A DNA stretch of 60,677 bases, the filler included, from Nemertoderma westbladi (taxonomy: Eukaryota; Animalia; Xenacoelomorpha): assembly GCA_032718475.1 (NCBI GenBank). It is 3 parts of 3 records of this genome, joined end to end, with 100 filler letters (N's around TTAATTAATTAA, not from the genome) between each part and the next. Parts side by side here need not be neighbours in the genome. Positions count along the whole stretch, not along the records: positions 1 to 26,291 come from JAUCBJ010007096.1; 2 more parts are not named here. One strand, written 5' to 3'. Of this stretch, positions 1 through 60,677 are shown piece by piece (positions within the stretch are counted from its first letter, which is position 1; each line of letters begins with the position of its first letter). The notes below the pieces were generated by a model that saw nothing but the letters and a program-made list of their open reading frames with translations, made no database searches and was not told where the DNA came from. A program made the position numbers and the translations under genes.

Positions 1-1849
1 ATAGGGTTAAACAGCTTTGATTTACTCGTCCGGGTTTTTGGTTTAACTTTCTCCGCTCCCTTGGCTTGTCTGATCTCCGCCGTGGTGAGATGAGTGGGCC
101 ATTCCTCCTCTTCTTTACTCAGGAAGTCGAGTCCACCTAACCAGTCTGGAGTATCTATCAATTCTTGAGGAGTTGCTCCTCTGGAAGCGATGTCAGCTGG
201 ATTAATCGTCCCAGGGCAATGTCTCCATTGATCTATATTAGAGCGACTGAGTATAATGGTTACTCTGTTGGTAACAAAGACGCTGACCTGACAGACTTCA
301 TTGGTTATATACTCCAGAACGAGTAAAGCATCAGTCCAATAGACAGTTTTCTCTAGTGAATAGTCGATCTGTTCCATTACATTCCGGCCGATGGCTGTAG
401 CGTATAGAGCCGCCTTTAACTCCACTCTGGGAACTCGTAGTTTGTTGTTTATTAGGGCTTTAGAGGCGAGTAATGAAACCTTAATTCCATCGGGAGTTTC
501 AACCCTCAGGTAGGCTACTATACCTATTTTCATATCGCTGGGGTCTCCAAAAACATGGAGTTGATAGGAATACGTGGGGAGAACGTGACCAAAATATGAG
601 CGGGAAATCTTAAAGTTCTCGATAAATGGTAAAGAATTTTCCCATTTCATCCACTTCTTTAGTAGTTCTCCCTTGAGTGGATCATCCCACGAGTGGTACT
701 CGAGCCACATTTGTTGTACTAAGCTCCGAGCAACTAGTATGACTGGGCTAATGAATCCCAACGGATCGAAATAAGTGCTCAGGATACTTAGACAAATCCG
801 TTTAGTTCTAACTGGATTATCTTGTTGTTTCAATTGAAAGAACATAATATCTCTCTCTGTGTCCCATTTTAATCCAAGAGTTTTGGTTTCTGGAAGATTG
901 TCCTTAATGAGGTCAAGATCTTTAACACCTCGGTCTTCTTCTGGGATCGATTCCAGGAACTCATGGGAGTTACTAGTGAATTTAGTTAGACGAAATCCAC
1001 CGCGTTGTAAGCACTCTACCGTTCCCTTGGCAACATCGATTGCTTCTTCCACCGATGGGAGGGACTTTAAATTGTCGTCCATGTAAATATCCTGTTTGAT
1101 GTTGTCGATAACCACTTTAGAGAAGGCGTCTCTGTTGTCATCGGCAGTGGTACGCACTACCAAAAAAGCGTTCGAGGGGCTCGAGATGATCCCGAAAGCC
1201 TGGATTGTCATCCAGTACTCTACCGGTTTTCGGTTGAGGTCTCCTTCAGGCCACCACAGAAATCGTAGGCTGTCTCGATCCCTAGCTAACGCTTTAACTT
1301 GTAGAAAAATGCCTTCGATGTCAGAAGCGAAGGCGATCGAATATTGCCTCAGTCGTAGTAATATTCCCAACAAAGATTGGAGTAAGTTGGGTCCCGGCAA
1401 CAGTTCAGAATTTAGGGATTGTCCCATATAATGGGCGGAGCCGTCAAACACTACCCGTACTTCGTTTGGTTTACCGGGCTTGGGAACATAATGATGTGTC
1501 AAATAATACGTTCTCTCCGTTATGGGTGTTTCTTCTGGAACTTGCTCCGCGTATCCCTTGTCTATAAACTTCTTTAATTGAGTTTTACACATTTCCTTGC
1601 CTCAATCGTTAGCCGTAAAAGGCGGATGAAGTTGCGTGATTCTTTTTTCAGCTAAAGGTCGGTTTTTCACGAAGCTGGGTTCTCTCCGTCGGAACGGCAG
1701 ACCAATCTCATAACGACCTTCATCTTTCAGATAACGTGTGGTCGTTTCCTGAATCTGCTTGGCTCTCTCTTCCTCGACCGATAATGCTTTGTCATAGGAA
1801 TTAGACTCTACCGCTTCTTGAGTAAAGAATCGTACGGCATGTTCATCAC
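1..1849 (-). pseudogene. BEL/Pao LTR retrotransposon pol (RT + Pao RNase H), 3' part; runs off the window start
   Basis: Minus-strand translation gives GRYEIGLPF, YYLTHHYV..PNEVRVVFDGSA, SLNSELLPGPNL, SDIEGIFLQV, DIYMDD (RT), QLHVFGD, VPRVELKAA, YWTDA and HCPGTINPADIASRG (Pao RNase H). In-frame TGA at 1602-1604. Confidence 0.93.
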
Positions 1850-4800
1850 TAGACTGGGCCAAATCAGGTCACTTCATCCAAGTTTGTTTAAAGTTTTACA
1901 AAAGTTGTGTATGATTATGAGGAACATAACCATGAAAAAAAAAAAAAAATTTTCATGTCTGACGGTGGTTACATTGGTTACCATGGTAACCAATTGTAGC
2001 GATGGTGCGGGCACCAAAAAAATGGCTCAGAACTATGATTTCTTGAACTGTTATTAACCTGGTGAGTTCGTTTTAGTAGCAAACGTTGTAGAATTGAGAG
2101 ATGTACAAGAGTTGATGTGGTTGCAAGAGCTGTGACAAACATAAGTTCCTTTTGAATAAAAAAAACAGTTATTTCACCCGAAATCCTTGTCTCCACCAAT
2201 ATTTTCCCAGCTGTAGCTCCGCCAGTGATTTCTACTTTACAGCTGCATGCAGTTAGACTACTGAATACTGCAATTTTGGTTTCAGGCTTACTGCAGTATG
2301 CGTACTGCGTACTGGCAATATCTGACATTTCATTCTGTAAATACAGGATCGTACAAAGTCTGAACCTTCCTCATCCTACTGTACTCTTACTTAGTATGGT
2401 AACTGCAATGCCCGATTTCCTTACACTAGGCTTACATAAATACAGTATCCAGTATCCCATGACGGATTTGGACTGATCAATCACTGATGTCAGTGTCATA
2501 TCAGTATAGCGCCACTATACACTATAGACCATATAGCAGTACCGGTATCAGCCTTAAAAACCCTGAGGCCTACCTATCCTACCAAAGCAAAATAGGCCGA
2601 AGCCTGTTGGGCAAAACAACGTGTTCCTGACAGCTTATGTTCACCTGAGCCTATGTACTATATACTGTACTGTACAGTGTACACCTAAGCCAATGTAGGC
2701 CTAATAACCTATGAATATTTAAATTGTTCAATATAATCATTGTAATGAATACGAAAGCAAAGACCGTACTTTGGCTGGTCAATAAGTCACCACCACTATT
2801 CCAGGAGCCTGGTAATCATGGATTTCATGGTTGTTATCCACCAACTGGAGAAGAAGTGTTGCTACAGTTCCATGGCTACCATCACCATCTTCAGGAAGCC
2901 ACGAATCTACAATCCAGTGTGCGGGATTCTGTCAAGTTGGTTGTAGAAGATATCCAGCAATGGTGGGGAAGAACTGGAATTGAAATTAAATCATGGCCAG
3001 CTTTGGAGAGCATGGTGAATGGAGATATAGATAAATTAAAGCTCCTGAAGAAATGGCGGAATAAAGAGACTGAACCTGAGATAAAGAGGAGAGAGGATTT
3101 CTTGTTGAAACTTAGAAATACATTTTGGGTGGTACAACCAAGCTATGAAAAAGAACTATCACGATTACATGCAACAACAACAGACAAGCGGAAACTAGAG
3201 GACTGGATGTATCTGGAAGGGGTGAGAGGGGGGAGCAGAACTGCAACTTTGGGTGCATTAGATGTGCAACTGAGAAAGCGCCAGAAGCGTAGGCTGTTGA
3301 CTGAACAGTCTGAAGCTGAAAGAAGACGTGCTGGGGAAGATGTATCATTTGCCACTGCTTCCGAGAAGGTTGGTGACAATGATTCAGACAAAAGTGATGA
3401 TGATACTACCTACACTCTACCTCTTCCAGGTCCCTCCTCAAAGAAGATGAAGAAAAAGGAAGGAATTCCACAGGCAGCATGCCTGATTGCAGATAAGTAC
3501 AGCATATCAAACCGAGCAATCACGGAACTGGCTGCAGCTTTCCATAAAGCAGATGGTAAATCTCTTGAAGAATACTGTCTTTCTGTCAACACAGCAGGGA
3601 GAAGAAGATCTTCAATTAGAGTTGGCGCTGCACAGGCTATTGTACAATATCAGCTTGGAGGAGAAAACGAGAAAATATTTGCCTTACACTGGGATGGAAA
3701 AATAATAAAGTCATTAACCCATGTTGGGAAAAGCCCAGAGACAGTGGCTGTCATCTTGACTGGAACAGATGGTCAGGAAGTGCTGCTGTCTATTGTGGGG
3801 TTAGATGGTAGGCCAAATGCTGAAAATGAGGCTTCAAAGATCATGCAGGTCCTCAATGACTATCATATTGACACCTCACGGATTGGTGCTCTCATATTCG
3901 ACACAACATCAGTTAACTCGGGGTACAAGCAGGGTGTTGTTAAAAGATTGGAGTCAGAATTTGGTAGGGCCCTCCTTCAGCTGGCTTGCAGACACCACAT
4001 ATATGAGTTGATTGTGAAAGCATCAAGTGTCATTGTCTATGGAGAAAGCTCTTCACCAAAGGAGGGGATGTTTGACCCGCTTATCCAACATTGGGATACC
4101 ATAGACAAGTGTAACTTGGCCTTGGTAAATGTGACAAAACGGAACAGGGTGCTCACTGGTCTTGTGGAGACAACTACTTCATTTCTTCATACCTGGCTGG
4201 GAAACAGCACCAAACAATCGTTGAGACACGATTACCTAGAGCTAGCTAAACTAGCCCTCCTATTTTTAGGTGGAACTGTTCCTAGTGGGTGGCCAGACAT
4301 CACAATAAAAGACCCAGGCGCATACCATCATGCAAGATGGATGTCCAAGGCATTGTACACACTCAAGATAGCCTTGTTACGATCTGAACTCCACGATGTC
4401 TACACAACTGACGAGCTCGAATCAATCACCAGCCTAGCTGTATTCATATCAGTATTCTACACTAAAGCCTGGCTGACTTCTACCTCTGCTGCAGATGCCC
4501 CTCAGAACGACCTTGATTTAATGAAGATATTCGTCAAGACTGAGGCTAGCATCTCAAAAAATCCAGAACAGTGGCCAGTGAACTTCAGCTCACTTGTCAG
4601 TGCTGCTCGCAATAAGTTGGAAAACCACTTGTGGTATTTATCTGAACGCCTTGTAACTTTATCTCTCTTCAGTGACAGGGTACCGATATCTTCAAAGTCA
4701 ACTATCAGGAAGGCACTTCTAAGGGTCCAGGGTGTCGAACCACAAAATAAGCTCCAAGAGATGCCAGCCTCCTATCGTTTTGAGAGTAAGTCCCTCAAGG

Positions 4801-5704
4801 ACTTTGTTGGGCCTGATTCGTGGTCCCTGTTCCCTCTACTTGGCATTGATCCTGGCTTTGTCAAACTACCTGTGGAGCAGTGGGTTACATGCAATTCGTA
4901 TCTAGCAGGAAAAGCAGTGGTTGACAAGTTGCCAGTTGTGAACGATGCTGCAGAGCGTGCATTAGGGCTAGCCACAGATTTGAACACAGCTAAGGCTCCC
5001 AAAACTGATGTACAGCTACAGGCCCTCTACAAGGTAGTAAAAGGGGTTAGACAGAAGCTCCATGGACTCTCGACATCATCAGAAACTGTAACAAAGAAGT
5101 CATTGAGTGTTGTCGCATATGAATGGGTTTGATCTAACTCTTTGAAAGTCTTCACCAATTGATGAAACTCTAAGTGATTTGATTTTTAATATATGGTCTT
5201 AATAATTGGTGTTTGTTTGCTCTCAATTTGGTTTTTTGCTCTTAATACTAAATATTAATTGTTCTTTATTTGTATTTAAATTTGATGTAATATGCTGTGC
5301 TGTATTTGAATATTGTTAATTTTTTGAATGACTTCGATCACTTTGAAAAGTGACAATAATTCCCCATAGATACATTAGATATGTGTTGGAAGTGGGTTTC
5401 TTCAATCAAAAAGTAAGCAATATGTATAGGGATCCAATCTACCTTGTTTATCATCCAATTCTGCAACTTTTGGTGACAAAGTGAACTCTGGCGGGCAACT
5501 AACACTTGATAAATTGTAATTTTAGTGGGAATTTCAATAGGCCATTTGTTGTTACCATGGTAACAGCTGTAACCACCGTTAGACATCAATATTTTTCGAA
5601 ATTTTTTTCATTCTTGTGTCACTCATACTCATGCACAACTTTTGTGACACTTTAAGCTATTAGCCTTCAAAAATTAAAAAAGGTCCAAAATTTGGCCCAG
5701 TCTA
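1850..5704 (+). mobile_element. Complete hAT-superfamily (hATm-type) DNA transposon
   Basis: Perfect 15-bp TIR TAGACTGGGCCAAAT (1850-1864 / 5690-5704). 8-bp TSD TTCATCAC at 1842-1849 and 5705-5712. Imperfect subterminal inverted similarity over about 140 bp. Confidence 0.95.
2745..5132 (+). CDS. hATm-type DDE transposase (about 795 aa from the first ATG at 2745)
   Basis: Uninterrupted ORF with LHWDGK (D1), FDTTSVNSG (D2), CRHH, HHARW and VNDAAER (E) motifs. Confidence 0.9.
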   Translation: MNTKAKTVLWLVNKSPPLFQEPGNHGFHGCYPPTGEEVLLQFHGYHHHLQEATNLQSSVRDSVKLVVEDIQQWWGRTGIEIKSWPALESMVNGDIDKLKLLKKWRNKETEPEIKRREDFLLKLRNTFWVVQPSYEKELSRLHATTTDKRKLEDWMYLEGVRGGSRTATLGALDVQLRKRQKRRLLTEQSEAERRRAGEDVSFATASEKVGDNDSDKSDDDTTYTLPLPGPSSKKMKKKEGIPQAACLIADKYSISNRAITELAAAFHKADGKSLEEYCLSVNTAGRRRSSIRVGAAQAIVQYQLGGENEKIFALHWDGKIIKSLTHVGKSPETVAVILTGTDGQEVLLSIVGLDGRPNAENEASKIMQVLNDYHIDTSRIGALIFDTTSVNSGYKQGVVKRLESEFGRALLQLACRHHIYELIVKASSVIVYGESSSPKEGMFDPLIQHWDTIDKCNLALVNVTKRNRVLTGLVETTTSFLHTWLGNSTKQSLRHDYLELAKLALLFLGGTVPSGWPDITIKDPGAYHHARWMSKALYTLKIALLRSELHDVYTTDELESITSLAVFISVFYTKAWLTSTSAADAPQNDLDLMKIFVKTEASISKNPEQWPVNFSSLVSAARNKLENHLWYLSERLVTLSLFSDRVPISSKSTIRKALLRVQGVEPQNKLQEMPASYRFESKSLKDFVGPDSWSLFPLLGIDPGFVKLPVEQWVTCNSYLAGKAVVDKLPVVNDAAERALGLATDLNTAKAPKTDVQLQALYKVVKGVRQKLHGLSTSSETVTKKSLSVVAYEWV

Positions 5705-5712
5705 TTCATCAC

Positions 5713-6337
5713 GTACCTTATTGTTATACCGCTCTACCACTTCATATAATTCATCGTCATAAGTCAATTGTTTGTTCTTTTGACTGATAAGGTTACACAG
5801 GTTAACTTGGTTTAACCAAGTTTGGTTCTCAGTGAGGAGTTCAATGGTATTTTCCTCGTCATATAAATTGTGAATATCGTCATTATCTGAGGAGTATGGA
5901 GTATCTTCCATTCTTCCATCAACCATCAGTATCTTCCATCATCACTTATATCTTCCTCCCACTCATTTACCTGATGGACTTGTTCGTTTGGAAGTCTTTC
6001 CTGTAAAGTCCTGTGGGAAGGACCAGTGAAGTACCAACCTACTCTTGTTCTTCCCACGTAAGTCTGGAGTGGTCACGGTCAAGCAGGCCGTTTTTCTATT
6101 GTCTCAAGCGCCTCGTGCGCATTTTGGCCAAACAATATCTGTACCCCTGGATAATCAGTACTGAATCTAGGTATGTTGTATTGCTGGGTAAAATGATCAT
6201 CATCCCAGTTGAAAGGCTCCACTTGGCTAGTAGCAAAGTTCTTTATCGCCACCATCTTAACTGACCTTACACTATTTTCTCCTAGTTCATCCTGGGGAGT
6301 GGACAATGAACCCACATAATAATCTGTGGATACCGTG
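5713..6337 (-). pseudogene. BEL/Pao pol, upstream part (protease C-terminal region); same element as 1-1849
   Basis: VQILFGQNA ... RTRVGWYFTGP resembles the BEL LLIG.D...T.LGW..SGP region. It contains stops and a frameshift, and joins 1849 once the hAT insertion and one TSD are removed. Confidence 0.8.
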
Positions 6338-7232
6338 AGTAGTAGGAGAAACATAGACCTGAGCGTACTCCTCCCTAGCCTGGGCTACGGGCTGCATCTC
6401 GGAGGGCTATTAAAAACGTGCTAAATCGCGATGTTTAATGACCATCTGTCACCATCAATATTGATTTGTGTCGATGCCTTCAACCAATCGTTGCTTATCG
6501 CCTACGCGTAGCCTAACCTCACGATGCCTGCCTTACTCGATAGCTGTTACCAACCGTGAGTATTGATTCGTGTTGTTGCATCAACCAACCATCGCATATT
6601 CATCTTCGCGTAACCTAACTTCACGATGCATGGCTAGCCCCCACTACGCTATTATATTATATCGATTGCCAACTCACCACCGCTAGCCTCGGCTACTCCT
6701 CGACGGCTGTCGCCAAACCAATCCAACCAACCAAGCAGCCTACCAGTCCAACGCTATGATACGTGAAATTCCGCCACGTTCCAGCTACACGTATACGAAC
6801 ATTTCCATAGTTACTCAACCTAACCTAACCAATCCCACAGCATCTGTGTCATATTGAAAGGCTACCACCACCACCACTAACATTATACTGTGCGTTTTTA
6901 TAATAATAATTATTGATTATTATTACACACAACCCTATGATTCATATTCTTTCACGTATTTCCTATCCACGCAATCAACCAGCCAGCTATTCATCCACGT
7001 TGCTCCCCATCTCTTTTCTTATTCGTTGATGATTATGACACGTACCATCTCTTCTTCGTTGACTATGCCACATCGCAAATTTATATATATATAAGTGAAT
7101 GTTTTTAATAAAATTCATCACTTGTAATCTTCATGGTAATATATTGATGCCATATCTAATTTTTTTTGTTCTCACTCTGAAATTGTGTTTTTTCCTTAAT
7201 AATTTATACATTATCTTACTCGTTGTATATTC

Positions 7233-7396
7233 GTTGGTCGGAAAACGACACCACATAAAATGATACTGATTCCAGCATTGGGTATCGACTCAAAAACGAA
7301 AATCTGAGCTACGTGTCTCGCCCGATCTTTGTTTTTGAGTCGATACCTAATGTCGAACTCAGCATCATTTTTCTCTGGTGTCGTCTTCCGAGCAAC
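7233..7396. repeat. Imperfect inverted repeat (about 70-bp arms, short loop)
   Basis: GTCGGAAAACGACACCA...GGTATCGACTCAAAAAC pairs with GTTTTTGAGTCGATACC...TGGTGTCGTCTTCCGA. Confidence 0.9.
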
Positions 7397-7576
7397 ACAA
7401 TTTTAGAGTGAGAACTCTGGTGTCAATTTATTACAGCGATACGGTTTAAAATTTATCACTTGTAATATTTTTCGTATTTATTATTATTATTATGGCCTTA
7501 ACGCAAAAAACCGGAGCAACAAATAGCTGGAAATTTACTTACAATAAATATACTTGTTCACAGCAAGTATTTTATT

Positions 7577-8545
7577 GTGGAATCTCAGGAGGACAACGAA
7601 TCAATTTGTTTTTCCCATCAAGATACCCGCTATTTGTTAGACATTCTAGAAACAACCAACAACCAACATCAATCCAGACCAGCAATTATACCAGGTAGGA
7701 TATATCCCACTCTTCGTTTTGCGCGGGGAAATTTGAATATTTCCATCAACCCCACATCGGGTGATGTTTACGTTCAGAAACAAGGCAAATGTAAAGTTCT
7801 CAACAAAGCTTTTACTGAAGTTCTAATTCAATACAGAGGGAAATTATTGCAATTTCTCTCTCCACCGCTAGAGATTATTAGCGATCAATTCTACATTGAA
7901 TTATCAAATCCAGAGTTTATTGGATTTGTAACAGCTTTTAAAGGAACCAACTATGTTGGCTTATGGAAAATCAGCCTCAGATACACTGATAGTGTTGGTT
8001 TTAACTATTATACGGGTTTCAATTTGTCAAAACAGGAACTAACCGTTTTGTTGCGAGAGTGGGACAACCAAGTCAATGAAACAGACAAGCATCTTTTTGA
8101 TAAAAATATCATTCAATTATCAGACAGGCTCAAAATGATTAAAACCAATAATAAAAAAATTATTATCACCAACACCGATAATTCTACTGAAGTAGGTGCC
8201 GGCGGAAATTCTATCGAGTTGCATTACTTGAATGATAAAGCCCATATTAGTTTTCTCAAAGAATCGATGGATGGTGTTTCTCTTACTGAAGCCCATGTTG
8301 ACGGTTTTGTCCTTTTGGATAAACCTAAAGCGTTCGTAGAGATCCCATCACCTAATCCAGATGTTGAAGAGAGTTGCTCTCAACCGCAACAGGTCTTTCC
8401 TGAAATATTACCTCGGAAGCCAAGATCATCGAGTAAATTTACCAACGCATCACCTGCAAAGAAACAGAAAGTTGTCAGTAACCCAGTTCTAGTAGAGCCT
8501 GTTACTAATTCTCCATGGAAACCAGATTATTATCCTAACATGTAA
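7577..8545 (+). CDS. Polinton PC4-like ssDNA-binding/coactivator protein
   Basis: FVTAFKGTNYVGLWK...GFNLSKQELTVL resembles the PC4 core V..FKG...IDIR...GISL..EQW..L. The C-tail is basic and NLS-like (PAKKQK). The true start is probably ATG 7492, with a 1-bp indel in the A-run at 7505-7510. Confidence 0.6.
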   Translation: MESQEDNESICFSHQDTRYLLDILETTNNQHQSRPAIIPGRIYPTLRFARGNLNISINPTSGDVYVQKQGKCKVLNKAFTEVLIQYRGKLLQFLSPPLEIISDQFYIELSNPEFIGFVTAFKGTNYVGLWKISLRYTDSVGFNYYTGFNLSKQELTVLLREWDNQVNETDKHLFDKNIIQLSDRLKMIKTNNKKIIITNTDNSTEVGAGGNSIELHYLNDKAHISFLKESMDGVSLTEAHVDGFVLLDKPKAFVEIPSPNPDVEESCSQPQQVFPEILPRKPRSSSKFTNASPAKKQKVVSNPVLVEPVTNSPWKPDYYPNM

Positions 8546-8731
8546 GCCTAATCATAAGTTAAACTCTTTGCGGTTTCCAATAGTCATAAGCGATTGGTGA
8601 TTGGTTTAAAATTATTTCCCTCGCTAGCATATAAATGTTTAGATGTATTCAATATCATATCATTTCATTTTATTTTAATCTTTGGAGATATTTTATTATT
8701 ATTATTATTATTTATCTAAACAAACTTCAAC

Positions 8732-11700
8732 ATGGATAAAATAACAATATGTTGTTCATTCTGTCATATGAATGTAACTAGACATAATTATTTACGCCAC
8801 CTACGGTCACATTTTGAAAGTTATTCTTGTTTAAAGTGTCATGTCGTGACTTCATGCAGCGAAATTTGTAAACGACATGAATCGACTACTGGTTGTAAAG
8901 AAATGGAGTTCCGCACCTATCAATTGACTTGTTCTACCTGTAATAAAGAGTATACATATGACAATTATTTACGACACGATTGTCACTTGAAATGTTACTA
9001 CACAAGAAAGCGTAAATCTCCGCAACATAAAAATATATTATCTAGAAAAAACTTAAGGGTGGCTCTTGGTACAGGCGCAACAATTTTTACGCGGGAACAA
9101 GAAGCTCACGATAATCGTCTTGTAATTTATGTCCACGACCTCCCAACTTCTAGAGATTATCCCGATGTAGAAACAGCAGTAACGCAAATTCGAGGTAATA
9201 TTCTTCAGTTAATATTAGATAGATTGAAAGAAATGAATGTTCTTAGACTGTGGTTAGGTCTAAATGTATTAATGTACAGGTCACATTTTTCAGAAGGTGA
9301 GCAATTGGAAACCTTTTATTTTAATTCTTCCGGTGGTGCTATTAATACTGTAGATTCGCCGCAAAGTTTTGACACATGGTTTGAGTATGTGCTGGGGAAT
9401 ATATTACAAAAAATAGCCATCTTTAACACACGTGGTTCTGGGTGGCGTATTAGATCTTTATTAAGGGTTGAAATTAAATTAGCTGAATCTAAGTGTAGGT
9501 CGTTACTATATAAGGGGCATGGGTATATGGAATTACCTAAAGCTCTATCAGGTAAACAGTGTGTTATAAATGTACAATCGGCTGATAATGACTGTTTTAA
9601 ATGGGCAATTATATCTGCAAAATTTAGTAGCAAAGTGAAAAACAACAAACAGCGTACTTCATCGTACAAAAATTATATGACTCATTTCATTTTTGACAAC
9701 GGGAACAAAGATTATCCAACAGAGTGGCAGTTAGCAATTAAACTTTTTGAAAAACAAAATTCAAAATATATAATTAATTTACTATGTTGGAATAACGACA
9801 ACAAACGCACCCGGTATCTATATTAAGACAACCTCCGTTTAGTAAAATTACACCTGATAAACAGTTATTAAATATATTACTTGTAGTAAAAAATAACAAT
9901 GTACCTAAACTGAATCATTATGTTTGCATAACTAACTTGAATCGATTGCTGAATACGAGAGCACTTCATATCAGGAATAGGAAATATTGCGAAAGGTGTT
10001 TGGCTCATTTTTTTCGAGCGGAAGTTCTTCATCGACACCGTCTCGCCTGCTACCAAGGAAGAAGTCAGCGCGAGAAACTACCTAATAAAAAAAGAACACA
10101 CATTAGTTTTACAAATTTAGATAGAACCTTATCCCCATTGTTTGTCACCTACTTTGATATAGAATGTATCTTACAACCGTCAGTTAATAATCAAATTATA
10201 CAGGAGCATATACCGTGTGCTGTGAGTTATTTAATTGTTCCCAATACTGAATTAATTGATGCTCCAAAATGTCATTTGAAAACATTCGTAAAGTCAAATA
10301 ATAATAATTGTATTCAAGATTTCTTAGATTCATTATATACTGATTTAACTGAATTATGTTGTTGGTCAGAAATATACACACATAAAACTATGTCATTTAC
10401 TAATATTGATTTTGTAAATTTTGAACAAGCAAAATTTTGTTTTTATTGTAATGTTACTTTAAATAATAATGTTGGGAAAAACAGACACCATTCACATATT
10501 ACAGGTAAATATATTGCAGCAGCCTGTAATAGTTGTAACCGAAGTTTATCATTGAAACGATACCTGTATGTACTTTGCGGGCACAATTCCAACAATTACG
10601 ATATACATTGTATATTACAAAGCGGATTTAGAGATAAGAAATACACAGATTGGGATATAAAGGTTATACCGAGAAATACAGAACGATATATTTCACTGAG
10701 TGCCTTTATCCCAATTAAAAACACTTCTAAGAAAATTGAGTTACGTTTCTTAGACACATATCAATTTTTAAGCTTTTCTTTAAGTAATTTAGTTGAGTGT
10801 TCAACAAAGGATGTAGCCAGTCATGATATAAGCTCAATTTTACCTATTACTCTACAAGAAATGAAATATTTTTATCCAAACTTGAATAACTCAACGATTA
10901 AATGGAAAGGAGTATTTCCATACGAGTACTTGACAGATATAAATAAATTTAATGATACTGGTTTGCCGTCTATAAATAATTTTTTTAGTAACTAAAGTCA
11001 AAAAACATGCACAATTGAAGATTATAGGTTTGCGGGAATATCATGGGTAGAATTCGACTGTGTGAATCTCAAAGATTATCTTTTAGCCTATTTAAAACTC
11101 GATGTTTGTTTGCTTGCCGATATATTTGAGAATTTTAGGAATGTTTGTAAACAAAATTACGATTTAGAAGCGGTTTTTTACTGTAGTATCGCGTCATTTA
11201 CCTATGATTGCGCGCTAAAATATAATAAATGTAAAATAGAATTAATAAAGGATTATCAGACATATAGAGATTTTGAAAAATCAATTAGGGGTGGTGTTTC
11301 ATTTTGTCGAAAACATTATATAGAATCAAATATACCAGGTACAAGTACATATGATTCTACTAAGGAAGAATGCCATATTTTTAATATTGATTTCAACTCT
11401 TTATATTCTGGGAATATAAGTAAAAAACTACCCACCTCACAATTCAAAGAAGTAAGTATTAAACATTTAGAGAATGCAATACCAGAAAAACTAATCGAGT
11501 ACTTGGTAGATTTAGACATTGAGGGATCTACTGGATATTTTTTAATATGTGATTTAAATTATCCCAAGGCTATTCACGATCAAACATTACAATTACCGTT
11601 AGCCCCCGAGCATTTAAGTATAAATGAATCAATGCTTTCACCTTATATGCGGGAACAATTTAATAACTTGTCAATACAAAGAGATACCTCCCGTAAATAT

Positions 11701-12789
11701 AGAATGTCTATACCAAAACTCATGCTGACACAATTTGATAAAGAGTTTTATCATTTACATTTGAAACTGTTAAAATTTTATAAAAAACATGGATTAATTG
11801 TTACTAAACTACATAAATTATATTCTTTTCAACAAGAATTTGTATTTAAAAATTACATCGATTTTAATATTAATCAAAGGCGACTGGCAGAAAGTTACAT
11901 TGAAACAGCTGTCGCGAAATTGCTCAATAATTCGCTGTTTGGCAAATCAATAGAAAAGATAAGAGATCGATGTAACTTTCGTATCGCAAATAGCAACGAT
12001 AAATGCGATCAATTGGTAAATCGTATTAATCATGAACAATTTATAATATACAATAATACACTATCGGGACATTTATTAGTGAAAGACTCTGTAACTCTCG
12101 ATAAGCCTATATTTATTGGTAGCACTGTGTTGGACTTGGCTAAATTGGATATGTATGATCTGTATTACAATAAATTGCTACCTATTGAGAAAGAATTAAA
12201 CTGCCGTATTGAAATTGCTGCATCAGACACTGACTCTTTGATAGGTTGTTACTATAATACATCGCAGAATAATTTTTTAAAAGCATTAATTAAAAATAAT
12301 ATTTTAGATACATCCAATTACCCTAAGGATCACCCACTCTACAGCGATAAAAATAAATCCAGACTCTATTACTGTAAAGACGAACTAGCCTCACGTGAAA
12401 TTAAACAAGCAGTATTTTTAAGACCAAAATTATATTCAATTTTGGAATGGAATAATAAAAATATTCGTAGAGCAAAAGGTATTACAAGAGCTGTTGTGGA
12501 AACGAATATTACACATGAAGAATATTTAAAAGCATATAACTCAAATGAAGAAATAAAAAAAAACATACACAGATTTCAATCTAAATTACATCGTATTTAT
12601 ACCTTAAAGCAAAATAAATTTGCACTCAGTAGCTTTGATGATAAACTTTATTGGCTTAATAAAAATCAATCGCTTCCTTGGGGGCACTATAAAACAAACC
12701 TCAAAAAACCTATAAAAATATCAAATATACCAAGTTATGAAGAACCAAAAGACGACGGTGTTGATGATGAATTATCAAATAGTAAATAA
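8732..12789 (+). pseudogene. Protein-primed family B DNA polymerase (pPolB), disrupted
   Basis: N-terminal C2H2-like fingers, GSGW, DNDCFKWAI/NHYVCI, ExoI FDIEC, an endonuclease-VII-like insert (CFYC..RHHSHITGKYIAAACNSCN), ExoII HNSNNYD, KGVFPYEY, ExoIII YLKLDV, and polymerase motifs DFNSLY, KLLNNSLFGK, DTDS, PKLY, AKGI. One 1-bp frameshift near 9823 and one in-frame TAA at 10993-10995 split it into three ORFs. Confidence 0.95.
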
Positions 12790-13318
12790 AAATATATGTT
12801 GTAAGCAGATTATTTATGGACTTAATTTGAAAGAATTAAAAAAGCAATTGAATGGTAAAATTGTACTCAAACCTAATCAGTTTATATATAAGGTATTTGG
12901 TGCAACCATATTAATGTTTACAAATGGACGAATAACAATTCTCGGTAGAAAATATAATTTTAATAAAGTGAAAAAACATATATTAGAAAAAACAAACATT
13001 AATTTGATTTTTAAATCAATCAATTTGTGTACTTATATTTTTAGTATCGATACTGTAATTTATAGGTTACTTATAAATAATATCGGGTTTTATGTTATAT
13101 TTGATAATGTTAAACTAGAAATTTCATACGACCCTGAAATATTCAATAACTGTAAAGTCAGAATAAATAATATTGTTGTTGTTTGCTGTTTCTACACTGG
13201 TAAATGTACATTAATGTGTTCCCCGTTTAAATTTCATATATATTATTCTATTTTCAACAAGCTGGTTAATAATTTATTATTGTTTGGTATGGGGGTTTTT
13301 GATGTAAAATATAATTAG
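12737..13318 (+). CDS. Divergent TATA-box-binding protein (TBP)-like protein
   Basis: Two-repeat TBP pattern: LNLKEL...ATILMFTNGRITILG (cf. ATALIFSSGKMVCTG) and ISYDPEIF...VVCCFYTGKCTLM (cf. SYEPELFPGL...VLLIFVSGKVVLTG). Size matches a TBP core. Overlaps the pPolB stop. Confidence 0.72.
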   Translation: MKNQKTTVLMMNYQIVNKNICCKQIIYGLNLKELKKQLNGKIVLKPNQFIYKVFGATILMFTNGRITILGRKYNFNKVKKHILEKTNINLIFKSINLCTYIFSIDTVIYRLLINNIGFYVIFDNVKLEISYDPEIFNNCKVRINNIVVVCCFYTGKCTLMCSPFKFHIYYSIFNKLVNNLLLFGMGVFDVKYN

Positions 13319-13985
13319 TACGAATGAAATTTATTGTTGTTGCTGTTTGGTGGTGGTGGAGATTTTTACTGTAAAATATATATATTAAATTGAAGGGAGA
13401 AGAAATTTATGAATATTTTTTTAAAATCAACAACTAGTTTGAGGGGAAATTAACTTCAGTAGAGTGATTGTTTCTTGTAACACTCAAGTAGGCATAGTAT
13501 ACTCAGCAGCCGCGGCTAGCTAGCTAGCTAGCTTGGCATTGTTGCTCACGAGTGAGCCACAATAGCGCATCTGTTACTTATGAGAGTGAGTGTGTGTGGT
13601 GGGCATCGCTAAGCTCGGTGAGAAAAGTTTAGGGCTATGTGCTGGTATTCATAGTCAAAGACGATGCCATCCTATCTGTTAATAGTCTGTATACCGGTAC
13701 ATATCATTAAAACATCCGCTATGCATCTCCCTACATTCAGAATAGAACAATGAATAGAGCATATATCGCTAATCCGCATGGGAAAGGTTTATGCTGTGCA
13801 TTTTGTTAACTATGTGAATTTTGTAATGTACACATCTGCGACCCTCTACAAAAATATATATAAACTCAATTTTTCTAACAGTGAACTATAATTTTGTTAA
13901 CCAAAATAAAAAAAAAAACAAATACCGGTATACTCTAGCTTAAACTATACTACTGTACTATATATAACCAACCTGTAACAGTAAA

Positions 13986-14375
13986 ATGACAGCAAGTGTG
14001 ACAAGTTGTTCTATGAAATTCGATCTTGAAGCTGGTGATGTATACCTTCAAGCGGCAAATATAGTCGACATTAATATGAAACTTGAAGATGGTAAATTCC
14101 ATATGGAAATTAAAAATAACAGACTAGGAAACGAAATAACAGATTTTAAAACAATGAAAAATTTCACATTAAATGTGAGAATTCAACCCAGCGATAGCGA
14201 AATTCATACAGGCGGTATAATTTCTCAAGAAAATTGGGAGGATGGTATAACAAATCCAATGTTACCCCCAAACAACCCATGGAGCGATGATGATAATGAT
14301 GTTGTTGTGACACATTCACAACCGCAACCGGAACCGGAACCGCAGCAACAGCAACTAATTTATAAATGGTACTAG
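13986..14375 (+). CDS. Polinton orphan ORF (129 aa, acidic and Pro/Gln-rich C-terminus)
   Basis: AAAATG start, TATA-like TATATATAAA about 125 bp upstream, AATAAA downstream. No recognisable domain. Confidence 0.55.
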   Translation: MTASVTSCSMKFDLEAGDVYLQAANIVDINMKLEDGKFHMEIKNNRLGNEITDFKTMKNFTLNVRIQPSDSEIHTGGIISQENWEDGITNPMLPPNNPWSDDDNDVVVTHSQPQPEPEPQQQQLIYKWY

Positions 14376-14624
14376 TAATGAGAAGAGATTTATCGATACT
14401 GACTAACTGAACTGACTGACTGACCTATTAAATGTTAGTTACTGTCTTAATTAGCCCCTACCGGTACCTACTAAATTTGTCAAATTGTGACCAGTGTTCC
14501 TGTCTGATTGTAACAGTTGGAGAGAACTTCAAATTTCAACTCATTAAATGTTATCAGTCTATTTTATATCTAATTTAAAAAAAAAAGCGAATACATAAAT
14601 AAACTAACTATGTTTTATATAGGC

Positions 14625-14960
14625 CCCCGTCAACATAGAGTGAATGTTAGTAACAGAGAATGTGGTGGATTTTATATAGGCTTAGTTAGGTATACTGCGG
14701 GCCACACCTATTGTATCCGCGTGGAGCCATTATATGACTGGTTGAATGATGGGGTTCCTGACTAAAAGTTAACGGTATAGCATACAACATAAAGTGAATG
14801 TTGAAAGTTAGTAACAGAGAGTGCGAGGGGATTTTATAGGTCCAATAGCGCTACCGGTACCTAACTACACCTATTGTGTCTGTGAGGTAGTCAGCTTTCA
14901 GTTGAGGAGTAGTCATTAGGCCTATATGCCTAACCAAATGAAGGTGTACCTTACCTATCC
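14625..14960. repeat. Degenerate tandem duplication (unit about 160 bp)
   Basis: CAACATA(G/A)AGTGAATGTT..AGTAACAGAGA..ACACCTATTGT recurs at about 14631 and 14785. Confidence 0.7.
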
Positions 14961-15619
14961 GTAAACCATATTGGGTCAACATGCGAAAAAGGGCCCCGCA
15001 TAAAGTTAACTATAGCTGTATAGGCTTACCTATGCAACAGTAGCACGCAGTAATGTAGATTAGACCAATTAAAGTTGTAAACAGAAAATTGGAAGCATTC
15101 AAGTGTAATAGCCTAATCCTTAAATGAAAGAAACCAGCATGCTCTTGCGCTATCCAAGTATACAGGTACAAGAGTGCTACGGTGCCGGTACCAGTAGGCC
15201 TATTGTTAGGTGAGCCTCCTCTAATGCTGCATTCACGAACCCCCATGTCGACTTAATTTAATTTTATTATTAGTAAGTACGGTACCGGTAACGCTAAAGC
15301 TCTGTGGTTGCTGTCGGGGCCATTCTGCCGTTCTACAGTTTAGCGTTGTTGGTATATGTAGTAAAATCAGCTAGCTACTAGTAGTTAAACTCTGATACAA
15401 CAGCCGGCTACCGGTAGGTACGGTGTGTTTGTGAGTGTAAACTTAAGCCCTACACCTTTAGTCAAACTGAGATATAAAAAATAGATTTTAATGTTTTTTT
15501 ATTTTTATTGACATTAAAACAATTATATTATCCCATCACATTACATGCTTAGAGTAAACCTACAGTACATCTTCCACCGCAGTTATTTCTTTCTGTTTAT
15601 CATCATCATCAGTCGCAGT

Positions 15620-15761
15620 TGAACAAGTGTTATTTCTAATTATAGTTTATTAATTCAGAAATGATACATATCTATATATTAATTTAGTATACCGGTATTT
15701 TAGTACAGCAGTATATATGTGATGACTTAGGCCTAAGGCCTACCTAGTACAGTATGTAATA
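15620..15761 (-). repeat. Gypsy 3' LTR
   Basis: Identical to 21151-21292; reads TA...CA on the minus strand. Confidence 0.97.
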
Positions 15762-16034
15762 TCCCCCCATGACAACGATATTGCTGTTTCACGAAATGGG
15801 ACAGCTGTTGAGATGTCAGAATTGTTTTATCCTGAGATCATAGGAGAGTCTGTAAAATATCGATTATAAATTTGATCCTAAATGTAAATTATGTCATGGT
15901 GGGATCCATTAACAAAATGAACTATCTACTAAACTTTGGAATTTCACCCATCACCAAACTCTCTAAAATACATAGGCAAGGTACTAAGTATTGTATATGA
16001 TTATATCGCAGTTAGCAATAAACATGATTTAAAG

Positions 16035-19000
16035 TTATATATTTATAAACTTCCTAAAGTTTGAATTAGTGAAGATTCTGCTCTTCTGAGTAGATTTGAG
16101 AAGCTCAGCAGAAGATATTGTGTTGCTGCTGTTGATCCAAGCTTCATTCCCATGCAGCCTTTCAGGTGGAATCCCTGCATTTGATCTGGTAGATCTTCTC
16201 AGCCCGGGTTCATTCATTGTATTTTTGGTTAGTGGTTGAGGCCTTGCCTGGGGAGGCTTGGCCTGTTTATCCTTGATAGGAGTAGGAGGTGTTTGTAATC
16301 CCGTGTTTGATGGTGATGTCAGTTTCGCCGGTGTTGATGGTTGATGTGATATGGTTACTGCACTGGGACTAGCTTCCCTAGCACTTTTCAAAGGTGACTG
16401 TAACTGATCACAGACTATTTTCGCCCGATTCACATCAGAGGGCATGACATGGGTAGGGCTATCCTCTTCCCTATCTTTAGGCATTGAATTGGCTGTAGGA
16501 GTGGCCTGCTGTTGATATTTGCTGTCATATGCGGTTTGAGGTAGTTGAGGTGGATCTTGGCATGCCTGATGATGTTTTGAGTCTATAGTGGCTGGGGTGT
16601 TAGCGGGTGTTCCCCAGTTAGGTACGACCATCCTTGTAGTTGGGTGTCCATAGTTAAAAGGATCTATTTTTCGCAGAAATCTTCTGTTCCGGAGGGTTAA
16701 TCTACGCGAACCCTCCAAACATACAACATATTGATCATTATCCCTAGTCTCCATGATTCGACCAGTGCGGTCCCACCTGGTGGGATTGTTTCCTGACTGA
16801 TTCTGGACCCGAACAATGTCACCCACCAGGAGGACAGGTAATTACTTGGATTTTGCATCTAGTTTTTCCCATTGTTTAGCAAGTCTGGTGCGGAGGGCAA
16901 TCTCCTTCTCATTCCAAGTGTCCTTCCATGTCTGATGCACCTGACTCTGTGGCCCAAATACCTGTTCATTTGGAGGTAGAGGGAGAGTATCCCTCAGGGT
17001 TTTGCCTAAGAGGACTTGAGCTGGCGACATGCCACTATCTTGCTCAGGTGTGTTTCTAAACTGCAACACACCACGTAGGAACTCATCTGTGTTCAGGTCA
17101 CTTGAGTCGCTGGTGTTGTCCCTAAGAAGCCTCTTCATAGACTTAACTGCCACCTCAGCCCTACCATTTGACTGTGCAAAGTATGCTGATGATTGCCTGT
17201 GTGCTACACCCCATCTCTTAAGAAAATCTGTAAATTCCTTAGCTGCGAACTCAGGGCCCCCATCACTCGAAATTTCTATTGGAACTCCATATGCTCCAAA
17301 AAGTAGTCGTAATGCCTGTGTGAGACCTTGGGATCCACAATTCTCATTCTTTCTTGTGATATGGAATATACTCGGCCAATTTGTGAATCTGTCAACAGTG
17401 ACCAAGTAGTAATTACCTTTGAGGTGGAAGTAGTCAGCGGCAATGGATTCAAATGGCATGGAAGGGGTTGTAGGCTCAGCAGGAGGCAAGCTTGACTGGC
17501 TGGGAGCAATAGAATCACATGTGGTGCATTTTGACCGGATAGTCTGTATATCTGAAGTAATCCCTGGCCAGAACACTGATGCCATAGCTCTACCTGTCAT
17601 TTGAGTTGTCCCCTGGTGTGCTCCATGAAGGTGTTCGCAGACCTCATCATGGAGGCTCGGTGGAATAACCACACGGTCTTTATACATTACAACACCGTCT
17701 GTGACAGATAAATCATCCCGGTATTTCCAGTACTGGATCAGCTGTGGGGACAGATTGCTTGCCCTCTCAGGGAAACCATTTTCTGCCATATCTATAAGCT
17801 GAAGAAGATGAATGTCTTTGTTTGTCTCATCTCTGACCCTTTCCCAAGTTACTGCCTTAAGCTTGTCTAAACCAGAACTGGCAGCGGCAATAATGGCATC
17901 CTCAATGTCATCTATTTCACGAATAACTCTGATGGTTGCTAGGCAATCATCTTCAATGCCTATGAGAGTTTCGTCAGCCTCTAAGTTGCTAGGGTTTCTC
18001 GATGTTGCATCAGGGGCAGGGATATTTTTCCCAGGTACATGGAAGATTCTGAATCTCCATGACATTGTTTTCTCCTTCAAGCTAAGAATTCTTCTGTTTG
18101 TTATCTCATCCAGTAACCTGTCACCAAGTATTTTGATAAGTGGTTTGTGGTCAGTCTGGATAATAAGATCTGCGCATCCCCATGTAAAGAACTTAGTATC
18201 CTCTAGTGACCATGCAACAGCGAGACATTCACCCTCTATAGGCCAGTAGTTTTCCTCAGCCTTCTTGAGGAACCGTGAACCTGCTAGTGTTATCCTCCAG
18301 CCACTTGGACAACATGTAGTAATGTCAGAATTACATTCACAGTATTTCTGGTAAAGGAAGTAACCAATCCCCTTCTTGCACCAGTCTGGGCTAAGGCAGG
18401 TCTTCCTCGATGGGTCAAATATTTCTACACCCTCTATGATAGCCTGGCTTATCTCCAACTTAGACTGAATAAAAGAAGCCTCCAGGTCATCATTCCAGTG
18501 GAATCTTGTCTTTGGACTGAGGAGAGGCTTGAATGGGGACATAAGGCCTGTGAGACGACCATAGTGTGAGACCTGGTTGACCAGGCCAAACCATGCACGA
18601 ACATCAGTTATGTTGGTAGGTCGTGGGAAATTCTTGATTGAGTCAATGTACTTGGGGAGTGGCTTGACATTGTTATTGGTAAGAAGGAATCCTGCAAACT
18701 CCACAGACTTTTGGCAGAATTGGAATTTCTTGGGATTTAGGATTATCCCATGTTTCCCCACGAGGTCCAGGTAGTCCATAATCCTTCTCCAATGTGTCTC
18801 CAAGTCATTGTCCCATAAAATTGTGTCATCGACACATTTTGACTTTCTTTCTACATCAGCTATGAGCTTATCATATCGCATGTTGTACCCATCACCTCTG
18901 GAAAGGTACCCCTGGGGGGCAACATTGTAATGGTATCGACCATTCTCTGTGATAAAGGTTGTGAGGTGTCGGTCCTCTTCCTTTAATGGGACAGAGTGAT

Positions 19001-21053
19001 ATCCATTCCAGGCATCAGTTACTGTTCTGTATGTATTGCTGGGTACAATCCGTGCCTGTTTGAATGGTGGAATCAAGTGGTATGATTCTCTGATGCAAAC
19101 TTTGTTAAGTGGTCTGAGGTCAATGGTCCTTCGAGGTGAACCATCCGGCTTCGGCACAACATGCATTCTGTGACACCAGGTGGTAGGTGTCCCTGGCTTT
19201 ACTTTAGACAAAACTCCTAGAGCCTCATCCTGATCAAGCAGAGCCTGGACCTCCTCTCTCCAATGGATTGGCACAGTTGCAGCAGTGTGCACTGCATGTG
19301 GAGTGGCCTCTGGGTCAATATGTATTGAAATAGGTGGGCCAGACATCATGGGCAGACGTTGGTGCGGACACCTATTGAATGTGGATGCAGAATAGTGTTC
19401 CAATAGCCATTGACGCATCTTAGTGATATTTTCCTCCCTGGCAGGGAAGGGAAATTCCTTTGGTTGGGGTGGTGGCTGTTGGTGATAAGGGCATCCACAT
19501 GGAGCTGTTCCATTCAAACCAATACTACCTTTGGCATTGTCACTGACTCCACATACTGATGCAGACCCAACCTTAGGAAAATCATTTCCAATTATCTGGA
19601 GTTGTTGCATAGCCTGTTTACTCAGGTAGAACAGAGATGTTGAGTCAGTTACATATGCCATTATTGCTGTTTGGAGTTTTTTACCACTATCAGGGTTGAC
19701 TCCGGATATGCGTAGGAAGATGGCTCCTAGTATATGGATCTCCTCATGGTTGATAGCCCGTAGCCTATTCTTTACATGTGCTAAGTCTTTCTTCTTGAGT
19801 CCTAGGTGGTGTAGCATCTTTAGACCAATGAGGTTGGATTGGGCACCTGTGTCAGTTATAGCTTCAATTGATGTGGGCCTTATCTTAGGGAAAGGAAGCC
19901 GTAGGTGGCTATAGTCAGATTGGTCAGTAGTCACTATCAAATTTATCCGTGGCTGGGAACTAGCTGCTGCATTTTTCCAACCATCGGTACCATCGAAAAT
20001 AAAATTGTCCAAACCCACTGTAGGATGGCCTTCTCTAGTTGAGGCCAGTTCAAACTTCATTGACGACATGAAGTTGAAAAAAGCATTGTTTTCTGGTATG
20101 GTTGAATTGGATTTTGTGCTCATTGTCATAGCTTTCCGACTATTGGACTGTCACCAGCAGGCTTTGCATTTGGGAAAGGTAAGGAGTTTGTCATCTTTCC
20201 CCTTGCTGCCCAAGCGTATTTTGTGTTTGAGAAACTCTTATCCACATTCCTCACACTTTGCTTTCAATAGGAGTCTTTTATCATTTGGATGAATCTTTTT
20301 GAAACTGAATGTGGCTGCTTGGTTTGATTCATGGCCTGGTTGAGGGGCTATAGATCTGATGGCACGCTCCTTTGTTTCAATTAAGGCGATTGTGTCGACC
20401 AGACTCATTTCATCCATTTTGTCAGTCCCAAGGACTTCAAGCTTGATATCTTCATCTGCCAGTCCTGTTATAACGACTAATTTAATGATAGCTTGACTGT
20501 AGTCGACCTTCAGATTACAAACGCCACATGTCTGAGTGAATCCACAGGTCTGGGCCTTTCCCCTAACCCTGGCAGCAAACACACGAATTCGTTCACCATG
20601 GTCTTGTCGCAGTGACAGTAATTCTGTCTGTTGGACAGAAATGGCCACAGAGACAACTGCCAGCTTTTTAATGGCTGCCAATAATTCAGCCTCTGACTTT
20701 GTGTGTGCAGTGGGATCATCCCTATGGACATCTGACTTGAGGTCACTATCACAGCAGTTTAACAGGTGGACTGGAAGGGAAGCTGGGTTAATAGTTGTTG
20801 CCGACTTGAATATTTCCCACTCCCGCTCAAATGCATTCCAGCTATCCTCATAGATTCCCCCCTTAACCTTAGGTGCCTCAATCTTGGGAGCCTTTTGCTT
20901 TGCCGCTGGTGCGGTAGCCTCAGCGTGATCGGCATCAGGTGGGTGGGTGGACTGTAGGTGGTGCTGGAGCATTACTGCCCCGGCAGCGTCAGCGACGTCC
21001 GGGGTCCTAAACCCACAGTTGGCGATGTGGCAACGAATAGTCGGCATTTTCAA
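16035..21053 (-). pseudogene. Gypsy gag-pol, one reading frame with three in-frame stops
   Basis: Gag with C/H motifs, protease DTGAQS, RT CVDD, RNase H (TDHKPL), integrase H..H..C..C / ADYF / SDGGPEF / NGRAE, C-terminal LRRSTR. Stops at 20238-20240, 20151-20153 and 16842-16844 all lie in the same frame. Confidence 0.93.
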
Positions 21054-21150
21054 TTAATTTTGAAACATTTCAGTGGTTCAAGTGCTTACTTCTAGGTCTA
21101 GCCTGAACATATAGCATTTCAAATCACCATATCATTCATTATATGTATCA

Positions 21151-21292
21151 TGAACAAGTGTTATTTCTAATTATAGTTTATTAATTCAGAAATGATACAT
21201 ATCTATATATTAATTTAGTATACCGGTATTTTAGTACAGCAGTATATATGTGATGACTTAGGCCTAAGGCCTACCTAGTACAGTATGTAATA
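21151..21292 (-). repeat. Gypsy 5' LTR
   Basis: Identical to 15620-15761. Confidence 0.97.
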
Positions 21293-21297
21293 GCAGT

Positions 21298-21851
21298 TAA
21301 ACGCTTTCTCATGAAAAAATGTAGCACCTCATATCCCCCAACGCGTTTTGCTGAGCAGTATCGCAGACAGTTAGTTATCCCTTATGTTTAAGTGGAACGC
21401 GCATTTACTTTCTACTGTAGTGAATCGGTCGTGAAACCGACAAGGCGTTAAATAATCGTGATATTGCTTATATATTCCCAATTTCTCCACCGAATTTGGC
21501 TCGAGAACATCGAGTTGGGAAACTAACATTGCCTGCTTCAGCAACCCAAATACATGAATATTTTTTTTATATTTTAAATGTCTCTTCATATATTTTTTAA
21601 AGTCATCTTGAGAAATGTCCCCGTAGTCCCAGGGCAAGTGAGAAGTCATATCCCGTAAATTGTTTACGTGGGCTGCATCTAAAGCTGATAACTTAATATT
21701 AGACGGGCCTTTAATTAAAAACGTCTTTACATTAGTTTTGGTATAATTAGAATCGAATATAGCAAATTCTTTAAATACTACCGGATACTCTTTATTGTCT
21801 ATCTTATAATATTGAAAATCAACAAAAATAATATTATCCCGTACTATACAT
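21298..21851 (-). pseudogene. Polinton DEDD-exonuclease-like accessory gene; its last codons lie at 15560-15619, beyond the Gypsy insertion
   Basis: NIIFVDFQYY..VVFKEFAI..FLIKGP..HLPWDYGDI..VFGLLK..C..H...C matches a gene type I recognise from invertebrate Polintons. There is a 1-bp frameshift just after ATG 21851 and a TAAC duplication near 21371. The corrected frame runs across the GCAGT TSD to TAG at 15560-15562. Confidence 0.65.
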
Positions 21852-21940
21852 TACGTTAGGAGGAAATTATTTGTATTTGTAAAATTAGGATCTGATTTAG
21901 TTGCGGCAAGATAAGGAGTATTTCATTTTCGTTATTAAAC

Positions 21941-24900
21941 TGTTGTTTGTCTGGACAACGGTATTGTTACATTTAGGCCTGACCCTTTAGACTGATTTCG
22001 TACAGGGGGATCAGTTATTGTTACATTTAGGCACGACCCCTTTCGACTGATTTAGGACTGTCAGTGTTGTTACGCTAGGTCTGTTAACCCACTAGCTCGT
22101 ATATAAACCATATAAATCACACCGCGGCAAGTTACTGTATTTAGGACTGTCAGTGATAGTTAGGATTCGCTGCGCGGGGATTGTTTTCCCGTGAGTTTGG
22201 TCTGTTACGGTAACTGTACATCTGCCTCACCGGTTAGAGGACAGGTATCCTTCTGTCTAGTACGTAGGCATTAGACCCGCTCACGTACATAGAATAGATA
22301 CAAGGCTCTGTTCCTCGCCAGTAGTCGTTTGTGTACTATATCTGTTTGTTTAGATATCCTGGACTGGGATTTGTTGTCAGATACTGTACAAGCCCGTATA
22401 CATTACTAGAGTCTCATAGTAAGATACATCGTTACTAGGATCTGGTAAGCGGTATACTACTGGACCCTTACAGTAGGAAGTATATTATACAAATTCTGAA
22501 ATTAGCGTATAGTATAATTTAGATCTGTTAGCTATTGAAAGTAGGAGATATTTAAAATCTAAGGTTAGTAAATTTAGTAATTTAGAACGTCCCCTGCTTC
22601 AGTAGGCTTTTAGGGTAGCTAGTACTTTCGTATTTAATATTTGACTAGCTAACAGTTAGTTTGTAGCACTTTGTTTTACGCCGTGTGTGTGCGGTGTTAC
22701 TTTTCGGTACTTGAAAAGGTACATAGGGTTTAAAGACCAATTTGTATCGGTACCTAGGAAGATTTTTCGTAAGCGTAGAAGTAAAACTCTCACCTTCGAC
22801 CTTTTCAGGACTCAAGGACTCATTTCTGGACCGCTTCGAGGATTAGACCGCTTTTCGCAAAGTTTGGGAGACAATAAATTCGTCCGCGCCGCCGAAAAAC
22901 GGAAAGACCCACGTCCGGTTTGTATTTGGGAATTTGTACGACTGGAAGATCAAAGGAACGTAAGTTTTACGACTCGCGTCGTTCAAACTTAAGAAAGCAC
23001 AGTAGTACTCAAAATTTGTGGGTTTCACTGTCTATTAGTAGTGTTGTTGGTACATATTTTCCCTTTAGACGTTGCTGTTTGGCCTATTGTTTTACTTGTT
23101 GATCTATATTTTGTTAACGTATACCGTTATCTCACTTATTCGTACAAATTTAGCCGGTAGGCTAGATTACTACTTATTTTATTATATACCTTTGTTAGTT
23201 TATTTGTACCGGTTAGGGTATATATATGATATATATATATATCAAGGTAAGTTTGACATTTGTACATTTCGACATTTTGACATTTCGACATTCTGACTTG
23301 TTGATTTATTTGTACCGGTTAGGTAAGTTTGACACTTCAACATTCAGACACTTTGACATTTTATTACCCGTACTTGACGTATATAATAAGACATGAGTGA
23401 CACACCCCATTCGACGAGATACCCACCTACCGACTATGACTCGTGCGACCCGGACAGATCGACAGTAGACGAACCGAGAAGGAGAACCCGAGATTCCACC
23501 GATGTCACACCGCTTGCGTCGCCGGTACCCCGAACGGAAATACCGGAAACCGCAACGCGTGGCGACGGCAGAATCGAAGATTTCCTTACCGTCCCGCAGA
23601 CTAGATCGCGGGAACCGGACATGGTAAGTTCGACTGGAAGCCAGGAGAACGTTATTAGAAGTATAGGAGGACACATGGCCCAGATTACTCGGAACCTCGG
23701 AGAAGGTTTTCGCGTTTTACGCGAGTTAACCGCCCCGATGTCGAGATACGAGTTCTACACCTTACAGGTAAGGATAGAAAGTAGGGTACATGCCTCCGTA
23801 GATAAACTTAAAGGTTTGCACGAACTTGCAGAGTTGCGTGGCGACAACTTTACTCAGGTAAAGATAGTAGATAAATTGGTAAGTGCGAGAGAAAGCATTA
23901 TCCAGTTTAAGTCGGTAATAAGCTTGGCTCAACAGGAGCAGTTCGACCAACTGCTAGGTGAGTCAGTTTCGGACGCGTTGTTACAACCCGAAGAGGAAGA
24001 AGAACTCTACTGCCTGGACGGAAGGTTGGAAACGCTGACCAATTTTCTTCGTAGATGCGGCGTACCGATCGACGAACCGGAAGTCGAACCGCGAGGGACG
24101 ACGGAAGTTCTCACTACGGAAGGCTCGCGAGCCTACCAACATCCACCACTGGATAGATCGTTCGTTAGCGTACGGAGCGACGTTGGCAACGTTGGCGACG
24201 TTAGTAGAACAGCGTCTGGAATTACTCGACAACAACAGGAGGTTGCACGCCGACAACAAGTCGCCGAGGAAGAAGCGCGACACCAGATGGCACAGATCGC
24301 CATCGAAGGAGAGAAACAACGAAGAGAAGACGAGGCAAGAATTGCACAACTCAAGGCGCAAGCTGAATTCGAAGCATCAGAAATGCGCAGACTGGAGGAG
24401 GACTTAGCGCGAGAAGCTGCAGCCGACGAGTTAGCACGTCAGAAAGCAGCATCCGACGTTCGTGCCAAGTTGGAGGCGCGGCAAATAAACGCTCGATTAG
24501 CTATACAGGAAGCGGAATTAGCGGCACAACAACAGGACGCAGATCGACGCGAAAGGGAGATGCAACTACAGTTCGAATTGAATCGTAGATCGCGCGAGAC
24601 AGCGAACGCGCAAGCGGACCTCGAACTCGACGCGAGAGATAGATCTATGAGATCGCGAACTGGACACGACTTGTCTGCCCTGGATCGTATGGAAGCTCGA
24701 TATCGCGGAATACAGAAGCGGATCGAGGAAGGAAGCGTGGGAGCGATAGATCGAGGAGAGGAGTTCGTCGAGGATTACTGTAAACGTTTTCCCCAAGTTA
24801 TTCCTATGCTCAAACCCACGACTCCGATAAAACCGGTCTTCGTTACGAAACCTAAGGAAATAACGCCTGTGCGTTCGACGCAAGGCAACAGGTTTGTTGT

Positions 24901-26291
24901 GACGGAAATACCGCAACCTAGGGCGACTTCATCGCCAATTTTAGCAGGTAACATAACTAGTCCACCTACAGTAAGTCGTAGTCTACTTGTAGGAAGAGAG
25001 GAACCTGCGTTTATGACCATTAAACAGGTGAGTAAACCATTACAAGTTAAACCTGTGACGTGCTGTGCAAATCCAGTTATTTACAGACCGACTACGAAAC
25101 CCGACTATTTCACTCGACCGTTGACACAATGTTCGACGCAACCTACGACTTCGTGGAAGGCTTGCGAGCCTACCGAACTACGGAGGAGGATGGATGTGGG
25201 TAGTACCCACGGGATCGGACAACGTATAGCGAGACCTACGACTTCGTGGAAGGCTTGCGAGCCTACCGAACGACGGAGAGCCGTAGATTCCGGACCACAA
25301 CGGACGAGACCCAGGATAATACGCCGGACACGAACCCGCCAACCACCTTATCCGGACGACAGCGATTCATCTAGTGACTCGGAGTCGACGGAACGGGAAA
25401 TATTCCGTACTGGAGCGGCGGAAGATTGCAAACGAGAGGAACGATCGACGAACCCCTACATCGACAATCCTCCACGAGAAACACCCCAACAGAAACCCAC
25501 GTTGAAACCAGCGGAAACGATCAGCGCTAAACAGTTCACCGAGATGACGGACAGAATAGCTCAACTCGAAGAACGACTCGAAGCGCAACCGTCGGATCGA
25601 TCACGAACCAGCGTGGAGTTGGAACAACCTAGACAACATCGACCACCGAGGAGAGAACAGGAGACTAGACGGACTCCGACACATCGAGAGGAAGATCCCG
25701 TTAATAATTCCTACCGACGAACAACGCGCGGAAGGGAGCGACTGGACGACGCCACCGAACAGGGACGCGGACAGTTGGATTTAGTTAGCGAGATTGCGAA
25801 ATTCGCGGCTAGACACGGATTACCGGCACAGCAACCGCCGAAGTTCTCTGGCAACGCGAAACACTGGCGCACACTGGTAGACTACGTAGAGTCCCAGATC
25901 GCTAAGTGTGCTTTCACCTCGACGGAGAAGTTTAACTACTTGCTCCAAGTTCTGTCTGGTGAGCCGAAACGATTAGCGGAAACCTTTATTGGTGTTCCCG
26001 ATGCCTTCGAGTTGGCGTACGACCGTTTGTATTCGATTTACGGCGGTAACGTCGCCATGGCTAAATCCATCATTGAAGACCTCTGCAGAGGAGGCAACAT
26101 TTCGAGACCGATCGACCTTTTACGACTCGCGGACGAAATAAAGAACGCTATAGGGACTTTACGGTCCATTGGACAACTCGAGTACGCTAACGCACCGACG
26201 GTTCTCATTCGAATAATCGGTCGACTTCACCATCGACTACGACGAGAATGGCGACGCATCGAGTACCAGCGCGAAGAGGCCGGAGGGTTAT
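21941..26291 (+). mobile_element. Second BEL/Pao element (5' LTR, UTR, gag), truncated by the gap
   Basis: Composition shifts at TGTTG (21941), with internal tandem repeats. Possible LTR end CA at 22822 followed by TTTCTGG. A BEL gag follows. LTR limits are approximate. Confidence 0.75.
23393..26291 (+). CDS. BEL/Pao Gag (coiled-coil N-terminus + DUF1759-like domain), 3'-partial
   Basis: PPKFSGNAKHW...EKFNYLLQVLSGEPKRLA...AYDRLYSIYG. Exact 38-bp internal direct repeat (25141-25178 / 25234-25271, PTTSWKACEPTE). Confidence 0.9.
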
Positions 26292-26391
26292 NNNNNNNNN
26301 NNNNNNNNNNNNNNNNNNNNNNNNNNNNNNNNNNNTTAATTAATTAANNNNNNNNNNNNNNNNNNNNNNNNNNNNNNNNNNNNNNNNNNNN
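26292..26391. other. Artificial contig linker (N run with six-frame stop TTAATTAATTAA)
   Basis: 100-bp N block with a central TTAATTAATTAA; the same structure occurs at 48841-48940. Confidence 0.97.
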
Positions 26392-27192
26392 CACCAGAGA
26401 GTAATTAACATCTTTATCTCGTGTGGTAATGGGCATTTCATAGAAGAAGCGAAGCAAACAACCCATCTGCAAATAATTCTAGGAGATACCTGACAGATTC
26501 CTTGTCAAACCTGTAGTGCTGATAAAATTCAACGTCATTGTAGAGATGGAAAGAGTTAAATCTGTCCAAAACCCGCCGCATTGTCTTTTCGTATTGTCGT
26601 CGACGAGATTCATATAATATCAACTGACGAGCCGCCATCCTAATCATATATAAATGGATTTTCTTTATTATTTTTTTGTGTTATGGGGACGAAATAATAG
26701 TTAGGACTTATGTGGTAATATAATATATAGAATAAATAGTAAGTAAATAGTAATTAAATAGTTAATAATAAATAATAAGAAATTTTAATTGAAGTAAAAT
26801 TGACACCTCCGAAAATAAAAAGTGTAAATAGTATAGAAACAATGTAGTAAAGTGTATAAAGTAAAATGTATACATGTAAAGTGGAAATAATGTGTATGTA
26901 AAGTGGTGTACATACAGTACATACAGTATGATAGGGTTCAATCAAAACAAATATGAAATATATTTGTAATCAATCGCAAGTAATAATATCCGACCAACAA
27001 AAGTAAATTCAGCAGTTAGTGTAGCTTTTAGGGATATCTAGAGGTCCCTAAGCAAATCACACTAACGTGTTAGTGGCACTTATAGTTAGTGAGCTTGGTG
27101 GAACAGGCTAAGTGATAAGGGTGGCTCAGGTTAGTGGCACTAAGCAGTTAGCACTAACACTAAGCGGTTAGTGAGAGTTGGTGGAACCGGCT
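26392..27192 (-). mobile_element. PIF/Harbinger transposon end with a degenerate transposase N-terminus
   Basis: DRFNSFHLYNDVEFYQHYRFDKESVRYLLEL resembles a HARBI1-type N-terminus. The terminus reads AGCCGGTTCCACCAA on the minus strand, with repeated TTAGTG/CACTAA subterminal motifs. Confidence 0.7.
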
Positions 27193-28059
27193 GCTGGGGT
27201 TTGAAATTATTCTAACATGTCAAGCATTATTGCTGTTTTTTATTGTTTCATTGTAAGAAGATTTATTCCTTAGTATATATCTTCAGATACTGGATCAACA
27301 TTTCAGCGCACGGAGATAAAATAACATTAGTTTGGAAAACTGATAGATAGCTAGATACTGATTTTTTCAATTTATAACATTTTAATTAAAATAAATCAGA
27401 CAATAAAAACCCGGACTAGCCTGTATAATGTAGCACAATCGTTAGCTGTCGTCAGTAGTGAGATAGTTGAAACTAACTGAGAAAGGGTGTCGCTCTCTCA
27501 GCCTTGAGCAATGTGAATAAAATGTATTTCGATGTCAATAACGACTGAGACCCCAGCAACCGCTGTTATAAACACTCAATATTCAGAACATTTACCATTT
27601 ACACCAAATTGGTCTCTATCGATGAATAATCCAATCCAATAAACCCAGTGACGTAGCACTGTTGCCATATCAACCGTTGTTAGGGGCAGTAATCGCCATA
27701 ACTAACACCAATCCAATTTAAGAATTATACGACTAATGTGACTCTACCCCCAGTATATCAAGGTTTTTAAAATTGGTTTCGAGTCAGAGTTATCATGACA
27801 ACCGTAGCTAAGTCCAATACGATCTCCATAGGCCCCCTATCAACTAGCGATATAAGCATTATACGACTATGATATCAAGATATATATCGAAGCTTAAGGT
27901 AAGGAAAGGCTTAAGGGAAGTCATAAGGCCCTAGTCGATTTTTGATGGATTTTACTATTTTTATAGAATTCTACACTTAGACATATATTCAACTTTACCT
28001 TCACTGATCTTTTTGAGCGACTATTGCCCCGACCAGCCATTACAAGATATAGATTTCGC

Positions 28060-28290
28060 ACCCAAGTACATAGATACAATACTTTATGAAGAGTTTCGGA
28101 TACGTAAGGGGAAGGCATGGGCAGCATTTAATAGTCTGTTCAGGATTTGAAAGTCCCATAGAATAAAATGGAACCTCAAGGTTCGATTATTTAGGGCGGG
28201 CACCAGTAGTACCAGTACTCTTATATGTTAGCCAATGCTTAGCTCTAACAGCAGTGGATACCGCTCTGGATGGCACTTTCACAAGAATAT
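28060..28290 (+). pseudogene. Old fragment of the RTE-like LINE family seen at 37172-39341
   Basis: Degenerate match to RIRKGKAWAA.N.L..IWKS..I.W.LKVRLFRA..VPVLLY..LDGTFTR. Confidence 0.8.
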
Positions 28291-29392
28291 AACGATGCTA
28301 TGACCCAACGCGAGATTACAGATGTTCAAGCCGCTAGGGGGCGTGCGTCAAGTAGTCATGAGGATGGGGTACCAGCAGTTGTTTCCCCCGAGTTCAGTGA
28401 CCTGGTGGACCAGGCAGCTGCTGATGTTTCAATGCCAATTATCTGTAAGTTCGAGTACAGAGGTCGCGCAACCGATCTGCTTGTGTGAAGGTTGCATGGT
28501 CTCACACCAACGTCGTGCACACGGCTAATTCGGTTTGTTTTAACAACATCCAAACTGCGCCATCACTCCCATCTCTGAAACGCCGTGTCCCAAATGTTCT
28601 TGCATCTAACATCGTGTATTCATCCTCTTGTCCCTCTTGTTAAGGGGGAATGTGTTGGACACACTATCCAGCACATGTTTGAACGTGTTAGACAGTACCA
28701 GGATGGGACTGCTAAGGATGGTAATGAATAAGGCAATCATTGCCGGCACCCATTGTTGCCTGTTCTGCAAAAGCTTGAAATGTATTATATTCGCATGCGT
28801 AAACACATCGGCAGCCATGGTAATACGATTTATATGAAATGCTCAAGGTTTTAGGGGCGACACCCTCCTAAATATTGTTTAGTAGGGTCTAATGAGTATT
28901 AAACCGATGAAACATTTTATGTGTATAAAAAATAATGGTTCACCAAAATCTAAGCATTTTGCTGCCGGACTAATGTTTCACTGCGGTAATAAAATTTTAC
29001 CATTAGATCAGAATTCCTTATTTATTTTAAATACCAAACTAGCCGTGAATGCGCTGGTGCTTTATATAAAATGTTGTGTTCAGTGACAACTCGCTATAAA
29101 GGCTGCATAAAGGTTGCATGGACCTTATTGGACAACTTTACTTTAAAACCCTTGAAAAAATATTCCCCTTGTTGTAATTAAAATTAATGATAGAAGTTAG
29201 TGAATGAAGTCCATGAGATGTGACCCCTAAAAGAAAGTGCTGCCCAGACCACAGTAACGAGACTGATAAAATCCGGTGTGGTGCAAAAGAACTCCCATGA
29301 ATTAATATATTGCAAGGTGAGCCAGAGAGAGCTCAAGATCAGGGATATTGTAGACCCCTGAACATGAACAGTGTTCCAGTTCATTGGCTTAT

Positions 29393-29860
29393 CCCTATTA
29401 AACCCGGGGGGGGGGGGGGGTCAATATGACCCTCTCATAGTTTTTTTGTTTTAATTCTGAAACAAACGCAGTTGGGAATCTGAAATTTTATAACTTTTCC
29501 TAAAAATCTATTGTCTTCCTAGTAATGAAAACCGTTTTCAAAAATATTGGGTAGTTTTCGAGTTATAGCACCATTTTTTAACCCTACTTTTGGCACTTTT
29601 TTTGAGACGTTTTTTGAAAATTACATTTCATTAAATATGAATTGTAACATCTCTATTTTTGATTTACACCTGTTTTTTGGTGTTAGCAATTGGATAGATA
29701 TAAATTATTTAGAAATTTCAAACTTGTTTTTTTCAGCGGGTGCCAAATTTTGGTGCCAGCACCAAATTTTGAAATATGTCACGTTTGTAAATTGATTGTT
29801 TGAAACTTGTTTTTTACGCAATTGGTTTTTTTTGGGGTTCTGGTTTCGATGGAATATATA
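29393..29860. mobile_element. Probable non-autonomous DNA transposon fragment
   Basis: Begins CCCTATTAAACCC-G-run-TCAATATGACCC, a TIR-like end, followed by AT-rich MITE-like sequence. Partner end not found. Confidence 0.35.
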
Positions 29861-30039
29861 CGTGTAAAAGCTTTTGCGGAAAAAATAAGTCATTTTGAGC
29901 AATGCGCTAAATACTCTAAAGGACTTATAAATTATGCAACTACGTGTCTGTCCAAACTCAGAGCTGAGATGACGAAATATACCAGCTGTTTCTTTGTGTG
30001 AAGGACTCTGTGTTAGTTGTTGACATATTTCAGCCAATC

Positions 30040-33000
30040 AGAGCGATCTTCCTTTACCTGTGCTCTGTAGCCTATATAAATTGACGCAATGCGGCAAATT
30101 TCTCAGAATTCATTCATTCTGATTTTCTGGCTGTTCTGACTTCGCCCGAAAACATCAGTGGCCTGAAAGAGTCATAAGAATGCAAATATATTAACAAACT
30201 AATTCATTCATTCTGATCTGATACTGCAACACTGCTGTTGCGCCGCTAACATCGTTTTTTACTGTTTTATACTTTTATTAGCTGTTGTTATACATTGATG
30301 GATGTTGTATTTGGAGAATACTGATGAATAGTCGTTAAATCCCCCTTAACTTTCTTAATTACTGAGGTAAGCAGAAGGGTGTATCAGTAGCAATTGTGGC
30401 TCAATTGATAGTGGTCTGTATGAATTCAATGCTATTTCATAACCACAATGTATGTGAGTCGCAATCCTCCTTATATATATGACTAAAATCGGTGACAGTC
30501 GGCTAATCAGTGTGTGTTAGTGTGAATATTAGTGCAGAAATTGAGTGTGCAGGTTAATAAAGCATTCTTAAAGAATGCGCCATTCGCGTTATCTCATTGC
30601 CACTAGTTGTAATTAGTGTCAGTCATAACTCTGCATGATACTTAAAGCGCCACGCCCCAAAGGAACTGTTAATATTTCCCTGAAAGTAAATATAGTTGTC
30701 GGAGATTATATAGTAGTGATCAATCGAATAATACAAAGTAGCCTACTCCTCTCTCTACAATAGAATCCTGTCTCCCACATCCGTGTGTCATACGCTACGC
30801 TAGACTGGCTTCAGCTGATGTCAATTAGTATGGGCGATTATCAACTCCTAAGACACTTAAATTAGCAGGTTACACTGTTAAAGGTCTAAAAGCGCGAACA
30901 TTAATAGATTTCTTTTCTTTTTATTTCTCAGTAGGCAATAAACCCAACCGTACTGGTCGGACGGTAACCTGTAGGCTCAGTGGTAACATTCCGGTACCAT
31001 ATAGCAGTATTACTTCGATTGTGAAACATTATATATCGTAGGCTGTTAGAGAGGATTAGGGATTGATCAACCCTTATTCCTTGTATGGTTTACTTATTTC
31101 TGTTGGCTTTATTTATCTGTAAGTGTAGTATTGAGAAGAAGGCGTATAAACCTGCTCGGATTGTAAAAGTAACTTATAGGCTGAATTGTTGTCTGATTAT
31201 TGTTAGGTCTGAAGTGGATTACAGTGTGTGTAGGTTATTCGTCCAATAACGTGCTAGTTAGGCAGTGGAGGCTTCCAAAGTTGTAAGGTAAATCCCCCAC
31301 GAAAGAATAAGTCGTACTACGTAGTCTAGAACACTTACTAACTAACTATTTTGGAGACTGCATAGTCCATATACTGTAATTTATTTTAGGCTTGGCGGTA
31401 GTCAGTCAGCATTTTGGTCTGTGTTTTAATACTCTGGTTTGAATAGTCTGTATGGGTAGCGTGATATTTATTATTCAGAGTTTATGCAAGTAATTTACAA
31501 CATTAATATCCCCAAGTTTATTCCTTACAGTAATTCTGTTTGTTATGTATACCGTAATAGTTAAATTAACCCCGGTACTACTTTCACAATTCCGTAAAGA
31601 ACCAGAAATTCTAAATTCTTGTTAGTCTGGTTTGTAAAATTCTTGTAAAATTACCTTAAAAATTGTATGTGTAACTTTGTTTATTGTTTGCTTAGAAATT
31701 GTGAAATCTCAATCTGTTATACGTAAGTAATCAGTAGTGATAAGTAACTTAGTTAAGTAGATCTATCAGTATTTAGTGTCTAACAAGTAGCACTCCACTG
31801 AGAGCGTCAAACCTCTGTTTAGTGACTTCGTACTCAGAAATAATAACATTTATTTCAATAATTGACAAAACCCATTACGGGTACATGTATATTTATAAAT
31901 TTAACTCAATCAGATTTATAAATTAGTAGGCCTGTTAGACATAAATTAGGTCTTAATATCAGTTGAACCTATTGCTTAATATCAGCAATAGAGTAAAGGG
32001 AAATAATTCCTAAAATCGGATATAATCAGTTATTATTTAATTTTTGATAATATCGGTGACTACAGTAAGTTTATTATATATTTATATAACTTAGGCTAAA
32101 CTCATATACCGGTATTCATTGATTAATATCAGTTTGTATCTGTATTAATACTGCTATATATACTACAGATTGTATACTGGTATTATAACACTCGTTATCT
32201 ACCCACGTTACATTGAGTAACAATATTTGGTAACTATAAGACTGACCGTTGATACTGATTCACCTTAGACTTACTTTAACTGTTGTTATAGTAATAGGCA
32301 TTCAACTGTGATATAATTATGTCTGATCCAAAACAGATACTGTCAGATAGCCTCTTGGAACAGACAATCTGTGACCCAGATGAAAGTGTAGAAAGGACCC
32401 GACCGAGGTCTAAGTCCCCACCTAATGTAAGAAAGGCCATCCCTACAGTAGTTGTGTCGGACCCTAGGTTAGTAGAGCACCATAGGTCTATTATAGGCAC
32501 TAGGGCTCAAATTAAGCGAGACCAAGCGACGGCTGCAAAACAGCAGCGGCACACTAACCGGGTTACCTCTAAATAACCCAGTGACCCTAGTTCCAGCACC
32601 AAAGAGTTAATGTCCGAGACCGGATCAAGGATAGAAGAAGTGGTTTACTCTGACCCACTCCTGATTCTTCCTGGGGTAGTGCTCACCCGAGTTCTTCTAG
32701 CCATAGAAGAACATCAAGCAGACTGGACAAGGAATAAGCGGTCAACCAGGGATATTTACGCCGGATACCCGCTCAAGGAATTAAGGTCTATTGTGGAAAC
32801 TCAATGGAACTTTCCCGGACCTGGACTACCTACCGTTTAACTTCTCAGAAGCTGCCTGGGAAGACCTACATCAGATGGGTGTAGTTCGAGATACCCGAGA
32901 TCCTGCTGTATGGAAGAGGTCGGCAGCTGGATATGTCCAGGGATTCGTCAACTCCTTAGGATGACTAGAAACGCAGTTATTCCGAGGGCAACTGGGACCA

Positions 33001-34250
33001 CTCAAGCAAGAAGAACTGCTATATAAAGTAAGAGAACGGATACTAAGGATTAGATTAATCCTGTCAGCATTCAAAGAAGCCTCGAAGAGAAGTCAAGATA
33101 CATCACTACAAGTGTCAGTAAAGACTTGGTTCCAACGTGTGAATGATAAAGTCCTTTGAACAACCAAGTGGAAGGCTCAGTTGGCAGAACAACTAGTCTA
33201 CGGAGAATCCACAGACGTAGTCTTTTCTCATGGGGAAAGCGAGGCGGTATCTGAAAAACCTAGGAAGAAAGATGCTATTGACATCTATTTATCTGATTAC
33301 CAACGATTCATAGGTGACAAAGAGCTAAGGAGACATCTAGCGGGACTTCACCCCAACAGTGAGGCACCCAACTTAACCGTAGACTCATTGGATGCCCAGA
33401 TGCAAGTGGCTGAGCAAGCTAAAATAGATGAAGACATTCTCATCGCTTTAGAGAAAGGAGGAACAAGTAAAGAAAGGATTAATAGAAGATAGGAAAAAGG
33501 CTGCCGCCGCTGAGGCTGAACTTAAAGCTGCAGCGGCGGAAGTTGAACGGAAAGCAGCAGTGGCAGATGCCGAACTTAAAGCTGCAGCGGCAGCGGCAGA
33601 AGTCGAACTTAAAGCTGCCACAGCAGAAGTTGAAAGAAAGGCAGCTGAAGCAAAAGCGCAACTAGAGTTAGAGACTTATTCAAGTGAGACAAGATTTCTT
33701 AAGTAAACAAAGGGCAGTGACTCAGACGCATTGCCTAAGTCGATCTACCCCTAAAAGACATGGATTTAATACCTCTTCGGATGAAGGTACTACCACTGAA
33801 TCCGAGTGTAGAAGTAACAAATCCCATTCAAATGGACGTAGAAGTGCTCCCGCACCTATGGTTGAGTGGATGGAGGAAAGGTGGCAGACCAAACCAAAGC
33901 TTGATCCACGGAGCAAGTCAGGGATTTGGAAGGGACTGTCAAATTATTAAAGGGAACAGTCGGGGACAGTAAAATAGAGTTGCAAGAAGTGCAGCAACAC
34001 ATCGCTCTCGAGCGCGATAAATTAGCAAATATGCAAATGGGTATACCACTGCCCCCTTGTAATGGTGTATCAGCCTTTTAGGCCATGAAGTACCTCATGC
34101 ACAAGGTGTGGAGCCTACATGCATCTCTACTGCTAGTGAAGTAGAAACTCCTATAACTCAGTAGAAACTCAGATAGCTAGGATGGTGGCTCGTCAAGCTG
34201 TCAACACAAATCCCATTCAAACCGACGTAGAAGAGCGCCCCTAGGACATA
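30040..34250 (+). mobile_element. Heavily decayed LTR-retrotransposon 5' region (long UTR + gag-like relic)
   Basis: Broken ORF chain at 32319-34000, with an Ala/Glu/Lys coiled-coil repeat (AEAELKAAAAEVERKAA, 33500-33675) similar in style to BEL gag. Confidence 0.4.
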
Positions 34251-37171
34251 AGTTACCTAACTTGCCCCCTCCCCAGTGAGAAGGGAATTAGCCAGCGCAA
34301 ATTAGGGGGAGGCAATAAATTTCCAAATTATTATGTGGAGGATATTCGATTCGGCCTTACATACATTCGTTGACCATCATAAAATAATTATATTAGCTTA
34401 TAACCCTACAACGTAATCTATAAATTAGATTAGTAACAACCATTAACCAAACCAATTTTTTATCTAATGTTTGATTAAACGTAACACATAAGTAACACAT
34501 AAAGCCGCATAAAGTTCTCAGTGGAAATTATTTAGAAACAAGATTATTCATTTGTTGACCTCTATCTCTCTCTCTCTAGTAATTGCTGTGGGTAATATAT
34601 AGCCGTGAATGATTCATTTATTATTCGGATTTCCATGGAGCCTCAATTTCATATCCAATATTATATATTTTCGTAATTTTAAAATCATTTTTTTTCCATT
34701 TTATAAATGTGTCACACTTTTATTACTGCAAAATGTTTTTCTTTTTAATTTTCGTTTAGGTACTATTTATTACTGCTTGTTTAACTCACATTACGGTCTC
34801 CTCTGTTGTGTAGATTTTTTCTTCCCTCTCTGCTTCCTTGAGAAAGTTACGAACATCACTCTCAGTGACTGGAATGGAAGATGTTAGAACTAATAATTGG
34901 AGTGTTAAGAATATTAAAATCTAGAGAATATGTTTCACAGTCTGTTGTCAGACCTAATATTTCATAAAGTTGTATTTTCAAAATTTCGAAAATAATTTGA
35001 TTGTAAGCGGACGAAGTTTACCTATATTATATTAGCCTTTTACCTTTACGTTTATCGTTTACATTTACGTTAGCCCTACCTATTAAAATAAGTTAATTTT
35101 TAGGAAGTAGACGATCCAACAGTAAAATTTAGCCACGGTCTCAAAATCTTATCTTCCTGTGTTCCTAAGGGGACATTTGAAATAAAAAATTATAACACAA
35201 ACGGGTAGTTGTTACGGGATTCAACCCTGAGAGCACTTCAATACTCAAAAACCAATATGTCACCTTAAACAGTTGATAGCCAAAAATGGGAAACAATTAA
35301 CACCCCAGTTTGTCAGCTAGAAAGGTCAAGCTGACAAATAGAAAGCCTTGCATGTGGAACCCAATTAGAATCACATGACTGCGCTACCAGTTATTACAGT
35401 ATACCATTGTATTCACTATTATATTATTGGTTGAATGTACATGGGGAAGCATTAGGCCACTCCATATTGTATTGCGGTTAGATACCTATAAGGGGCAACA
35501 TTCCAATGTTATGTTACCATGACTAGGTGAGAAGGAGTCATCCTATTAGCTAAGAATAAATAAACCCATTAATCTGCCACCCCATAACCAAAGTTATTGG
35601 CAAGCTGAACCAATAGGAAAATACCTATCCTGACCTGTTTGGTCAGGATAGACTAATCACCATCCTTCTCTCTAGGTAGGATAATACCGAGTGTTACTGT
35701 GAAATATAGTTCAGTGTTGCAATGTCTTCTATTGAGATAGCGCATTAGTTTTTTCGGTGTAGGATTTGCAAGGATGCACTTTGGTGTAACCGTATGTAGG
35801 TACCACTATAGACCTAGAGAGTTCGTTGTGCATCACATATGGCTCAGACCTTGAGCTATTACTGGTTATTGTTTATAATATATATATTAGTTTAACGCGG
35901 TTAGTACTGTAGTAGGAGACGTAGTGCGATAGAGGATGGGGAGGGGGGAATTTAATGGTTTGTAGTAGACATAGTGATAGAGGGTAAGGGGTGGGGGTTA
36001 TTAACAGTTAGTAGTATAGGGGGGGGGGGGGGGGTGTTTTGTTTAACTGTGTTAATTTAAAAAAATGTTAAAAAGTTAAATTTGTTAATAGGAAGTAGGA
36101 ATGTTTGTTAATATGAGGCATGTTTTCTCTGATCGTAATGGTTGTTATCAGGTTAAATGTGTAACCTCTATCTCATTGCTCTCGTCGTTATTGGTTCATT
36201 TTGTATAAGTCAGTGGGATATTTGGTCTGTTGCCTGTAGGGGTTGACAGTATTTGATATTGATAACTCATGGTCGGTTATGAGTGTTTCATTAATGGTGT
36301 AGGAATGGGAGCATTGCATGGTGGTTGGAAGGTCTGTAATTCGAGAGTCACTGGTGATTGTTTATTATAGTCCATTAGCTGGAGTCATAAATCAACAGTT
36401 GACATGTTTATTCGTTTTAAAAAATTCCCCATAGATGTTGTTGGTTTGTTCTTTTCAGGTTGATGCTAGGTGAATATTCAATGTATCAGGGGTATAATTT
36501 TATCTCCATCGATAAAATCGCGCTTTATCAATAAGATGATAGCAAATTGGGTATCTTTGGGTTGTTGTTGATATCATTATAAATGTAATGAAAGGGCAGT
36601 GGTGATGTGACATTGATTTTTGATGTGGTATAGTAGTGAGATGTAGTGGTAATCTGTTAATTGGGAGGGGAATAGTGTTTAGATGGCTTGTTTTGTTGGG
36701 TATTTAGGAGAGATATTGTCCGTTATCATTATAGGTATAGAACCTTTATTAAATAGTAATAGTATTTATTACTAACTAATCCAATTTTATTCTGTTTTTC
36801 TGAAGTTGGGACGGTAGTTTGAGCGTTTTAAAGCAAAAAGTGGAAGATTTAGTTGGGAATTTGTTAGTTTGGTAGTGCGCTAATGCTGTCTGTATCTTAC
36901 CCATAGAAGCCCAGCACAACACCTACAGGGGGTATTTAAGGAATACCCTACCCTGGGTTAGATGTCTCTAGTGTTGCCACTAAAAGTTGCGGAACCCTAT
37001 ACCGCATGGAAATTAAAATCTCAGAAAGTAAAAAATTTTGTAAAATTGGATGAAAGGGCCTGAAAATATTTAAATTAATTCAATTGAAATATTTCTGAAA
37101 AATATACATGAAAAAGAAGTAAATATCAGCCATATTAATTGCCAATTTGTTCGTTAGTTTATACCATGCTA

Positions 37172-39341
37172 CTACTACTACTAGGATCGGCATGCTGCAT
37201 TGCTGCTGCATTTTTAAGAATGCTGTGCCGGCTTGTCAACAAAATTGCACCGCCAAAACTCCCTATCACCCATGACATTTGCTAGATCATCCGCATCTTT
37301 AAGGCCAGTGTCCTTTAAGATGCGTCTCAAGAAAGTCATGGGCTGTCCACCATGCTTATTCACTCCATGAGGCTGCCAAAGTACAAGATTATGCACTGGC
37401 TGGACCTCACGGCGAAAGCAATGTCCTGCAAAGCGGAGGCGATTTTGTTCTAGTGTCAAGCTTGGGGGAACCAATGAGACACCGCCAATGTTATATAGTG
37501 TCTGGTTGGAGATGTGTGCATTGTACTTGACACAATGAACCCGGCGTAGCATTCTTGTGAATGTGCTATCCAGAGATTTGGTGTCCTCAGCAGTTAGAGC
37601 CCAGCATGGACTCCCATAGAGGAGTACTGGAACTACTGCTGCTCTAAATAATCGGACCTTAAGTTTCCAATTAATTCTCGGTGACTTCCAAATCCAGGAA
37701 AGCCTATTCAAGGCTGCCCATGCCTTTCGCTTACGTATTCGAAGGTCCTCACCTGACTTCCGGATCCATGATCCCAGGTAACAGAAGTCGTCCACATGCT
37801 CAAGCATACCATCCTTTGAGCTTATGCTCATCCGATCAGAGACTTGCTGAAGACTTTCAAAGTTAACTGTCAAAATTTTGGTCTTTCTGGAGTTAATAAA
37901 AAGACCAACACTAGAAGCAGCATGTTCTAATGAGCTGAGGAGCCGTTGGGCTCCCTCTAATGATTCTGAGAGTACTCCTAAGTCATCAGCAAATTCTAGA
38001 TCAGTTAGGTACTTGGCAGGATTTCCTCGACTTCTGGAGCCAGTAGGTGGAGTTATCATCACCCCATCATCAATATGATGATCTAAGGGCATGCGTAGAA
38101 CATAGTCAACCACAATAATGAACAAGAATGGTGCAAGTGTGTCTCCTTGGAGGACGCCCCATAACACTTCAAATGGTTCTGTGTCACCGTCAACAGTAGA
38201 CACAAATGTTGTCGAACCATCGTATACTGATCTGATTGCTGCAATAATTTCATCAGGAATCCCATATAATGAAAGTATGCTGAACATACGTGAGCGAGAG
38301 ACTGAATCAAAGGCCCTGAAGAAGTCAACAAAGATAACAGCCAGATGCCTGTCTTTCTTTTTTTATAATTCTTCAATTATCCTTCTAAGTGCGAAAATGG
38401 GCTCCATGGTCCCACGACCTTTACGGAACCCATTCTGATTTCCACAGAGCAGTCTCTCAATGGGATCCCTGATGCGATTTAATAGAATCCTATTGTATAG
38501 CTTTGCAGCAATCGAGATCAATGAGATTCCCCGAAAAGAACCATAGAGTGTTAGGTTGCCCTTCTTGGGAACTGGCACCAACTTATTTGTTTTCATTTCT
38601 TGTGGGACTGTTGTTCGGTACATGTCTACTATGATGGGATAGATGAGCTTTAAACACTCAGGTATTTTAAAGACCTCAGGGGGAACACCATCTACTCCAC
38701 TGGCACGATTGGTATTAATGCTCTTTGCAGCAGCCTTCACTTCTGCAAAGGAGATATCGCCAATGGGAATATCTGGGAGTACAGACTCAGACACTTTTAC
38801 TTCTATAAAGTTATCAGGCAATACCCTGTCATTATTGAGGAGCTTTTCAAAGTGGGCTTTCCAACCATTGAGGCGATCGGCTGGTGATTCAGCCTTAACC
38901 TTGGTGGTTGGTTGGCTTTTCCGCCCAGTAAGCAAATTGATCGATTTCCATGCCTGGGATGATTGCCTGCTGTCGTTAGCATCATTGATGGCATCAACCT
39001 GTTGGTTTACTAGCTCCTGTAGATTAACAGAGTACTGCCTGTTCAGGGACCAAGATGCAGCCTTAACTGCATTCTTGGCCGCTGTAGTCTGTTTGAGTCG
39101 GGACTCTTTCTGCGCCTTATGAAGGTCATTTCGGTACTTCTGAATTTTGTTGTCAGTCCAGGGGGCCCTTTTCCTGTTTCGAGGGTATACAGGAACTGTT
39201 TCTGCAGCTGCTAACTTAACTGCTTCTGTAAAGGCAGTATAGCCCTCACAGTGATCTGCCGCTTCAGAGGCAAGAGCCTCATACCTGTTGCTCAGCTGTA
39301 GTGTGAAGCTGGATCTCACACTTGGCTGTTGCAACAGAGAG
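37172..39341 (-). mobile_element. 5'-truncated RTE-like LINE (RT domain) with one frameshift
   Basis: QNGFR.GR, FVDF..AFDS, GVLQGDTLAPFLF and FADD motifs. (TAG)n 3' tail. TSD CCATGCTA at 37164-37171 and 39342-39349. Frameshift near 38360. Confidence 0.9.
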
Positions 39342-40047
39342 CCATGCTAGTTGAATTACAATCCCAGTATTTTGTACAGATGTCAGATTTGTACAGTATA
39401 AATTACCTTAATTTTTAACATGCATGATTATGTAAGAGTACGTATTGACACTCGCCGAAATGATAGGTGATCATTGCAATTAATTTAGTAAAAGTTTTGA
39501 ACAATATGTACAGTATTCCATTAAGTGAGATTATGACCGATATTCTCAGTAAATCATGCATTCGTCTTGCAAGCTTACCGCTTTAGTTGTATGATTCAAC
39601 TTATCCTGTTTTTTTTGTATTGGGTACAATCTTTCAGATCGTATGTGTGGGTGGGTGTCGCGGTGTGGGGTAGGGTAGTGGGTTGGTGTATGTTGATTTT
39701 ATGTTCATTTTCGTCGGAGAGCGAGAGTGAGAGAGGTGATGAGTTGGGGCAGTTCCGCGGCAATAATAATACTGCCTCTCAATAAAGTGACCCCCTTTAC
39801 TGCTATCAGGGACGCGTTGTTCGACAGAGCCCCGTCAGCAAAAACAGCCAGTACCGCTAGTCGGTGGGGTTGACTTGTTGACGAGAGGCTATTTACAGAC
39901 GCATCCATCGGTCAACCATTACTGACCTGGTTACTGTTTATTACCTATGATATATTGTTATTATACATAGAAGAAAGTCATTAGTTTTATAAAGTATTAT
40001 TGGTTAAAAAAGTCGATTTAAATGTGCAAAATCTCAACATTGTTTAA

Positions 40048-40953
40048 GGGGGGGGGGGAGGAGGAGGGGGGGGGTTATACCCCCCATGAACCTTTTTTTT
40101 AAAGGGCTGTCAATTAGTCTTAAACGATAATATTGCAATTTTGTCATATTCAACCACTGTATGGAAGGCCAAATAGCCTTTATAGTAAAATATGAAAATT
40201 TATAGCCTCCCCCTAGCGGCTGGCTGCGGAATTAAAGATTTCACTAAAATTGCTACTAGTCCCTCAATTTTGCTCCAAATGTCTTGAAACCAACTTTTTT
40301 GGACTCAGCGTGATCGACTCTACAAAAGTTATCTTATAGAATTTTTAATTAGCCATTTTTATTTTAATTAATTAATTTAATTCATTCATTATCATATTTT
40401 TAATTAAAATTGGCTAATTAGTAAAAATGGTAACATTTATCAAAATTCCATAAGATAACTTTTAAAGAGCTTCCAAAGCTCGTTCGAATGAGCCATAAAC
40501 GAAGAAAATTGGTTGAAAAATGACGGAGGAGTAGTAATTTGAAAATGAAAAATGTCACTCCGAGAAAATGCCCTTCAAAGTTTAAACCGTCCTGCCAAAA
40601 TTGGCTGTCTGTGTTCTGGTTGGTTAATTATTTCTGGGACGAAGGATGCACAGCACACCAACGAGCTAGAATGTTCATTACTGGGGTTTTCGGGGTCGCT
40701 GATTTCATTTCCGATGTCAGTGTTAATTGTTTGTGGAATATAGTCTATCCGTCTGTCTGTTGGTCTTCTGTCATTCTTACAATTTGACGGACAGACCGTC
40801 ATACGGAAAAACAGTGATAACTCGAGAACTGAAATAGGTCTCACTAATCCGTTTTCAGGTTTGCAATCCTCATTAAATTTTGCTCTAGTTGAAATAAAGA
40901 AACAATAATTTGACAATTTTACCTGAGGGGGGGTATACCCCCCCCCCCCCCCC
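40048..40953. mobile_element. Non-autonomous TIR element with TTAA TSD (Kolobok-like)
   Basis: TTAA at 40044-40047 and 40954-40957 flank G-run/C-run termini with GGGGT(T)ATACCCC. No coding capacity. Confidence 0.6.
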
Positions 40954-41356
40954 TTAAAGAATTTATTCCTTATTATGTAGTACTAGTAGCGCCCGAAGTG
41001 CTGAATTAATCCGAATTACGAATAAACAGTACTCCTAACTAACAATAAAATAAACCGCTAAATAAGAAATAAAGTGATAAAAATTGCTCTAAGACATTGA
41101 AATATTTTGAGTAACTTTATACTCTTGGTGGCCCCAACTCGACACCGCACTATGTCCACAAAGTATACAATTTTTGAAATATTATTAATTTGTTTGGTTT
41201 GGGGTGGGGGGGGGGGGGGGGGGGAAATTGGCAAAGGGGGCGAAAATTTGACCTTTGCCCTTTGGCCTTTACAGTATTAAACATTAGATCTAACTAATTA
41301 TTATACCTTTTAACCCTAATAAATACTGACATAAGGTTAGTGAGTGATTGATAATG

Positions 41357-42025
41357 TTATTGCTTACCTCTTTCAATTTCTTCTTTTTTATTATATGGAA
41401 TATCAGCACGCCAACCCAGAAAAACCAGAATGGGAAAAATCATCCAAGTAATAATAGCTTCCCATATCTCAATAACCCCTTTCGAAATTGTAGCTAAAAT
41501 TAAAAACAACCAAAAGTAAGCGAACATGCAGAAGATCGACGTCACCAAAACGACTGCAGCCTTCCTTACCCGGCGAATTTCTCCATTTGGCACAACAACA
41601 ATACAAACAGCTGTCGTTATTAGAAGGTTGAAGGCTGCGCTTCCAACAATAGCCACAGGTCCAATGTCACCAAACTCGAAATTATGACCTAGAAATTCTA
41701 TAAGCGTGATCATAAGCAATGGTGTGTTGCTTCCCAATGGCAATAGCGTTAAGTTGGCTACGGTTTCATTCCAAACTCGCACTTCAATCTCTTTATGTCC
41801 ATATTCATCCGGTATTTTGATTGTTCGTGTTTTTGAAGTTATCGTCTCGATTGCCACGGCAAACTCTTCAGCAAGAATAGTAAGCCCTAAGAACGTGTAC
41901 AATAGACCGATGGTGTAGAGAATGGCCCTGATTCCAGTGAACCACGTGGACTCGTCAAACAAAGGTAAAGCAAGCCCTACGTCGCATTTATAGAAATAGG
42001 TCTCGTTCATGATTTCTGTGGTCAT
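41357..42025 (-). CDS. SLC8/NCX Na+/Ca2+ exchanger-like N-terminal TM region (probably an exon ending at 41368)
   Basis: VWNETVANLTL..LGS, GHNF..GDIGP..IVGSAAFN, FAYFWL, GVIEIWE. Splice donor GAG/GTAAG at 41368/41367. Confidence 0.85.
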   Translation of the reverse strand: MTTEIMNETYFYKCDVGLALPLFDESTWFTGIRAILYTIGLLYTFLGLTILAEEFAVAIETITSKTRTIKIPDEYGHKEIEVRVWNETVANLTLLPLGSNTPLLMITLIEFLGHNFEFGDIGPVAIVGSAAFNLLITTAVCIVVVPNGEIRRVRKAAVVLVTSIFCMFAYFWLFLILATISKGVIEIWEAIITWMIFPILVFLGWRADIPYNKKEEIERGKQ

Positions 42026-42456
42026 CTAATCCAGGAACTCACATAGACGACATTATTCATTAAATAGTATAATATATTAGTATAAAATTGTATACAATGC
42101 TTTATTATATATTTTTATTATAAAAATAATCTGTCTCTTTCTTATAATTGTACAAAACAAATTGATGGTTCAAGCATATTGAACGTAAATAGACTCCGTC
42201 TTAGCTTTTAACTTTGGTTACTTAATTTCTATGCACATTGAAAACTTTGACTTTTAATATCAATATCCCGTTTTAGTTGATTTTTGAAATCCATTAAGTT
42301 GTCCAAAAGGACAGCTTCTTTAGCCCATTGTATTTTTATTCCGTTAAGTATAATATTATGAGTCGGAGGATCCAAGTTTTTCCCAATCTATAGAGGTCAA
42401 AGGCCTTTTTTTTAAGGTCAAAGTCCAATAAACAACCATATACGGGGGTAACCGTC

Positions 42457-42760
42457 TTACTGAAATGTAAAACAACCTCTGTTACCGCCCATGGACATTG
42501 TACACATTACCGTACCTGATTTCTTAACAAACCAAAATTGAAATTCGTCTAATTTTATATTATCCTGTTGCGAAACAAACAACGCCCACTCAAACACCTT
42601 TAAAATAATTAATGAAATCGCGATACCCCTATAGTTACTAGAACTACCTATATCCCCCAAATTATTCTTAATAATGGGAACTAATGCCCAGCTGACTATA
42701 CACTTGGGAACAAAGCTATTGATTAGCATTCCTTTAAAGAGTGTATATTTTTTCTGGAAC
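42457..42760 (-). pseudogene. LINE RT fragment
   Basis: LVPIIK..GD..SSSNYRGIAIS..ILKVFE..QF.F. Confidence 0.7.
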
Positions 42761-43619
42761 ACATTTTTTCTGGAACACTGCACCACCGTTAATAATACAG
42801 TCAGAGTCAAAACCATAAAAAACATCAGATTTCCCACTTTTTTATCTACTCAAGGCCGAATTAATTATTTTTTCAGTAAGCAATACAGTAAAATCTAAAT
42901 CGATATTCCCATTTAATATCTATCTCCCATGGTTGCACTGCCCAAAGACCGAACGAAACCCATATTATATTCCTACAGCTAAGTGGAAAGATCAACTCGC
43001 AAGACATGGTATACAAACATCTCAAATTAATTTAAAATGGGTCTATTTAAAAATATTATACTGTAATATGGTTTACAAAGATAATTGGTGAATCATTCAC
43101 TTATATTAAACATTTTTCTTGGGTCTTTACTATATAGCCTATACTTGAGTGCGATTTGGCACAATACTGTGCCAGAAATATATGACAATATATTTCCTAT
43201 TCCATTAATAAAACGTTATCAAATAATAAAAAAAACAATAACAATGTTAGAATGACTTCTCCAATAACCATAGAAACGCAAATGTAACCGAATCGTCATC
43301 AGCTCGTGCAATTAAGATTCATAAATAAATATTTAAAAAGTAGATTATCTTTTAGGTATAAGATAAATAACACCTCCTTAACTGTCATTAATTGACAATG
43401 TGAGGCGAGCTACGAAATCTGGGTAAACGTTTTCATAGCGGTAATCAGTGGATCGTTTTGTATTCGTCGTCGAATAGATAAATATAGTTATTATTTTATC
43501 TTAATGAATCAAATGGGGCGTATATTTTCCACATGGAAAAATTATGAAGAATTAAAGAATATAATTTTAGTTGCACTTACAGTAAAAGTAGAGAACGATG
43601 TATTGTATTAGTATTAGAT

Positions 43620-45700
43620 AAAAAAAAGAAAAAAAGGCACATAACCGGATAAAAGGATTTATATTAATTAAAAATTAAGGTAGGTCATTTAGGTAGAGAG
43701 CGGAGCGGATCTCGCAGTCGAGACGTGGTACTTTGCAGCACTTGTTAAAGTGATGTTTGTCTGTGCACTGCTTGGCACACAGAGAGCAGACACAATCGGG
43801 TGTAGGACGCCAACACTTGCTCGTGCAGAATTTGTGATGGAAACCATTAGATAGAAAGAGTGCAGCGGCGCGACGGCGGTGACCCGTTAGGTTGTTAATG
43901 TTTATCTCATTACAACCAGAGGTCGTTGCATGGTCAACTGCACTTAGAATGGCTGTAGAGGAGGAAAATTTCGTCACTCCACACCACAGTTTCCAGTAGA
44001 ACGCCCTTACTTTAGCGACGTGGTTGAGTTCTTCCACGGGGTCTGATGTAAACACGCTGCACCCATAGGTAATAGCAGGGAGAATTATAGCAGTCCAGAG
44101 CTTCCTAGCGGTGGTAGCGTTGGTGCAGGTTAGTTTCACTTTTGTCGATAGCATCATGCAGCAGGCTATACCTTTTTTGTATTTTTCGTTGAAATGGCCA
44201 CTTGATACGTTCTTTGTAGTGGGTGTGACACCAAGGTAATTAAATGTGTTGACAAACTCTATTTTGGATCCCTTATAATGCAACTCTGGTCAGATCTCGC
44301 CAGATGACCACCGCGTCGGAACTTCATCGCCTTTGTTTTGGATGTATTTACATTTAGGTTATTGGAATCACAGTATACCGATAGAGCATCGAGGGCAACC
44401 TGCATATCTTCGATTGTGTTTGCGGTGATAGCAACGTCATCTGCGTACATTATAACCCAGCAACCAATCGCTATCAGGATAGGCGGCAAGTCGTAGATGA
44501 ATAAGCTGAACAGTAACGGTGATAATTTATCACCTTGGGCGAGGCCTATAGTTTGGGTGATTGGTTCTGAGATAAAGATGCCAAAGCAAATACATATGTA
44601 ATTGGTGGCTATAATCGCCCAGATAACTGATATGAAGTGTTTGCTGACCCCGATTGTTGATAGTTTGTGAGCTAATTTGGGACGGTCAATCGAGTCGAAC
44701 GCCTTCGAGAAATCCACAAAAACGCAGTAGATGTGGCCTCCGGATGGTGCAAGGGCAGATTTAATTCGTTTATAGAGTAGATTGACCGCCATTAGTGTTG
44801 AACGACCTCGGCGAAATCCATATTGACAGGCTGGAATTACGTTGGTTAACTCGGCCCAAAGGTACAGTCTGTTATATAATACGGTGGAATAGGTCTTCAA
44901 GAAACATGATAATAATGCTATTCCCCGGTAGTTACCCGGAGCTGATTTGGAACCTTTTCCTTTGTAGAGTGGGATTAGGTATGACATAAGCCACCTTGCG
45001 GGGCATGATGCAGTGGAGAAACAAAGGAGGAAGAAAGTTAAAATGTATGGAAGTAGGTGACCAAATCCAGCTTTCAAGGATTCGTTTGAAATACCGTCTG
45101 GCCCAGTGGATTTGTTATTCTTTTGAGAGTATACAGAAGCAGTTACTTCAGAGTCCTTTATTGGTGCATCCAGATCGGCGTTTGGTTGATCCGGAAGGTC
45201 GGGGAGAGTAGGTGGTTCATCAGCTGTTAGTAATGCAGAGAAATGGTCAGACCATGCTTCTGCAGTGACCTGTTGAGCGCCACAAGTTGACTTACGGCGT
45301 CCGGTAGTTATGTTCCAGAACATTGAGTCTTTGGATTCACATCTCTTAATCAGACTGTGTTCACCTTGTGTAAGGAAAACTTTTTTTCTTATTTGTTAAG
45401 AGAATCTTGTAGTCCTTTTGTTGAGCCTGGTATTGCTCATGGGAAGGTTGTGATGGGTTTTGTTTCATACTCTCGAGGGCATTCCGCAGTTTTCGTTTGG
45501 CATTGTAGCAACTGCTGTCAAACCATTGTTTTGACTTTCGTTTGTGTCTGGTGGTTCCACATGCAGCAATAGCTTCCGTTATTATTTTATCTTAATTCGT
45601 ATATCATCAACTGCATGGAGGCAGATGTGGATGGTAATGAGGAACCGATGGAATCACGGCTCCCGAGTGATTGCATGGAGGCTGTTACCTATCTACTTTA
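43620..45700 (-). mobile_element. 5'-truncated non-LTR retrotransposon (RT + Cys/His-rich C-terminus), one frameshift
   Basis: NYRGIAL, QYGFRRGRST, FVDFSKAFDS, QGDKLSPLLF, YADD, FNYLG; C-terminal FHHKFC..C..C.C..C..HH..C. Frameshift near 44283. Confidence 0.88.
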
Positions 45701-45814
45701 GAAACGCAGCAGTTTCAGTGCCAGCTCAATCATTAATAAATTACATATGTCTAAATTTATGTCAAAGTTACAAAGCAAACACTATAATTTATAAATTTAA
45801 AGAACATTATAGGT

Positions 45815-47310
45815 AAGGTGGGGATGATTAATTTAATACAACAAAAGTGGTTCAAGGTCTACACCCACCGACAAGTAACAAAAAGAAAGGGTTTCACAGT
45901 GAGCTTTCTGCCTCTCCTAGAGGCCTTACTCAGGCTTTATTAAAGTTAGAAGTACAGTAAGAATAAATGCTGAAATACCACAACAATACAGGTAGGCCTA
46001 CCGGTACAACCAGTTAGAATAAATACCTAATAATAAAACAATAAAATAGGACATGGGGTCTATTCCCTCAGATACTACCTAGCATTTAGGGCCACTTGGG
46101 CCACTGTTAGTACTCAGGCACTAGGCCCATCAAAAAACACAAAATACCAAATCGATTTTAGTGCTACATAACCCAACCCAACTACCACAAGAAAAATTGC
46201 TACAGGCATTGCAACAGTAACTACAGGTTCCGGTAAGTATTGCACGAAATAGGCTAGCCGAAAAGGTAAGTCTAAGTAATAAATTTTATAAAAATAAAAG
46301 GGTTTCGGAGATTTAAACACTGAACCCTGGGATTCGTGGTTCTCATCATCAGCAGTGTGCCACGAACCCCACCTCTACCCTAACAAAACTGCACCACTAA
46401 ATTAAGACAATGACCAATAAATTAGAAATCCTACCGTACCACCAAACAGAGTTGAAACCACCCACCCCCAATGTATGTTACCATCAGCCCCAAATGCATA
46501 AACATGATTTCCCAACTGAATGCAACCAACCCCAATTAGCACCTACCGGTATGTACAGATATATGATCAGATTTTTAAACAAAATTGCGCAGATGTCAGG
46601 AAATACCCCTTTAAATATATAATTATATGATGTTGACAACCACGACTTTAGAGGGATTGTAATATTAATATTAAAACAATAAAATAGGACATGGGGTCTA
46701 TTCCCTCAGATACTACCTAGCATTTAGGGCATTTAGCTATTTTATTGTTTTAATATTAATATTACAATCCCTCTAAAGTCGTGGTTGTCAACATCATATA
46801 ACAAAATTCATGACTGCGGGGATATTCTTTGACTTAATTCCTTCAATCAGTCTCCATAGTGCAAGTAGTCCGTAGTACAAACAAGTGTTGGGTGGTATGT
46901 CCAACATATCCCCCCCTTACAAGAGGGACACGAGAAAGAGTAAACGACATTAGACGCAAGGATATCTGGGACGGAGAGTGTTTGGCTCGTGCTGCGCGAG
47001 GGCCCCATGGCGCACTGTCTTTAGTTGTACCGTGTAGGCCTACCGGTCTGGCCGTGGCAAGACGCAACTTTCGAACAAGTTGCCCGACCTCGGTACTCAA
47101 ACTGTACAGCTAATTGGCTTTGGATCATCAGCAGCTGCGCTAGGTCCTCTCGGTGTGGCACTGATATTAGTGGCTCGTCTGTGTGTTTCCATTATTTTCC
47201 ATATCATGGTTAAAAAAATCATATATTTTTTGCTAAGATTTACTTGTCGGGTGTAGGAACCTTGAACCACTTTCTGTAATAATATTAGAATTAGTCAGTA
47301 CCTCACCTTA
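45815..47310. mobile_element. Degenerate element with about 65-bp imperfect terminal inverted repeats
   Basis: TAAGGTG..AAAGTGGTTCAAGGT..CTACACCC..GACAAGTAA at about 45815-45878 is inverted at about 47239-47310. Confidence 0.6.
46623..46801. repeat. Perfect inverted repeat, 65-bp arms and 49-bp spacer
   Basis: 46623-46687 is the exact reverse complement of 46737-46801. Confidence 0.93.
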
Positions 47311-47390
47311 TACAAATTAGAAAAAATTAAATAATATATAAAATTACACAATTATATAGTATTGTACAATTTCTCTGTTTACATTTTTAG

Positions 47391-48006
<616 letters not shown>

Positions 48007-48162
48007 TAAGTCACAGAGGTTTACTAACAGTAGATACATACCGGTACAACTGTAGGCCTAGGTATGGAATACTAAATATACACGGAAGGACAAAATGTCT
48101 TCTACCCCTGGAGGCAATCTTTTTATTATATAAAATGATAGATATGGATGACAGAAAACCGC

Positions 48163-48840
48163 TGCTACTACTACTAGGATCGGCATGCTGCATTGCAGCT
48201 GCATTTTTAAGAATGCTGTGCCGGCTTGTCGACAAAATTGCACCGCCACAACTCCCTATCACCCATGACATTTGCTAGATCATCCGCATCTTCAAGGCCA
48301 GTGTCCTTTAAGATGCGTCTCAAGAAAGTCATGGGCTGTCCACCATGCTTATTCACTCCATGAGGCTGCCAAAGTACAAGATTATGCACTGGCTGGTCCT
48401 CACGGCGAAAGCAATGTCCTGCAAAGCGGAGGCGATTTTGTTCTAGTGTCAAGCTTGGGGGAACCAATGAGACACCTCCAATGTTATATAGTGTCTGGTT
48501 GGAGATGTGTGCATTGTACTTGACACAATGAACCCGGCGTAGCATTCTTGTGAATGTGCCATCCAGAGATTTGGTGTCCTCAGCAGTTAGAGCCCAGCAT
48601 GGACTCCCATAGAGGAGTACTGGAACTACTGCTGCTCTAAATAATCGGACCTTAAGTTTCCGATTAATTCTCGGTGACTTCCAAATCCTGGAAAGCCTAT
48701 TCAAGGCTGCCCATGCCTTTCCCTTACGTATTCGAAGGTCCTCACCTGACTTCCGGATCCATGATCCCAGGTAACAGAAGTCGTCCACATGCTCAAGCAT
48801 ACCATCCTTTGAGCTTATGCTCATCCGATCAGAGACTTGC
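48163..48840 (-). mobile_element. Second copy of the RTE-like LINE (3' end), in a PKG intron, cut by the gap
   Basis: Near-identical to 37172-37850, with the same (TAG)n tail. Confidence 0.93.
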
Positions 48841-48940
48841 NNNNNNNNNNNNNNNNNNNNNNNNNNNNNNNNNNNNNNNNNNNNTTAATTAATTAANNNN
48901 NNNNNNNNNNNNNNNNNNNNNNNNNNNNNNNNNNNNNNNN
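48841..48940. other. Artificial contig linker
   Basis: N run with a central TTAATTAATTAA. Confidence 0.97.
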
Positions 48941-50169
48941 TTCCAGCGCCTGGGGGGGAACTGGCCAGCAAAGGCAAACGTATCAGTTATCCCACAAAAG
49001 CTTTTACAATTGACGAGATTTTTATACTAGCTAGTTTTTGCTATTTTTTTATAAATGTTATAGAAGATGTGCTAGCTATCACTTTTGATAAATATTTTTG
49101 TTCTAGAACACATTTTTCAATTTTTGGAAAAAAATGAAATAGTACAGGAATCATCATACAACCCTTATTAAAAAATAATCTTCACTTTAAAGGATTAGAC
49201 CTCTTAGAAACTGCAGTATTTTGAAATGTACAACTTCAATGTTCAAATGTACAGCTTCCAATACATAGGCCCAATGATAAAAACTGTACTCATCGATAAA
49301 TAAACATGTACCCAATGTGATGGAGTAATGAAAAAAAAGTAATCCTCAACAAAAGTGTAGTGTAAAAGATGGGACACGAACACTCCCCAGTCTACTGAGC
49401 CTATGCTGACAACACTCCCTTTAGGCTGAGATAACTCCCCACCATTACCTGGCCAGTCTATGGTTGTTATGTCCCTCTCGACTATGACATACTCTGTATC
49501 ATCTGATATGATCATTCAAATGCATTATGTGATGAGTGTTTTGGGGTAACTTCACTGTGCAAATCTAGAGCCTGTAAAAACACCCCCAAACCGGGCTAGA
49601 AACGGGCTAATATATTAGCCGTATCGTCATTAAATTAGCCTCCACCCCCACTATATCGAGTACAAGGAAAAAATGCAATATGTTTTAGTTTCTAGATGCC
49701 ATGGACACCCGTCAGAATTGTTGACGTGTTATTCATATCACTTAGGTATGGGGCGAGCCAATTTTTGAAAGTTACGGGCAAATACCTCTCGAACTTTGGT
49801 CTCCAGATCAAATCAAACTTGTTTCGAACTTGGTCAAGTTTGCGTGCTGCGCGACGCCACACGAACGTGTTTTCACCATATATAAGAGCGCCTTTTGAAA
49901 GATAAGTGAGGTTGGCATATACTATAAGAGGCCTACGTATATTTAAGAGATATTAGGCCTACATTAGTCATCACATTCTTAAATAGGTGAAAATAAATTG
50001 TGCCAATGAACCGCAATTACAATAGTAATAAGTCAAGTGCACATAACACCGATATAATTTATTATTGGTGTCGACGGCCAAGTACTGTAGGGTTGAGCAT
50101 AGTGACAGCATATGACGGTATAACTGTACAAGGTATAAGATAGTATGTCCATGTCTAACTTTTACCTAA

Positions 50170-50240
50170 GTCACTAGCTGAATGGTTAGAGCGTCAGACT
50201 TCCAAGCAAGAGGTCACCAGTTCGATCCCACCTGGACGTC
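50170..50240 (+). repeat. tRNA-derived SINE head or pseudo-tRNA
   Basis: A-box-like TAGCTGAATGG and B-box-like GTTCGATCCC. The stems do not pair well. Confidence 0.5.
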
Positions 50241-50928
50241 ATTGCCGACTTTGCAAAAGCTGTGCCCAACTAAAAGTTATAATAACACCGTTAGGCCTAC
50301 AAGAACAATAACAGTTCGTCTGTCAGCCGCTATAGGCTACATGGGGGCTTCCATCGGCAAAATCGAAAATTCTGGCTCCAGGTGGACATCGGCGGTGAGT
50401 TGAACTAGTTTTGTTTGAAATTTCAAGCAAAATCTGACTAAAATGTATTAAAATATTTGGATAACCAATATAATTAATAGATTCACAGCAATTTTCACTT
50501 TATTTTGAAACATTTAATAGTGGTTGTTTTCTTCCAACGATAACTTATCTTTAGTAGATCATTTTCGCACAATATATCTCCAGAGTGCAAAACTTCCATG
50601 ATTTGATACTTATCAAAGTCAGCCTCTACTCTGTTTGGTACTTGAGTGCTGACAGTCAACTGTGTTGAATTTGTGTTTCAAATTACAACAAAATAACATA
50701 AAAACATACAAATAACATAAAATAAAATTACATAAAAATTCGTAGGAAAAAATAGGGGGAAGTCCACTCCGTTACGTAATCTAGCAATTACACTGTAGGC
50801 CTACTTTGTATAAATTATTTAAAATATAACGACCCGTTTTGTAAAAAGTAAGAAAGTTTATAAATAACCAGATAATTTAATAAACTAGCGACCAAACAAT
50901 ATTCACTTCGAAATATACAAATTATATA

Positions 50929-52383
50929 TTAAGCCGATGTATTTAACAGCGAGAATGCATCTCTCATTTGCGTGTAATCATCGAATCCACTCACAGGTTT
51001 GATCACTTCCAACCAAATCCTCTCGATTTTATCCAAACTCGTCTTGGAAATATTCCGAATTCCTTGACCAAGCTTTCCGCCATCAAGTCGAACTTTGGGA
51101 GTGAGAAACTGTTCTATATCTCCCAACTTCCGACCCAATATATTCACATGGAATGGTGTTTGGGATGATCTGTCATTGAACTTAGAGATATTGTTGCTCA
51201 TATAATCAAAGCAGGATCTTTTTATAACCAACTCCTTTAACTCGGTGGTTAACTGGCTGTCTATAAAGTTCGATATTCTAGTTACGCACCCTTCTATGTT
51301 CTCTTGCAAGTCCTCGTAATGAACCCAAAGTACATTTGGATCTGACTGATGAGGAATCCAGGATGCTAAGTGTCTAAAGTAATCTAGAAAGACATCATCC
51401 TTGTACGGAATCACCGCATGGTCAACAAATTCACTAAAATCATTTTCCATGTCGGGGTTAGTAATTCCCAACATGGATCTTACGAACCGGAAATTAGAAT
51501 ACAACGTATCTATTGGATCCCGAGTTACGTATATATAGCGGCATCCTTTAGGCACCCAATAATATTCGTCGTGACTTTTAAAGCAACGAATTCTCCATGA
51601 ATCCTGTTCCGCACCCAGGTCAGATGTTTTCCCGAAGCCGGAATTGTAATTAACCATCCACCGCGGGGCCACGAACGGAATTACAGAGTCGATCTCAGTG
51701 AATTCATCGTCACCTCCAGATCGCAGCTGATGGACTATTTGCTGCATCCAAGTGGTCCCAGTTTTGCCGGGAGTTACGATAAACACATCCGATTTCCTTG
51801 TATGGAGACTGAGTGGTCGAGGTGTCGGTAAATGGGAGGCGAAATATTCCCAGGCCTGGGAATAGGTTGTCACTGGTTGCAAGGGTTGGGAAGGGTCGTG
51901 TACTGGGTTCTCCAGGGGTTCCAGAGGTTGGGAAGAGTCGTGTACTGGGCTCTCTATGGGTTCCACAGGTTGGGAAGAGTCATGTACTAGGTTCTCTAGG
52001 GGTTCCATGGGTTGGGAAGAGTCGTGTACTAGGTTCTCTAGGGGTTCTACAGGTTGGGAAGAGTCGTGTACTGGGCTCTCCAAGGGTTGGGAAGAGTCGT
52101 GTACAGGGCTCTCCAGGGGTTGGGAAGAGTCGAGTACTGGGCTCTCCGGGGGTTGGGAAGAGTCGTGTACTGGGCTCTCCCGGGGTTGTGAAGAGTCGTG
52201 TACTGGGCTCTCCCGGGGTTGTGAAGAGTCGTGTACTGGGCTCTCCAAGGGTTGGGAAGAGTCGTGTACAGGGCTCTCCAGGGGTTGGGAAGAGTCGAGT
52301 ACTGGGCTCTCCGGGGGTTGGGAAGAGTCGTGTACTGGGCTCTCCCGGGGTTGTGAAGAGTCGTGTACTGCCGGGCTCTCCAT
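50929..52383 (-). CDS. Intronless PAPS-dependent sulfotransferase with an N-terminal tandem-repeat region
   Basis: 5'-PSB PGKTGTTW, FKSH, 3'-PB RDPIDTLYS, VHYEDL, KVR..GG..G.G. Fourteen N-terminal HDSSQP-type repeats. Confidence 0.88.
   Translation of the reverse strand: MESPAVHDSSQPRESPVHDSSQPPESPVLDSSQPLESPVHDSSQPLESPVHDSSQPRESPVHDSSQPRESPVHDSSQPPESPVLDSSQPLESPVHDSSQPLESPVHDSSQPVEPLENLVHDSSQPMEPLENLVHDSSQPVEPIESPVHDSSQPLEPLENPVHDPSQPLQPVTTYSQAWEYFASHLPTPRPLSLHTRKSDVFIVTPGKTGTTWMQQIVHQLRSGGDDEFTEIDSVIPFVAPRWMVNYNSGFGKTSDLGAEQDSWRIRCFKSHDEYYWVPKGCRYIYVTRDPIDTLYSNFRFVRSMLGITNPDMENDFSEFVDHAVIPYKDDVFLDYFRHLASWIPHQSDPNVLWVHYEDLQENIEGCVTRISNFIDSQLTTELKELVIKRSCFDYMSNNISKFNDRSSQTPFHVNILGRKLGDIEQFLTPKVRLDGGKLGQGIRNISKTSLDKIERIWLEVIKPVSGFDDYTQMRDAFSLLNTSA
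51880..52383 (-). repeat. Coding minisatellite (ten units of about 33 bp, four of 42 bp)
   Basis: xESPVHDSSQP x10, then xEP(L/I)E(N/S)xVHD(S/P)SQP x4. Confidence 0.95.
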
Positions 52384-52509
52384 TATCGCCCTTTGTTTCT
52401 AATTGAACGTTTGATAAAGGTAATATTGTACTACAGTAGTAGGACATTTAGAAGATGGGGTTGTGTTGTGGCTCTTAACTTAATCAAAATTCATCTCTAT
52501 CTTGGCGGC

Positions 52510-52656
52510 AGGGGGAAAATCGATGCACATAACATGTGATTACTCCTAAAAAATAAATCTGTATCATGTTCTATTGACTTTCGTTTATTGTTTTGGTTAG
52601 AATAACGTGCCACTGTAAGCTAATCCTTTCCCTTACTTGATAATTTAACATTGAGG
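52510..52656. repeat. Partial MITE copy, inverted relative to 56013-56160
   Basis: About 147 bp align with the reverse complement of 56013-56160 (e.g. AATAACGTGCCACTGTAA, AATTTAACATTGAGG). Confidence 0.8.
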
Positions 52657-52860
52657 TACAAAGTAATAAATTAATATAATATATTGTGATACAATATTAA
52701 CAGCAGTATATAAAGGCCTAGAAGTGATTAAAACGTAACTAAAATAAAAATAAATTAAAATGAAAAACATTATTATATAAAAAGCCTACCACCACAATTC
52801 TACCAGACACCTTTAAACTCTATTATTTATCCAACCAAATTAATTAAGTTATTAGGTCTA

Positions 52861-53772
52861 CTACAAGTAGTTTATATGGAATTTGTAATGCGTAGCTAGC
52901 GACTCGTTGTCTAGAAGTTTCCCAGAGAACTTCATAGCATCTTTATCCGTAGCCAAGGCGACTACACCCTTCCCTGGGGACTCTATGTCTGCAAGTTTCA
53001 TTACCTTAAACAACGGTCGCATAAACTCAATAAATCGATGGTCTTCCGGTTCCCAAATCCCACTGTCCATCTTACGCTTAAACATCTCCGCGTGTGACGT
53101 CATTATATTTCCGGGCTGCAAGCCGACCACAACTACTTTATGAGAGCGTAAGTCCATAGCCATCACCCGCGTCATTCTATCCAATGCCGCTTTAACCATA
53201 TTAGCCGCCAGGCCTGCCTCGCGGTAAAAGTCAGGGTTGTCCCCACCATCAGATGCGGCTCCTTTACTGCGCATCTCGTTAACTTGCTCGTCCGATAGAT
53301 CAGTAGTGCTCACTATGAGACCCCCTTCCCCTCGGTCTACCATCATTCTACCAGCCAAAGTAGAAGCCACATAATGGACATTCAACCCGCTGCTAGACAT
53401 TCTGCTGAACGTATCGGGGGGCCATTCCCAGAACGGACAGCCTAACTGACCGTAGTAGAGTAAACCAGTAGGGAAACAATGGTTCACTAGAATATCCAGT
53501 CGATTATCTTTCTCCTTGATCGAATCAAATACAGAAATTGTTTCTTCTTCTTTAGAATGATCGCATTTAATAGCTATGACTTCCCCACCTCCCCTCCCAG
53601 CAGCCTCGTCCACTACCTCATCCAATGACATCCCCGGTTGCTCCGGTTTCGGTTCTTTCGTTCGCGCCGTTATGTATACCTTGGCTCCGGCTTCCGACAG
53701 TTGCAGGGCTATTCCCTTACCTATTCCGGTTGAAGCGCCAGTTACTAAGGCGACTTTACCTTTCAGAGACAT
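52861..53772 (-). CDS. DHRS1-like short-chain dehydrogenase/reductase, intronless
   Basis: TGASTGIG, LQLSEAGAKVYITAR, CDHS, LDILVN, PFWE.P, YVAS, KAALDRMT, ESPGK..VALA.D. Confidence 0.88.
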   Translation of the reverse strand: MSLKGKVALVTGASTGIGKGIALQLSEAGAKVYITARTKEPKPEQPGMSLDEVVDEAAGRGGGEVIAIKCDHSKEEETISVFDSIKEKDNRLDILVNHCFPTGLLYYGQLGCPFWEWPPDTFSRMSSSGLNVHYVASTLAGRMMVDRGEGGLIVSTTDLSDEQVNEMRSKGAASDGGDNPDFYREAGLAANMVKAALDRMTRVMAMDLRSHKVVVVGLQPGNIMTSHAEMFKRKMDSGIWEPEDHRFIEFMRPLFKVMKLADIESPGKGVVALATDKDAMKFSGKLLDNESLATHYKFHINYL

Positions 53773-54546
53773 GGTGTGGGTGCTGGTTGGTTATGGAATA
53801 GTTTGTAAATAATATTATTAGCTTTAAATAAAAACTTTACTTCGTTGTTCAGGGTTGTTCAGTTCTGCAAATTAATTGTTTACGGTAGGCCTAGGCCTAC
53901 CGATTGCAATTAAAATGGTGTTAGAGAAAAGATCAGGTGTTACAGTGGCGCTCTTTTATAACCAACTGAAAAGTAACGGAATTTAGTAACTCAGCTAACA
54001 TCCAGACAGAGTTCGTTCTAGTTTTAGATATTGCATATTGTTTTATCAGTTTAGGTGTTCCAGTGTTTATGGCTGAAGTGCTAAATTTACTGTTCAGCAA
54101 AATGATAAACTGGCAAAAACATTACCATATGGCTGTATGGTAAGGTACCTATCTAACGCCTACACGCCATGTAAATTCCATCTGTATGCATACTGTAGGC
54201 CTACTACGATTTGTGGTTAAATTTCACTTTCAAATTTTATTGTGACTCACTAAAATTTTTAAAAGCCTATTACAGGATAAATATGTTTGTTTCTGATGAC
54301 TTTTAGGCTACTGTACCGGTATTACCGGTATGTCAGTACTGTAGTATGTGTACTGGCGGTGGCGGACAGGAATTAACAAGTACCTGAGTACCGGCATCAC
54401 TTCAGTTTTTGCTTGATTGTCATGTGCCATATTACTGTATTATTATTTATTATGTGTGCCATATCATGATTTCTCAGTCGTCACCATAGGCTAATAAAGT
54501 ACCCGGTAATAAATTTTAGTGTTACACAAGTCTAGAAGTCAGCAAA

Positions 54547-55380
54547 ATGGAATCCGTTAAGCTGGAAGAATATCTAAAAACGGCTGTAACTTTGGCGAAA
54601 AGTGCCGGTCAAATGATCCGGAACGCACTGTTAAGTGAGCGAGTTTTCGATACTAAATCGAGTCCGGTTGACTTGGTCACAGAGACAGATAAAGCGGTGG
54701 AGGAATTCATTATCGGGGGCCTGAGATCCGCGTATCCTGAACACAAGTTTATCGGCGAGGAATCCTACAAGGAAGAGAGTAAACCGACGTGGACTGATGA
54801 ACCCACGTGGATTATAGATCCGGTGGACGGGACCACTAACTTCGTACACGGGTTCCCTTACGTAGCGGTATCTATAGGTCTCACCATAGACCGTGTCCCG
54901 TGTCTGGGGGTCATATACAACGCCCCGCAGGACATTATGTACTCTGCGATACGCGGACACGGTGCTTTCGCTAACGGCGTCCCCATCTCGGTGTCCAACC
55001 GAACCCGTCCCATCGACTCTATGATTCTCACCGCTATCGGGTCGGCTCGCGAACCCGCCGTTCTCGACGTTAAGCTCGCGACTTTCCGCCGCTTCATGGA
55101 GGCCTACCAGAGCGTCCACTGTATCGGTTCCGCGACGCTGTCCATGGCCTTGGTAGCGACGGGGTCCGCGGACGCTTACACCGAGTACGGGATCCATTGT
55201 TGGGATATGTGCGCCGGCGCGGTGATTGTGGCGGAGTCGGGTGGCGTTGTAGCCGACCCGCAGGGGGGAACCTTCCGAATAATGTCCCGCGGTGTCCTAG
55301 TTGCCGCGACTAAGGAGTTAATGGAACAGACTGCGGCCCGCGTACAACACATTCACTTCGAGCCCGATGTGGATATCTAG
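54547..55380 (+). CDS. IMPA1: Inositol monophosphatase, intronless
   Basis: DLVTETD, FIGEE, WIIDPVDGTTNFVHG, GSA, WDMCAG. Confidence 0.93.
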   Translation: MESVKLEEYLKTAVTLAKSAGQMIRNALLSERVFDTKSSPVDLVTETDKAVEEFIIGGLRSAYPEHKFIGEESYKEESKPTWTDEPTWIIDPVDGTTNFVHGFPYVAVSIGLTIDRVPCLGVIYNAPQDIMYSAIRGHGAFANGVPISVSNRTRPIDSMILTAIGSAREPAVLDVKLATFRRFMEAYQSVHCIGSATLSMALVATGSADAYTEYGIHCWDMCAGAVIVAESGGVVADPQGGTFRIMSRGVLVAATKELMEQTAARVQHIHFEPDVDI

Positions 55381-55950
55381 TTAACCAGTTACTATAAACT
55401 AACTCTATAGGCCTAGCCTCTATTATTACTGTATTTATCAAAAGGGGAAATAAACTATTTGTTTTAATTTCGTATTATTTTAGAATCTAATTTCTAAATT
55501 CGAGTCCCGACTACCTTGAAATGCGACGCATTGTTTTGTCTTTGGTGCAGATAGGTGGGGGGGACTGGACGCAATAAAAATTCATCCCTCTCCAGGGGAA
55601 ATTCGACGACAACATGTCGCGAGCCAGTCGGACAGTTTATCGTAAAATATAAAAGATGATGCTTTGAATGGACGAAACTACAATAATCACCACCGTGGTA
55701 GCTCCGCGTTTTTATCATTCAACTTAAACTGCCAAAAAATATCATCTGAATGTCTGCGACATACACTGAATTGTGTTTTATCCATAGAAAATTATTACAT
55801 GTTCATTGTTCGGGTACATTACGATAGGCCACGGTGAGATGGTAAGGTACTCGTTATTGGTTTCGCGGTCTAGTATTCAATATATCTAGAAATATTGTAA
55901 TTAATGTAGGTTTACTTGTGTCTACTGTTTATGTGCAATGTTTAGAGACA

Positions 55951-56160
55951 GGGGGGGGGGGGGGGGGGGGGGGGGCTGAACGCAAATCCCACCTTGGCGA
56001 ATTAATATCCTTCCTCAATGTTAAATTCTCAATCTAGGGAAAGGAGCAGGTTACAGTGGCACGTTATTTTAAACAAAACAATAAACTAAACACAATAGAA
56101 AAGGTTACAGTTTTATTTTTGAGAGTAATCAGCTGTTATTTGCGTCCAGTTTCCCCCCCT
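55951..56160. mobile_element. MITE of about 200 bp
   Basis: G-run-CTGAACGCAAAT ... ATTTGCGTCCAGTTT-C-run termini. Related TIR-like motifs occur at about 55557 and 48952. Confidence 0.6.
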
Positions 56161-58048
56161 ATATGAATTTTTAAGCACGATTTTCACTTCCGCTTTTCTG
56201 TGGATACAATAATTATAACAAACACACAACATGATAATGAAATATTTCTGGCCCAATTTCCCGTTACCAGTTTAAAAAAGAAGGAATAATATTTCTTACG
56301 TTCCAGAATTTAAATATGTTATTTGCTTTCTTTAAATGCCCAAAAAAATTTGGAAGTGAAAATACCACGAATTGGAAGAAAAAACCACAGAAGTGATAAA
56401 AATTCTGAGTTCATAAATGTGGGAATTGGAAATGGTGCTTTTAGTGTTTATCATCTGCATAGGATCCATTAGGATGTTTATAAAATATTTCATTGGTGCT
56501 GTTTGTTTATTAATATATATTTGCAGGTATTTAATATAATTATAAAGTGAATGGAAATAAAGATTTAAGGTAATGAATGATACATCATTTCGCTCGAGTA
56601 GGCCTACATATCAATTCCCATTTCCATGAAACTGTCAATAATACAGTCGCTCAGTCGGCACAGGAATAAATATAGGCTGGTCGCTTCGATTTTGTTCAAT
56701 TTGTTAGTCCAGGTTGACAATAATCGAACTAGAATGTGCAAAGTCGCTAAGTGTGAGTTATATTTGGCTTATATTATATTACAGGTACAGTACAACTTTA
56801 GGGGAGTTGGTACAACGAATCATGCTCGGATTTCACACCATATCTTTGCGGACCCCTCAACTCAACATAGATAAAATAATATAAATCAATGAGAGATTAA
56901 ACTTTCAATTTGGCCATATAGGCCTATTATATTACAATATAATTATTGTTACTAAAAATGACTATAGCATTATTGTTGAATTATCTTTTTTTTCATTAGT
57001 TTCCATTTCGAGACGTCAAGGCTGCCGTGTGTGATTAAAGATAATTAAATAAATATCCAACCAAATATAATAATAAAAACAATTGAACCTACACGTGTCA
57101 CATTCACCATAATGCCTTATTTATTCGCTTTGGAACATTTTGGGATAATATTTGAGCTTCGAAACTATAGGTAATTTTTCTCAAATTGAGGTATTTAAAA
57201 AAATGTCTCAAAGTTTTCTGCATAATTGCTATGTAGAAATTCTCAGAATATTGCAGACCCATTGATCAAAAATTGTATAGTATAAGTATTAGTGGATGAA
57301 TTATTGAAATTTAGAGAACCATATTTCTATATAGATGGATAACTGATTTTTCATTATATTCAATAATGCTGATTTAATTTTTCTTTGGAACACTATATTT
57401 TGGTAACATTTGTTGAACGGATTATTGGGTAGGGTGCTCACAGTAGCAATTGCTTGGGTAATATTGGGAATGGATTGCAGCGTATACGGGTCGTGGTTTT
57501 CTCTCTTGCCTATTGCCGCGCTGTTGTACGTACAGTATATGTTGTATAAATATAATCGATAAGGATTATATTTTTTTGTAGGAATGCGGATTCTTTTAAT
57601 AAAATGTTCTTCATAATGTTTAGTTTTAGGAACATATGGCGAGCGATGTTAATTCTACATAAACATCCCACTTCTACTTATAGAAACTTAATATATTAAA
57701 CGCGGACGGACGCGACGGGTCCAATTGATGTTAGTCATTACGCGCATCATCACAGGAATGTTTGAATGATATTAATTGTATTATAAAATAAATTTGTTCT
57801 ACTTGTCGAAACAGGAAGTTATGGAGCGCATTTTGAAAAAAATATTTCAAAATAGAAAATAATAATAATATATTTCGGTAAATATTATAAAATCTGGTGA
57901 TATTCCTGGGCTTCCAATCAGTACAGTAAGCCCAGGTTCGATACCTAGATGGGGCAGCTTTATTTTGGCACAGAGCTTTAAATGCTGCAGCCTACCCTAC
58001 CATGGTTTTCAGCCTTGACTTGTCGGTAGAGGGGAACCAATTCAACTG

Positions 58049-58690
58049 GGGAAACAGAGTGGAAGGGTTTACTATGGAAGATCACTCATCAGGGTGATGA
58101 ACAGGCATTCCTTTATGAAACAGAGTGGAAGGGTTTACTGTGGAAGATTACCCATGGTGGTGAACAAGCATTTCTTTATGAAACAGAGTGGAAGGGTTTA
58201 CTGTGGAAGATTACCCATGGTGGTGAACAAGCATTCCTTTAGGAAACAGAGTGGAAGGGTTTACTGTGGAAGATTACCCATGGTGGTGATGGTGAAAATG
58301 CATTCCTTTGTGAAACAGAGTGGAAGGGTTTACTGTGGAAGATCATCCATGGTGGTGGACAGGCATTCCTTTGGGAAACAGAGTGGAAGGGTTTACTGTG
58401 GAAGATTACTCATGGTGGCGACGGTGAAGATGCATTCCTTTGTGAAACAGAGTGGAAGGGTTTCCTGTGGAAGATTACCCATGGTGGTGAACAAGCATTT
58501 CTTTATGAAACAGAGTGGAAGGGTTTACTGTGGAAGATTACCCATGGTGGTGAAGAGGCATTCCTTTTGGAAACAGATTGGAAGGGTTTACTGTGGAAGA
58601 TTACCCATGGTGGTGATGGTGAAGATGCATTCCTTTGTGAAACAGAGTGGAAGGGTTTACTGTGGAAGATCACCTATGGTGGTGAACAGA
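58049..58690. repeat. Minisatellite, about ten units of 63 or 69 bp
   Basis: Unit GAAACAGAGTGGAAGGGTTTACTGTGGAAGATTACCCATGGTGGTGAACAAGCATT.., some with a 6-bp insertion. Confidence 0.95.
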
Positions 58691-58799
58691 CATTTACTTC
58701 GCCTAACAAGCCTAAAAGATTCTCCCATTCATTCAAAAATAATGTATTCTGTATAACAACTTCCACAATCGGTAATTTGGATGTATGAGTTGTGATGTA

Positions 58800-59310
58800 T
58801 CGACATGAAACTACATGAAACAACCTGAAACTACGTGAAACAACCAGAAACGATCTGAAACAACCTGAAACGACCTAATCAAACTTAAATGATAGGGAAC
58901 AGTTTGAAACGACATGAAACAACCTGAAACTACCTGAGAGAACCTGAAACGACTTGAAACAACTAAAACAACCGGAAACTACCTAAAACAGCCTGATTCC
59001 ACTTTGAAAAAGTCTTCAACGTCGTGAAACAACCTGAAACTATCTAAAAAACCTGAAACGAATAAAACAAACTAAAACGACATGAAACAACCTGAAACGA
59101 CCTGAAACAAACTGATACCATTCGAAACAGCCTCTAACGACATGAACCAACCTGAAACAACCTGATACAACCTAAAACTAAACTATCTGAAACAACCTGT
59201 GGTGACCTAAAACAATCAGAAACATCCTGAAACGACCTAAAACAGCTTGAATGGACTTGAAACAACCTCAAACTATCCGAAACATCCTGAGATGACCTGA
59301 AACTGAAACT
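58800..59310. repeat. Degenerate 10-bp tandem repeat (ACCTGAAACA/G)
   Basis: Recurring CCTGAAAC(A/G)A at roughly 10-bp spacing. Confidence 0.85.
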
Positions 59311-59494
59311 GAGAATTTTTTTAAAGACCGGTTTATAACTTTGTGATATAAAATGGAATTTACAATTTAGTAAGAGAGAAGGTGCCCTTGTCACCGCTGA
59401 GTTTGAGTTCTTTAAGAACACAACGCTACCATTGAAGAAGATACCTGTGGGTGACAATTTCATTTGGTGTAATGAAGAAAAGTCAACTTTACGT

Positions 59495-60677
59495 CTGAGT
59501 TTGAGTTTGAGTTTGAGTTTATTTATTCCTCAATAAAAACGAAATAATTCATGAGTAATTGCACAGCAGACTGTAATCTGCTGGGTACTGTGTGGGTGGT
59601 CCTCCACTATAGCAAATCGCTAGTTCAGCTTCGGAACACCCACATACCATGGAGGAAAAGGGGTGTTTGTATATATTTTAGAACACATGACTAAGACCTA
59701 ATGTAACTGTTGTTGACTGAAATTGTGGCAGCATAAATAGTATGTCAAACATTAAAATATAATTGGCAAATGCAATGGTATGTAAAATCAGTTGTTGTGA
59801 GTGTATATATTATTACTGGTTTGTAAAAATATAAAATCGAGTTTGGCTGGTAATACTGATCTGAAATGAAATCTATGGCAGTATCTTGTAATTTTAAGAG
59901 ATTTTGAGCAAGTAATTCTTAAGTTTTAATTTAAAGATATTCAGACTGGAGCTGCTACGGATATTTTGTGGCAAGGAGTTCCAGAGTAAAGGGCCTTGAA
60001 CAGATACAGACTGGTGACGGACAATAAGACGGACATGTGGCAGGTGGTACAGACCAGCGGAGGCAGAGCGGGTGTTGTAGGAGTGCACTGAAGAAGCCCT
60101 GGTGAACAAGTGGGAAAGAGGGTGGGAGGGGTTACTATGAATATCGTACATTAGTGAGAGGACCTGGAATTGGAAAAGTTGATCTATAGGTAGTATACGT
60201 AGTTGTTGGTAGATTGGAAAGGCGGAGGACCGGTAGTGGCTAAATGTAATACATCGTAGAATTTTATTTAGTTTTGTTCGCAAAGGTTTGGTGATGGTAT
60301 TGTAGGTGCCACCCCAGACAATGAGACCATAGTAGATGTATGGATATATTAACGAGTAAAAGAGCATCCGTAAAATCTGTGGGCTGAGAATATGACGTAA
60401 TTTATAGAAAAGACCTCCGGTTCTAGAGATCTTTTTAAGAATGTAGCTTATGTGATTGCGGAATGTTAAATTATTGTCGATAATTATACCTAGGTACTTA
60501 AATGCAGATGTAAATTTTATTGGTTGACTATTAATAGATAGACCGTGAGATTGAGATTGGAATCTGGAGTTTTTAAATATGGAGTATTCTGTCTTATCAA
60601 TATTTAACGTTAGTCGGTTGTCACATAGCCAGTCATAGAGCAGGTTAGCGTCGTAATTCATGGAGTCGATTAGAGGA
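59495..60677 (-). mobile_element. CR1-group LINE 3' end (ORF2 C-terminus 59894-60677, 3' UTR and (AAACTC)n tail)
   Basis: WL..NRLTLNIDKT, FKYLGIIID.NLTF..HI, YGLIVWG, HSYNTRS, GPLLWNSLP. AATAAA is followed by the (AAACTC)n tail. Confidence 0.9.

What the first reader, a model, noticed from the sequence alone, without database searches (positions are those of the whole stretch)
7492..13318. Polinton/Maverick carrying a TBP-like gene and a PC4-like gene on either side of its DNA polymerase
Seen: a co-oriented, intronless cassette of PC4-like ORF, pPolB and a 193-aa ORF with both TBP repeats, the last overlapping the polymerase stop. Known: the Polinton core is pPolB, rve integrase, packaging ATPase, protease and jelly-roll capsids. 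TBP homologs are typical of large DNA viruses (Nucleocytoviricota, nimaviruses) rather than Polintons, and cellular PC4 is an ssDNA-binding coactivator of TBP-dependent initiation. Inference: this lineage may encode its own promoter-recognition module that redirects host Pol II, and I do not know of this as a described Polinton feature. PC4 could instead be just the replication SSB.
Basis: partly seen in the sequence, partly recalled or inferred. Interest (0 to 1): 0.88.

Follow-up and report, generated by a model that had tools for sequence, protein, structure and literature searches.

The report
Polinton lineage carries its own TBP
A decayed virus-like jumping element in an animal-like genome has, right behind its DNA polymerase gene, an intact and strongly altered gene for a TATA-binding protein that its closest relatives also carry, which likely lets these elements steer the host's transcription machinery to their own promoters; the proposed PC4 partner gene is only weakly supported.

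Summary
The TBP-like gene is real. It passes Pfam's TBP cut-off and scores 46 bits on a profile of relatives built without it (1,000 shuffles: at most 7). All listed Foldseek hits at E<0.001 are TBPs. Differences from a diverged copy fall mostly at third codon positions (19 of 30). The polymerase sits in a clade whose two long members both carry this TBP type, against 1 of 24 long loci outside. It is an old element gene, not a recent host capture.

The PC4 call is weak (one HMM test negative, profile alignment p about 0.01), and no relative examined has both genes, so a TBP+PC4 module is not supported.

This copy is decayed: polymerase and 5' ORF are broken, and no integrase, ATPase, protease, capsid or terminal repeats were found in the window.

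Most likely role (inferred): a viral TBP with changed base-reading residues and an intact acidic TFIIB-side loop that directs host Pol II to element promoters. My promoter test was inconclusive.

A 'TBP' label on such viruses is already in print (Starrett 2021, figure legend only), and this scan noted Polinton TBPs before in at least 6 other genomes.

The parts
12737..13318 (+). Intact TBP-like gene with two TBP repeats (193 aa from ATG 12737; likely start 12764/12767, about 184 aa). It overlaps the polymerase stop.
   Evidence: Pfam TBP 26.1 bits over cut-off; 45.9 bits on a profile built without it, shuffles at most 7.0; hhalign 96.6%; model pLDDT 74.7 and Foldseek hits to TBPs; synonymous excess against a diverged copy
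8732..12789 (+). [quoted passage not shown] Broken in this copy into three pieces (frame change near 9810, stop at 10993-10995).
   Evidence: ORFs; 1,611 homologues, best 43%; all three pieces match polymerases of related loci; tree
7492..8545 (+). 5' gene of unknown family, weakly PC4-like. ATG at 7492 is in a different frame from the long 7502-8545 frame (break near 7555). Pro/Lys-rich tail.
   Evidence: PC4 tests: negative; weakly positive
7925..8095 (+). Best PC4-like stretch (residues 142-198 of the long frame); a second marginal stretch follows at about residues 206-280
   Evidence: hhalign 52 columns in register, score 18.5, probability 2.4%; 1 of 156 whole-ORF shuffles as high; top of 23 window ORFs and above 92 ORFs of related loci
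7168..7416 (.). About 250-nt imperfect palindrome just upstream of the cassette; role unknown
   Evidence: inverted repeat; DNA fold -64.9 kcal/mol, z -13, 0 of 200 shuffles
13915..14511 (+). Segment with a 129-aa ORF (13986-14375) of no known family; one read contig skips it
   Evidence: joint 13915-14511 in run X1 and low summed contig depth in X1 and X3 but not in X4; no meaningful family hit
15620..21292 (-). LTR retrotransposon (gag, protease-RT-RNaseH-integrase) inserted into the repeat, with identical 142-nt LTRs and a 5-bp target duplication (15615-15619 / 21293-21297)
   Evidence: repeat D10; Pfam; sequence; contigs of runs X1 and X3 join 15605 to 21294
21371..21850 (-). 159-aa frame related to an ORF just downstream of pPolB in Polinton locus L078; no in-frame ATG. 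Looks DEDD-nuclease-like by recall only.
   Evidence: phmmer E 0.0065 among 865 ORFs; 27-30% identity; no meaningful Pfam, PHROG or PDB hit

Best explanation
This is a decayed, partial copy of a repeated Polinton-type element whose lineage has long carried its own divergent TATA-binding protein, which most likely acts as a viral initiation factor that would bind non-standard AT-rich boxes on the element's promoters and would recruit host TFIIB and RNA polymerase II. Shown: TBP fold (predicted model plus profile scores), intact frame under purifying selection, co-inheritance with one polymerase clade, presence in relatives with integrase and packaging genes. Seen in alignment: three of the four DNA-kinking phenylalanines (F52, F127, F143; the fourth, F40, is ambiguous), the first asparagine and the acidic loop of the second repeat (D123, E125) are kept, while other DNA-facing positions differ (yeast V71 to N, N159 to T, T124 to L, T215 to M, P191 to N). 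Inferred: DNA binding, changed specificity, TFIIB recruitment and an early-to-late switch. The 5' ORF, if PC4-like at all, is more likely a separate ssDNA-binding helper for the polymerase.
For: Fold and family. Selection: 19 of 30 listed differences to a diverged, gap-free copy are third positions (p 7e-4); 11 of 19 single-site codons are synonymous against 0.19 expected (p 2e-4); no stops. Linkage to the polymerase end in contigs of runs X3, X4 and X5. The polymerase falls in a 28-row clade (FastTree support 100) with TBP-bearing L028, L036 and L037. The window TBP's nearest rows are L028-type TBPs, and it shares their shortened first loop. 2 of 2 long loci in the clade carry TBP against 1 of 24 outside (Fisher p 0.009, loci not independent). 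L028 and L037 carry integrase and ATPase. A separate multi-copy Polinton family pairs TBP with a TFIIB-zinc-ribbon gene beside the capsid gene. In L028, CATAAAC lies upstream of 4 of 5 scored virion/integration genes. Precedent: KSHV ORF24 is a TBP mimic for late promoters (PMC12529657).
Against: No binding or expression data. No structural genes in this window, so no target promoters can be tested here. The promoter scan was inconclusive: L028 p 0.044 uncorrected among 21 loci, L037 and L071 showed nothing, and 4 of 18 TBP-less loci also reached p<0.05. The model is moderate (pTM 0.63, TM about 0.42-0.57 to TBPs) and was guided by an alignment of TBP-family sequences; the single-sequence fold failed. 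The window TBP is a long branch (2.87) and its grouping has support 94/92, below the starred mark; no eukaryotic host TBP was in the tree. Only 30 of 53 differences were listed, and that diverged contig does not reach the polymerase. No TFIIB-like gene was found in the window. 14 of 17 loci in the clade show no TBP, though all 14 are under 9 kb.
Confidence: 0.5

Rival explanations
1. Decoy or host shut-off factor: the TBP-like protein titrates host TBP partners (TFIIB, TAFs, Mot1, NC2, Brf1; partners recalled) or blocks host promoters, rather than activating element genes.
For: The acidic loop and fold are kept while many DNA-facing residues differ. No general late-promoter box emerged. The gene persists here without visible structural genes.
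Against: The phenylalanines matching F116, F190 and F207 are invariant or nearly so across 66 aligned sequences, which suggests DNA binding still matters. L028 shows a shared upstream box.
Confidence: 0.2
2. Structural DNA-bending role outside transcription: the protein binds AT-rich element ends or the upstream palindrome and helps protein-primed replication, packaging or integration targeting.
For: Here the gene overlaps the polymerase stop and in L036 and L037 it lies about 1 kb behind the polymerase. A long palindrome precedes the cassette.
Against: In L028 it lies 5.5 kb from the polymerase, next to the ATPase, and in the G016 family it is paired with a TFIIB-like gene, which points to transcription.
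Confidence: 0.12
3. One reading: TBP-like and PC4-like proteins form one element-encoded promoter-recognition and coactivator module.
For: Both flank the polymerase on one strand; weak PC4 signal; PC4-like genes do occur in three other pPolB loci, L031, L050 and L104.
Against: PC4 identity unproven. No co-occurrence: 0 of 5 TBP loci with PC4, 0 of 3 PC4 loci with TBP, and none of 92 ORFs in 16 clade loci is PC4-like.
Confidence: 0.08
4. Relic: a once-useful or passively carried gene that is now drifting in a non-autonomous repeat family.
For: This copy is decayed and interrupted; the protein is a very long branch and lacks the proline kept by most relatives.
Against: The frame is open in the window, no frame-shifting indel is listed among 4 runs, and divergence between subfamilies is mostly synonymous at single-site codons. 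This shows past selection; it does not show present activity.
Confidence: 0.1

Closest known systems
Polintons / Mavericks / adintoviruses and MELD viruses (Starrett et al. 2021, PMC8502044)
   Same: pPolB of the Polinton type; relatives carry rve integrase, packaging ATPase, protease and capsid genes. The Fig. [quoted passage not shown]
   Different: The passages I read give a label only, with no analysis, and the section is about non-animal datasets; I could not see which element bears the label. This locus lacks integrase, virion genes and TIRs within the window.
Cellular TBP (Pfam PF00352; human, yeast, plant, archaeal)
   Same: Two-repeat saddle fold in the model; equivalents of F116, F190, F207 and N69; acidic loop in the second repeat.
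   Different: Only 15-21% identity in structural alignments; first loop shortened; V71, T124, N159, P191 and T215 equivalents changed (yeast numbering mapped through archaeal TBPs, the motifs and Table 1, partly from recall).
Beta/gamma-herpesvirus vTBP (KSHV ORF24; PMC12529657)
   Same: A nuclear DNA virus without its own RNA polymerase uses a TBP mimic with conserved phenylalanines and asparagine substitutions on the DNA face.
   Different: ORF24 is a 752-aa multidomain protein, lacks the acidic TFIIB residues and works in a viral complex. This protein is a bare core of about 184 aa that keeps the acidic loop. No homology beyond the fold is claimed.
TBP-like factors of Nucleocytoviricota
   Same: Viral TBP fold; structural hits at E about 1e-4 to 1e-5; L101 shows a TBP next to an NCLDV capsid gene.
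   Different: Many of those viruses encode their own RNA polymerase (recalled); identities are 10-17%; the window protein groups with Polinton TBPs rather than L101.
PC4/Sub1 ssDNA-binding domain (PF02229)
   Same: One stretch aligns in register over 52 columns; PC4-like genes occur in other pPolB loci.
   Different: Below all family thresholds; lacks the usual D-I-R and P-T-K-K-G motifs seen in the fetched PC4 set; no structure obtained.

Membership tests
Polinton/Maverick (complete element) | [quoted passage not shown] | tested here: met
   broken in this copy
Polinton/Maverick (complete element) | Retrovirus-like (rve) integrase | tested here: not met
   Cluster HMM from 39 related integrases hits only the inserted LTR element's own integrase. 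Window only; no whole genome held.
Polinton/Maverick (complete element) | Packaging ATPase, maturation protease, major and minor capsid proteins | tested here: not met
   No hit at E<0.05 with 27 cluster HMMs built from 134 related loci; tblastn with ORFs of the first 100 loci also blank. They may lie in other copies.
Polinton/Maverick (complete element) | Terminal inverted repeats and 6-bp target duplication | tested here: not met
   No match between left (5401-15700) and right (21291-23400) flanks; both sides abut other transposons, so the ends may be lost.
TBP family (PF00352) | Two TBP repeats forming a saddle fold | tested here: met
TBP family (PF00352) | Four DNA-kinking phenylalanines | tested here: inconclusive
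   F52, F127 and F143 align with F116, F190 and F207; F40 may match F99, but the loop is shortened and relatives have L or M there.
TBP family (PF00352) | Acidic loop used for TFIIB contact | tested here: met
   YDPEIF with D123 and E125; sequence only, binding untested
TBP family (PF00352) | Binds TATA-like DNA and nucleates a preinitiation complex | not testable with these tools
   No assay; indirect promoter scan of relatives inconclusive
Recent capture of host TBP | High identity to eukaryotic TBP core | tested here: not met
   15-21% in Foldseek alignments; phmmer against PDB finds no TBP at E<=10
PC4/Sub1 (PF02229) | Family profile match | tested here: inconclusive
   Pfam none; own HMMs negative; hhalign p about 0.01
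PC4/Sub1 (PF02229) | Dimeric beta-sheet fold that binds ssDNA | not tested

The most novel reading that the evidence does not exclude
An old clade of Polintons runs a private transcription switch with a single minimal gene: a re-specified TBP core that keeps the host-TFIIB loop and reads an element-specific box (such as CATAAAC in L028), evolved independently of the herpesvirus TBP mimics. In this host the family may persist as a high-copy, capsid-less replication cassette (tandem PC4-like SSB, pPolB, TBP), so that many endogenous copies could supply an alternative TBP to host cells.
Probability: 0.3. Interest if true: 0.85.

Novelty: new variant of a known kind. Interest (0 to 1): 0.6.

Why it matters
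How Polintons time their virion genes without an RNA polymerase of their own is an open question. A bare TBP variant of about 184 aa, inherited with one polymerase clade and altered at DNA-facing positions, gives a small and direct handle: one protein, one binding-specificity assay, one TFIIB pull-down. If it works as inferred, small integrating DNA viruses reached the same solution as beta/gamma-herpesviruses with much less machinery, and these proteins would be natural examples of a TBP with changed specificity. The locus itself is a decayed copy, and the gene was already labelled in print, which limits the surprise.

Tried and rejected
TBP ORF as a single query found nothing: 0 of 114 word-sharing candidates, 0 at E<=0.001 among 1.84 billion representatives, no TBP in PDB by phmmer, no PHROG. 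Single-sequence folding failed (pLDDT 32.5). Relatives came only through polymerase-anchored loci. The Atlas does not hold the window's proteins; the homologue L028 returned TBP clusters.

PC4 tests that gave nothing: Pfam, PDB, PHROGs, BLAST against the L031 tandem PC4 (37), two-repeat HMM (72, 74), 14-sequence HMM (75), revised HMM (76), scans with the L031 PC4 of viral contigs and phages. A homodimer prediction of residues from 7868-8110 returned no answer and is not used either way. The four PC4-like repeats I saw by eye were only partly borne out: segments 1 and 2 were at shuffle level (50 and 21 of 100), segments 3 and 4 marginal (1 and 0 of 100).

Sequencing runs: no RNA holder listed. 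Summed contig depth is not a copy number, so 'many copies' rests on 13,345 variant contigs laid in run X1 over 18 kb against a few long contigs over the LTR insertion; X1 may be the window's own source.

The non-standard late-promoter box reported in earlier scan notes was seen only in L028 (1 of 3 TBP loci tested); the G016 family was only inspected by eye and showed no clear box. Canonical TATAWA was upstream of 0 of 18 late ORFs in TBP loci and 23 of 112 in TBP-less loci (p 0.04, not independent): a hint only. TATAAA hexamers at 12688 and 12711 upstream of the TBP gene are not counted as evidence: there are 16 on this strand of the AT-rich element.

The DEDD-nuclease label for 21371-21850 is recalled and got no database support. 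L101 turned out to be an NCLDV-type contig, not a Polinton. A 1,000-base-scale search for element ends failed.

Literature: nine searches. Only the Starrett paper and its preprint tied TBP to this group. Term searches in five Polinton papers found no TBP, TATA or PC4. Subscription papers, figures and bioRxiv supplements were not visible, so absence in print is not established.
Full report
Setting. The window is transposon-rich eukaryotic DNA, probably of an invertebrate animal (LINE, BEL/Pao and LTR elements, kinase and Na/Ca-exchanger exons; the animal assignment is inference). No whole genome is held. The AT-rich stretch with the finding lies between a DNA transposon with terminal repeats (1888-5655) and a BEL/Pao gag at 23393, and an LTR element is inserted at 15620-21292. 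Contigs from runs X1 and X3 join across that insertion.

Polymerase. The polymerase is real but broken: a frame change near 9810 and a stop at 10993-10995 split it into three pieces. The last piece finds 1,611 homologues among 7,985 candidates scored, best 43% identity, most listed ones with an EndoVII domain. Contigs of all four runs laid differ from the window by an indel at the 9809 break, and three of four at the 7555 break in the 5' gene, so these breaks are not shared by all copies; the stop was not among the rows shown.

TBP-like ORF: fold. ORF 12737-13318 passes Pfam's TBP cut-off (26.1 against 22.9 bits, two stretches) and each half hits TBP alone. It is too divergent for single-sequence searches. 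I fetched 134 polymerase-anchored loci and found TBP in 4 of 134: L028, L036, L037, L071. A profile of 29 such TBPs, built without the window protein, scores it 45.9 bits; 1,000 shuffles reach at most 7.0; hhalign gives 96.6%, E 5e-10. Folding with a 66-row alignment gave pLDDT 74.7 and pTM 0.63. Of 44 PDB matches at E<=0.001, all 39 listed are TBP chains or complexes that contain TBP, with TM 0.42-0.57 and 15-21% identity. The model was guided by a TBP-family alignment, so it is not independent of the profile result.

TBP-like ORF: history. Contigs of runs X3, X4 and X5 span the polymerase end and the TBP start. One X4 contig is a diverged copy (293 nt, 53 differences, no gaps). Of its 30 listed differences 19 are third, 7 first and 4 second codon positions (p 7e-4); 12 of 24 changed codons are synonymous, none is a stop, and 11 of 19 single-site codons are synonymous against 0.19 expected (p 2e-4). 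The other 23 differences were not shown. In a FastTree of 94 polymerase cores the window falls in a 28-row clade (support 100) that holds L028, L036 and L037; ten of the 94 rows were chosen as best hits of the window. Both loci of 12 kb or more in this clade carry TBP, against 1 of 24 such loci outside (p 0.009; loci are not independent). The other 14 loci in the clade are under 9 kb and show no TBP. In a 23-row TBP tree the window protein sits with L028-type TBPs (support 94/92, long branch 2.87), apart from archaeal, NCLDV and the L071/L180 type; no eukaryotic host TBP was available. A recent neutral capture of host TBP is therefore rejected.

A second type. One metagenome-assembled genome holds 41 TBP matches on many contigs. 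Two regions taken from it show a Polinton with capsid, protease, ATPase, integrase and polymerase pieces, where TBP is followed by a gene with a TFIIB zinc ribbon. No such gene was found in the window.

Residues. Mapped through archaeal TBPs onto yeast numbering (motifs, Table 1 of PMC12529657, partly recalled), the protein keeps N69, F116, F190, F207 and the acidic loop (D123, E125). F99 is ambiguous because the first loop is shortened, a trait shared with the L028 type. V71 is N (nearly invariant in the 66-row alignment), N159 is T, T124 is L, T215 is M and P191 is N. This suggests retained DNA kinking and TFIIB contact with changed base reading. KSHV ORF24, by contrast, lacks the acidic residues.

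Promoters. The window has no virion genes to test. In relatives, CATAAAC lies upstream of 4 of 5 scored late ORFs of L028 (p 0.044, uncorrected); L037 and L071 show no enriched 6-mer, and 4 of 18 TBP-less loci also reach p<0.05. The late-switch idea, which I took from earlier scan notes, is thus only partly supported by my own test.

PC4-like ORF. Family searches are blank. HMMs from fetched PC4 domains do not score it (0.5 bits; not listed). hhalign places residues 142-198 in register on the PC4 profile over 52 columns (probability 2.4%); 1 of 156 whole-ORF shuffles scores as high, it ranks first among 23 window ORFs and above 92 ORFs from 16 clade loci, and local alignment to the L050 PC4-like protein is matched by 56 of 5,000 shuffles. 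PC4-like genes do occur in pPolB loci L031, L050 and L104, but none of these shows TBP, and none of L028, L036, L037, L071 or L180 shows PC4. I put PC4-like ancestry at about 55% and a TBP+PC4 module under 10%.

Is it a Polinton? It has the polymerase and an ORF related to one in Polinton locus L078. HMMs for 27 gene clusters of related loci find no Polinton integrase, ATPase, protease or capsid in the window, and no terminal repeats were found. It is a Polinton-type replication cassette; whether the family has complete copies elsewhere is open.

Known work. PMC8502044 (passages, section 3.4 and a text search of one supplement) and its preprint 10.1101/697771 (passages) list 'TBP' in a figure legend for MELD viruses with adintovirus-like PolB; I did not see the figure. 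PMC12529657: abstract and two results sections. PMC10748475, PMC11161782, PMC8097293, 10.64898/2026.06.19.733378 and 10.64898/2026.10.13.758929: main-text term searches only, no TBP, TATA or PC4. PMC12220804: term search, nothing relevant. Supplements of preprints were closed and may bear on novelty. This scan has 82 earlier notes on Polinton TBPs in at least 6 other genomes and none on this sequence.

Verdict. A real, old, selected TBP gene of a Polinton lineage, in a decayed copy. Viral initiation factor is the best reading (0.5). PC4 is weak and the joint module unsupported. New variant of a known kind; interest 0.6.

Noticed in passing
L179, L180 and L149-L177 (handle G016): Multi-copy Polinton family with adjacent TBP and TFIIB-zinc-ribbon genes, head-to-head with the capsid gene; 41 TBP matches in one metagenome-assembled genome, some copies in tandem.
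   Followed up: partly
L028:13727-19004: CATAAAC upstream of the PLA2-like, ATPase, integrase, 155-aa and last (putative capsid) genes, but not of polymerase, KilA-N or TBP.
   Followed up: partly
L104:4863-5477, L144, L145, L147: PC4-like domains preceded by a hydrophobic, transmembrane-looking stretch; in L104 the frame overlaps the end of the pPolB gene.
   Followed up: no
L031:6229-6849, L050:12439-13191: Tandem two-repeat PC4 gene (L031) and a PC4 plus AT-hook gene (L050) in pPolB loci.
   Followed up: partly
L056:5447-6085: VLTF3-like late transcription factor in a Polinton without detected TBP: another route to late-gene control.
   Followed up: no
window 7168-7416: About 250-nt palindrome upstream of the cassette, between two short direct repeats (7109-7138, 7447-7476); could be a small inserted element or a cis site.
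   Followed up: partly
window 5702-6384 (-): Fragmented minus-strand frames that look coding and are covered by many contigs in runs X1, X3 and X4; no meaningful family hit.
   Followed up: partly
window 14515-15716 and 21126-21726: Heavily covered by contigs of runs X1 and X3 but barely by X4, while 13914-14514 shows the reverse: the repeat may be a composite of variants.
   Followed up: no
window 1888-5655: DNA transposon with about 100-nt terminal inverted repeats and an intact 795-aa ORF without Pfam hit, inserted next to a BEL/Pao pol fragment.
   Followed up: no
window 50929-55380: Three single-ORF host-like genes: sulfotransferase with an 11/14-aa repeat N-terminus, short-chain dehydrogenase and inositol monophosphatase.
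   Followed up: no
L031:4778-5221: Bcl-2 family gene next to a pPolB and the tandem PC4 gene.
   Followed up: no
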